64,000 bases of DNA from Eledone cirrhosa (lineage: Eukaryota): contig OZ024743.1 of assembly GCA_964016885.1 (NCBI GenBank), positions 117,924,001 to 117,988,000 on the forward strand, read 5' to 3'. The translations under genes were made by a program, and so were the position numbers. Shown here piece after piece: positions 1-64,000 of this stretch; positions within the stretch are counted from its first letter, which is position 1, and every line of letters starts with the position of its first letter. The notes below the pieces were generated by a model. It ran no database searches and was not told the DNA's origin. It worked only from the letters and a program-made list of their open reading frames with translations.

Positions 1-1610
1 AGCAATAATAACAACAGCAATAACAACAATGAGCATAACAACAAAAACATCAACACCACCGCAAATGTGTCTTTTGCCAAAGCAGCCAAGAAATGCGAAA
101 CAATCGAGGTGACTCAGGAGGAATTAAATGAAGCCAAGAGAATGGTAAAGAAAGATGGGTACAGGGTCAGCTTCACCCCACACCTAATAAAATGGAGCAT
201 CGGCGCCTATGCACCGTGTCTTATCGGACGATAAACATAAAATCGCGCCGAGTGGAGCGGGCATCCGAGTCCCAAATCCAAAAACTTTGGGACATGTGTG
301 GGCAAAAAAACCCCACATCAGACGTGGGCAGAAATATGGAACCGTGGACGTGTTCTTTGAAACACCACAGGAGGCCAGAGAACACTCAATGGCCCCATTA
401 AGAAGTGATGACTTCACACTCGTCCGAAGCTCTTGTGGCCAGAGACTCGTGAAGATCAGGGTGACCCACGTTCCACCGGCCATCGAAATTCCCTGGCTAA
501 TAGCTGCCGTCCTCGGCGGCATCGAAACCAACACCAAGGTAATCGAAATAACGAAAGAAAAGCAGGAGAACTCGTCCGGATCTGGGATGGAGCTCCTGAT
601 CCAAGCGGACCAAAAAAGATTTGAGGAGATCCCAGAGGTAATAGACCTCACTGACGGCAGCCACCTCACGGTAATTGTCGAGGGCAGAAGGCCAATGTGT
701 GTCCTTTGTGGTGAAGGAACCCACCTAAGGGCTTTCTGCCCTCAGGCTAAAAGGTTGAGGCCACCTCTCTTAAACATCCCAGTGACTCAACCATCAACAC
801 AACCAGCAGCAGAGATTGCAGCAACAACTGTAGCAGCAACAACAGAAACAACTGTAACAGCAACAACCTCAGCAATAGTAGCAAAACCCACACAACCACC
901 ACCCAACGCGCCAGAATTAGCACCAGCGCCTACACCATCCACCACGCCACAACCAAAACCAACGCCTGTGGAGGATTTTCCACTCCCCGGCCTATCACAA
1001 CTGGAGACAGATTGTGACGACGAGGAATGGGAAACGGTATCAGGAAAAAAGAAAAAAGAAACCAAAAAAGAAAAAATTCTCTTCCCTCCCCCTCCAAAAA
1101 CAAAATACAGAGGGAAACAAGTAAACTATCAAACAAAAAAGTTAGGACAGATATGCCACCATCCACACCAGCATCACGAACGCCATCACCACAAACACCA
1201 ACACCTTCACCATCATTAACCCCAACACCACCATCACCAACACCACAAAAGTTACCAAAAAAGCGAAACAGAAACAAACCCAAAACAAGCGCAAACAAGA
1301 CCACCAAAACGATACACACTACACAGCATTAAATTTGAACAACAACCAATTATTATACTACATCCAACACAACACCAGCATCACAGAAAAAGACTACACA
1401 ACAACCCAAAAGTTCACACCACCTCCACACATACAAATCACTCGCATCACACAGAAAACGTACACGACACTAGAACAAAAATTCCCGAAAGACATCGGAG
1501 AATTCCGACAAGCACTCTCCAGGAGGATTTATAAGCACATCCTTCCGGAGGTGGCCACATGAATTGAAAAGGATGGATAAACCATCCTTCCTCTACGAGA
1601 AGTAAGGTAA
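1..1610 (+). pseudogene. ORF1 (gag-like nucleic-acid-binding protein), frameshifted
   Basis: ORF pieces 209-1219, 1027-1332, 1335-1562; zinc knuckle CVLCGEGTHLRAFC, P/T-rich linker, WETVSGKKKK motif. Confidence 0.8.
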
Positions 1611-1644
1611 GTGGTCTTTCCCATATTTTCCACTCCTTTTCAAC

Positions 1645-4600
1645 ATGACCTCACTCAGAATAGGCAGCATAAATGCGCGTGGCTTGGGTCGTCATGGAAG
1701 CAGGGCCACCTGCTCAACGACCTCAGGTCACTAAACATAGATGTAGTGGCCATCAGCGAGACCAGATTCTCCGAAGCACGGGCCTTCGCACCGATCTTCG
1801 GCGGCTACGATGTGTACGCATCTCCCAGCCGTCCTGGATCGGGAGGAGGGGAAGTTGCTGTGCTTTTTCGGAGAGGTTTGGATCTCGCCATACTGGCCAT
1901 CTTCCTGGACCCAGAGGGTAAGTTGGTGGTGCTGGACGTGACCAGCGGAGACGGGCAAGCTTTCAGGCTAGTGGCCGTCTATGCCCCGACAGGAGCAGGG
2001 CGGCCTGATTTCTTCCGGCGTCTGGAGACCTTTCTTGGAACGGCCCGATCTTCAGTGTTAGTGGGCGACTGGAACGTGATCTTAGATGCACGCTAGGACT
2101 GTGTGGGATTAGCGGATAGGGGAGGAGGGTGCAAGAGCCTCGCCAACCTGCTCAGGCGTTTTGAACTGACTGACAGATACCGATTGGATTTCCCGAATAT
2201 GCCAATGTGGACTTCGACAAATCGCATAGGGTCATCCAGATCATATCTAGATAGAGTATTTTGTAGGGAAATAGATGGGTCTAGCATAGGCTGTCCGCAA
2301 TTTAAAATAGTCAGCTACACGGACCACAAATTCGTGATCTGTGTGCTTGACTTAGATAGGCTTTATAGACGAGGACCCGGCTACTGGAAGCTAAACGCGT
2401 TCTTACCAGTGCGCAAGGCCTACAGAGACCGGATTAGTGAACTAGTTAAGCGGGCGTTGACGGGGGCCATTGTCAACAACAAGTGGTGGTTTGCTCTGAA
2501 AAGAGTAATTAGAATAGAGTCCATTAGATTTAGTAAGGCTTTAGCAATAGAGAAAAATAGAGAAGAGGGAGGACTAGTTAGAAAATTAGACGAGGCGCTT
2601 AGTAAAGGCATCGCCACCGACGTACTTGCGGCGAAATTGGCCCTCGACCAATTTTTCAATGCAAAGCACGAAGGCTGCGTTGTCAGAGCAATTGTGCGTG
2701 CTCTCAGACACGAGGGGACGAAAGCCGTACATTGGGCCCGAGTGGCAGAGGCGCGTCGTGGCAATAAAGCCATGATCCTGTCTTTGGTGGACCACGACAG
2801 GCGCATGCTACTCGATCCCGGGAAAATGTGTGAAGCTTTCCAGCGGCACCTCGCTCAGCTGTTCGGGGGCAGCGGTGGGCCGGATCGAGGGATGGACTTT
2901 AGTGTCTACCTCGACGGACTGCCGCGGCTCTCGGCCACTGAGGCGAAGTGTTGCAAAAAGCCGATAACAGCCGCTGAAGTAAGGGAGGCAATGACTGGCT
3001 GCGCAAGGGGTAAATCGCCTGGTTTGGATGGTCTGCCCTATGAACTTTACGTACAGATGCCAGACTTGTTCGGAGGCCTCTTGGCGGACGTCTACTGCAA
3101 CTGGCAACAGAACGGGAGAATTCCCAGTTCTGTGAGCCGAGGAGCGGTGGCACTGCTGAGAAAGGATCCGAACAAGGGGGATAACATAGATCATTTCCGG
3201 CCCATAACTCTGCTAAACACAGAGTTCAAGATTTTGGCCAAGGTGCTAGCAAAGAGGTTGGCGCTTGTCGTTGGTGGTCTGGTGGGAGAGGCGCAGACAT
3301 GCGCCATTCCCGACAGATCCATCCACGACAACCTCCACCTCATGCGATACATCGTAGAGAGGGTAGCTAGGGAACCTGGCACTGGTGGGTCCTTGATCAA
3401 TTTAGATCAGTCGAAAGCTTTCGATAGGGTCGACCATCGTTAGCTAGCGGTAGTCCTGGGGACGGCTGGCTTTGGGCCCGTCTTCAGAGGCTGGATCGCT
3501 GCCATGCACAGCGACATCTGCTCTGTGGTGAGAGTGAACGGTCACCTGTCGGAACCGTTCAACATCATGCGCTCGGTCCGACAAGGATGTCCCCTCTCGT
3601 CCCTCTTGTACGTATTGACTCTCGAGCCATTACTGCACAAACTGGAGACGTTGAGAGCGTCCCGCGCGAACTAGGATGCGGAAGATCCGTTTCAGCATAT
3701 GCGGACGATGTCACCGTAGTGGTGTCGAATGCCAAACACATCGAGGCGATCGGTACTTCACTAAGAGAATACGAAGCGGTGACAGGAGCAATGATCAACC
3801 AGGAAAAGTCAGTGGGCCTGCAGCTCGGCACCTGGAGAGGCAGGTCCATGCCGTCCAACAGCGTCGTCGGGCGCTGGACGGACGGACCGGTTAAATTGCT
3901 AGAGGTCTGGTTTGGTCCGGACCTCCAGACGGACAAAAACTGGGACGAGGTGACGAGCAGGGTGGCTTCTCTCATCCAGAAATGGGCGGAGAGGAAGCTA
4001 TCCCTGAAAGGTCGAGCGGAGGTGGCTAACGCGTACATCGCGTCCGTCATCTGCTACCGCCTGACCGTCGTACCTTGTCCTAAGCCTCGCCTAACTGCGC
4101 TGGAGCGTTTGCTCTTTCGTTTTTTGTGGAAGGGACGCGCTCCGATGGTCAGGCGGTCCATCTGTTGTCAACACCCGCTACGTGGAGGGCTGGGCATGCC
4201 GTGGCTGATGATGCGCAGGCACGCGCTCAGGCTACGACATCTCTACCTCTTCCTCGACGGTGATCAGGTGTGGTCGCCCTTTGCTAGACACGTATTTCCC
4301 CAGCTCGTTTCCTTCACGGAGCTACAGTCCTGGGTCAAGCGAAGACCGAGAGGGAGCGCCTGGAGACTGGAATGTCTTCAGGCGTTCACAGCCCTCGACC
4401 AATCGGGCAATGTGATCGGTGGAAACTCCACCTCGGCGTTCTATAGAGGATTAGTGGAGGGGAAGAGCGACGACGTACTTGGGGAAACTCTAGGCGTCGA
4501 CGAAAATCAACTAGCCAATCTCTTCGGAAGAACTTTCGGGCCAGGGCCTATGGACAACTTCCAGAAATCTCTGGCCTGCCAGTGCTACCGAGGAGCCTTG

Positions 4601-5065
4601 CCAGTTCGGGATAAACTCTACAGGCATGGAGGTGCCGTCAGCCGGGCATGTCCGAGATGCGCGCAGGGCGATGAAACCCTCCTGCACGCACTCGTCCAGT
4701 GTCCGAAAATTGCTGACTTGTGGGTTTATGTCGAACACCTGCTGTCGCTTGTAGGACGGAGCCGGCTATCATCTGACTCCATCGTGAGCATTGCCCCGCC
4801 CTCCTCCTTTAGCCGGGAAGGGCAGGCAGTTTTTATCTGTCTGGTGGCCATGGCGAAAGAGGTAGTATGCTGGACATGTTTGAAAGGGCTGAAGACGAGC
4901 ACTTACGTCTTCGGTGATGCTCTGATTGACTTTTTCAAATTTGATTTGAAAAGGAAAATCAGAGTAGAGAGGGAAGTGCTCTCTTCCCAGCATTTTGTTG
5001 AAAGATGGGTTAGAGAAGCAAGTATGGCCCGAGTGAATGGGCCTACTCTGAGTATATATCTGTAA
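1645..5065 (+). pseudogene. ORF2 (AP endonuclease + reverse transcriptase + C-terminal Zn motif), disrupted
   Basis: APE motifs ISET, VYAP, GDWN, YLDR, TDH; RT motifs KSPGLDG, FRPITLLN, KAFDRV, YADD; CPRC..H...C. Frameshifts near 1686 and 3655, stops at 2094 and 3441. Confidence 0.92.
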
Positions 5066-5313
5066 ATTAAAGGTGGAAAACTGGGAGAGGGCACTTGCCT
5101 TGGTGGTCAGGGTCACTGTGGCCTTTTACTGGGCTTTCTCCACAAATGTCCCTCCGAAGTTTCCCCCTATTGGGGAATTTTTTATTGTTATTCTTTTGTT
5201 ACATCCTCCGTTTTTGTTTTTTACACCCAGAAATGCCCATTTGTACCGTGCTGTATTGTCCTGCACTGTCTTAAATGTCTACTTTATGTAAACCCTTGTG
5301 GTTAATAAAGAAA

Positions 5314-5363
<50 letters not shown>

Positions 5364-5561
5364 GGCGACCTACGTAGTAAATCGTATCATCGTGAGCTCC
5401 GCAAAGGTTTGTTATTTCCGTTTGTCATTTATGGAAAATTTTATTGTTAACTGTTTATAAGCACACATACATTGTTTTCCGAAAAGGACACCCAAAAAGA
5501 TTGGGGCCTTGTGCCCAAAATTCTAACTTTTATTATTATCAAAAAATTTCTTTGAAAAAAA

Positions 5562-7569
5562 ATGGCTAATTCACCTCTGCACCAAGCAGCTGAAAGCCTT
5601 CCTCACAAATTAACACCTCACACCGACACCACCATTGTAAATGTTACTACGTTTGCCAACACTACTAAAAATGTAAGCAGTAGCAATATTTTAAATTTGT
5701 CTCAGGCAGACATTCATTTCCCGCCATTACCAATGACTGCAGGTGTTAAAGCCTCCACCACCACCACCACCACCGCGACAACCACCACCCCCAACACCTC
5801 TGCGACAACATAAGCAAAAGAAGAAAAAAATAAATTAACTCGTGACGTCGAAATGAAATCAAGCAAAATGGACTCTTCCCCACCAAAGACGACTGACGTC
5901 ACCACCACCACAACTGAAACTAAAATTAATATTAACACAAATAACGATAGCAACAACAACAACAATGACATTATAAAAACGACCCTCAGTTTTGCCAGAG
6001 TAGCAAAACAGTTCGAAGCATTTACGGTAACTCAGGAGGATTTAGAAAATGCCAAACAAATGGTAAAGAAAGATGGGTACAGGGTCAGCCTCACCTCACC
6101 CCCCCCCCCCTCCCCACCTAAGAAAATGGAGCATCGGCGCCTATGCACCGTGTCGTATCGGACAATAAATGTAAAATCGCGCCGAGTGGAACGGGCACCC
6201 GAGTCCCAAATCCAAAAAGCTTTGGGTCATGTGTGGGCAAGAAAAACCCACATTCAGACGTGGGCAGAAATATGGAACCTTAGACGTGTTCTTTGAAACA
6301 CCAGAGGAGGCTAGAGAACACTCCATGGCCCCATTAAGAAGTGGCGACTTCACACTCGTCCCAAGCTATTGTGGCCAGAGACTCGTAAAGATCAGGGTGA
6401 CCCACGTTCCACCGGCCATCGAAATTCCCTGGCTAATAGCGGCCGTCCTCGCTGGCATCGAAGCCAACACAAAAATAATAGCAATAGCAAATGAAAAGCA
6501 GAACTGGTCTGGATCTGGGATGGAGCTCCTGATCCAAGCGGACCAAAAAAGCATTGAGGAGATCCCAGAGGTAATAGACCTCACTGACGGCAGCCACCTC
6601 ACGGTAATTGTCGAGGGCAGAAGACCTAGGTGTGTCGTTTGTGGTCAAGGAACCCACCTAAGGGCTTTCTGCCCTCAGGCTAAAAGGTTGAGGCCACCTC
6701 TCCTACCCACCCCAGTGACACAACCATCAACACCACCAGTAGCAGAGATGGCAGCAACAACTGTAGCAGCAACAACAGAAGCAACTATAACAGCAACAAC
6801 CCCAGCAACAGTATCAAAACCAACACCACCACCAAGACCAGCAAAACCAACATTCACCACCCAACGCTTCAGAACTAGCACCAGCGCCTACACCATCCAC
6901 CACGCCACAACCAAAACTAACGCCTGTGGAGGATTTTCCACTCCCCGGCCTATCACAACTGGAGACAGATTGTGACGACGAGGAGTGGGAAACGATATCC
7001 GGAAAAAAAAAGAAACCAAAAAGAAAAAAATTCTCTTCCTTCCCCCTCCAAAAACAAAATACAGAGGGAAACAAATAAACTAAGAAACAAAAAAGTTAGG
7101 ACAGATATGTCACCATCCACAACAGCATCACCAACCCCATCAACCCAAACACCAACACCATAACCATCATTAGCCCCAACACCACCATCACCTACACCAC
7201 AAAAGTCACCAAAATGCGAAACAGAAACAAACCCACAACAAACGCAAACAAAACAAAACACCCAAAACGATACACACTACACAGCATTAAATTTGAACAA
7301 CAAGCAATTATTACACTACATCCAACACAACACCAGCATCACAGAAAAAGACTACACAACAACCCCAAAATTCACACCACCTCCACACATACAAATCACT
7401 CGCATCACACAGAAAACGTACATGACACTAAAAAAAAAAATTCCCCAAAGACATCGGAGACTTCCGACAGGCACTCTCCATGAGGATTTATAAGGACACC
7501 CTTCCTGAGGGGGCCACAAGCAGTGAAAAGGATGGAAAAACCGTCCTTCCCCTACGAGAAGTAAGGTAA
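5562..7569 (+). pseudogene. ORF1 (gag-like) of copy 2, disrupted
   Basis: MANSPLH start, stop at 5811-5813, pieces 5853-6296 and 6229-6975 (CVVCGQGTHLRAFC), later frameshifts. Confidence 0.78.
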
Positions 7570-7603
7570 GTGGTCTTTCCCATCTTTTCCACTCCTTTTC
7601 AAC

Positions 7604-10600
7604 ATGACCTCACTCAGAATAGGCAGCATAAATGCGCGTGGCTTGGGGTCGTCATGGAAGCAGGGCCGCCTGCTCAACGACCTCAGGTCACTAAACATAG
7701 ATGTAGTGGCCATCAGCGAGACCAGAATCTCCGAAGCACAGGCTTTCGCACCGATCTTCGGCGGCTACGATGTGTACGCATCTCCCAGCCGTCCGGGATC
7801 GGGGGGAGGAGTTGCTGTGCTTTTTCGGAGAGGTTTGGATCTTGCCATACGGGCCATCTTCCTGGACCCAGAAGGTAAGTTGGTAGTGCTGGACGTAGCC
7901 AGCTGAGACGGGCAAGCTTTCAGGCTAGTGGCCGTCTATGCCCCGACAGGAGCAGGGCGGCCTGATTTCTTCCGGCGTCTGGAGACCTTTCTTGCAACGC
8001 CCCGCTCTTTAGTGTTAGTGGGCGACTGGAACGGGATCTTCGATGCACGCTGGGACTGTGTGGGATTAGCGGATAGGGGTGGAGGGTGCAAGAGCCTCAC
8101 CAACCTGCTCAGGAGTTTTGAACTGTCTGACAGGTACCGATTGGATTTCCCGAATGTGCCAATGTGGACTTCGACAAATCGCATAGCGTCATCCAGATCA
8201 TATCTAGATAGAGTATTTTGTAGGGAAATAGATAGGTCTAGCATAGGCTGTCCACAATTCAAGATAGTCAGCTACACGGACCACAAATTCGTGATCTGTG
8301 TGCTTGACTTAGATAGGCTTCATAGACGAGGACCCGGCTACTGGAAGCTAAACGCGTCCTTACCAGCGCGCAAGGCCTACAGAGACCGGATTAGCGAACT
8401 AGTTAAGCGGGCGTTGACGGGGGCCATCGTCAACAACAAGTGGTGGTTTGCTCTGAAAAGAGTAATTAGAATAGAGTCCATTAGGTTTAGTAAGACTTTA
8501 GCAATAGAGAAAAATAGAGCAGAGGAAGAATTAGTTAGAAAATTAGATGAGGCGCTTAGCAAAGGCATCGCGACCGACGTACTTGCGGCGTAATTGGCCC
8601 TTGACCAATTCTTCAATGCAAAGCACGAAGGCTGCGTTGTCAGAGCTAGGGTGCGTGCTCTCAGACACGAGGGGACGAAAGCCGTTCAATGGGCCCGAGT
8701 GGCGGAGGCGCGTCGTGGCAACAAAGCCACGATCCGGTCTTTGGTGACCACGACGGGCGCATGCTACTCGATCCCGGGCAAATGTGTGAAGCTTTTCAGC
8801 GACACTTCGCTCAACTGTTCGGGGGCAGTGGCGGGCCGGATCGAGGGATGTACTTTAGTGTCTACCTCGACGGACTGCCGCGGCTTTCGGCCACTGAGGC
8901 GGAGTGTTGCGAAAAGCCGATAACAACCGCTGAAGTACGGGATGCAATGACTAGTTGCACAAGGGGTAAATCGCCTGGTTTGGATGGTCTTCCCTATGAA
9001 CTTTACGAACAAATGCCAAACTTGTTCGGAGGCCTCTTGGCGGACGTCTACTGCAACTGGCAACAGAACGGGAGAATTCCCAGCTCTGTGAGCCGAGGAG
9101 CGGTGACGCTGCTGAGAAAGGATCCGAACAAGAGGGATAACATAGATAATTTTAGGCCCATAACTCTGCTAAACACAGAGTTCAAGATTTTGCCCAAGGT
9201 GCTAGCAAAGAGGTTGGCGCTTGTCGTTGGTGGTCTGGTGGGAGAGGCACAGACATGCGCCATTCCCGACAGATCCATCCACGACAACCTCCACCTCATG
9301 CGATACATCGTAGAGAGGGTAGCTAGGGAACCTGGCACGGGTGGGTCTTTGATCAATTTAGATCAGTCGAAAGCCTTCGATAGGGTCGACCATCGTTACC
9401 TAGCGGCAGTCCTGAGGGCGGCTGGCTTTGGGCCCGTCTTCAGAGGCTGGATCGCTGCCATGCACAGCAACATCTGCTCTGTAGTGAGAGTGAACGGTCA
9501 CCTTTCGGAACCGTTCAACATCATGCGCTCGGTCCGCCAAGGATGTCCCCTCTCGTCCCTATTGTACGTATTGACTCTCGAGCCATTACTGCACAAATTG
9601 GAGACGTTGAGGGGGGTCCCGCGCGAACTAGGATGCGGAAGATCCGTGTCAGCATATGCCGACGATGTCACCGTAGTGGTGTCGAACGCCAAACACATCG
9701 AGGCGATCGGCACTACACTAAGAGAATACGAAGCGGTGACAGGAGCAATGATCAACCAGGAAAAGTCAGTGGGCCTGCAGCTCGGCACCTGGAGAGGCAG
9801 GTCCATGCCGTCCAACAGCGTCGTCGGGCGCTGGACAGACGGACCGGTTAAATTGCTAGGGGTCTGGTTCGATCCAGACCTCCAGACGGACAAAAACTGG
9901 GACAAGGTGACGAGCAGGGTGGCTTCTCTTACCGAGAAATGGGCCGAGAGGAAGCTATCCCTGAAAGGTCGAGCGGAGGTGGCGAATGCGTACATCGCAT
10001 CCGTCATCTACTACCGCCTGACCGTCGTACCTTGTCCTAAACCCCGCCTGACTGCGCTGGAGCGTTTGCTCTTTCGCTTCTTGTGGAAGGGACGCGCTCC
10101 GATGGTCAGGCGGTCCATCTGCTGTCAACACCCGCTACGTGGAGGGCTGGGCATGCCGTGGCTGATGATGCGCAGACACGCGCTCAGGCTACGGCATCTC
10201 CACCTCTTCCTCGACGGTGATCAGGTGTGGTCGCCGTTTGCAAGACGCGTTTTTCCCCAGCTCGTCTCCTTGACGGAGCTGCAGTCCTGGGTCAAGCGAA
10301 GACCGAGAGGGAGCGCTTGGAGACTGGAATGTCTTCAGGCGCTCACAGCCCTCGACCAATCGGGCAATGTGATCGGTGGAAACTCCACCTTGGCGTTCTA
10401 TAGGGGATTAGTGGAGGGGAAGAGCGACGACGTACTTGGAGAAACTCTAGGCGTCGACGAAAATCAACTAGCCAATCTCTTCGGAAGGACTTTCGGGCCG
10501 GGGCCTATGGACAACTTCCAGAAATCCCTGGCCTGGCAGTGCTACCGAGGAGCTTTGCCAGTTCGGGATAAACTCTACAGGCATGGAGGTGCCGTCAGCC

Positions 10601-11023
10601 GGGCATGTCCGAGATGCGCGCAGGGCGACGAAACCGTCCTGCACGCACTCGTCCAGTGTCCGAGCATTGCTGACTTGTGGGTTTATGTCGAACACCTGCT
10701 GTCACGTGTAGGACGGATCCAGCTATCAGCTGAGTCCATCGTGAGGATTGCCCCGCCCCCTTCCTTTAGCCTGGAAGGGCAGGCAGTTTTTATCTGTCTG
10801 GTGGCCATGGCGAAAGAGATAGTATGGTGGACACGTTTGAAAGGGCTGAAGACGAGCACTTACCTCTTCGGTGATGCCCTGATTAACTTCTTTCAAATTT
10901 CATTTGAAAAGGAAAATCAGGGTAGAGAGGGAAGTGCTCTCTTCCCAGCATTTTGTTGAAAGATGGGTGAGAGAAGCAAGTATGGCCCGAATGAATGGGC
11001 CTACTCTGAGTATGTGTCTGTAA
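7604..11023 (+). pseudogene. ORF2 (APE-RT-Zn) of copy 2, disrupted
   Basis: MTSLRIGSINARGL start; VRQGCPLS, YADD; stops at 7904 and 8591, frameshifts near 8745 and 10897. Confidence 0.92.
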
Positions 11024-11265
11024 ATTAAAGGTGGAAAACTGGGCGAGGGCACTTGCCCTGGTGGTCAGGGCCACTGTGGTCTTTTAATGGGCTTTCTCCA
11101 CAAATGTCCCTTGGAAGTCTCCCCCCTATTGGGGAATTTTTCTTTGTTATTTTATTTCAACCTCTGTTTTTTTACACGCAGAAATGCCCATTTGTACCGT
11201 CCTGTATTGTCCTGTACTGTCCTTAATGTCTACTTTATGTGAACCCTTGTGGTTAATAAAGAAAA

Positions 11266-11311
<46 letters not shown>

Positions 11312-11339
11312 GGTGTTGTTATTATTGACAGTCGATCGA

Positions 11340-11500
11340 CTTTCGTCAATCGGAGCGAGGAAACTATGTTTCCGTTGGTCTTTCAAATTAGAAGGAGCAA
11401 CATCTTGCTCAAGGACATAACGCATCACCCGGTCCAGGAATCGAACTCATAACCTCACGATTGCGAATCCTATTATCTAACCTCCAGCCAAGTGCCTTCG
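11340..11500 (-). mobile_element. Degenerate SINE of a second family (tRNA-like head)
   Basis: Shares tcttgctcaagga...cccggtcc...aatcgaactca with 31535-31745 and 34085-34330; the reverse complement has a GTTCGA B-box. Confidence 0.5.
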
Positions 11501-11513
11501 CAGTATTTATATA

Positions 11514-11640
11514 CTTTATTATCGCCAAGATGCATGTCTTCTTGCTGTGAGTACTCACAGAATCGTCATTGTTGTATGATCCTGTGAGTACACAGGTGAA
11601 ACTATAGAATTATAAGACTCACGACTTAGCGATAATAAAG
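11514..11640. repeat. Imperfect fold-back with degenerate hammerhead remnants
   Basis: Ends ctttattatcgc / gcgataataaag; right arm CCTGTG-agta-CACAGG-t-GAAACTATAG; left arm holds the inverse stem and an ATGACGA core remnant. Confidence 0.55.
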
Positions 11641-11937
11641 AATATTTAAACTCCACTTCGGTATCGAGTACTCTTTCTAACATCCGTTAATAACAAACGT
11701 GTATATATATATATATATATATAAATTAAAATGAAGAATTAGAAATAGAAGCTAGGACTATCCATCATCAGTGGTATACTAGCCATCATATGTATTTCTT
11801 CGCATTAGGATATAATTATCGTAGGAGAAGAGGAAATAGAGTGATACAGAGTAGTGCGATACAGATTCCTAAATGCTAATAGCCAAAGCGGAGTGTGCTC
11901 AAAGCTTGGTTAGCAGAGTTAAATATTGGAGAAGATA

Positions 11938-12117
11938 TAATTGTTTCTACTTTTGGCACAAGGCCAGCAATTATCCAGTACATTACTGGTACTTTATTTT
12001 ATCGGCCTCGTAAGGATGAAAGGCTAAGTTAACCTCGGCGGGATTTGAACACAGAATGGCAAGGGCCGTAACTCTATGCGTCAAAGCATGGCGTCCGACC
12101 TTCTACCGACACTGCCA
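11938..12117 (-). mobile_element. tRNA-derived SINE (Meta/MESC-like core), short variant
   Basis: Reverse complement of the family consensus TGGCAGTATCGGTAGA..GTTCAAATCCCGCCGAGG..CCTTTCATCCTTACGGGGTCGATAAAATAAAGTACC..GCTGGCCTTGTGCC..GTAGAAACAAT. Confidence 0.85.
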
Positions 12118-12154
12118 GAAGATATATTTAGCAGTTTGTTCAAGCAGAGCAGGA

Positions 12155-12310
12155 ATAAGCAAATGAATGAATGAAGGAGTTACAAGCCGTTAAAATTATT
12201 ATTTATAAACAATCATTTCTCTGAGGATCTCGTGTGGGCGAAACATTATGTAAGATTTATATAAAGAACTTGTTTTAACGGCTTGTAACTTCTTCATTCA
12301 TTCATTTGCT

Positions 12311-12313
<3 letters not shown>
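12155..12313. repeat. Fold-back element (~41 bp arms) enclosing a hammerhead motif, followed by (TA)n
   Basis: ataagcaaatgaatgaatgaaggagttacaagccgttaaaa (12155-12195) is inverted at 12273-12313 with one mismatch. Confidence 0.85.
12218..12255 (+). ncRNA. Candidate minimal type I hammerhead ribozyme
   Basis: tct-CTGAGGA-tCTCgtgtGGGc-GAAA-CATtATG-TA-aga: complete core, near-palindromic stem III, GUA site, short stem I. Confidence 0.6.
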
Positions 12314-12393
<80 letters not shown>

Positions 12394-13038
12394 GTATACT
12401 ATATATAAATACACAATCACGCACAAATATGCACACACGCACGCACGCGCACACGCACGACGCACGCATATAAGTATATATCCATATATAAATATATTTC
12501 TATTTCAATTGGTGTTTAGTTGGGAGCATAACAACAATAAAAGCAACAATACTTAGTTTTATGCTTCAGGTTTCTCAGTACAAATTCTAAGTAATAGTTC
12601 TGAAATTTCTCATGCAACAGTTCTCCACAGAAAAAAATCTGTGTTAACAATGATGTAATAAAATGTTCAGGTGATCGATTCGCTCAACTATATCGCTTCC
12701 CTACAACATATACATACTAGCAAGAGTGTTGAATGATGTATACATAAATATAGAAGAGTCTTAACATTTCGGACTCTAGGCTTCTTTTGAAGCTAGAATG
12801 ATTAATATAAGATGATATAGAAAGATTAAAGAGTGCGAATAGGAGGGAACCGGAAAATTTGTGAGTAAAAGATACGCACAGTGAGCCATTTTGGAGAGAG
12901 GCCGGGCATTTGGTACACACACACACACACACACATACACACATATATATATATAGGAGGTGAGTTTTATTGTAGCACAATAAAGCAATGCACATATCGG
13001 ATTAGTAGCACTCTACAGTTTGTAGGATTGGAGTATAA

Positions 13039-13142
13039 ATAATATAAGATCAAAAGATGGTTAAAAGAGTTCCAAGTATTTTATGAAATGCGCATAATAA
13101 AATGCTTGGAACTCTTTTAACCATCTTTTGATCTTATATTAT
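13039..13142. repeat. Near-perfect hairpin whose loop is a hammerhead 3' half
   Basis: ~46 bp arms; loop GAAATGCGCATA (13085-13096); (TA)n follows. Confidence 0.8.
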
Positions 13143-13255
13143 ATATATATATATATATATTTCGTTTCTGAATTTGTTTAGCAAGATTCTTTATCTGAAA
13201 ACGTGTGTTGAAACCGATATTGTTATACTTTGGGAGGGTCATGTTGCCAATAAGA

Positions 13256-13346
<91 letters not shown>

Positions 13347-13564
13347 ACACACACACACACAAACAGACAGAGTGTATGCTGTTTTTCTTATGGTTTTAAT
13401 GTTAACTGGCCGTAAAATAATTCACTTAAAAAAACGAAATCACTAAGTCCAATCCCAAGTTTAGGAATACTTTTGTATTACTGATGCAAAAATGATTTTA
13501 TATTTTTGTTTATTTAAATTATGTGTGTCTTAGCAATACTTGTTAATTACTATTATTATTACTT

Positions 13565-13750
13565 CGGTGAATTGGCAGTATCGGTAGAGGTTTGGACGCC
13601 ATGCTTTCTAGCATAGTTACGTCCCTTTACAGTCTGAGTTCAAATCCCGCCGAGGTTAACTTTGCCTTTCATCCTTACGGGGTCGATAAAATAAAGTACC
13701 AGTAATGTACTGGTTAATTGCTGGCCTTGTGCCTAAATTAGAAACAATTA
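13565..13750 (+). mobile_element. tRNA-derived SINE, short variant
   Basis: Full consensus match; nearly identical to 38923-39108. Confidence 0.88.
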
Positions 13751-13963
13751 TTACTTATTTTATATTTGGTCTTCATTTCCGGTCTAAGCAAGTCTGACAA
13801 AAGTGTCAAATGCTTTATCTGCTGTCAGTGTCATACTCTAAACGTTAATGGTTAACAAAGTGGTCATTAGCTGAAAGAGAAATTAACAGTTAGTTTGAAA
13901 CTGCGACAACATATAGATTTCACTTATTATTATTATTGTTATTATTTTAGTATTATTTAGTTT

Positions 13964-14670
13964 GGTGGATTGGCCGTATCGGTAGAGCATGGGAAACCAT
14001 GCTTCGTGGCATAGAGTTACGGCCCTTTATGTTCTGAGTTCATAACCCGCCGAGGTTAGCTTTGCTTTTCATACTTACGGGTTGATAAATAAAACACAAG
14101 TAATGCTCTGGGGTGGATTCAATCAACTTTCCCCACCCTTTCAAATTGCTGCTCTTGTGCCTAAAGTAGAAGCATTTATTCTTATTATGGTTATTTTTGA
14201 AGGCCGTGGATTGGCAGTATCTGTATAACGTCGGACACCATGCTTCGCGGCATAGAGTTACGGCCCTTTATGTTTAAATCCCACCGAGGTTAACTTTGTC
14301 TATCATCCTTACGGGGTCGATAAAATAAAGTACCAGTCACGCATTGAAGTTGATTTAATAGACTTTCCCCTCTCTCCAAATTGCTGGTCTTGTGCCTAAA
14401 GTAGAAACCATTATTATTATTATTAGTAGTAGTAGTAGTAGAAGTAGAAGGGCGGTGGATTGGCAGTGTCGGTAGCGAGCCAGACGCCATGCTTTGCAGC
14501 ATAGAGTTACGGTACTTTATGATCTGAGTTCAAATCCCGCCGAGGTTAACTTTGCCTTTCATCCTTACGGGGTCGATAATATAAAGTACCAGTCACTCAC
14601 TGGGGTCGATTTAATCGACTTTCCCTCTACGCTAAAATTGCTGGCCTTGTGCCTATATAAGAAACAATTA
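13964..14670 (+). mobile_element. Three tandem tRNA-SINE copies, long variant (13964-14178, 14202-14412, 14451-14670)
   Basis: Three consensus matches that include the extra GTCGATTTAATCGAC-type hairpin segment. Confidence 0.87.
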
Positions 14671-15474
14671 GTAGCAGCAGCAGCAGCAGAGCAGCAGTAG
14701 TAGTAGTAGTAGTAGTAGTAGTGTCGTTGCTGGTTGTGGTGGCGGTGTTAGTTATATTGGCGCTGGAAGCCCTGCTACTGATGCTTTTCACTTTTTGTTG
14801 GTCATAGTATTCTTACAGTTATTGATGTTGCTTTTGGAGCCACTTGTTTCAGTAATTTTTCTTGTTTTTCTTGTTGTTTGTTAATGTAATTTTTGTAGAA
14901 TAGTTTAGAAAATTGATGATTAAAATGCCGTATAATTGAATGTTAACTTGTTTTGTGTTTCTTTTGTACATTATTTTTTAACTTTTATTCGTGTTTTGCT
15001 CATTGTGTTTTGCTTTTTAGAGTTTATTTGTTTATTTACTTACTTAATCTATGTAATTCTCTCAGTATGCCAGCGCGTATGTATATGCGTATGCGTGTAT
15101 GTGTCAGTTGAGATTATATATGTGTATATGTGCATGTATGTTTGTATGTGAGTGTGTATGCGTTTATGCGCATGTGCCTGTGTGTGCGTGTACGTTTGTG
15201 TCAGTGTGTGTGTGTGCGTGTGCGTCAGTGTATGTGTACGTGTGTTTCAGTGTGTGTGTGTGTACGTATGTGTCAGTGTGCGTGTGTAGCATACACAACC
15301 CGGTACGAAACATTACATTTCATTAGCTCTAGGACGTATATTGAATAGCAAGTTAAATGTCCATGTTGATAGGCTCACTACGGCACATGCCGCTGCTAAT
15401 GGTTTGTCTCCGTTTTCAATTCACTTACATGACACCGACAGAGATGAAGCGAAATGACCTCAGTGGACGGAATT

Positions 15475-15533
15475 GTTATAATCATCATCATGGTCGTCGG
15501 CGTCGTCGTCGTTATCTTCTTCTTCTTCTTCTT

Positions 15534-15564
<31 letters not shown>

Positions 15565-15760
15565 ATCATCATCATCATCATCATCATCCTCCCCATCATC
15601 ACAATCATCATCATCATCATCATCAGCTTCTTCTTCTTCTTCTTCTTCTTCTTCTTCTTCTTCTTCTTCTTCTTCTTCTTCTTCTTCTTCTTCTTCTTCT
15701 TCTTCTTCTTCTTCTTCGTCATCACCATCATCGTCATCATCATCATCATCATCATCATCA
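15475..15760. repeat. Compound (CAT)n/(CTT)n microsatellite
   Basis: Direct inspection. Confidence 0.95.
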
Positions 15761-16006
15761 GTAGCATTGCGATTACTTTTAATCAACTACAATCCCTTAT
15801 CTAAAACTATGAGACCTATTATTTTACAGCACCATTCAACACGCACCATTTCACCGCCCAGACATTGCAGACTCGTAGAACTACAACAACTTTTGTTAAT
15901 TGCAGGACAGATTAGGCTATAGGAGTGGTCCGTGAGGGGGGGAGGGGGATTGCTCCCCTGCTTTCTTCTAGCCAAGAAATGTAGGCAATATTTTCATTAT
16001 CTAGAA

Positions 16007-16339
16007 CAGGGGCGAGCAGCAGGTGGCCTGTGGGCCACAATCCAGCCCGCCAGATTAGTCAGAGTGGCCTGCGATGATCGTTTTTACTTTTTATCTTGGA
16101 GGGTTATTTAGAATTTTTTTTGTAACCGTAATGCAATTTTCTGTTAGCTGACCTATACTAAAGGGCTTCACTGATAGGGTTATGTGTGTTATAATTTCCT
16201 AGTTCCGTGTTATAGAAAGAAGTGGTGAATCTTTGGAATAGTGTATAATAAATATTAATGACGTAGTTAATAAATATTAATGGTCTAGTTGTTCAATGTT
16301 TAAAAGTGGCCCGCCAATGGAATATGTTGCACACCCCTG
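16007..16339. mobile_element. hAT (Charlie-like) non-autonomous DNA transposon
   Basis: Termini CAGGGG.../...CCCCTG, GTGGCCC-type subterminal motifs, 8-bp TSD atctagaa/atatagaa. Confidence 0.75.
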
Positions 16340-16559
16340 ATATAGAAGCTGTAAGAGACAGGAAAGATATGGCTGGTGGTGAAAGACCACATCAACCCCT
16401 TTCTGCTTCATTTGCAGCAAGTGAGGGGATAGAAGGAGATGATAATTGTTAGTGAATTTGCTGAGAGGAAGGTGAGAGTGACAAATTGGTCCATGGTAAT
16501 AGCCCTCCTTTCAGCATGAGACAGTAGGTCAGATAACACAGTTAGGTGAGGGCTCTAAC

Positions 16560-16752
16560 CATTGTCTGTAAGAGTGAACTGGTGTCTGTGAGGTTTTCTC
16601 CTTGACCACGTCTAGCTCTCCTCCTATTGATAGTTTTCATCTTCTCCTTCATAATGTATTTTTTCAAACATATTTTCTTGTACTCGATTCTGTGTAAAGC
16701 ACAACCATTTTCGTAATTTGACTTTGTAGTGTATCCTCCTCCGTCATCCATA
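16560..16752 (-). CDS. Candidate coding exon of an unidentified gene
   Basis: Acceptor tttctgtacttacag, donor ATG|gttaga; open frame MDDGGGYTTKSNYENGCALHRIEYKKICLKK...QTM. Confidence 0.35.
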
Positions 16753-16807
16753 CTGTAAGTACAGAAACTATTGTTATTACTATTATTATTTATTGACGTC
16801 ATCAGTG

Positions 16808-17020
16808 TGGTGGATTGGCAGAATCGGTAGTACGCTGGACGCTATGCTTTGTGGCATAGTTACCTCCCTTTACGTTCTGAACTCAAATCCCACCGCGGTT
16901 GGTTTTGCCTTTTATCGTTACGGAGTCGATAAAATAAAGCACCAGTAACGCGCGGGGTCGATTTAAAAGACTTTCCCCACCCCTTCAAATTGCTGGCCTT
17001 GTGCCAAATTAGAAATATTT
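16808..17020 (+). mobile_element. tRNA-derived SINE, long variant
   Basis: Consensus match. Confidence 0.85.
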
Positions 17021-17369
17021 ATTTATTATTATTACCCTCAGTTTTATTACTATTTGGTGTGTTGTATCTATTTGTAAGTCATAGGGTTTTGCTATGTATC
17101 TGTCTGTATATTTATCATTCCCAGAACGCTTTATTTTTCAGGATTATTTCTATTTTCATCCTCCACATTCGACTTAGGTCTATGTTTAATTTTTTATATT
17201 TAGATGATTTCTCCATTTCCTTCATAGATATATTGTTCTCTGTGGGGATTGGTACGCTAATTAGAAAGCATTTTTATTCTTTGTGATGTTTTACTACAAT
17301 ATATTGTCGGTTGGATTTGATCCCCCTGTCTGTGTCTATTGACATATCTCAGAGGATGGTTGCTTTATC

Positions 17370-18040
17370 ATACTCTGCCACCGTTTCTAGTGTATGTCAG
17401 TACAACCCATTTCCTGAAATGGGTCGCTAATCTAATCTGAAAGATCGTGTAGAGGTAAGGACGCGTACACTGCTTCCATCGTTAATTACCGCCTGACATT
17501 TGTGTTTAAACCCCCGTTCACGCTTCACCAAATTGGAACGCTTTCTCTTCAACTTCTTGTGGAGGGGATAGGTTCCACTTGTGTGATGGTCCATCTGCTT
17601 CCAACATTCTCTACAGGGAGAGCTAGTTATGCCTTGGCTGATAATGCGCTGAGGCTACGGCATCTTCCGGTATTACTAAACGGAAAACAGCTGTGTTCAC
17701 CGTTTGAGACAGGTCTTACAACAGCTCGTCTCTTTGACTGATCAGCTGTCGTAGGTCAGGTGATGACCGGGACTAGGCGCCTGGCATCGGGGATGTTGTC
17801 AAACACTCAGAGCCCTGTCGGACAATGCGTTCAGTGGAAATTCCACTTTAGCGTTGCATAGAGGACTTTTGGTGGTCACGTGCGACGACGTTCTCGGCAA
17901 AACTCTAGCCGTCGACGAAATCGAACTAACCAGTCTGTTCCGGAAAACTTCCGAACCGGTGACTATGGAAAATTTCCAAAAATCCCTCGCTCGGCAGTGC
18001 TGATGGAGGGCACTGCCAGTTCGAGACAAACTCAAAAGCT
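17370..18040 (+). mobile_element. Old Tx1 ORF2 relic (post-RT region)
   Basis: Recognisable similarity to 9930-10580 (e.g. tgcgctgaggctacggcatct, ggaaattccactttagcgtt, gccagttcgagacaaactc). Confidence 0.8.
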
Positions 18041-18641
18041 TCAAAGCAAAGTGTGTGAACTGAAAAGAAAGGGAAAATCAAAAGGAATGCATCACCGTCT
18101 GTCATTCGTTATCTTCCTCCCAAAGTTTCTACATCTCATTGTCATTTTTCTTAATTTACATGCTGGATTTATAATCATTTCTTCCTATTCTTCTATCTCT
18201 CTCCTTTCTATATATTTTCTTCTTTGACTAAACATTTGCGCACTCATTTCCATCGTTGTCGCATATTGTTCGACATAAATGTTGAACATTTAATTATATA
18301 TATCTTTTGACCTCGCAATGTAATTTCACATATGGTTATATGCATATAAAATGTTTTATCTATTGGTTGGGCGATTTTTGGCTTTAGAATAAAGGCTACT
18401 AAACTAATGTTTTGAAAAAGTAGTATAAATTTATTGCTCGTATATTAAATACAAAAATATTTGTATTCTTTAAAAAGCTCTTGCTACCTGAGTATCTGAA
18501 TTTGCAGCTTCACAAGACTGTAGGTTATGTCATCATTTGAATTTGTGAGACCAATCTCTGCCTGCTGTGAATGCTTCTCAATTATCTCATCTTTCTTGAA
18601 AATACATAAAGGTGCCCTTTGGTCTTGTATTATATATCAGC

Positions 18642-18860
18642 TGATGGTGGCAAATTAGCAAAATCGTTAGGTGATCGGATAAAATGCATTGCATAATATC
18701 GTTACGGGCTTGTTTCTACCTTTTAATTTGAAATTTGCCGTGGTGAACGTCGCTTTCATCCTTTCGGGGATGATAAAATAAAGTACCAATAAAGTACTGT
18801 TGTTGATATAATCGACTGCCCTTTCGAGAAAAGTTGCCTTTATTCTTAGATAAGAAACCC
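18642..18860 (+). mobile_element. Degenerate tRNA-SINE
   Basis: ctttcatcctttcggggatgataaaataagtacc core. Confidence 0.65.
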
Positions 18861-18908
18861 CTATAATTTCGCTTCATCGTGTGCTGCGATTTGTTTGGTC
18901 GCACCCAC

Positions 18909-19133
18909 CCCGCTACAGCAAGAATAGTATCTATTTTTTCTTTGATTGTAGCCCCTTCTCCTAAATAATAGTGAGTGGGATCATTAACGCAGAAACATTT
19001 ATTTGGACCACATTCATTTTTCTGATTCACACATGGCCAGGTTAAAAAACATTCACACATAAGTTTGAAGTTAGTCTCAGAACTTGCAGCTTTGCATCCA
19101 GTGTGATGATTTTCCAGCACAGTAGTTGATATA
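18909..19133 (-). CDS. Candidate Cys-rich coding exon (225 nt, phase 2-2)
   Basis: Acceptor aaattctag, donor GG|gtgggt; open frame ISTTVLENHHTGCKAASSETNFKLMCECFLTWPCVNQKNECGPNKCFCVNDPTHYYLGEG... Confidence 0.38.
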
Positions 19134-19380
19134 CTAGAATTTAGAGTTGAGGAAGGTTTTCCACTATTGGTAGATAAACAATTGTTTGAATAATTCAGGT
19201 ATATTCGAGAGTGTGAATTACAGTTTCATATCTGTTAATATATCACTGTAATAATGTAGTTATCCTACTTAAGACAGTCTCCAAGAATGAGAGAAAGCAC
19301 AAAACTGCAATTTCTCTCTACCTCTCTCTCTCTCTTTCACACACACTCTCTCACTCTGTCTCTCTCTATCTATCTATCTA

Positions 19381-19451
<71 letters not shown>

Positions 19452-20353
19452 TTCTCTCTCCTCCTTCTCTCTCTTTCAGTAAACAAATTACCTAGTGGTA
19501 GCAGCACTCGAGAAATATACAAATGACATATTTAATAAGTACACAGTAACTTTTATATCACGTACATAATTTCATATTTTAGCACATATTTCGTCATTTA
19601 TATTAAATATAATTGTCATATATTTATTATCATGATAGCGTAACCAATTGGCTTGATGTGAGACACCAAAACATTCGCACTTAGACCAACTGAAAGAAAT
19701 ACACAAAAACACAAAGTATGTATGTGTGTGTGTGTGTGTGTGCGTGTGTCAGGCTACCAGTTATACACAATTTTATAGTGTTATGTAACCGTGAGAGTCC
19801 GCCTCAATTTAGTGAAGAACAAAAACATGAATTAAATTCAAAAGTTTGTCAAAGCTAGATCTTCGGCGCCGTTGAAGAAATATCACCGTTTAGGAGACAA
19901 CGTTCTCTGTATGAGTCGACTAAAATGAAAGATGAACCTTCCTCATCATGGCATCCATTTGTTTAATTATTTATTTATTTATTCATTTCTTCCTCCTTTC
20001 CTCCCTTCCTTCCTCCTTTCCTCCCTTCCTTCCTTACTACCGTCCTTCTTTCCTTCCTTTATATATTTAGTTTTCATTTCATTTCATTTAGATAATTATC
20101 ATTCATAATTCATTATTTATTATTCTGCTTTTCTTCTCATTTATGTCATTTTATCATTTAATTATGTATATATAATTACTTATTTTTATTTTTGTTTCAT
20201 ATTTGTAAATTCTTAATACTGGCTTCTTTTAATTGAAAGTAAAAATCATCGCGTACTCATGTACACGAATGTATGTATGTTTGCATGTAGATATATGTGG
20301 GTGCACCTACTTACATACATACAAGCATGCATACACACACATATGTATATATC

Positions 20354-20439
<86 letters not shown>

Positions 20440-21389
20440 TAAATTCACACACGCACTCCCACTCTACATATATACGCGCGCACATCACCCACAAAAGCAC
20501 AGACTTACATGAATGCCTACGTATGTAATTATGTTACGTGCATAGATGTAAAACGTTTTCTAAGTGGAATATTAAATGTATCTTAGACTTGATTTAAATA
20601 AACATGACATTGATAAGGAAGCGATGAGAAAAGGAATGTTGAAATATGACATATATACAATCGCTCCATACACAACTACAGACATATACCATGCACACAT
20701 ACATAACGAAATATAAACACATAAACACACAAACACATACATAAAAAATATTGGCACTTGAACGACAAGGCAGCCTTTATGCTGTCGCTCGAACGGTTAG
20801 AAAAAGAAACAAGAGTTTCCCAAAGCGTCATCTTAAAATTAATTTTACACTGGATAATATAGGCATAGTTATACCAAAAGACGTGTTGGTGAGAATTGGA
20901 ACTTCTTTGGTCATAGATCTGTGTTTCAGTCAGACCTGACATCGGGCTAAGCAACAAAAACAAACCTACACACCAATGCATATAAATCCCTCGTCACCAG
21001 AAACACTCAGAAGACCACACATATGCAAATAGGCAAGAAATTATTCAAAATATACACATGTAGACATCGATATTCACATATACTCAAATATAAAAACCCA
21101 ACACTGGCTAAATTACATATACAGTTGCATATATGCTTACGGCTAATTGATTTACTTGCTGTTCATTTAATTCGATGCTGACAAAATTCTACAATTTTGA
21201 GAAATTTGATGACAATTCTCTTTAAGGTGCAGCAGCTGCAACAGCGGGCGTAACCTTGCCAATGACTGGAGCATGCTGCATCTATTCTGTACCTATCAAA
21301 AAATGAGGGAAATTTGCATGTAGTGGTATTTCATCATCGCATATTTTGAACGCTGCACCATCAATTACCAACCCTGAGATATATCATTA

Positions 21390-22010
21390 TCGGATTAGTA
21401 GTGTCGTTAGAGCGTCAGATACCATACTATGTGATATAGAGTTACCGCCTTTTCCTTCTAATTTTACCTTTCAAATCCCGTCGAGGCTAGCTTTGCCTTT
21501 CAACATTACGGCTTCGATAAAACAAAGTCCCTGTAACGTGCTGGGGTCGACTTAATCGACTTTCTCCTCACCCAAACTTGTTGGTCATGTGTCTATATAG
21601 GAAATCCTTATTAAGCGCGCCAGGTCGGCAGTATCGGTAGATTGTCGGACAACATGCTTTGTGGCATATAGGTACAGCCCTTTACATTCTGAGTTCAAAT
21701 CCCGTTGAGGTTAGCTTTTTCTTTCATCCTTACGCGGTCTATAAAATAAAGCACCAGTAATACACTGGGGTCGATTTAAAAGATTTTCCCTTCTCCTAAA
21801 ATTACTGGCCTTTTGCCTATAGTAGACATTATTGGCAGTATCTATGGAGCGTCATATATCATGCTTTGCAGCATAGAGTTATAGCCCTTTACGATCTGAA
21901 TTCAAATCCCGCCGAGGTTAATTTGCCTTTCATCCTTACGGGGTCGATAAAATAAAGCACCAGTAATACACTGGGGTAATTGCTGGCCTTGTGCCAAAAG
22001 ACGAAACTGA
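21390..22010 (+). mobile_element. Three tandem tRNA-SINE copies
   Basis: Consensus matches at ~21390-21612, 21620-21832 and 21833-22010. Confidence 0.8.
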
Positions 22011-22099
22011 TTATAATTGTTACTATCAATATTATTTTTTACATTTTCTCTATCCTAGCTATGTATTCAATTTTTCGCATTCAGGTTGGATATTAAAAT

Positions 22100-22440
22100 C
22101 ATTTTTATTCGTTTTAAATATATTTCTTTGGTATTTTCTTTCTCTGTGTATCATCCAGTTTTAAAATTGATAAATACATGTATCAACAATCAACATGTTT
22201 TCCATGGTTTCTCCATGTAATCGATGCAGACTGCATTTACCCCCTCTTTTCATATAGAGCACACAACATTTGGAAATCCCAAATTCCATACGATATCACT
22301 GCTACATATCTGGACTGTGTTAACCAAAAACATATATGGTTTTCCCACTTCCCAAACAGTTTCATGTCATCCATAAACAGAGGGTGGTTTATGAATGCTC
22401 CTCAATTTCCACATTGGTAACCCATTTTAACTAACAGTGT
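22100..22440 (-). mobile_element. R4/Dong-like LINE reverse transcriptase relic
   Basis: Minus-strand translation INHPLFMDDMKLFGK resembles the HLLFMDDLKL motif of RLE-type LINEs. Confidence 0.65.
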
Positions 22441-22504
22441 TATACATATAAAGTTATAAGTATAAATTCCATGACAAATATTATTATTTTCTTCTTTGAA
22501 CGAT

Positions 22505-22622
22505 ATGTGTTCAAATCCCGCCGAGGTTAACATTGCCTTTCATACTTACGGGGTCGATAAAATAAAGTACCAGTAATGCATGGGCTAAAATCTGGCCTTG
22601 TGCCAAAAGTAGAAACAATTAT
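22505..22622 (+). mobile_element. 5'-truncated tRNA-SINE
   Basis: B-box through 3' tail of the consensus. Confidence 0.82.
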
Positions 22623-22699
22623 TTTCTTCTCCTTATAGCCATTCGTATCATGGTTGTGGTACTGTACAAGGAATATGATGTTACTTTGAGAACCATACT

Positions 22700-23180
22700 G
22701 TCGTTTCCTGTTATTTTATTGGTGAATATTTCCTGTCATTATTTGACTAACCCAATTATTCCGATCACTACGGATATGGTTCGGATGGCCATGTCCCACA
22801 TTCTGGAGATCTGAATCTCAAGGGATTTATATGTTGATCTTTTTTTCTGTAAACTCAACTGATGAGTTACGGTCTGCTGGTATTGACATATCAATCAACG
22901 CACAAGTTTATTTTTGTGTTTTTAATTATGTCTAGCTGTTTCATTTGATTTCCTTATCTATTTGCAATGACATGTCCTATAGTATGGCAACGTTACCATT
23001 CTTGGCGACTGCTTCTAGTTTGTGGTCATATCATTTTTCATTTAGTTTACTGTTGTATTCCCTTCGTATTTACCAGTGTAGGTATGTTGCGGTCTTTTGG
23101 CGGGAGATTTATTCGCATTTTGTTGATATCGGTAAGTCGGAGATAATAATGTGCTCAATCGTTTTCTAAGAGTTCCTACA
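22700..23180 (-). mobile_element. R4/Dong-like restriction-like endonuclease (RLE) relic
   Basis: Minus-strand fragments EHIISD..., YLHW, CALIDMSIPADRN, EIQISRMW..VVIGIIG. Confidence 0.65.
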
Positions 23181-23228
23181 TATCCTAACCATATTTTACT
23201 CAATCAATGTCGTGTAAATCCTCCTCAC

Positions 23229-23461
23229 CTTATATAAACTATCATTTTCACGCCCTCTTCATTCGATATCCTAATGGAAAATAAAAGATGTCACTATTAT
23301 GATTGTTACAAACTGATGCTACTTGAATATTTACCTCATCTGATTTTAAACAGTTAGTATTTGAAAATCCCGCAATAAATCTCCATTGAAGGGACAGCAA
23401 GTGTTCACTAACTCGGCTCCATTCAACATTGCAAAAAGCTGCAATAGGATTATACATTTCT
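23229..23461 (-). other. Two candidate exons (23335-23461, 23229-23270) around a 64-nt GT-AG intron
   Basis: atatttcag| ... GAG|gtaaat ... ttttccattag| ... AAG|gtgagg. Confidence 0.3.
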
Positions 23462-24767
23462 CTGAAATATATTTTCTATCATAAATTAAAATGTCTGTGA
23501 GTATATAAATTCACATATGCTTTTAAATGAATTTCCATTACGTTCCATCCAGCGTTTTGTTTCAGCGTTCTCTGCAAGAGAATATTTAATAAATTAACTC
23601 AAGGGAAGTGTATATGTCTTTGAAGGGGAGAATAGTTTACACAAGATAGTTTACACAAAATATTTATATTGGCTCAGAATGTAGTGGTGTGTTCAGGGAA
23701 ACGTATCTAACTTAACGCTATTAACAACAAATATCTACCTTGATTTCGTGTTTTAAAAATACGATATGTAAGACCGTAAAATATCACATACTTTTGAATA
23801 TGAATAATGACAATATTACATGTTTTGCTCTGGTATTGATGAATATGTAACGCATTTTCTATCAGTGCATTGTCAACCGATCAAATTTCGATCATATTTT
23901 GGTGTGCTTAATTTCTTAATGCTTAGAGTCTTCCGTCGTTTTAATAATAGGAGCAATGATTAAATCCACATATATATATATATATATATCGAGAGAGAGA
24001 GATTATGAAAATCGTGAACGCTGTGGAACCGCCTCCGACTACAGGGGTATTTTTACCATATTTTCTACAATTGTTGTTTTAACAGCTATTCCCCTGCGTT
24101 CAAGATGTTCTTCATTTCGAACCTATTTCAGATTACCTGACGCTTCAATGTTAATCTCCAAAAGTGTTTTAATATATATAATTTACAAAGAGAGCTAGGT
24201 AAAATCCCAACTGTGAAACCAAGCGGTTTTGGCTAGTGTGTTCAGGAAGCCTATCAAGGATGTATCCTATACTCACTCTGCAAATCCCAATGCATTAAAT
24301 ACTTCCATGATTAGTGATCTCCCCGGTTGCAGCACCACAGACTCTCTCTCTCTATATATATATATATACATAAGTCGCATCAGTTTGAATTTCACCATGG
24401 TCTCCAATCTTCGTTATAGCACAGACATGCTATAGGATAATTGATTCTGAAGAAGAAAGAATAATGAGCATTCCCACTATAGAGAAAACATGCGTTCAGT
24501 CAAACAGTCAACCACAGATTACGAATCAGAGAGATAAATAACTAGATAAATAAATAAATAAATAAATAAATAAATACATGGATCGTGCTTCCTTAAAGAT
24601 AGAGAAAGCAATAAAATGCAAGAAATGTATTTTAGATTTTCAACAGAAATAAAATAAGAATGGAGGGTAAAGAGTATATATCAAAACAGAAATAGTAACT
24701 TTACAATCAAGCGAATAGAAGCTGACATACGTATATATGTATGTTTGTATGTATAAACATATATATA

Positions 24768-24852
<85 letters not shown>

Positions 24853-24983
24853 CGTGGGAGTGGAGGTGTGTGCGTGTTTCTTTGGTTCGTTCAGAAGATC
24901 AGGTAAGATGAAATGACACACGTGTGCGTCAATATATCCCAGCATGCACATTGTTGTAAACATACACACACTACCAACTATTA

Positions 24984-24994
24984 TTATATATATT

Positions 24995-25045
<51 letters not shown>

Positions 25046-25102
25046 TATATATATATATTTATATATGTATACAATATATATATATATAAATATATATATA
25101 CA

Positions 25103-25155
<53 letters not shown>

Positions 25156-25181
25156 ATATATATATATATTTATATATGTAT

Positions 25182-25212
<31 letters not shown>

Positions 25213-25268
25213 TGTATATATATATATGTGTACTTTATATATATACAATATATATATATATATATACA

Positions 25269-25313
<45 letters not shown>

Positions 25314-25368
25314 GTATATATATATATGTGTACTTTATATATATACAATATATATATATATATATACA

Positions 25369-25436
<68 letters not shown>

Positions 25437-25485
25437 TGTATATATATATATATATTGTATACATATATAAATATATATATATATT

Positions 25486-25540
<55 letters not shown>

Positions 25541-25817
25541 ATATATACAATATATATATATACAATATATATATATATACGATATATATATATACAATAT
25601 ATATATATATATATAAAATATATATATACAATATATATATATATAAAATATATATATACAATATATATATATACAATATATATATACAATATATATATAT
25701 ACATATATATATATAATTACATACTATATATATATATAATTATATACTATATATATATATATATATATAAATACATATATATACAATGTATATATACACA
25801 TATATATAATTACATGC

Positions 25818-25882
<65 letters not shown>

Positions 25883-25930
25883 TTATTTATATATATATAT
25901 ATATATACACATATATATAATTACATGCAA

Positions 25931-25986
<56 letters not shown>

Positions 25987-26084
25987 CATATATATATATA
26001 CACATATATATATAATTACATGATATATATATATATATCCGTACATATATATAATTACATGCTATATATATATATAGAATCATA

Positions 26085-26122
<38 letters not shown>
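24984..26122. repeat. ~1.1 kb complex (TA)n-derived satellite with higher-order subunits
   Basis: Recurrent TACAATATATA and TAATTACATGC units; ~100 bp block duplicated near 25210 and 25310. Confidence 0.95.
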
Positions 26123-26124
<2 letters not shown>

Positions 26125-26497
26125 CTCCAGTCTTGTTCTTTTCCCCATGTGATATAAGTGAGGATTGAAAATGTATGTGCATTATTCAAGCACTTCTCTT
26201 TTTTTTTTCTGAAGTTCATTCTTCAAAGAATTCTCTCCTTCTTTTCCTAATCGTACACATTACAACGACTGCGCAGCATAAGACATCTTATAATAATAAT
26301 AACTACCAGATAAAATATTGCATACCTTATGAAAGAGATTTATGCACATGGGTGTATAATAATATGCACATGAATATATATGTATATGGGAAAATATTCA
26401 TACACATGTGTATAAAAACATACGTTTGGAAATAATTCTGTGAATGTATTTTAGCCCGTATATATACACACATATATATATATATAAGGGCTAAAAT

Positions 26498-26567
<70 letters not shown>

Positions 26568-26610
26568 GCACATATACACGCACACAAACACATAGACGCA
26601 CATATATATA

Positions 26611-26653
<43 letters not shown>

Positions 26654-26911
26654 CTATGCAAACATACATATATGAAAAGCTCTTTATATATACATATAAG
26701 CACAGTAATGTGTGTGTACATGAGTACTATATATTACGGTTGTTAATATGCAATGATAGATATAAGGGTAGTATAACGATAGGGATTATCTATACGTTTT
26801 ATACATTTTATGCAGATGCCTACACACAAAGTATGCATATTAATAACAGAAAAGTACATAGAACATATCTCCCTCTCTTTCTCTTTCCTTCTCTCTTTCC
26901 CTCTTTGTAAC

Positions 26912-26960
<49 letters not shown>

Positions 26961-28693
26961 GTATATTATACAAGAACTCTTCAATTTAAGAACGGGTTCT
27001 GTTCCAACCGACTAGTCTAGGTTATTATGGACGTAACTTGCATACTTATAACTTGGAGTTTTCCCTCTATTTTCTCTTCAACTTATTTCGTAATTCTATT
27101 TTAATATTGCTGTTTATTCTGTAAGCTTTTCAGTTCCTTAGCTAAATTGTTTAATGTAGCTAGCATTTTATTTTTCGCGTCTCTGTATCACAAGCTAAGA
27201 ATCCGCTGCATGGCACTTAAACTGTGCAAACAGCGTAGCCCCATGGTAGCGGAGGTCAAATCCCTTGATCGCTGGCGCTTCAGCTTTACACAGTAAAAAA
27301 AGAACAGGACACAAAACCAGCAAGCCTACAATCACTCACCTAGCGGCGCTGCATTTGGTCACTGCTGACAAAGAAAACTACTTAAAATTAATTTTTGTCA
27401 TTCAACTTTGGAGCGTCGAGCGCCGAAGGAAATGTCATCTTAAGCAAAGTAAATATAAAACATGTTTCAATTTCTTTTCAACTAATCATTCCGTTAAATT
27501 AATCTGAATATATATAGTAAATATAATCATAAACCTCATGCAAATTTGTTTAACTCGTGTGAGCTTAAATATTTATGAAAGTTCGTCTCTACAATCTAAA
27601 TGGGAAAAAGAAATTGAATTTGTTTTATTTATATTTATTATAGCCAAAATGTTAAAGGTGATTCCTTATGGAAAAATATGTGTAAGTACATCTATGACGA
27701 GTGTATTTCTTTCTCACATTAATTCATTTTCGCTCTTCGTCTTTCTCTCAGTTTAGTGTTCTTGCTGTCTACACATACTTTCCCTGTCAGTGTATCTGTT
27801 ACTGTTTTGCATTATCTCTTTCGGTCTTTTTCTCACTTTCTCTCAGAGTTTATTTCGTTTTCTCAATCCCCTTTCCTGAGTAATGTATCTTGTTTCGGAA
27901 GTGTCTGCTGCCTGTCTAGGGATAGATCACGGTCAGCCTCACCCAAAATGTATATCTGCCTCTTCTTTAAATCGAGGTACATGACATCTGCTTTTTTTAC
28001 CCTTCTCATCCCAGCATTGCTCTTTGTCTCACTTCCTTCTGTTTTGGTAAGAACTCAGTCTCTAGATTTGTTCTTGCTTCTGTCTTTCTGTTTGTCTTTT
28101 GGATTCTCAGTTAGTTTCCACTCATGTTGTATTGTCATTATCAGTAGCTTTTACTCCTCATCTCTTCTTCTCTGACACTCCCTCCCTTTATCATTCCTTT
28201 CGACCCTCTCTAAATAGGGTATCTTGTTGCGGAAGTATTACTCGGAGAAGTTATAACATCTCCAGGGAGGAGTGTAGATATGAAGACTAAAAGATGAATA
28301 ATAAATGGAAGTAGAACTTCTGACTTTGACCTCCCATCCACGATGTATCAATAACCTAGGTAATGTGAAATGAAGTAGCCAGGAAGTCGGAGTCGATACG
28401 CATACGAGGGTCACTAATAGGCTAACACGACTGTAAGGTGCTCGGAGATAATTCTAGAACTTAACAGTTTCTACTAGAGTCTAATGGTTTCGCTGATGAC
28501 CCAGGTGATAGAATAACGGACAACTGATCAAGAAATGGATTAAAGGTGAAAACTGTGCACGACTGTCCATAAATAAAAGAAGACGCACACTGAAAGTTTT
28601 AATCCTAGATGTGGTTTGAATGTCGCGCATTGGCTCCATGCATATATATATATGTGTGTCTGTTCAGTATATATATATATATATACATGTATA

Positions 28694-28766
<73 letters not shown>

Positions 28767-29660
28767 AAAATAATGAATAAAAAAATTCAGCATTTTACGA
28801 TCGTTTCTAGGATATATATGTTTATGTTGGTATGTATATCCTATAGATCTATGTAAACATTTTACAAACTATCAGAGGGAATATACATACCTAAACATAT
28901 ATATGCTGTCTACAGAAATAATGATATTTGTTTATTGAAAAAAACCAACAAAGATTTAATATAATAGGTCTGTTTGGGTACAGGTTTTGAATTGACCAAT
29001 AGAAAAGTAGTAAGTGGTCAAGTTGATAGAATAGTAGTAGTAGAAATTTAATTTAGGGGTAGAAGAATGCAGACTTCAGTTTTGAATGGAAAAAATATAT
29101 TGAATGAAAAGATTACTTTGGGGATGAAAAGAGGTCAAACCGGTGAAAGGTACACGAAAATTTGATGTTATGAAAGAATAATGCTAATGTTAAAATCGAA
29201 GGAGAATAACATTTTACGATAAATGTTTTAGTGAGAAATACCAATCTTATTTAAAACATAAGGAATTTAGATCTATAAAAAGAAATTAAATTAATTTAAT
29301 TGATAGGTATACTTATAGGGATAAATTTATATTAATTCATATAGATATGATAAATAAGAGTTAGATGTTATTAAAGATTTAGATGTTATTAAAGAATGTT
29401 GTTAAAAACGAAGGAAAAGCATTTGGGGAGGGGGGATAAATGTATTAGTGAGAAATAACAAACTTATATAGATTACAAGGAATTTAGATTCATGACAGGA
29501 AATTAAAATAGTTTATATGTATACATATTGGTATTAAATTTAGGAAAAGATAGCTGTAAAAGGGAAATAAAATTATGCAGTTCTCAGTAGTAAAATACTA
29601 ATTATAGGTTAACTGAATTTAAAAAAAAAATTATAATAATTTGTAAAATATAAGTGTATA

Positions 29661-30121
29661 TTAATTAGGTTTATAATATTTGAAAGTTTTTCTAATTCTA
29701 TGATTGCACGATATAATTAATTCTTGTCGCTTATTTAATAGGATATCAATAGATTTCATTATTTCAAAAAGTTCCTGGGAACATAATCTACACTCATATC
29801 TGTTATTTTGATAAGGGGTGGCCCTTTTGAGCACACTCCAGGTCAGGTTATAATCGATATTCTTTTTTCTATAATTATTAATTATTTCAGCCAAGGATGT
29901 TGTATTAGCTAATGCGGCATTTTTAAAACTGTTTTGTGGGTATTAAATCTTACTTTAAATTGGTTAGAAGTAGCTCCTATATATGAATAAGTTGAGTCCT
30001 TAGTGCTAATTTTACATTTATATACTACGTTATTAATAAGGCAATTTCCTTTTAATGGGCAATTTGCTTTGTTTCTACAGTTACAACCTTTCGTGAATAT
30101 TATATCAGGGGAGTTAGTCAA
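29661..30121 (-). pseudogene. GIY-YIG endonuclease domain of the PLE (frameshifted)
   Basis: GCNCRNKANCPLKGNC (CxCx5C), VVYKC..YIGAT..FKVRFNTHK, then CRLCSQE...LLNKRQELIISCNHR. Confidence 0.88.
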
Positions 30122-30538
30122 ATTAGGTGTGGAATTTACTCGACTTGTTGTATGTGAAAGAGATGGTGGTTTGCTGTGGTTTATTTTAGTATTATGGTTA
30201 GTTTGATGTGTTGGTGGTATATTGATGGGTGTTTTATATTTATATGCATTGTAGGCACTTACATTTTGTTGTATATTTTTGGTTGTGGAGTAGGAGAATT
30301 TGGCCGTTGATCTATTTAAAATGTGATGGTATTTATGGTTTGGCGAGAAGTTTTTCTCTAGGATAGTAAAACATTTTTTAGGGATATTATCTTTAATGTG
30401 TAGATTAAATGGACCATTATACCAAGTAACTCGTCTATTACGGTTTCGATGTTTTTTTTTTATTTGTATACGATGTATCCTGATGTTTACTAAGAGAGTT
30501 AGTATTAGTGAATTTATTACATATATGTTTAGTTAGAT

Positions 30539-31430
30539 TCACTGATTTAGGTGTTTTAGCCTGATTATTAGGAATGTTGTTAGTAATGTTATTAACATAT
30601 ATTGGAGTATTAGGATGAATGGTTTTTTAAAGTTATTATATTGTATGTGAGAAGAGGTAGAGAAATTAAGTTTTAAGTTGGTATTTTGGGGTATAGTGTG
30701 AGTGGCATTTAGGTGTTTATTTTTCATTTGGTGTTTGTTGGTAATATTGGGTTGTATGTTTGTAGTATTATTGGTACAAGGTATATATACTAATTTGTTT
30801 TTGTGGCCGCTTCTAGCTAAAGCTTCGTTATAAAAGGTCGCATTTTTATCGAATACATCCTGGTTAGATGAAAGGTTAGAAATTCTGAGTGAGAGATTAT
30901 ATGCTAGGTTTTTAAGGATAGATCTGGGGTGATTAGATTGTGAGTGTATGTAATGTAAGTTTTGGTTAGGTTTATGGTAAGGTTGGTAGATACCCGTAGA
31001 TAAGTCTAAAGTTATATCAAGGAAATTAACTACTTTACTGGTGTTTTCAAATGTAATAGTGAGACTATAATAGTCTTTGAGGAAAGTTCTAATAAGTTTT
31101 TTATTTTTTTCAATTTCCGATAGGGTAAGGTTAGTGGAAAGAAGAAGACAGTCGTCACGATATAAACCACCTTTAAGGTGGGGAAAAGAAGCATTTATGT
31201 TAAATAGAAGAAAGAGGCCCACAAGATCGGTAATTTGGGCAGAATCACTAGAGCCCATAGTAATGTCGAATAGATTACTATATGTATTTCTGGTCCAGTA
31301 TTCTTTCTGAAATTCCAGTAGTGTTTGTCTAGCGTGCGTGATAATATTAAAGTCATCCATAGTTAAGCTTGATCTATTTTTGGCAAATATCAAGGCTTTG
31401 TTCAGGAGTATGGGTGATATAGAGGGATAA
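30539..31430 (-). pseudogene. PLE reverse transcriptase (partial)
   Basis: YPSI at the truncation point, YRDD catalytic motif, thumb FLD/YHKP/SNHP. Confidence 0.88.
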
Positions 31431-31534
31431 TTCCCTGGGGTGTGTTTTCGCAGAGTAATTTCCCAGGTAATTAACTGGTTTACTAATATTAGAAATAAAT
31501 CATCTGCTTCATTTCTACAAATCGATATAGATGC

Positions 31535-31745
31535 TTATTATCCCATGCATACCAGCTTCCTCTCTCCACGACTCCGATGATGTCTAAGGGAAAGGCTATG
31601 GCCGTTACAGCTTGGTACCAGTGACGCCGAAACTCATTTCTACAGCTGAGTAAACTGGAGCAACGTGAAATAATGTGTCTTGCTCAAGGATCCAATGCAT
31701 CACCCGGTCCGATAATCGAACTCACAACCACTAATCTATGCGCCT
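31535..31745 (-). mobile_element. SINE of the second family
   Basis: cagctgagtaaactggagcaacgtgaaataatgtgtcttgctcaagg...aatcgaactcac; related to 34085-34330 and 11340-11500. Confidence 0.6.
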
Positions 31746-31766
31746 TCACAAACACAAACACACACA

Positions 31767-31850
<84 letters not shown>

Positions 31851-31866
31851 AAACACACACACACAC

Positions 31867-31953
<87 letters not shown>

Positions 31954-32014
31954 GTGTGTGTGTTTTGTGTGTTTGTGCGCGCGTTTGTGTGTGTAAGTGT
32001 GTGTGTATATATAT

Positions 32015-33290
32015 ATATATAATGTATATTTATCGAAAGCTTCCGATAGGTATTATGTCGATAACTGGAGGCTGTCCTCAAGACAGTTGGCTTCGGTCAG
32101 GTCTTCAGAGGCTGGATTGTTGCAATGCACAGCGGCACCTGCTCGGTGGTCAAAGTTAATGAACATCCTTCGGAACTGTTTGAGATGTCTCAAACGGTCC
32201 ATGAAGAGTGTCCTCTCGCCTCCCTTCTGTTCGAATTTATTCTCTATTCTTTACTGCGGAGGCTGGACCTGTTGCAGGGCATACATGCTGCTCGATCCGG
32301 GATGTCGAAAGCTGTGTCGGCTTATGCGGACGACACCACCGTGTTGGTGTTTGACACCTCGGAAATCGAGGTCGTTGGCACCTTCTTGGAGGAATATGAA
32401 AGGTTGACAGGATCAAAACTAGCCGCGCAAAAGTCGGTGGGCTTACAACGCGGCACCTGGAAAGGCAAGTCCTTGCCGTTCAACAGCGTCGTTGGACGCT
32501 GGACGCTATAATTACTGAGGGTTTGGTTCGGACCAGACCTCCAGGTGGATAGGAATGGGGACGAGGTTACCGAAAGGTTAGCCAGTCTCACCCAGAAATG
32601 AATCTGTCCCCGAAATATTGGGAGGAGGTTGCGAACGCGTATGTCATGTACTACCGCTTGACCATCGTGCTTTGCCGGGTTCGCGCTTCGCCAAATTAGA
32701 ACGGTTATTCTTCAACTTCTAGTAAAGAGGACGGTTTCCGTTGGTGAGGTGAGACAGTCCATCTACTGTCAGCATCCTCTACGAGTAGGTCTGGGACTGT
32801 CTTGGCCTATGATCCGGAAACTTACGCTGAGGCTGCGTGATCTCTTGATATTCTGCCTAATCTGTGAACAGGTGTGGTCGCCGTTTTTTAGACGGGCCAT
32901 TTCGCAGCTCGTCTCTTTGACTCAACTGAAGAAGAAAGAAGCCATTTATCATCTGAAATGTTGCCAGGCGGCCACTGCCGTCTACTAGGCGGGTAATGCA
33001 GTCAATAGAACTTCGACCCTCGTGTTCTACAGAGGATTACTTGTGTATAAGTACGACGACTTACTCGGAGAGGCTCTGGGCGTAGCAAACGCGTACATCG
33101 TGTCCGTTATCTACTACCGTCAGTCAGTCGTTCTTTGCCAAATTGGAACGTCTGTTCTTCAGATTTTCGTGGAAAGGACAGGTTCCATTGATGAATCGGT
33201 CTTTCTGCTGCCAGCACCTACTATGCAGAAGGCTGGGCCCCCTGTGGCTCATGATGCGCAAATATGCGCCTGATGCTACGGCATTTTCAG
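32015..33290 (+). mobile_element. Old Tx1 ORF2 relic (RT) with internal rearrangement
   Basis: ORF 32125-32511 SAYADDTTVLV...KSVGLQRGTWKGKSLPFNSVVGRWT matches copies 1 and 2; the ANAYI..YYR segment occurs twice (~32630 and ~33085). Confidence 0.88.
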
Positions 33291-34084
33291 ATATTCTCTG
33301 CCTTTCATCGTTACATGGTCGATAAACTAACGTGCCGGTTATGTACTGGGGTAGATTTAATCAACTTTCCTGTCTCCCAAAAGCGTAAATCAGAAACTAT
33401 TATATGGTTGTGCGTAAATCAGAAACTATTATTATGGTTGTCACAATATATCTCTTTATGCATTTTTTTCTCTCCTAACTACGTAATTAGAGAATTTCGT
33501 ATAAAGAATTATATAAGTTATGATCTTTTATCTGTGCTTAATGTTATCGAGCCTTTGAATAAATCAAGATCTGCTATTGAGACAAGAATGATAAGAAATT
33601 ATATATTTATCTATATACATATATTAATAGCAGATCGTGCGTCGGTGTTAAGAGCTTTTCTTTTTGGGGTGGGGGGGTCTATATATTCAAAGGATTCATA
33701 AGAAATATGTATCTCTGATATAGGTACATAATCTCAATTTTGAGGAAGTGTATATTCGATTAAATCGACCCCACTATTCGATAGGTATTCATTGTTATGT
33801 ACCTAAAATGATTATTAAAATAAGATGGATTTGATCTCAGAAGGCAACGGGTCGGTACTAACTACAATGATATTTTAATATTTGCACAAGACCATACATG
33901 TTGGACCGTCTATAAAATTGAGTCAGCGCTTTCTTCTTCTTTTCATGCATATATGCAATGACTAGTTATGGCATATGTGTGCATGCATGTGTGTATGTAT
34001 GCATATCATTATCGTTCATCATCATATCGTTTCATATACAGTGCCTCTAAAAAGTCTAAAGTCTGTCTTAAGCTAGAAAGCTTA

Positions 34085-34330
34085 TTTGGCCGGTGTTTAT
34101 CCGGGTTTCGTGGGGTGAAGCTACTGAGAATACAAGACTTCCCCCTAGACAGGACGCCAGTCCATCACAGGGTTAAACCCTTAGCTATTGCTGGTAGTCA
34201 TGTTCAGTTGAGTATACTGGAGCAACGTGAAATGGAGTATTTTGCTCAAGAACACAATACGCAACCCAGGAATCGAACCCACGATATTAAAATCGTAAGT
34301 CCAACACCCTTACCAATAGGCACCCTGCCT
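34085..34330 (-). mobile_element. SINE of the second family
   Basis: ggacgccagtccatcacagggtt...ctggagcaacgtgaaat...ttgctcaagaacacaa...aatcgaacccacg. Confidence 0.6.
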
Positions 34331-35224
34331 CAATTAGTGCCTTATTAGCGAAACATAATAACAACAGCTTTCCCTGAGACCAACGCATGGAGGTGAGGAT
34401 GGCTCAGTCCCCGACTCGGTAATTTACTGGTACTTATTTTATAGACACGTATCACTAAAGAATTTGGAAGTGGAGAGTTGACACTGGCAAGATTCGAAAC
34501 GTGAATATAAAGGGATGTAGCTAAATATCGCAAAGTATATCTAACCTGCTCTTTTCTCCACACTACCGCTCTTAATGTTTTGTTTATCTTTTATGTTTTA
34601 AACATCGGGTTCTTTCTGAATAATGATAATAATAATAATTTCATTGATAATCCCCTAAAGTCACATCATTGTTTTCATTTGCGTTAATAGTATTTAGTCG
34701 TCTTTTTCTTTGTTGTGGCTGCTGTTTTTGATGCTTTTAACTATTTCTTTACTGAATTCTATGTAATCAGCATCTCCCCTGTTGAATCATTAGTGGAACG
34801 CATGGCCAACTTCAAACTATGATCAAATAGATTCATAGGCGTTTCTCGAATAATTGATCATATTACTATATCTATTATTTACAATAGAAATATAGTCGTC
34901 AATCTAGATATGATTGGTTGTATTGTTAAATTGTTATATATTATATACAAGTGTTACCATGTGTGAATTTTATGACTCCACTGTTAGGTCAGTGGTCTAG
35001 AGTTATAGATACTATTTGGTTATAATTTTTGTTAATCGTTTCGGATCACATCTGTCATTTGACTCTTATCTGTTAGGTTAATTCTGTTTTCTCTTCTCAT
35101 GACCTAACGTAATATATACATATATAGAGTCGTTAAAGAAATGTCACACTTTGATATATTCGTTTGTTTTAAGTAAAAGGGCATTACTTTTAGACCATCA
35201 AGCCAAAAGGTGCGTCTCTACGTG

Positions 35225-35535
35225 ACGACCCATCTTGCAAGAAAAAGCAGCCATACATTCCTCAAGTTGCATATTTCCATCGTAGAAAAGGACATGCTGG
35301 ATAATGTAGTCCTAAGCTTCTTGCATATAGGAAACATACTAAAAAAATTATTTCTTCTAAGTTAATTGTTTTTAAGCCTAGGTAAACTCTCAACTATGAT
35401 CAAATGCATTTCAACAATGATCACACAACTTTTATCCTGATACATTGCACCAAGGACTATCTTATTCAGCATGTTCCCCAACTTTCAAGACTGTATATTA
35501 TAATTTGAAGATATGTTGCCTTATTCCTAGAGATC
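35225..35535. repeat. Old MITE-like element with degenerate terminal inverted repeats
   Basis: acatgctggataatgtagtcct versus aggactatcttattcagcatgt, plus outer gcagcca/ttgcct remnants. Confidence 0.35.
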
Positions 35536-36529
35536 GACCCATGCCTAAATGCACCGTATTTGTTTCAGGTGGTTAAGGGTTTACAATAGGTTAATAATGA
35601 AAGTTACGAAATAAACGTCTTTGTTATTAAACTACTAAATTAGGACCTGGGAATAAACATAAACATTGTCATGTGACGGTGTTCTCAAACGCAGAGACAA
35701 TATAAGTAACACATTGAGACACAGTTCACCATACTGGGAAGAAGCAACACTGGTAGCATCTTGTTTGATTAAATGGCAGGTACCAGAATGTCCAAATGTC
35801 ATAGTTGCTATATTTTCTTTTAAAAAATTAATACTAATCATAGCCAACGATTTTTACAGGAGGGAAATGTGCATCTTAGCAGCTTTTTACTACCGAAGAT
35901 GGTGTTGACAGCTGGCTATATGAAATCTCATGATTCGGATAGAAGTGGCATAATGCAAAGTAGTGCCTCTCATTTAAATAGATTCTTGAATGAAGAGTAA
36001 CAATTTAACATCATATACCTCGTTAAATAACTTCAAGAAATTGAATTTGCTATCACTTGTTTCTCTCTATTTATCATTCTACCCTCACTCTAGTCTCGCT
36101 TACATATTAGCTGATCTGTATCACCTTCATGGAGACTTCATGTCACAGTGCATTTAGCAATAAATATAAGATGTTTTTGTTGCTGTTTTGTTCAACAGCA
36201 AATAAGTCCTTGTTGTGCAGAACTTTGACAATAGGCGTTCCAGCTGTGTATCAGTAAATACACTATTTAATGTATCTTTCCATTCTTTTTAAAGATAGTA
36301 GGATCATATTTCATGTATATATGGTTAATTTTATTTATAGCATCGTATGAAACCATGGTGAGAAACGATCTAGAGGCCTTCTATATATTCTCTCGGCGTA
36401 GGAGCCTAAATAATCTCAAATAATGTCCTACCATCTTAGAAGAGGACATATGAGCTAATTTACACCTGAATTCTTTACACATAGATTAAAATAGTTGGCT
36501 GGTTGATTAAGAGAAAAAAGGGTTTACCT

Positions 36530-37710
36530 AAACATCGAGCATTCGTGGAGGTCAGCTGGTATCACATCCATGATTGGTGGGGTTGCTTTTGGGAACACCT
36601 TTAAAAGTCTGCTCGTGGTTTTAGCTCTGCTTTTGCTGCCGTTGCTGACATTGTTAGTGCCATAGATGTTTGTCCCTTCACTGGTGCTAGCAGCAACGGA
36701 GGTTTGCTGTCCACTTCATTTTTCCGCTAAAGACAGAAAACTCGCAGGTGTGTCGTTTACCGCAGACGAAGCAGTGCAGCCGTTTGCTCTCAGTGACCTT
36801 AAATATCTCGGCCCCGCACTGAAGGCGGATATGGTCCGAGATGTTTTGGAGAATAATCTCTAAACCATCCCAGGCCTGTCATAACGTAGCATTTTTCTTA
36901 CGTCAAGGGGGGTAACATCGGTACCCTCATCTACTACGCATCCCAGGAGCCCCTATATGTTTAGTCCTGGTGCGATCCTGGGAATGCGGACCTTTACAAA
37001 TAGTCTACTGATGTATGGCGGGTACATGATCATGTGGCTCATTTTGCAGGGGACTTCCGAATGTTTAATAGCAAAGTTCTCCGTTTTGAACAGCAACAAC
37101 ATGGGGTCGAACTGTTTTGAATTTATGTTCGATATCTTGTCTGACGCATTTCAATGCTGACTATATTTTTGCTTGGGTGCTATTTCCGCTTTGCTCGTTT
37201 GCATCTGCAAACGAGAGATCTTCTTTGGTTTGCTGTCATAATTTCGGCAGGAACGGTTAGGTTGTCTTGGGTTTCTTCTTTCCTAATGAATTTTCATATC
37301 TTCCAAAAGTTCTTTTTTGTTAGAAATGTCGATCTGAAATAGTTAATGTGATTTGACCGCGGTCGCCTCGAATGTGTCCCTGTTGTTGTTGTTCTTCTTC
37401 ACTTTCTTGTTTTTGTTCCTGTTGGTGTTGTCGTTCGACTTTCGGGTCATTCCTTTCGTTGGGACTGCCGTTGCTGTTAGTGTAGTCATAGTCCATGCTG
37501 TTGGGGTTTGTGGTGTTGTTAATTTCGTCGTTGGTGTTCCTGTCATTGTTTCCGTTGTTATACTGTTTCTGATGTTGGTGCTGTTTAAGCAGCTGTCACG
37601 TGACAGCTGGCTTAACGAGATGGAACGTATTTCCTCCGTATTTGAAAATTTGAAATGAAAAATGCCACATTTTTTCATACAAAGACCAAAATCCGAAGAG
37701 TACGTGATTA
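36530..37710 (-). mobile_element. Old Tx1-like 5' UTR/ORF1 relic (divergent subfamily)
   Basis: Minus-strand KVRIPRIAPG, WDGLEIILQ and CFVCGKRH parallel ORF1 KIRVTHVPP, WSGSGMELLIQ and CVVCGQGTH; T-rich N-terminus (ORF 37343-37678). Confidence 0.6.
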
Positions 37711-38475
37711 AGATTGCATATATATATTAATATATCTGTTAGAACACGAAAAGTGTGAAACACAGAATGTTCACTTTTCGTGTTCTAACATATATGCCTA
37801 GCTTCTTTAAAAATTTTTCGGGGATAGCCGTGGTGGTGATCGTATGTGATTGGCTAATTTTCAACCAATCAGAGTACCTCTCTCTATATCTCTTCCACTG
37901 TTACTTACGCCTGTTTCTCTCTATCTGTTCCGTCTCTATTTATATCTCTTACTCTTTCGCTTTGCACTCCTCCCCTTCAATACCATCTCTCCCCCTCTCT
38001 ATATATTTGTTACTCTATCGCTGCACGCTCCTCTCCTTCAATATATCAATTACACACGCTTTACACTCCTTTATCCCCAGCGCCCCTATATATACACCCC
38101 CTCTCCCGCATCTATATTTTAATGTACCGTTGCACCGTGAATACATGTGTCTATATATATATATACATATATATTGTATATACACATTCATGTATGTGTA
38201 TACACACTCATGTATGTATATACACTGGTTTTATGTGTGTATTGTAAATTTGTACTGTTAAAACACGAAACTAACATTCGATTGACACTTTGATTACCTG
38301 TACAGGCAATAGTTATTAGAATGCTGTTGAAGTGTGTATATATTTTTGGGGGACATCCTGTATATACACACATTATATATAATACAATAAACAGATAAAT
38401 ACACACATATATATATGAGCTTATTTAATTATAAATATTGTGAATTTTTAACTCAGTTCAATTATATATATAAAT

Positions 38476-38525
38476 GGCTTCTACAGGACTAGAACTGTTT
38501 CATTCGAAAGAAATCATCATAATAT
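38476..38525 (-). repeat. Degenerate copy of hammerhead family A
   Basis: ttctacaggactagaactgtttcattc..gaaatcatcat matches 41616 and 51548; core mutated to ATGATGA. Confidence 0.6.
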
Positions 38526-38922
38526 TGAGAGGGGGGACTAGATAAAATATTTCAAATCAAATGTGTATAAGTTATAAGTTAAAATGTATAAATAGAGACG
38601 ATAGTGGAGGTATATCTGTTTAGTGGAACAGTAGACGATAGAATTAAATACAGACGATAATCTCCCTTTAATGAAACAGCAGACGATAGAATTAAGGCAA
38701 TTTAAATTTTAAGCATTTGCATTTTTGCCTTTCATCGTTACGGGGTCGATAAAATAAAGTACCAGTAATACACTGTCACTAGACGACTTTCAAATTGAAT
38801 TGTTGGTTCCATTTCTTTAGTATTTTCAATTGTAGTTATCTACTTAAAAAGCGTTACACGGTTAGAGACATAATTCGTAAGTTATATCTTCCCTATTAAA
38901 CCATTGCATTATTTCGCCTACA

Positions 38923-39108
38923 GGGCGGTGAATTGGCAGTATCGGTAGAGGGTTGGACGCCATGCTTTCTAGCATAGTTACGTCCCTTTACAGTCTGAGT
39001 TCAAATCCCGCCGAGGTTAACTTTGCCTTTCATCCTTACGGGGTCGATAAAATAAAGTACCAGTAATGTACTGGGTAATTTGCTGGCCTTGTGCCTAAAG
39101 TAGAAACA
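38923..39108 (+). mobile_element. Young tRNA-SINE (short variant) with 15-bp TSD
   Basis: TSD attatttcgcctaca at 38908-38922 and 39109-39123. Confidence 0.93.
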
Positions 39109-39332
39109 ATTATTTCGCCTACAATAGAACAAAAATGAAATGTTCTTTAAAGAAACAGGAATATAACTTTATAAAAAAAAAAGTTGCATCCGCTTCTTTT
39201 ATCATTGATAATTTTTTCGTTTTAATATTAATTGTTTTTTGCAGTTGTTTATATTAAAAATCTTACTGTAATATTTACTTAAACGAAGGCAAACATCTAA
39301 ACTTATAGATTAATCTTGAGCGAAGGACTAGA

Positions 39333-39417
<85 letters not shown>

Positions 39418-39807
39418 GAAGAATGATAAAATTTCAAGCAAAGAGTTTAATTAGGTATATTTTGTAATATTATTAACTAATTATTATAATTAACGCGCAT
39501 ATTTTGCTATCCTCAAACACGTTTACACATGGCATGAAATATAACTAATCCGAGATGGCTAGGTTTCATCTTCTAACTGGATAAACGAAATCCATTATGT
39601 CTTGACAACAACATGAGGTAACATTATGTTATTCACAGACACACTTTGTACACTGTTCCATATCAGAATGTATTTCCTTCGTCACATTCACAAACAGTAT
39701 TGAAAATATGTTCTTCGGCAAATAAAAATGTTTTGTTCATAATATTTCAACTAGCGATTGCTCTACTCCACGCACGACCACCATAAATTAATGACCAGCT
39801 CAACACA

Positions 39808-39980
39808 AGTATTGGTAGAGCGTCAGACACCATGCTTTGCAGTATTGTTATGGTCCTTTGCATTCTAAGTTCAAATCCTGCCGAGGTTAACTTCGACTTT
39901 CATACTTACTAATTCGATAAAATAAAGTACCAGTAATGGACTGCCGTAATGGATTTGTGCCGAAAAATAGAAACACTATT
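39808..39980 (+). mobile_element. Degenerate tRNA-SINE
   Basis: Consensus match. Confidence 0.75.
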
Positions 39981-40531
39981 AATGTGCAATAAGAGCAAAA
40001 TATAACGACATTGCTCAATTATTTTATCTAATGTTGTAATAACACAAGGAAATGTTGTTTGTGTATTTTTTTTTATATTTGCTCATAGGCTTTTACAATT
40101 TCGCTCAGCCAACAACTATTAAAAAGTGAGTTGCTTAAGATAACAATTTAATCACAAATTGTTGCTATCTTTTAATACACTCCAACAAGTCATCAAATTA
40201 TGTACAATAAAAACAAATCTTATTAATTTGCTCAGGGAATATAAAGAAAATGTATATACACTGATAATTGCAATTGTATGTAAATATTTTGTTTTTGTAT
40301 TGTATATTTTATGTTTTCTATTATGTATAATATATTGATTTAATATTGATTGTTTTTTGTAGTTGTTTATATTAAAAGTCTGAAAATATTTTTATACATC
40401 TTACACTAATATTTATAAGATAATTTATAATAACAATTACATAATCTAATTACATTACAACGATAATTTATTATTAATATATATCCTGTTTAACTAGAGT
40501 TATTACAAGCGTTGCCTTAAAAAAATATTAA

Positions 40532-41486
40532 ACTAGACATGAAAAATGCGCAAGCTCAAAAGTGCCACAGAATGTTATAATAAACCTTCAAAAGTGTGGG
40601 ACTAGAGTTGTTGCTAAAAAATATTGTAATCATTATATATCGTACATTCTGTGGCATCCTTTATAAAAATAGCTTAAACCAACGAAGCCTTTATTTTTAC
40701 GCTATTTCACTTAGTTAATTCTTAGAGTGTAACATATAAAAATAAATACATCTATGTTTAATGTAATAACAGCTATAAATAATTACGTAATATTATTATC
40801 ATATACTCATAGTAACAAAATAATTGTGTTGAAACTTAATATGATGCTTATATGAACGATCAAATCTATAATGATAATTTCTTAAATATACTAATAGTAA
40901 AATAATTTAGTTATCTATTGTTACATTTTCATAGAACTATAATATTAACAATCGTATTGCATTATCAAATTTTTATCACTACAAACTTTCATATTGGAAT
41001 TACCTTAAGCCACTTATTATTACTTCGCTTTCGTACTTTTACAGCTGTAGATATTGCGCTGTATCTTATATCTAATATCAATATCTCGTGGTAATTTGCA
41101 TGAAGTGTAAAATAGGTTTATTAATAACTTTAATATGAAATGTATTATACAGGGCTGCGGAGTCGGTCAAAAATTGACTGGCTCCAACTCAGGATCCGAT
41201 ACTCCATTATTTCCTAAATTTCAGCTCCGCAGCTCTGTTATTATATTAATTAATTTATTTTATAGTTGTAAATCATATTTTTATATGTTACACTCTAAGA
41301 ATTAACTAAGTGAAATAGCGTAAAAATAAAGGCTTCGTTGGTTTAAGCTATTTTTATAAAGGATGCCACAGAATGTACGATATATAATGATTACAATATT
41401 TTTTAGCAACAACTCTAGTCCCACACTTTTGAAGGTTTATTATAACATTCTGTGGCACTTTTGAGCTTGCGCATTTTTCATGTCTA

Positions 41487-41488
<2 letters not shown>
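40532..41488. repeat. Long inverted repeat (~213 bp arms 40532-40744 / 41276-41488), (TA)n on the right
   Basis: Arms read as essentially perfect reverse complements; ~530 bp AT-rich spacer. Confidence 0.9.
41150..41237. mobile_element. 88-bp hAT-like mini-transposon
   Basis: TIRs CAGGGCTGCGGAG / CTCCGCAGCTCTG; 8-bp TSD gtattata/ttattata. Confidence 0.65.
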
Positions 41489-41830
<342 letters not shown>

Positions 41831-41900
41831 TGTATATATATTTAAATATTCATATATATATATATATTTATATATATACTTATGTATATACATTGTATAC

Positions 41901-42082
41901 ATTGGCAGTATCGGTAGAGGGTCGGACGCCATGCTTTGAAACATAGAGTTACCTCCCTGTATGATCTGAGTTCAAATCCCGCCGAGTTTAACTTTGCCTT
42001 TTATCCTTACGGGGTCGATGAAATAAAGTACCAGTAATGAACAGTTTTATTGCTGGCCTTGTGCCAAAAGTAGAAACAATTA
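41901..42082 (+). mobile_element. tRNA-SINE, short variant
   Basis: Consensus match. Confidence 0.87.
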
Positions 42083-42140
42083 TATACATATATATATGTA
42101 CAATATTAATAAATGGAAACTATATTTATAAAACCATATT

Positions 42141-42205
42141 TATTTCATTATATATATTTCAAGGATACCAAGTTAAATCATGGTATGCCTTCATCAGACA
42201 AAATA
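42141..42205 (-). ncRNA. Candidate type I hammerhead (family B)
   Basis: Reverse complement of 42312-42376. Confidence 0.72.
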
Positions 42206-42311
42206 CAATATATAACAGTTTTACAAATAGATATTGACGTACCCTTTCAAAAAGGTGACCGTTGCTTTTGGAGGCCATCCGGATATCTATTTGTAAAACT
42301 GTTATATATTG

Positions 42312-42376
42312 TATTTTGTCTGATGAAGGCATACCATGATTTAACTTGGTATCCTTGAAATATATATAATGAAATA
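42312..42376 (+). ncRNA. Candidate type I hammerhead (family B)
   Basis: TATTTTGT-CTGATGA-AGGcATACCA..TGGTATcCTT-GAAA-TATATA-TA-ATGAAATA: 8-bp stem I (2 GU), long stem II, palindromic stem III, AUA site. Confidence 0.72.
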
Positions 42377-42525
42377 AATATGGTTTTATAAATATAGTTT
42401 CCATTTATTAATATTGTATATCTACTCCAAATATTTGTCGAGTGCTTTATATCAGTTATAATCGTATTTGCTTGTTGTATCCCAACAATTTAAATAGAAC
42501 TTTTGCTTATATATATGTATGTATT

Positions 42526-42560
<35 letters not shown>

Positions 42561-42658
42561 ATATATATTTTTTTTTATATATATATATATATACATATGT
42601 ATATCCATATATAATGTATGTATACATATTTAAATATATATTTATTTATATATATATT

Positions 42659-42689
<31 letters not shown>

Positions 42690-42701
42690 CTATACTATAT
42701 A

Positions 42702-42792
<91 letters not shown>

Positions 42793-43211
42793 TGATATAT
42801 ATATATAATACACATGAATTTTTATTAACGATTCTGCTTCACAAATTAGTACTTCCTTTCTCCATGAATGAGCACACGTGGCCATGCAAATGCGTTTCTC
42901 TATACGTAAGATCTGTATTTTGTATAGACATATGTTTGTATTTGTGTGTATGGGTTTATATGTGTGTGTATGGGTGTGTGTTTTTTAGGGGGAAATGCAA
43001 ATAAAAGCAACAGTAAGTGAATGTCTACTTAGGTTTTGTTTTGTATGTTGGTAATGTATATGCGGATGTGCGTCAGCTTGTGTACTTGTCACTGCATTTC
43101 TATGAGTATGTCCCGTATAATGAGTAATTGAGATACGTATAAATGTACTTGCTGTCGTTGTGCCTGCATATATACAATATGAATTATTTATTTACATATA
43201 TACATACACAT

Positions 43212-43280
<69 letters not shown>

Positions 43281-43389
43281 TAAATACGCTCAAGTATATA
43301 TAAATATATACATGTGTGTCTGCGTGTGTGTGTGTGTGTGAGGGCGCGTGTCTGTGTGTACGTGTATATATATATATATATATATAGAC

Positions 43390-43424
<35 letters not shown>

Positions 43425-43490
43425 TTTATTTACATATACATATATACATATTTATGTATATACATATAATATATGTGTGTGTGTGAGTGT

Positions 43491-43533
<43 letters not shown>

Positions 43534-45218
43534 TGTGTACATGTGTATATCTGTGCATTTGTGTTAACATATATACATGTATCGTTTGCATTATATGTAT
43601 GAATAAGTGTGTGTGTGGCTGTGTACAAGAAAATATATAGGAAATTAAGAAAATGTTAGGCAAATATAATTCACTTTCATGAAAACAGAAAATAATTTGA
43701 AATTAATACTTCGCGAATTACAATTTCCTTATTAGAGAAATACCAATTTAAATAAAATAATTTACTAATTAACCTCCTACCGGAATGCACTGTATATTCG
43801 ACAATGTGCATTCACACACACATACACACACACAAACGCACCCGTGCCTATGTGTGTAAATGTCTGCATTGAGGAGGCTTCTACGTCGTCATTTAAGTTG
43901 CTAGAAACATCACCGAAGAAACAAATAAAGTTTATGTTTCCATTTGTCTCTCCATTTACTATCTACCTATCTCGAAACATTGCACAATGGTATGGGAATT
44001 GTATTCACAACGGAGGAAGACAGATTATATTAACAATTCTGCCCAGCCAACGCCCATGTATTGGTAATTTATTTATTGATCCCGAAAATAAAGAAAATCC
44101 AAGCTAACATCGAACTTCGAGCCGATTACGGAAGAAATATCAAGGCATTTAACCGATGAAACACATGACTCGTCAATTGGCACCCGAGGTGTCCTGCACA
44201 TTTTATTAAATAGGATAATATCGGGCATCGTATATTATATCTGAAAACTGACTTGATATTCTCTACTGAAATTCTTTTGTGCATCGGTTTGCTCAATCAT
44301 AAATGATCACGAATTAAACAGCAACATCACATATTCACGGGCACGCACACGCACATACTTACACATGTTTGCGCACAAAATCGCGTACGCGCATATATAT
44401 GCACATTGGCACTGTCGTAAGTACAAGCCAGTAATGTGATGGAGGAGAATATAGGCAATTAAATCGACGCTAGTACTTGACTGGTACTGTATTTAATCGA
44501 TCTCGAACTGATGAAACGTAAGTTGACGTCCTTGGGGATGATCTCGCAATTTAAAGGCAGGCTCATTTGTAATAAAAATATGAAATGAAAATCCCCCATC
44601 TCCTTAAGATACTTATGAACTCAGGTCAAATTATCTTTACAAGTTAAGCGAGGATTGAAAGGCAGTCTGTTATTTTTACGTCGATCTCGATACCACCGAT
44701 TTGCAGCAACCTAAATATCGATGGGATTTCAGTCAGTTACAGATTTTGAAGTTAGAATGCAAAAAATGCCGATCAAATACTGCAAACCATATACAACACT
44801 CTAAACCAATCCTGCGGCGCAGCGTCCTAGACTTTAACTTTATTTATACACCTCGTAAAAGGCAAAATTGATCGCAGTGATGTTTGAACTCAGCGATCGG
44901 AACAAATATAACAAATTATTCTCTCGCGCCCGAATACGCACATGAAAATGTATTCATTTCTTTATATCCATGCATTAGTACAATACATTGAATATTTTTA
45001 CATAACTTTCTGGGCGAGTCCTAGTGGCGTCACAGAGAGGGATGTCAAGTAACCTGAAGTGTGGTAATAGTCATACCATTCATGTAATCGTCAACTGTAG
45101 GTTAATTTCAATAGCTGCGACAGTGCGCTTCGAACTTGCGTTACAGATACGGTTTTCCGAGCCTTAAGAATACTTGGTTACGTTAAATTACTCACTGTGT
45201 TAATACCCCCCCCCCCCC

Positions 45219-45295
<77 letters not shown>

Positions 45296-46823
45296 GATGA
45301 TAATGTTTGCAAATTGTGCTTATTTCAATCTGATACTTATTTCGTCGACCTCCAGCATATAATTGAGTTAACGTTTGCGTGAACGGAAGCAACTCAACGC
45401 ACCGCTACACAATAGGACACAGAAACAGATATGCACATACGTATAACCTAATGCATAATTAGATATGTGATAAGCTTCTGTATCGTTACCGTCTACCAAA
45501 TTTCACTCAGAAAATATCGCTTGACTCGAGAGTACAGTACAAGTCAATTGCTCGTGGTGACGTACAACGGGATTGATCCTTGAATCAAGTTTTCCTAAAA
45601 TGAATTTCTAAAGCACACGTTTATCCCTGCGTCTATATCTATGTATATAGTAGTCGCTTCAGACGATAGAAATCAGCACTCAAAATATCAGGTGGAAATT
45701 CAGTATTTATATCAAAAGTTTGAACTAACTCCGGGCTACCATTAGTTTCAAGATAAAAACACGTCGAAATTAGCACGTCTATTTTGAAAAAAGTAAAACA
45801 ATATGAAGATGGAGTTTGGTATTAGGCTCCATTGGGTGGTCCAGGTCCTGTATTGGTGTTGATAATTAATAGATGGTGCGAGGAAATTTACGTGTCTATG
45901 CCACCATTAATATCCCTAGAAACTAGCAATATGGTGAGTATGATCTCGTTAGCATCCTTGTGGGTCAATGAATCTGTTATGTCTTCTCTGCGTCACAGAT
46001 GATATTGCAAAATTGGCAACAGGTACAATACCCCTTTTACTTGTTACCAATTTTGCAATATCTGTGACATATTTTGTTAATTTGCCTATTAACCGTGACA
46101 CGTCTCCTCTCCTATTACGTGACTGCTTCATTCTTTCGTCGTGGTGTCTTCCAGATCATCTAGTTGTGGCAGTTAAACCAGCCAAAATGTTCCTCTCGGC
46201 GAGTCATTGCTATGTCTTCGTCTTCAGGTTTAACTGACCCCGAATTAAACGTCGTACAGATAATACTATACACAATAGTTTTGTCTTGTTTTCGCTTTAA
46301 TACTCCGAGGATTATTTTTGGCTACTTTGTCAGACAATGTGAGCCAGGATTGACCAGCAGTACCGTTGGTAAGGACGAAACTGTACGTCGATTTTGACAG
46401 CCCATGACCACGGAGTTACGTGCCAGTTGCCATTACTGAAAAATGTATATATATGTATGTATGTGTGTGTGCATGTATGTGTGTGTGGGTGGGTGTGTGT
46501 GGTATTGATTTTAGTGGTGATGATTTCCGGAGGGTAGTGATGCTAGTGAAGAAAGCATTGTTCAGAAACTGCAGATTCCATAATGGAATGGATGTTAGAT
46601 TTGTTTGGCATTGTAGATACTGATCATGTCGTTTCGCTCAGGTCAACAATTATAGAGTATGCATATAATAAAAAAGCATTCCAGCTGTGACCATCCCTCC
46701 CGTTATTTCAAATACACCATACCTACATTTTTAATTATGTAACCTACGATTTTGTCGAGATATGATTGCTATTCCCAGCAGGTCGAATGAGACGTGAAGC
46801 CTTCTTCACCAACTTGTAATAAT

Positions 46824-47004
46824 TGTTTCTACTTTTGGCACAAGGCCAGCAATTACGCAGTACATTACTGGTACTTTATTTTATCGACCCCGTAAGGATG
46901 AAAGGCAAAATTAACCTCGATGGGATTTGAACTCAGATCGTAAAGGGACGTAACTACGCTGGAAAGCATGTCCGACCCTCTACCGATACTGCCAATTCAC
47001 CGCA
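46824..47004 (-). mobile_element. tRNA-SINE (short variant) with ~19-bp TSD
   Basis: TSD ttcaccaact(t/g)gtaataat at 46805-46823 and 47007-47025. Confidence 0.9.
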
Positions 47005-47225
47005 CTTTCACCAACTGGTAATAATAGTATTATTATTGTAGACAAATGAGCGCATTTTGGAAGCTCTGACGAGTTGCAAATTTCATGGAAAATTTAGGAA
47101 ACTCAGACGCAGAAAATATCTGTAAATACAGTGGGTTCTTATGAGTAATAGTAAATCGGGTGAAATATTCTTATGGACACTTCGAAAGTTCGATACATTC
47201 CATAAAATATTATTTACCTTCAAAA

Positions 47226-47410
47226 GGGCGGTGGATTGGCAGTATCAGTAGAGGGTCGGAGACATGCTTTCCAGCATAGTTACGTCCTTTTACGATCTGA
47301 GTTCAAATCTCGCCGAGGTTGACTTTGCCTTTCATCCTTACGGGGTCGATAAAATAAAGTACCAGTAATGCACTGGGTAATTGCTGGCCTTGTGCCTAAA
47401 AGTAGAAACA
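47226..47410 (+). mobile_element. tRNA-SINE (short variant) with 17-bp TSD
   Basis: TSD attatttac(c/a)ttcaaaa at 47209-47225 and 47411-47427. Confidence 0.92.
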
Positions 47411-47526
47411 ATTATTTACATTCAAAATTAGTGGCTGCTAGGTGTAGTGTTGGTGATTGTGGTATTGGTGGTGAGGTGGTGGGGTTAGTGGTGGTAGTGG
47501 TGGTGGTAGTGGTGGTGGTGGTGGTG

Positions 47527-47558
<32 letters not shown>

Positions 47559-47640
47559 TATTGTGGTTGTTGGTGTTGTTGATGTTCTTGTTGTTTAGAC
47601 CCCATGGCATTCCTCTTTAAGCATACCCATTTTCAAAATA

Positions 47641-48017
47641 CTAGATTGAGGAAAAAGTTCGTACGCCGTGTTAAAATAATGATTTGTTCAATGCAAGAAT
47701 TTATTCAAAAACAGCAACAACTATTCTTCAAAATAAAGACCATCATTATCCACGACCTTCTGCCAACACCTGCAAGCTTTCGGATTTGGTCAAGGTACCA
47801 TTCCTTCGGCTTTGAATCGAACAATTCTTGACAGGCTTCTACAACTTCATCGAATGACTCAAATCGGCGACCATTCATAAAGTGCTGCATTGATCGAAAG
47901 AGAGCGTAGTCAGATGGAGCAAGGTCTGGACTATAGGCTGGATGCGGCAGAACTTCCACACCGTCCAATTCTTCCACACCGTCCAAACACGGCGCACGAA
48001 CTTTTTCCTCAACCTAA
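47641..48017 (-). mobile_element. Internally deleted mariner transposon
   Basis: ~32-bp TIRs (ctagattgaggaaaaagttcgtacgccgtgtt / aacacggcgcacgaactttttcctcaacctaa), TA flanks, transposase C-terminus EVLPHPAYSPDLAPSDYALFRSM. Confidence 0.9.
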
Positions 48018-48589
48018 TATTTACTACCGAGTCCAACCAGAATTTTTGGAGAATTATATTATCAAATGTGTTCTTTTCTTCTTTAAGGATATTGAGAATT
48101 CAGGGAATTGTATCTAGTGGTTATGTAGAATATATTTTTGGCTCGTAAATTGCTGTTATTGTTGTTGTTGATAATGATTAGCTCAGTCCGTATAAATCCG
48201 TGGTAATTCAGTATTTTCCCGATATGTAGGCAATTACACAGTGTGTTCACTTCTAAGAATGTATTGTGTCTTTTGAGTATAAATTTAGCTTCTATTTCGA
48301 GCAGAATATACAATCAGATAAAGGCACCCACGTAAACTCGTAAACTGGTAAACTGTAAGTAATGGTGAAATTCAACGTTGATAGTGGTGAATAATGATGC
48401 GCTGTGGTGTTGTTTTGAGTAATATTTAGTTGTATTTGTAACAACAGAGAATGTAGACACAGATCAATGAAATAACAACAAAGTAACTGAAGGTACCGCG
48501 TGAGAAGAAAAGGCAAATCATGTAGAATCACAATTGTAAGCAAACAAAAAACGTAACGAGACAACAGAAAATACCATGATTTAAACAAT

Positions 48590-48670
48590 ACACACCACGA
48601 TCACCACCACCACCACCACCACCACCACCACTACTACTACTACCACTACCACCAGTGCTGCTGCTGCTAC

Positions 48671-48704
<34 letters not shown>

Positions 48705-48812
48705 GCTGCTGTTGTTGCAGTTGTTGCTACTACTACTACCACCACCACAACCACTACTGCCACTACTACTTCTACCACCACCACCACCACCACCACCACT
48801 ACTACTACTACG

Positions 48813-48899
<87 letters not shown>

Positions 48900-49015
48900 T
48901 CTGTTGTTGCAGTTGCTGCTACTACTATCACCACCACGACCACCACTACTGATACTACTACTACCACCATCACCACCACTACTCTACTACTACTACTACT
49001 ACTACTACTACTATA
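48590..49015. repeat. Compound (CTA)n/(CCA)n/(CTG)n microsatellite
   Basis: Direct inspection. Confidence 0.95.
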
Positions 49016-49201
49016 AAGAATATCAATTTTGAATGTCTCATGTTGACGTAGTTTGGTAGTGGTTAACCTCAATGTACAATTGACTATTTAACCTCGCCAT
49101 CAGTTACTCAATGACTACCCATATGTAGAATCGAATATATGTACTAACGTTCTTTAGAGATATGTGAGCATGTGAATATGTATACAATCTATATACGCAT
49201 G

Positions 49202-49249
<48 letters not shown>

Positions 49250-49334
49250 CGCGCGCGTACGTGCGTGTGTGTCTATACATATATATATATATGTGTGTGT
49301 GTCTGTGCGCGCGTGCGCGTGTGTGTGTCTATAC

Positions 49335-49376
<42 letters not shown>

Positions 49377-49379
49377 CTG

Positions 49380-49414
<35 letters not shown>

Positions 49415-49608
49415 TCTTATTCTTAGACATATGTACCTAGTTGTGTATGCAAACATGTTTGAATATGAGTGCATATAATTATTATTCTATTATTCAAGAT
49501 TGACTGAGGATTAGTAAAAGCGCATATGTAAATATACCCATACAAATATATATGTATATATATATATATACACATATATACGTTTGTGTCTGTATATGTG
49601 TATGTATC

Positions 49609-49703
<95 letters not shown>

Positions 49704-50740
49704 ATTTGTATGTGTATCTGGATCTGCGTCTAATGTGTGCGCATGTGGCACATAATTATACGTGTGCGAGTGTCAATTAGTGGTGCAGTTTGGGAGCTTA
49801 ATACTTCATCATGGTTTACGAAAGACTAATACACCAAGAGATTTTCAACGGTTGGAGGTGATTGCGTCTACATATGTGTATTTGTAAGTGTGTTTATAAA
49901 GACAAGAGGTTGTTTGCTGAATAGGATTGCGACATTATTATGAGACGCTTGTTCCAGGAACCAACAGACCACAACAAGACTAAGGAGCACAACAATGGCA
50001 GCACCACAACATAAAATATGAAAATATAGAAAACTGAAATTTCGAGTCCAGAATAAATAAATAGATGAATAAGTGCATAAAGGAATAATAAAATGAACAA
50101 ATCAAAAGAATAAAATAAATTATATGAAATTATATGAATGATTATAATAAGCGAAATTGAAACATTCAGTAGAGTAAGAAATATATGCACTCACATATAT
50201 ACACACAGATATACACATATATAAACACTCTACGAATAACATAATATATATTTATACACATTTGTACATGCACGCACATTCAAACCCGCGCAATCACACA
50301 CAGACACTGAAACCCACACACACATGTATACACGTACACACGTACACACACGTATACACACGTACACACACGTGTACACACCCAACAACGCACATATATT
50401 TGGGTCTGGGATGTGATTTCATTTTTTTCTGTTTCTAGATTATATTTAAATGGTTAAGTGAACTAAAACAAGTGTAACACGCAGTACAGTACAGTTTGCG
50501 GTCATTTATAAACAATAAACGTCAACTGAATACTAAATACAAGAGCGATAATGAGGGCTTAACTAAAGAGTTGGGAAGTCCTTAAGAAAGGTTATACGGA
50601 CAATTGCTATTCGAATAATAGTACTTCGTTAAGAGGCGCATTTTACGCCAATCTTGCAAACACAATAGTCATGTTAATTGGTTTTCGGTTTATATATAAA
50701 TATATACACAAACACATATACACACATACACACACACACA

Positions 50741-50789
<49 letters not shown>

Positions 50790-51432
50790 GTGTGTATATG
50801 TGTTTGTGTGTGTATATGTGCGTGCGTTTGTATGTATATATATATATATATGCATGTATATATCTACATATGTGAGCATATATATATATATATATATAAA
50901 CGGAAAAAATGAAACGAAATATATATATATATATATATATATATATGGTACTGGTAAATATGCTGAGTTCGTCAACTCCTTATTATATATATATATATGT
51001 AGTATATATGTGCGTGTGGGTGTGTGTGTGTGTGTGTGCATGTATGTATGGAAGCCCATATATGTAAACATTTATACATGAATGTGCTCGTGGTGTAAGT
51101 ATGTGTTTGCGTGTTTGTGAGTATGTATGTGTGTTGTGTGTCTCTCTGTCTCTCTCCCTCCCTCTCTATCTCTCTCTATCTCTCTATCTCTGTGTGTGTG
51201 TTGGTGTGTCTGTGGTGAAGCAGACAGTTTGATGGAAATATTTACATGAATACAATCCAGAGGAAAGTCGACAAGCCAACAGTTTATATATGATGGCGCT
51301 AAGCGATGACAGTCGTAATTGTCGAGATGATTAAGTTCGCTCAGATGTATAGTCAGCATACTCTCATACCAAACACCCTACACACACGCACATACACGTA
51401 CATACACACACACACACACATATATATATATG

Positions 51433-51465
<33 letters not shown>

Positions 51466-51466
<1 letters not shown>

Positions 51467-51602
51467 GTTATTCCGGGTTGAATCGGAGGTAACCACAGTA
51501 AGTAAGGTACTCAATACATAGCAGAGTATAAAAGTTTTAATATAGATGAGATTCTACAGGACTAGAACTGTTTCATTCATTAGAAATCATCAGGAATCGC
51601 TC
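51466..51602 (-). mobile_element. Hammerhead family A insertion in (TA)n
   Basis: Homologous to 41533-41668; (TA)n on both sides. Confidence 0.8.
51548..51600 (-). ncRNA. Candidate type I hammerhead (family A)
   Basis: gcGATTC-CTGATGA-tTTCtaatGAAt-GAAA-CAG-ttctagtc-CTG-TA-GAATCtc. Confidence 0.68.
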
Positions 51603-51716
51603 TATATATATATATATATATATATATAGTAATAATAATAAATTTGAAGACTAAAATCCAAAGAGGGCTCGATAAGGATAAATATATATCAAATATATAA
51701 GGACCGTAGAGCAAAT

Positions 51717-51853
51717 ATTTATTAAAGTAACAGATTAAAGTTTAAGCAAAGAATCGCTGCTTTCACCCTTAAGGGGATCTTCTGAAACTGAAGATCCCGT
51801 TAAGGGTGAAAGAACCGATTCTTTACTTAAACTTTAATCTGTTATTTTAATAA

Positions 51854-51855
<2 letters not shown>
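51717..51855. repeat. Fold-back element with hammerhead-like core at its centre, followed by (TA)n
   Basis: ~68 bp arms; centre gaaa-CTGAAGA-tCCCgttaaGGGt-GAAA-gaaccgattc-ttt. Confidence 0.8.
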
Positions 51856-51913
<58 letters not shown>

Positions 51914-51952
51914 GATATTAACAAATGGAAACTATATTTATAAAACCATATT

Positions 51953-52017
51953 TATTTCATTATACATATTTCAAGGATACCAAGTTAAATTATGGTATGC
52001 CTTCATCAGACAAAATA
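51953..52017 (-). ncRNA. Candidate type I hammerhead (family B)
   Basis: Reverse complement of 52691-52755. Confidence 0.7.
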
Positions 52018-52113
52018 CAATATATATCAGTTTTATAAATAAACATTGACGTACCCTTTCAAAATGCAACCGTTTCTTTTGGAAGACATCAGGATATGAA
52101 ATATCCTGATATG

Positions 52114-52149
<36 letters not shown>

Positions 52150-52561
52150 TTATCCGTAGTGTTGTAATATGAATATTATACACAGTAGATGGACAGCTCA
52201 CGTAGGGTTTGCTCGACGGTTCCAGTTGTAGTTTCAATAGTAATCCGGAGAAAATAGAAGGATTTAAATGGATACAGTTCAGTAAAAGGAATTTATTGAC
52301 ACGTGTTTCAATAACAGTTATATAACCTGAAATATTGAGTGTCTGCATAGTTAAAACTTTGTAGATAGCAGCTGTTTTCAGGTTATATAACTGTTATTGA
52401 AACACGTGTCAATAAATTCCTTTTACTGAACTGTATCCATTTAAATCCTTCTATTTTCTCCGGATTACTTTTGAAACTACAACTGGAACCGTCGAGCAAA
52501 CCCTACGTGAGCTGTCCATCTACTGTGTATAATATTTATGTTACAACACTACGGATAATAC

Positions 52562-52592
<31 letters not shown>

Positions 52593-52690
52593 TTCATATC
52601 AGGATATTCCATATCCTGATGTCTTCCAAAAGAAACGGTTGCATTTTGAAAGGGTACGTCAATGTTTATTTATAAAACTGGTATATATTG

Positions 52691-52755
52691 TATTTTGTCT
52701 GATGAAGGCATACCATAATTTAACTTGGTATCCTTGAAATATGTATAATGAAATA
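52691..52755 (+). ncRNA. Candidate type I hammerhead (family B)
   Basis: TATTTTGT-CTGATGA-AGGCATACCA..TGGTATCCTT-GAAA-TATGTA-TA-ATGAAATA. Confidence 0.7.
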
Positions 52756-52873
52756 AATATGGTTTTATAAATATAGTTTCCATTTGTTAATATCGTATAT
52801 ATATACCGTATATATATATATATTTATATATATATATTTGTATTTATATATATAGGAAAAGAGTCAGGACCCC

Positions 52874-52954
52874 GACGACTGAGCTCCGGCCGTTTCGACA
52901 GCTAGATCCGAACAGTTCGGATCTAGCTGTCGAAACGGCCGGAGCTCAGCCGTC
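52874..52954. repeat. GC-rich hairpin (40 bp arms) heading a (TA)n-associated repeat
   Basis: 1-nt centre at 52914; contains GAAACGGCCG; downstream 52970-53045 resembles 56862-57030. Confidence 0.85.
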
Positions 52955-53059
52955 ATGGTCTTGCCTCCTCCTATTATCCACTCTACTACCCTAAGGATCG
53001 AGTACGTTAAGGTCCACCTGGTATCTTGCCACAACACCTTCTCTATTACATACATAAAT

Positions 53060-53144
<85 letters not shown>

Positions 53145-53530
53145 GTGTATGTGATTCAGTGAATTATTGGTGTTAGTACAAAATGACCACTCGGTGCACA
53201 AGCCGAATCGATGTAACTAGTACAGAGACAACAGCAAGCCGGATTCCAAATATTATTTTAATAGTGCAAACTCACAATACGTATTTCTATGGTCTGCTTA
53301 CATCTTCCAATCATTACGTAAGAATTTTGGGGCGTCATCAGGTGTAAATCGTAAAGAATCAATTACAGGATTACGTCGAAAATGGGCAAAATATTGAACT
53401 CGAATATAGGTCGACACCATTATACCATCGATATTTTTCTCATATCTCTCGGCTTACATACGATATATATATTTATATACCGTGTATACCGTATATGTTC
53501 GTATGTATATATATATATATATATATAGTT

Positions 53531-53626
<96 letters not shown>

Positions 53627-54454
53627 ACCGAGGGTTTAAATCCGTAGTAAGTGGAGCAATCACTCCAAAGGACTTGCCTTCTCCCTATATACATAGAGAG
53701 AGAATGAAACAAACAGCAAGAGAGAGGGAGTGAAAGAGAGACGAGGAGGGAGATGGGAGGGAATTGTGAAGAGAGAGACATCCAGTGAGATGGTAAATAG
53801 AAATTTCAGTGTACTAACATAAACAAAGGAAATGCAGAGAGAGAGAGTGAGAGAGTGAGAGAGAGAGAGAGAGACAGGCTCTCAGACAGACAGACAGAGA
53901 ACAGAGATAGACAAAGAGACAGACAGATTGACAAACTGAGATGTAGTGTGAGAAGAGAAAAGGAGAGTGGTAAACATACAAACATCCAGTATGAATAAGG
54001 CCAATTGTAATTATAATCTTGCTTTGTTTAACTAATTGCCTTCATTATACTCATAGCATTGACCACTATAAACCCCATCTTCCATCTCCTCCTTCTCCAT
54101 TCTCTCCCATCTTTACTTGTTTTTATTTATTTTTTCTTTTATTTCTATTCTTGTATTTTTGTTAATTTTGTTATTCTCTGCCACAAACATGGTAATTTGT
54201 TAATTTCTCTACTTAAGTGCTGATAATTTCGCTGAAGTGGGATCAAATCTCCCTCGAACCCACTTGTGAAAAAAGCCCTTTTCAAGTTTCTTTTACAATG
54301 TATTCTAATTATGATTTCGGGATCGATGATCTTCCGAGAAGTGGTTCTTGTATTTATTGTTTTTGTCGTTGTGATTGTCATTATAGTTGAAGTTGTTATT
54401 TAAATAATAGCTTTCAACCGAAACACTTATCATCGTGATCATCATAAATTATCG

Positions 54455-54910
54455 GGCGGAGAAGTGATGGTATTGGTAAAGCGTCGATCAACATACTACA
54501 ATGCATAGAGTTACGGCCCTTTACGTCATGTGTTCAAATCCCGCCGAGGTTAGTTTTGCCTTTCATTCTTACGGGCTCGATAAAACAAAGCACCAATAAC
54601 GCACTAGGATCGATTTAATAGACTTTCCCCTCTCACCAAACTGCTGGCCTTGTGCCTAAAGTAGAAACATTTATTGTTATTAGGGTTATTTTTGAAGGGG
54701 GTGGATTGGCAGTATCTGTAGAACGTCTGACATCATGCTTCGCGGCATAGAGTTACATCCCTTTACCTTCTGAGTTCAAATCCTGCAGAGGTTAGCTCTG
54801 CCTTTCATCCTTACGGAGTCGATAAAAAAAAGGCACCAGGAACGTACTGGGTCGATTTAATCGACTTTCCCTCCCCAAAATTACTGTCCTTGTGTCTATA
54901 CTAGAAATTA
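54455..54910 (+). mobile_element. Tandem pair of tRNA-SINEs, long variant
   Basis: Consensus matches at 54455-54672 and 54696-54910. Confidence 0.85.
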
Positions 54911-55624
54911 TTATTATTATTGAAGTTTATCCATGCTCTTTTTGATCTTCAAGATGGTCTGTCTGAATAAATACACCAAAGAGAGAACCACGAGACAGAA
55001 AGCACACAATAGCAAAGAAAAAATAAATACAGAACAAACTCAACTAAAATATCAAAAATTCATCCATTATTAAAGCAGGAAGAGAAAAACAACAATAACA
55101 TCAACAACAACAACTAGTAAAGCCAAAAACGAAAATAAACGTTTTTAAAAAAAGAAAAAAGAAATAAAATAAAAGTGAGGTCAAACTTAAGTATGGCACT
55201 GTAAATGTTAGAAACAGAACACATTAAAGATTATAAGAAAAAAAACAAGTTAAAATTTCAATTGTTCTGTTATGTCAAATTAAAATGACAACCAATGAGA
55301 ATAATTGTGTTTTTGAATTTAGAAATGTATATATAAATAAATTGTCTTTTAAAAATCGTAATGATTAAACTTTCCGCTATATAAACACGTGGCAAAAAAT
55401 ACACATTTAAGAACATACATACATACATGCAAATATACATCCATACATACATAAATACATACATATACAAATACATGCAAAGGTACATACATATATACGT
55501 ATAATGTCTCTACGTGAAGTGAAGATATTTTTAAAGTGAGGGAAGACTGTGCACTGAGCCAATCCCACTCTCTGGGCGACAGTAGCTATAACCCGAAAAG
55601 AAGAAAATATCAACATCATCGGTA

Positions 55625-55958
55625 ACTACTGAGCCGCAGGTTTTATATCAGAGTTATCCCAGTTTCCTGAGTTGCCTTCTCCTAGAAGAATGCCCTGACA
55701 AAAGCAGAGGTCCTTCACTCCCACTGGTTTAACCGCGCGGTACGTGTGTATATGCATATTTACACGCTTGTGGATGGTCGTTGACTCTTATAAGTTCTTC
55801 CGCCCTTTGTCAGGTTTTGTTTTTTGTCCTGCAGGGTGTCCAGCATCACCCTCCTCACCAAGTAAACTTGGTGGGGTTGTCGGTTTAGTCGCCGACGATC
55901 CGACCATGCGACAGTTTGTACTGGGTTACATGTTACCAGTAGCACTCAAGAGTGACCC
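55625..55958 (-). mobile_element. Element resembling an RTE-type 5' UTR
   Basis: Minus-strand ggcgactaaacc..ccacc..ggtgaggaggg and ctaggagaaggcaactc motifs recalled from RTE 5' UTRs; adjoins (TACA)n. Confidence 0.4.
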
Positions 55959-56508
55959 GACATACATACATACATACATACATACATACATACATACATA
56001 CATACATAGATACATACATACATACATACATACATACATACATACATACATACATACATACATACATTATATAGGGCGGTGAAGTGTTAAGAGTGGTTAG
56101 AGCTTCGAAAAGAAACTTTGCGGTATTCCCTGTCGGTGTCTGCATTTTGAGTTCAAATCCCATCGTTCAGAAATTTAATTTAAAACTTTCCTTTTCAATG
56201 TTATATATGCGTGTGTTGATATTATATAAAATCCAACTGAGATCAACTAATCTTTTCATATTTCGATATAAATAAATAAAGTACCATGCCTATACTAGGA
56301 TCCATTCTCTGTCGTATTTCACAATGGCACCTTATGCCTCAAATAGCGACAAGCTTCGCAGATGTGACAGTGAAGTAGTTGTTTTGATATGATACTTGAC
56401 AAACAGGCTGAAAATGGATGGTTCACATTTTGTCATTGTAAATATGCTGTACCATGTACATGATAACAACGCTGTCAATCACAGAGGATTCGAAAAATAC
56501 CCACACGT

Positions 56509-56567
<59 letters not shown>

Positions 56568-56572
<5 letters not shown>

Positions 56573-56845
56573 TCATCATCACCAGCATCAGGTCGAGCTT
56601 GCTCGGCTTTCTACCACACGTTTCCTCCATCCATCTCTGTCTCTCATAGCGTTTGCCAGTTCTTCCGCAGTGCATCCAGTATCGTCCACAAGTTGCTTGA
56701 CGTATGTCTTCTTGGGACGACCAGCGTTTCTTGCTCCATGAGATGGACTCCATAACAACACATCACCTGCTATTTCTTCCTTGCTGCGCCAATAGTGGCC
56801 AGCAAATCTGAGTCTCTGTCCACGTATTGACCTGCTGATAGGCCA
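56568..56845 (-). mobile_element. 3' terminal fragment of an RTE/RTEX LINE with (GAT)n tail, within (TA)n
   Basis: Minus-strand QRLRFAGHYWRSKEE...GRPKKTYVKQLVDDTG...AMRDRDGWRKRV*, then gatgatgat. Confidence 0.8.
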
Positions 56846-56861
56846 TATATATATATATATA

Positions 56862-57030
56862 TGGGGTCCTACTCGTTCCTATTACCCACTCTACTACCCT
56901 AAGTATTGAGTACTTTGGTGCGTTATGGTGGGGGTCCTACTCGTTCCTATTACCCACTCTACTATCCTAAGCATTGAGTACTTTGGTGCGTTATGGTCCA
57001 CATGGTTCCTTACCACATTTCCTTCGTTAT
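56862..57030. repeat. (TA)n-embedded repeat with 68-bp tandem duplication
   Basis: 56862-56929 is repeated at 56930-56997; similar to 52970-53045. Confidence 0.8.
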
Positions 57031-57100
57031 ATATATATATATATATATATAGTAATAATAATAAATTGAAGACTAAAATCCAAAGATATATATATATATA

Positions 57101-57648
57101 TAAATGGAATAGAATGAAACGAAATTTCATTTCTCATTCTTAGTACGGGACTAATATATACATGCTACTGTACGTCTGTATACATATATGCATGTACGTA
57201 TACATACATACATACTTACATTTAAGTAAGTACCGTACTAAGAGTGAGATATGAAATTTTGATTCATTCTATTCCATTTATCGTTTTCGGTGTGCCCGGC
57301 CGACTGAAAGGCTGCTCAGCCGTTAATATGTATAAGAAAAATATAAACTTTAAGACGTTCAACCATCTGGCAGGAAAGTATACGATGCTGACGAGAGCTA
57401 ATAAGCTTGAAACTAGTACATCGTTCCTGTGTCAGTGTTGATCAAAAGGGTGACGTGGTTGCCTAAACACTGTACAGCGTAATTCGGGCTGTTTGTTTGT
57501 TTACAAACAAACAAACCGAGAATTATAATAAATGTTCGGTAAACCGATACGTGCATATATATATGTGTGCAGGTATGTATATATATACATACTACTGTAC
57601 GTCTGTATACATATATGTATGTACGTATACATACATACATACTTACAT
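57101..57648 (+). mobile_element. Retrozyme-like unit: 427-nt monomer with 68-nt terminal direct repeat and 5' inversion
   Basis: DR 57154-57221 = 57581-57648; IR 57101-57148 / 57233-57280; hammerhead inside; (TA)n on both sides. Confidence 0.65.
57382..57424 (+). ncRNA. Minimal type I hammerhead ribozyme
   Basis: ACGATG-CTGACGA-GAGCT-aata-AGCTT-GAAA-CTAG-TA-CATCGT: 6-bp stem I, 5-bp stem II, ACTAGT palindrome, GUA site. Confidence 0.85.
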
Positions 57649-57732
57649 ATATATATATATAAAAACAAATAACGAAACGAAATTAAATTTCGTTTCGTTT
57701 GTAACTCACTTTTGTATGACTGACGCTTAAAC

Positions 57733-58304
57733 AATTAAGTTAAAAATGTACATCCACATATGTATACTGAAATACTAGTATGCATATGAATACACACACG
57801 TGTACATATGTAGATGTACCGAGTTTTTCACTGGTCACTTTACTGTGAGTGTCCAGCTATTCTGTATGTAAACACACAGACAAACCGGTTTTTAGAGTCA
57901 TACTGGTTTTTGAGGAAACACCTTTCCTCTATTCTCCAGAAAGCCAGACAAGGAATATTGGACTAGTTTCGATGTTGTTACATCTCATCAGCAATATTTA
58001 CCTATCTTCCGGCCTTTCTAGAGAATCGTAAAAGCACATATCGTTATATGCTTTTTCTATGAAAATTAGTAGTGGGCAGACTAATTTGTCTGGCTTTCTG
58101 GAGAATAGAGGAAAGGTGTTTCCTCAAAAACCAGTATGACTCTAAAAACCGGTTTGTCTGTGTGTTTACATACAGAATAGCTGGACACTCACAGTAAAGT
58201 GACCAGTGAAAAACTCGGTACATCTACATATGTACACGTGTGTGTATTCATATGCATACTAGTATTTCAGTATACATATGTGGATGTACATTTTTAACTT
58301 AATT
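57733..58304. repeat. Fold-back element (219 bp arms 57733-57951 / 58086-58304) with a hammerhead in the spacer
   Basis: Arms read as perfect reverse complements; (TA)n on the right. Confidence 0.93.
57954..57998 (-). ncRNA. Minimal type I hammerhead ribozyme
   Basis: AATATTG-CTGATGA-GATG-taacaa-CATC-GAAA-CTAG-TC-CAATATT: full consensus core, G10.1-C11.1, GUC site. Confidence 0.9.
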
Positions 58305-58357
58305 ATATATATATACATATGTATATATGTATATATATATATATATTTATGTATGTA

Positions 58358-58418
<61 letters not shown>

Positions 58419-58501
58419 ATATATATATATATGTATATATATATGTATATATATATATATATTTATGTATGTATATATGTATATATATATGTATATATGT
58501 A

Positions 58502-58533
<32 letters not shown>

Positions 58534-58647
58534 GATATAGATACATGTTTATATATATATATATGTATGTGTATATGTATATATATATATATATATGTTT
58601 ATATGTATATATATATATATATATGTATATCTATATATATATGTATA

Positions 58648-58716
<69 letters not shown>

Positions 58717-58753
58717 GTGTGTGTGTGTATATATATATGTGTGTATATATATA
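58305..58753. repeat. Degenerate (TA)n/(TATG)n tract
   Basis: Direct inspection; it produces the spurious N-terminus of ORF 58278-60185. Confidence 0.95.
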
Positions 58754-60193
58754 CGACATGAAGGCTTGGGTTAATGTCGGAGGTAACATGTCGGAGCCTA
58801 TCTCAGTAAAAAATGGAGTGAAACAGGGGGATATTCCAGCACCGACCCTGTTTGCCATATACTTTGCAATGGTTTTCTGTGTTGCATTCAGGAATTGCGA
58901 GCATGGTGTTTACATCCGATATCGAACCTCAGGCAGCATATTTAACATCAGGCGCTTTGCTGCGAAGACAAAGGTATTTACATCGGTCATAAGAGACCTC
59001 TTGTATGCAGATGATTGCGATCTTGTAGCGCACACAGAGAGTGATATGCAGCACATTTTGAATGTATTTTCTGACGCTTGCACTGCCCTGGGTTTGACTG
59101 TCAGTCTCAAGAAAACCGTCGTCATGTACCAACCTGCACCTGGTAGGCAGTACACTGAACCAAACATCTATGTGTATGGCAAACGACTTGGAGTGGTTGA
59201 TCAGTTTGTCTACCTGGGAAGCACTGTCAATCGATACGGCAACCTTGACAGTGAAATCTCACTTAGGATTAGGAAAGCAAGTGATGCTTTCGGAAAGCTA
59301 GAAAGGCGACTCTGGGGTCGGCGAGACATATGCAGGAGGACAAAGGTAAGGGTGTACAGGGCATGTGTACTCTCTTGTCTTCTTTATGCCTGCGAGACCT
59401 GGGTCACATATCGACGCCACCTTAGGCAATTGGAGCGTTTCCATCAGATGTGTCTCAGACGGATACATGGCGTTCGCTGGAGGGACCACATCAGTGATGT
59501 CGAGATTTTGGAAAGCTCTATGTGTGACAGTATAGAAGCTCTTGTGCTTAAGCAGCGACTCCGTTGGAGTGGTCACCTTGCCAGGATGAAGGATTCTAGA
59601 ATACCAAAACAACTCTTCTATGGAGAGTTGGTTAAAGGAAAACGACCGCCACATAAACCAAAAAAGAGGTATAAGGATTCCTTGAAGGCCTCTCTGAAAG
59701 ACGCTAACATCTCTGCTGATACATGGGAAAATATTGCTGCTGATCGTAATAAATGGAGAAAGACTGTATATGAAGGAAAAGTTGCCTTTGAGGCATCTCG
59801 AATCGCACACGAGAAAGTAAAGCGGGACGTGAGGAAGGGTATTGCTGTTGCACTTCCAGACGGCGAGGGTCCTCCTATGTTTCTGACATGCAGCGTCTGT
59901 GCGAGACTCTGCCTAAGCAAAGCTGGACTCGAAAGTCATCTTCGCAGTCATAAAGTAAGACCAGTGGTTGACTACCAGGCTGCTGTTGGAGATGCTACTC
60001 ATCATGCTTGCCAAACATGTGGTAGAGAATGTAAATCAGCAGGAGGACTCAAGCGACATGCAAAAGTACACGAACTCCAACCACAGCCGACTATTCCCAG
60101 TAAATGTTTTGGTTGCCGACTCTGTGCAAGACATTTTAGATCATTGGCTGGGCTAAAAAGCCACATTCGATCGCAGCACTGTTAGTTGCTATC

Positions 60194-60233
<40 letters not shown>

Positions 60234-60312
60234 GCTTATGTGCGTGCGTGTGTGTGTATATATATATGAATATGTATATTATTGTTGTTGTTGTCGTTAT
60301 TAATATTATTGC

Positions 60313-60358
<46 letters not shown>

Positions 60359-60480
60359 GTTATTAATGTATGTGTGTATATATGTGTGAGTGTATGTGTA
60401 TGTATGTGTGTGTGTATATATGTATGTATGTGTATGTATGTGTGTGTGTATATATATGTGTATGTATATATATGTGTATA

Positions 60481-60513
<33 letters not shown>

Positions 60514-60545
60514 CTTTTCCCTTTTTTTTTTTTTTTTTTTTTTTC

Positions 60546-60599
<54 letters not shown>

Positions 60600-60663
60600 T
60601 TTTTTTTTTTTTTTATTTTTTATTGTGCAATGGCCATACTCGATAACGAGGGGGCAGCCATCA
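58754..60663 (+). mobile_element. RTE (BovB-like) LINE, 5'-truncated, young
   Basis: Intact frame 58755-60185; RTE-like 3' terminus atggccatactcgataacgagggggcagccatca at ~60629-60663; (TA)n on both sides. Confidence 0.85.
58755..60185 (+). CDS. RTE ORF, C-terminal ~476 aa (RT + three C2H2 zinc fingers)
   Basis: [56 protein letters not shown]; three CxxC..H...H motifs. Confidence 0.9.
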
Positions 60664-60667
60664 TATA

Positions 60668-61032
<365 letters not shown>

Positions 61033-61053
61033 ATAATAACTTGTGTGTTACAC

Positions 61054-61139
<86 letters not shown>

Positions 61140-61708
61140 GTATTAATAAATATAAAATGTGGGATATATTAAATATTATCCAATTACAAGTATGAGAATA
61201 GCTCAATGTAAAATAAGTATATTACAAAGCCGTTTAGAATGTTTCATCACTTACGATCGTTTTATCCTAGCACAAAGACGATCTCATCGGTGTATATAAT
61301 AATGGTTAAATCACAAATATATTATCAGAAGTTTGTCATAAGAACATTTTGAGGATTCATAATATGGGAAGTAAGCATAAGTATCAACATTTATATAAGA
61401 AATGATAGCAAAGCATATGAAAAATATGAACATATAAATGCAATAAAATGAAATTAGGAGCAGCTAAAAGCATTAAAAATGTTTAAAGCATGCAGGTATA
61501 GAGAAACACGCTGCTATAAAGAAGTTAAGTATAGTGCAGAACATATATCATAATTAGTAAATAAACATATATCATAAGCATTACAAAAATTTATAAAGTT
61601 AATAAGAGCATGTGTGCAGTTCAAATATAAATTTAAGTATATGAAAATACATCTCCAAAATATATTTTAAATAAAAAGTTTGACTGCGTCATTCAGTCAT
61701 AATTGTTC

Positions 61709-61833
<125 letters not shown>

Positions 61834-62299
61834 TAAGAAACGAATGGAGCTGTGTGGTTACTGTAAACAAAGTTTAAGATGGTAGTATGGACGAAACAAA
61901 AGAAAATAAATCCTTGATCGGCTATAAAACAGTGATCAAATGTTTTGGCGCTTAATATAGGACATCTAAAACGATCATCGGTGCGCCCAAGGCCTTTTCT
62001 CAATCAAAAGGCCAGGAGGGAAAGAAAAGAAAAGGGAAGGAAATATATATACATATACCAGCTAGATGTTTCTACGAGTCCTGTTGCTGAGAACACGTGG
62101 AAGAACAGTTCTCCGAGGTGTAGACAGACTTTCGAAATGAGATCAGATCTTCAACATCAAGAACAGTATAGAAAAAGCACCTGAGTACAATGTTCCCCTG
62201 TGTATGGCCTTCTTTGATTACAACTCTCCAGGCTGTGAACTGTACTGATGAAGATGAGAGATAACTCTACTGTACTTAACCCACTGAAAAAACTGTGCA

Positions 62300-63190
62300 G
62301 GGGTTAATGTGACAGACAATCTGACGAAGCGTTTTGCAATCTGGAAATGTTTGTGGCAGGGCAGACTATTGGCAGCAACGTACTACAAGGTCTACTTGGA
62401 AGAGGCAATAAAACAATCAACAAGCGATCCAACTTGGATAGAAGTACCATTGGTGGCCAGAATTTCAACAATTTTCTCATTGCTCGTGATATTGTGCTTA
62501 CAACATCGGCTGAGACACTCCAAAGACTGCTTGATTGCGTGGAATAGGTCTCTGGTGAGTATCAGCTTGTGATCATCACCAGGAAAACGAGAGACATGGC
62601 AGCCATTAGGAAACTGATGCAGCTGGGCATTTAACTTCGAGAAGTCACGCTAGCTCAAGAGGAAAACTTCAAATACCTGGGAACCATCATTGTTCAAACA
62701 GTAAATGATAGTGACGAGATCAGGGCACAGCTAGGGGCAAGGGGTGTGCATTACGGTCCCTCATCTCCCAATAACAAGCTGAAACTTCTTAAGGTATTAT
62801 GTTTGGCCGGTGGGACTGTATGGCAGAGAAACCTGTACACTGAAAACCATCGACGTTAAGAAATTATTGTCGTTTGAGACAACATATCACAGGTGGACAC
62901 TAGACAAGAACTAGATGGCCCACAGCATCAACAAGACGGTCATGGGGGCGATGGGAACAGAGAGACAGAGCGACGCGATAATACGGCAGCGAAGGCTACA
63001 ATACTTAGGTCATATCACCAGGCCGCAGAACATCTGCCCCCACATCCTGGAGAGACGCATCCTCATTGGTGACTATTGCAAGAAAGGCGAAAGAGAAGTA
63101 TTGGCAATAGTAAATGGATGTGAAGAACACTGGCGGAGTGCACCGTAGTGGCGAGAGGGAGGAACCAGTGTATTGGTGTACTTGTCCATG
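62300..63190 (+). mobile_element. Highly decayed RTE LINE relic
   Basis: Fragments EENFKYLGT..DEIRAQLG, YGRETCTLK..KKLLSFE, IIRQRRLQYLGHITR. Confidence 0.7.
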
Positions 63191-63688
63191 ATATCTTAAC
63201 CTCTGTAACTATTACTGCTACGATCTCGGCACCCTAAGCGTACCACTAATTTTCCATCGTTATATTTTTACCTTTGTGTTTACCTTTCTGTTCACCTTAT
63301 ATTCAAATTATATGCATGAGTAGATGCAGATATCTCCCACACTTTTTATATCCACTTAAATCCTCGATGGATCTTGTATGAGTATCTGTATGGTAACACA
63401 TGGTACACACCTGAACTGTAAGAGTCAGACAATGTACACTGATATCTACCTCTTTCCGTATGAATGCGTGTGTATTCATATGTGTCTAGATACTTAAGTG
63501 TACAAAAGATATACTTAAGTGTACAAAAGTGGCTTTTCATGTGATAATGTATATATACATATATATATGTATGTGTGTTTGTGTATGTGAGTGTGGGTTT
63601 GTGTGTGTGAGTGTGTGTTTGTGTGTTTGCATGGTGTGACCCAGCATGGCCTCAGTCGGATGGCTGGAATAGGTAAAAGAGTAAAAGA

Positions 63689-63807
<119 letters not shown>

Positions 63808-63830
63808 CATATATATATATATATATATAT

Positions 63831-63960
63831 AAGTGGTTACACAACAGTTAGGTCACCATACTGAGAGCAATTGTTTCTCCTTAGCGGATCCTCCTCTAAG
63901 GATCCGCTAAGATGAAACAATCGTTCTCGGTATGGTGAACTAACTGTTGTGTAACCACTT
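63831..63960. repeat. Fold-back element (~62 bp arms) after (TA)n with hammerhead-like centre
   Basis: aagtggttacacaacagttag / ctaactgttgtgtaaccactt; centre CTAAGGA-TCCgctaagat-GAAACAATCGTT, opposite arm GAAACAATTG. Confidence 0.8.
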
Positions 63961-64000
63961 TAGTAATTTCAAAAATTTCTTGGGAACACTCTTTTCTATT

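Follow-up and report, generated by a model that had tools for sequence, protein, structure and literature searches.

A young head-to-head insertion of an abundant hammerhead-bearing repeat family in Eledone cirrhosa

The insertion and its flanks

The window analysed here is a stretch of 64,000 nucleotides of the Eledone cirrhosa genome (contig OZ024743.1, positions 117,924,001 to 117,988,000 of the forward strand). Positions 57659-58304 hold an insertion of a repeat family, which we call family A, made of two head-to-head arms whose 3' ends point outward into (TA)n. Its extent was determined by BLAST against a natural 466-nt unit of the family and by inspection of the edges. The same unit served as reference for numbering, position 1 being the first base past the predicted ribozyme cut. 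The long-end arm (57659-58088, minus strand) covers unit positions 339-466 and then 1-302, without 303-338. The short-end arm (58086-58304, plus strand) covers positions 10-228, and the two overlap by 3 nt (TTG, 58086-58088) at their joined 5' ends. As the initial annotation had reported, the locus contains a perfect 219-bp fold-back, the short-end arm being the exact reverse complement of 57733-57951 (219/219 bp). The interval it gave for the element, 57733-58304, was too short: the left arm reaches 57659, so that a tail of 74 bp had been missed. This tail (57659-57732, minus strand) lies between the short (228-233) and the long (300-302) end sites of the unit and contains a 13-bp hairpin in the predicted fold.

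The left (TA)n target tract (57649-57660) is common to the short end of a neighbouring element, and the right flank is a (TA)n-rich tract (58305-58745); a target-site duplication cannot be read in (TA)n. The neighbour is a copy of a second family, family B, at 57101-57648, and the (TA)n flank to its right received the family A insertion. The family B copy shows homology to family A over the length of the unit, carries a hammerhead core at 57388 on the plus strand with a GUA site, and is itself long plus short head-to-head, with a long-end stub on the left and a short end on the right. Several family B loci displayed the same arrangement as family A.

Within the family A element (57659-58304), neither the list of open reading frames nor a Pfam scan revealed a reverse transcriptase (RT) or GIY-YIG reading frame. 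With a single hammerhead and 36 nt of the unit (303-338) missing, the window copy is not expected to give unit-length RNA on its own. Its arms show 0 differences in 219 positions (upper bound <1.4%), while 19 other insertions span 0 to 4% arm divergence. The insertion is thus young relative to its own family, which bears out the recent origin proposed initially, although arm identity allows only rough dating because the arms begin identical, from one haplotype.

The hammerhead motif and its repeat family

The minus strand of 57954-57998 holds a type I hammerhead. Stem I pairs 57998-57992 with 57960-57954 (AAUAUUG/CAAUAUU, 7 bp); the core CUGAUGA, starting at 57991, is followed by a 4-bp stem II (GAUG/CAUC) with the loop UAACAA and then by GAAA, and stem III is the palindrome ACUAGU. 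The predicted cut, at a GUC site, falls between 57961 and 57960. The core, the three stems and the GUC site had been listed correctly from the sequence at the outset. In the consensus fold the motif extends to 57948-58005 (minus strand) through a distal stem I, which pairs 58005-58001 with 57953-57948 past an internal loop; in the predicted fold of the whole window copy, the 3' strand of this distal stem is taken by the fold-back arm. The Rfam model HH9 matched 57938-58009 on the minus strand with 38.9 bits and an E-value of 2.3e-7, below its gathering score of 52, and no Rfam match in the 64-kb window was at or above a gathering score. The miRNA-family matches in the window were (TA)n artefacts.

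The stems vary in a way that maintains pairing. In 20 distinct variants of the two families, picked for diversity out of 53 with a search pattern that fixed the core and loop II and left the stems free, stems I and II were paired in 93.5% of cells, compared with 20-50% in slid controls, and 7 of the 10 stem I/II pairs had changed on both sides. Likewise, the 53 distinct variants from the fetched loci kept their stem pairs, with several double-sided changes. The hammerhead is not due to chance, and homologues do preserve its fold.

The term 'textbook minimal hammerhead', used in the initial annotation, is accurate in its noun and not in its adjective. Canonical type I hammerheads are described in PMC4209133 as having a helix I of ~6 bp with an internal loop, a helix II of 4 bp and a helix III of 1-2 bp with a palindromic loop, and the min-HHRs of Penelope-like elements (PLEs) as having a helix II of 7-8 bp, a helix I of 4-5 bp and neither helix III nor loop 3. 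The window motif has the CUGANGA...GAAA...UH core with helices I and II closed, an internal loop in helix I, 4 bp in helix II and a palindromic loop on helix III. In this motif and its variants, helix II measures 4 bp, helix I measures 6-7 bp and loop 3 is present, none of which agrees with a min-HHR. Judged by these features, the window motif is a canonical type I hammerhead and not the min-HHR of PMC4209133.

Cleavage of the window motif likely depends on dimers, as had been suggested initially and as is reasonable from the modelled energies, because the palindrome pairs between copies and closure of stem III within one molecule is costly. The ACUAGU duplex between two molecules is predicted at -4.8 kcal/mol, and closing stem III within one molecule would shift the predicted fold energy from -5.0 to +0.9 kcal/mol, a cost of ~6. 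The axolotl hammerhead with the same 1-bp stem and palindromic tetraloop needs dimers (PMC7229834). That motif, HHR_Amex1, and the newt satellite hammerheads share the 1-bp helix III and palindromic tetraloop with the window motif and are efficient only as dimers; they differ from it in sequence and host.

The motif had been presented as if it were singular, which it is not. We counted copies by pattern searches across the 3.0-Gb genome with reversed-pattern controls. The 31-nt hammerhead core gave 1,633 exact matches and an internal read-through motif 7,327, and a loose hammerhead pattern covering the two related families gave 37,843, with 0 in the reversed-pattern controls. The locus is therefore an ordinary one among tens of thousands of related hammerheads. 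Many matches are arrayed with a period of 462-470 nt, corresponding to a unit of ~466 nt. Family A is thus a tandem non-coding unit with one type I hammerhead each, low in GC, dispersed over many loci and without LTR-type structure; the window copy represents part of one unit. Arrays reach 15 units in one locus, L040, where two alleles recurring at a 4-unit period mark a duplication after insertion. In a further family A insertion (G000:C1:5738089-5752751), the short-end arm comprises ~30 tandem units and the long-end arm less than one.

By sequence criteria family A is a non-LTR retrozyme, and the locus represents a new family of a known kind with a PLE-like insertion. Like metazoan non-LTR retrozymes, it has a non-coding, low-GC tandem unit with one type I hammerhead each, occurs as single copies and arrays, coexists with PLEs in the genome and has a highly self-paired predicted circle (z of -9.1 for the circular 466-nt unit against 60 shuffles). 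The unit length slightly exceeds the 150-450 bp given by Cervera and de la Pena 2020 (PMC7229834) and falls inside the 51-972 bp of Li, Clavereau and Pollet 2026 (10.64898/2026.07.22.740005). The former report circular retrozyme RNA and propose that PLE enzymes make tandem cDNA from it; the latter link retrozymes to PLE pLTRs, propose mobilisation by PLEs, and found cleavage in vitro for 1 of 9 predicted retrozyme dimers. Cleavage and circles have been demonstrated for metazoan retrozymes and are predicted for family A. The sequence link between retrozymes and PLE pLTRs seen in the 2026 preprint had no counterpart in family A among the PLE loci examined. Conversely, head-to-head arms, fixed end sites and a tail are features of family A not described for retrozymes in the accessible parts of these two papers.

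Two fixed ends and the arms between them

To describe the insertions as a family, we scored 50 loci selected by internal motifs, the window locus included. Forty had arms on both strands, head-to-head, and 10 had matches on one strand, several of these with short stubs of a second arm. Two of the two-armed loci ran off the fetched stretch, leaving 38. In 33 of them one end lay at unit positions 300-303 (long) and the other at 227-233 (short); none combined two long or two short ends, and in the other five one end was disrupted. Among 54 loci selected by their long end, 24 had a short end as partner and none a second long end, the remainder being 19 with a stub or no second arm, 7 that ran off and 4 others. 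Twenty short-end loci, hand-picked for having no listed long-end partner and so enriched for exceptions, comprised 10 with a long end, 1 with a short end, 8 with a stub or no second arm and 1 other. Among 33 facing pairs in the coordinate lists, 31 combined a long with a short end, against 15.1 expected under independence; the sole long-plus-long pair proved to be two separate insertions (L166 and L007). The exceptions to the pairing rule are L182, which is short plus short, and L181, which is so by its coordinates. L202 and L203 look like a single duplicated insertion.

Genome-wide, the ends numbered 2,222 long and 1,104 short, a ratio other than 1:1 that was obtained with a narrower short-end pattern, which misses subfamilies and stub arms. 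The one-sided tail measured 70-74 nt, and the flanks of the window copy and the family loci were AT-rich or microsatellite sequence, (TA)n. Two loci with wide gaps between the arms were considered as possible autonomous elements and rejected, as the gap of L047 (read from its translation) and that of L101 are later LINE insertions.

A second arm could in principle arise by fold-back, the first cDNA pairing with itself and being copied back, and the tail then resulting from later nuclease trimming; self-priming was raised in PMC3846280 and nuclease trimming or resolution in PMC8557442. The window copy would permit this, its short arm lying wholly inside the long arm with a 3-nt overlap, and so would 23 of the 32 insertions tested, where containment in one direction is allowed (15 + 8; L101 was dropped from the 33 for its LINE insertion). 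Fold-back would also explain identical haplotypes without a shared template. However, a single fold-back needs one arm to lie within the other, and in 9 of the 32 insertions this holds in neither direction, which argues against it. These nine include L092, whose arms share no sequence, and the very young L045 and L043, whose 0/521 and 1/949 arm differences leave little time for later change. The loss of units after insertion could mimic a failed fold-back, since arrays can change after insertion (L040). Two further observations sit poorly with copying back: the short-end arm is the longer one in 17 of 33 insertions (the long-end arm in 16), and the arms of a chimeric insertion, L116, come from different elements. 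Overall, we regard fold-back as an unlikely source of the second arm. The lengths of the two arms look independent of each other.

The inner ends follow no comparable rule. They are scattered over the whole unit, almost every insertion having a junction of its own. Of the 167 arms, 133 extend over the cut site. At the centres of 40 loci, 22 had overlaps of at least 1 nt, 5 were blunt and 13 had inserted bases, which suggests microhomology, the overlaps being taken from BLAST edges. These data bear on a reading in which the locus is an independent ribozyme hairpin, or a fold-back of MITE type, with an inverted arm that serves to regulate or position the hammerhead. The predicted hairpin does keep the hammerhead folded within its loop, and the inverted arm does start ~9 nt 3' of the predicted cut, as the initial annotation had noted. 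The distance is correct, but its link to the ribozyme did not hold up: inner ends fall within the first 15 nt past the cut in 7 of 167 arms against 5.2 expected (p 0.27), and the 9-nt distance is probably in large part a coincidence. Within the first 25 nt the counts are 15 of 167 against 8.7 (p 0.03), a slight point for a ribozyme-centred arrangement; any excess just past the cut is weak. Variable centres largely refute this reading, the inner junction being spread over the unit. Some fold-backs have no hammerhead at all (L092), and the two outer ends do not match each other as terminal inverted repeats would. We consider it very improbable. Rather than a part of the ribozyme, the fold-back is a usual by-product of Penelope-type insertion.

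The two arms of an insertion also share their haplotype. We found 120 rare alleles fixed in both arms and a single one fixed in one arm only, in a test that required two units per arm and that few loci were able to fail; 86 of the 120 come from 4 loci of one diverged subfamily and 34 from 15 other loci. In L037, 10 segments show 0 differences and carry two private alleles. One homogeneous source array or gene conversion could also give shared alleles. Older arrays (L002, L036, L038, L041) retain unit-specific mutations, so later homogenisation appears slow.

Because arms are not always contained in one another, share a haplotype and look independent in length, the simplest reading is that each target strand is primed once in an insertion, at two fixed sites on a single RNA that runs uninterrupted through the cut, most likely a circle. 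The same two-site priming might instead have taken place on a linear multimer that is read from a homogeneous array and left uncleaved, in which case the ribozyme would be dispensable for insertion and long arrays would partly grow later by unequal exchange. Such a template would fit the later 4-unit duplication in L040 and a report that insertion persisted in hammerhead mutants, with unprocessed RNA as the principal substrate (PMC11167929). It fits less well with the combination of slow homogenisation and insertion-specific alleles fixed in all units of both arms, which points to a bottleneck of a single unit, and with the compensatory changes that have preserved the hammerhead fold in families A and B. 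We therefore rate the linear multimer as a rather doubtful, though serious, alternative to the circle.

Penelope-like elements and the proposed origin

A search for GIY-YIG sequences gave 10,595 candidates, of which 50 loci were examined. The reading frames at these loci carry RT, with a GIY-YIG match as well in 10 of the 13 scanned. At the PLE loci L097, L090, L093 and L100 the arms likewise lie head-to-head within (TA)n, and a tail is present at one end only. Three loci contained long PLE frames with RT matches, measured from stop to stop: L081:4309-7122 on the minus strand (938 aa), L082:2988-5519 on the plus strand (844 aa) and L083:1775-5062 on the plus strand (1096 aa). From these frames, the three are candidates for currently active elements.

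Published PLE insertions have inverted 5'-truncated arms, often with a 30-40 bp tail at one end, and microsatellite targets, and were ascribed to nuclease resolution or self-priming (PMC8557442 and PMC3846280). Insertions of family A resemble those of endonuclease-positive PLEs in their head-to-head 5'-truncated arms, partial tandems, one-ended tail and (TA)n or AT-rich target, and differ from them in lacking a reading frame and in a tail of 70-74 nt instead of the reported 30-40. Non-autonomous multicopy forms are mentioned for Chlamys (MRC1) in the same papers. Family A adds counts of the long-plus-short pairing (33/38) and of the insertions for which fold-back fails (9/32). In the open-access main texts we found no end-pairing count or fold-back test for retrozyme insertions; older subscription literature on Penelope lies outside that scope, as do supplementary figures on insertion structure and life cycle, which may bear on novelty.

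The window copy is thus very probably a young, incomplete insertion of an abundant ~466-nt non-LTR retrozyme, placed head-to-head in (TA)n, likely by a PLE reverse transcriptase and GIY-YIG nuclease acting in trans. Arrays would be transcribed, and neighbouring hammerheads would pair via ACUAGU and release unit-length RNA, which would be ligated into a circle. A PLE protein, probably a dimer, would nick both strands of the self-complementary (TA)n target; two positions of the same RNA would be primed, ~302 of the unit by one 3'-OH and ~228-233 by the other. The two cDNAs would extend for independent lengths, often over the ribozyme cut site and through several rounds of the unit, before their 3' ends were joined, blunt or with an overlap of a few bases, and the gaps filled in. 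The 219-bp fold-back would then be the stretch that happened to be common to both cDNAs.

An alternative in which the unit is a mere terminal repeat (pLTR) of an autonomous PLE appears improbable. The window copy would then be severely 5'-truncated and the arrays would be stacked pLTRs, with no separate RNA cycle of a retrozyme. All hallmarks of the insertions are indeed PLE-like, and the examined GIY-YIG candidates amount to 50 of 10,595. Yet long arms run into further units, up to 15 in L040, and not into a reading frame, and no reading frame contiguous with a family A unit in the same arm was present in 191 partly overlapping loci or in those 50. PLE coding sequence occurs in 13 of the 191 loci; only L103 and L116/L172 have it next to a family A arm, and there it lies in the opposite arm. 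The 3' ends of the examined PLE frames did not match the unit in sequence, the stretch downstream of 20 PLE frames was unlike it, and the unit's hammerhead is canonical as in retrozymes rather than a PLE min-HHR.

The two kinds of element are joined in L116:2653-6389, the only clear chimera among the 191 loci. Here a long-ended family A arm faces a 2.4-kb PLE arm. In this second arm, 42 nt of family A precede a 5'-truncated PLE, which stops at its own short site and lacks its tail of ~40 nt. This PLE has a CxxxxCxxC motif before the nuclease, as given for the Neptune and Nematis clades (PMC8557442). A deletion fusing two neighbours may be an alternative origin of the chimera. L103 was not counted as a second one, its PLE side being degraded with no clear 3' end, nor was L197, which a TA tract separates from its PLE neighbour. 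The window itself contains a short 3' end of the PLE family found in L116, at 60807-60922 on the minus strand.

Taking the circular template further, we tentatively propose, as a possibility somewhat short of even, a double rolling-circle priming in which a PLE dimer would occupy two sites ~70 nt from each other on a single retrozyme circle and nick both (TA)n strands, each subunit copying the same circle from its own site. A complete event would then always leave a long-ended arm and a short-ended arm that share a haplotype and vary independently in length, the PLE 'tail' would be the spacing of the subunits on the RNA instead of a trimming product, and L116 would mark the PLE family with the Neptune-type linker motif as a retrozyme mobiliser. 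A precedent comes from the Anolis Poseidon element PAc, for which Frangieh et al. 2024 (PMC11167929) described in vitro two RT start sites that bound the tail, with both strands cut and extended. In the proposed model, family A resembles PAc in its two internal RT start sites downstream of the hammerhead, the cutting and extension of both strands, the AT-rich target and the predicted dimer. For PAc no difference in start site was seen between the strands, and one of each kind per insertion, the pairing seen in family A, is not reported in the accessible parts of that study; PAc is moreover autonomous, with start sites within its reading frame, whereas family A is non-coding.

How retrozymes are mobilised in animals and how PLEs acquire inverted arms with a one-sided tail are open questions in the papers cited. 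As a family with over 2,000 ends to count and an RNA that is small and defined, family A offers a direct genomic link from retrozymes to PLE-type integration. What it adds is evidence, drawn from many insertions of one family, for priming of both strands at two sites of a single template; this evidence argues against a simple fold-back and makes the unit a compact substrate for studying such priming and rolling-circle reverse transcription in vitro.

Other repeats in the window

Further fold-backs were found in the window. Those at 42093-42424 and 51858-52853 belong to another family and have hammerhead cores on opposite strands (42197 minus and 42320 plus; 52009 minus and 52699 plus) with the palindrome AUAUAU; the larger encloses another fold-back at ~52147-52560. 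Short fold-backs bounded by (TA)n lie at 12155-12313, 13034-13147, 40525-41496, 41530-41720, 51460-51601, 51630-51856, 52861-52967 and 63831-63960. Some of them have degenerate hammerhead-like cores, and several recur at other loci of the genome. It appears that PLE-type insertions accumulate in the (TA)n tracts, one nested in another.

Two tandem LINE copies, 92.5% identical, occupy 72-5360 and 5990-11311 and have endonuclease, RT and zf-RVT matches, and a 5'-truncated LINE frame at 58743-60182 encodes RT followed by C2H2 zinc fingers. On the minus strand, 29909-31534 contains open frames of 207 and 331 aa that had no Pfam match. A dispersed repeat of ~190 bp, SINE-like by appearance, forms an inverted pair at 46818-47416 and has further copies at 11921-12117, 13565-13752, 38922-39115 and 41901-42091.
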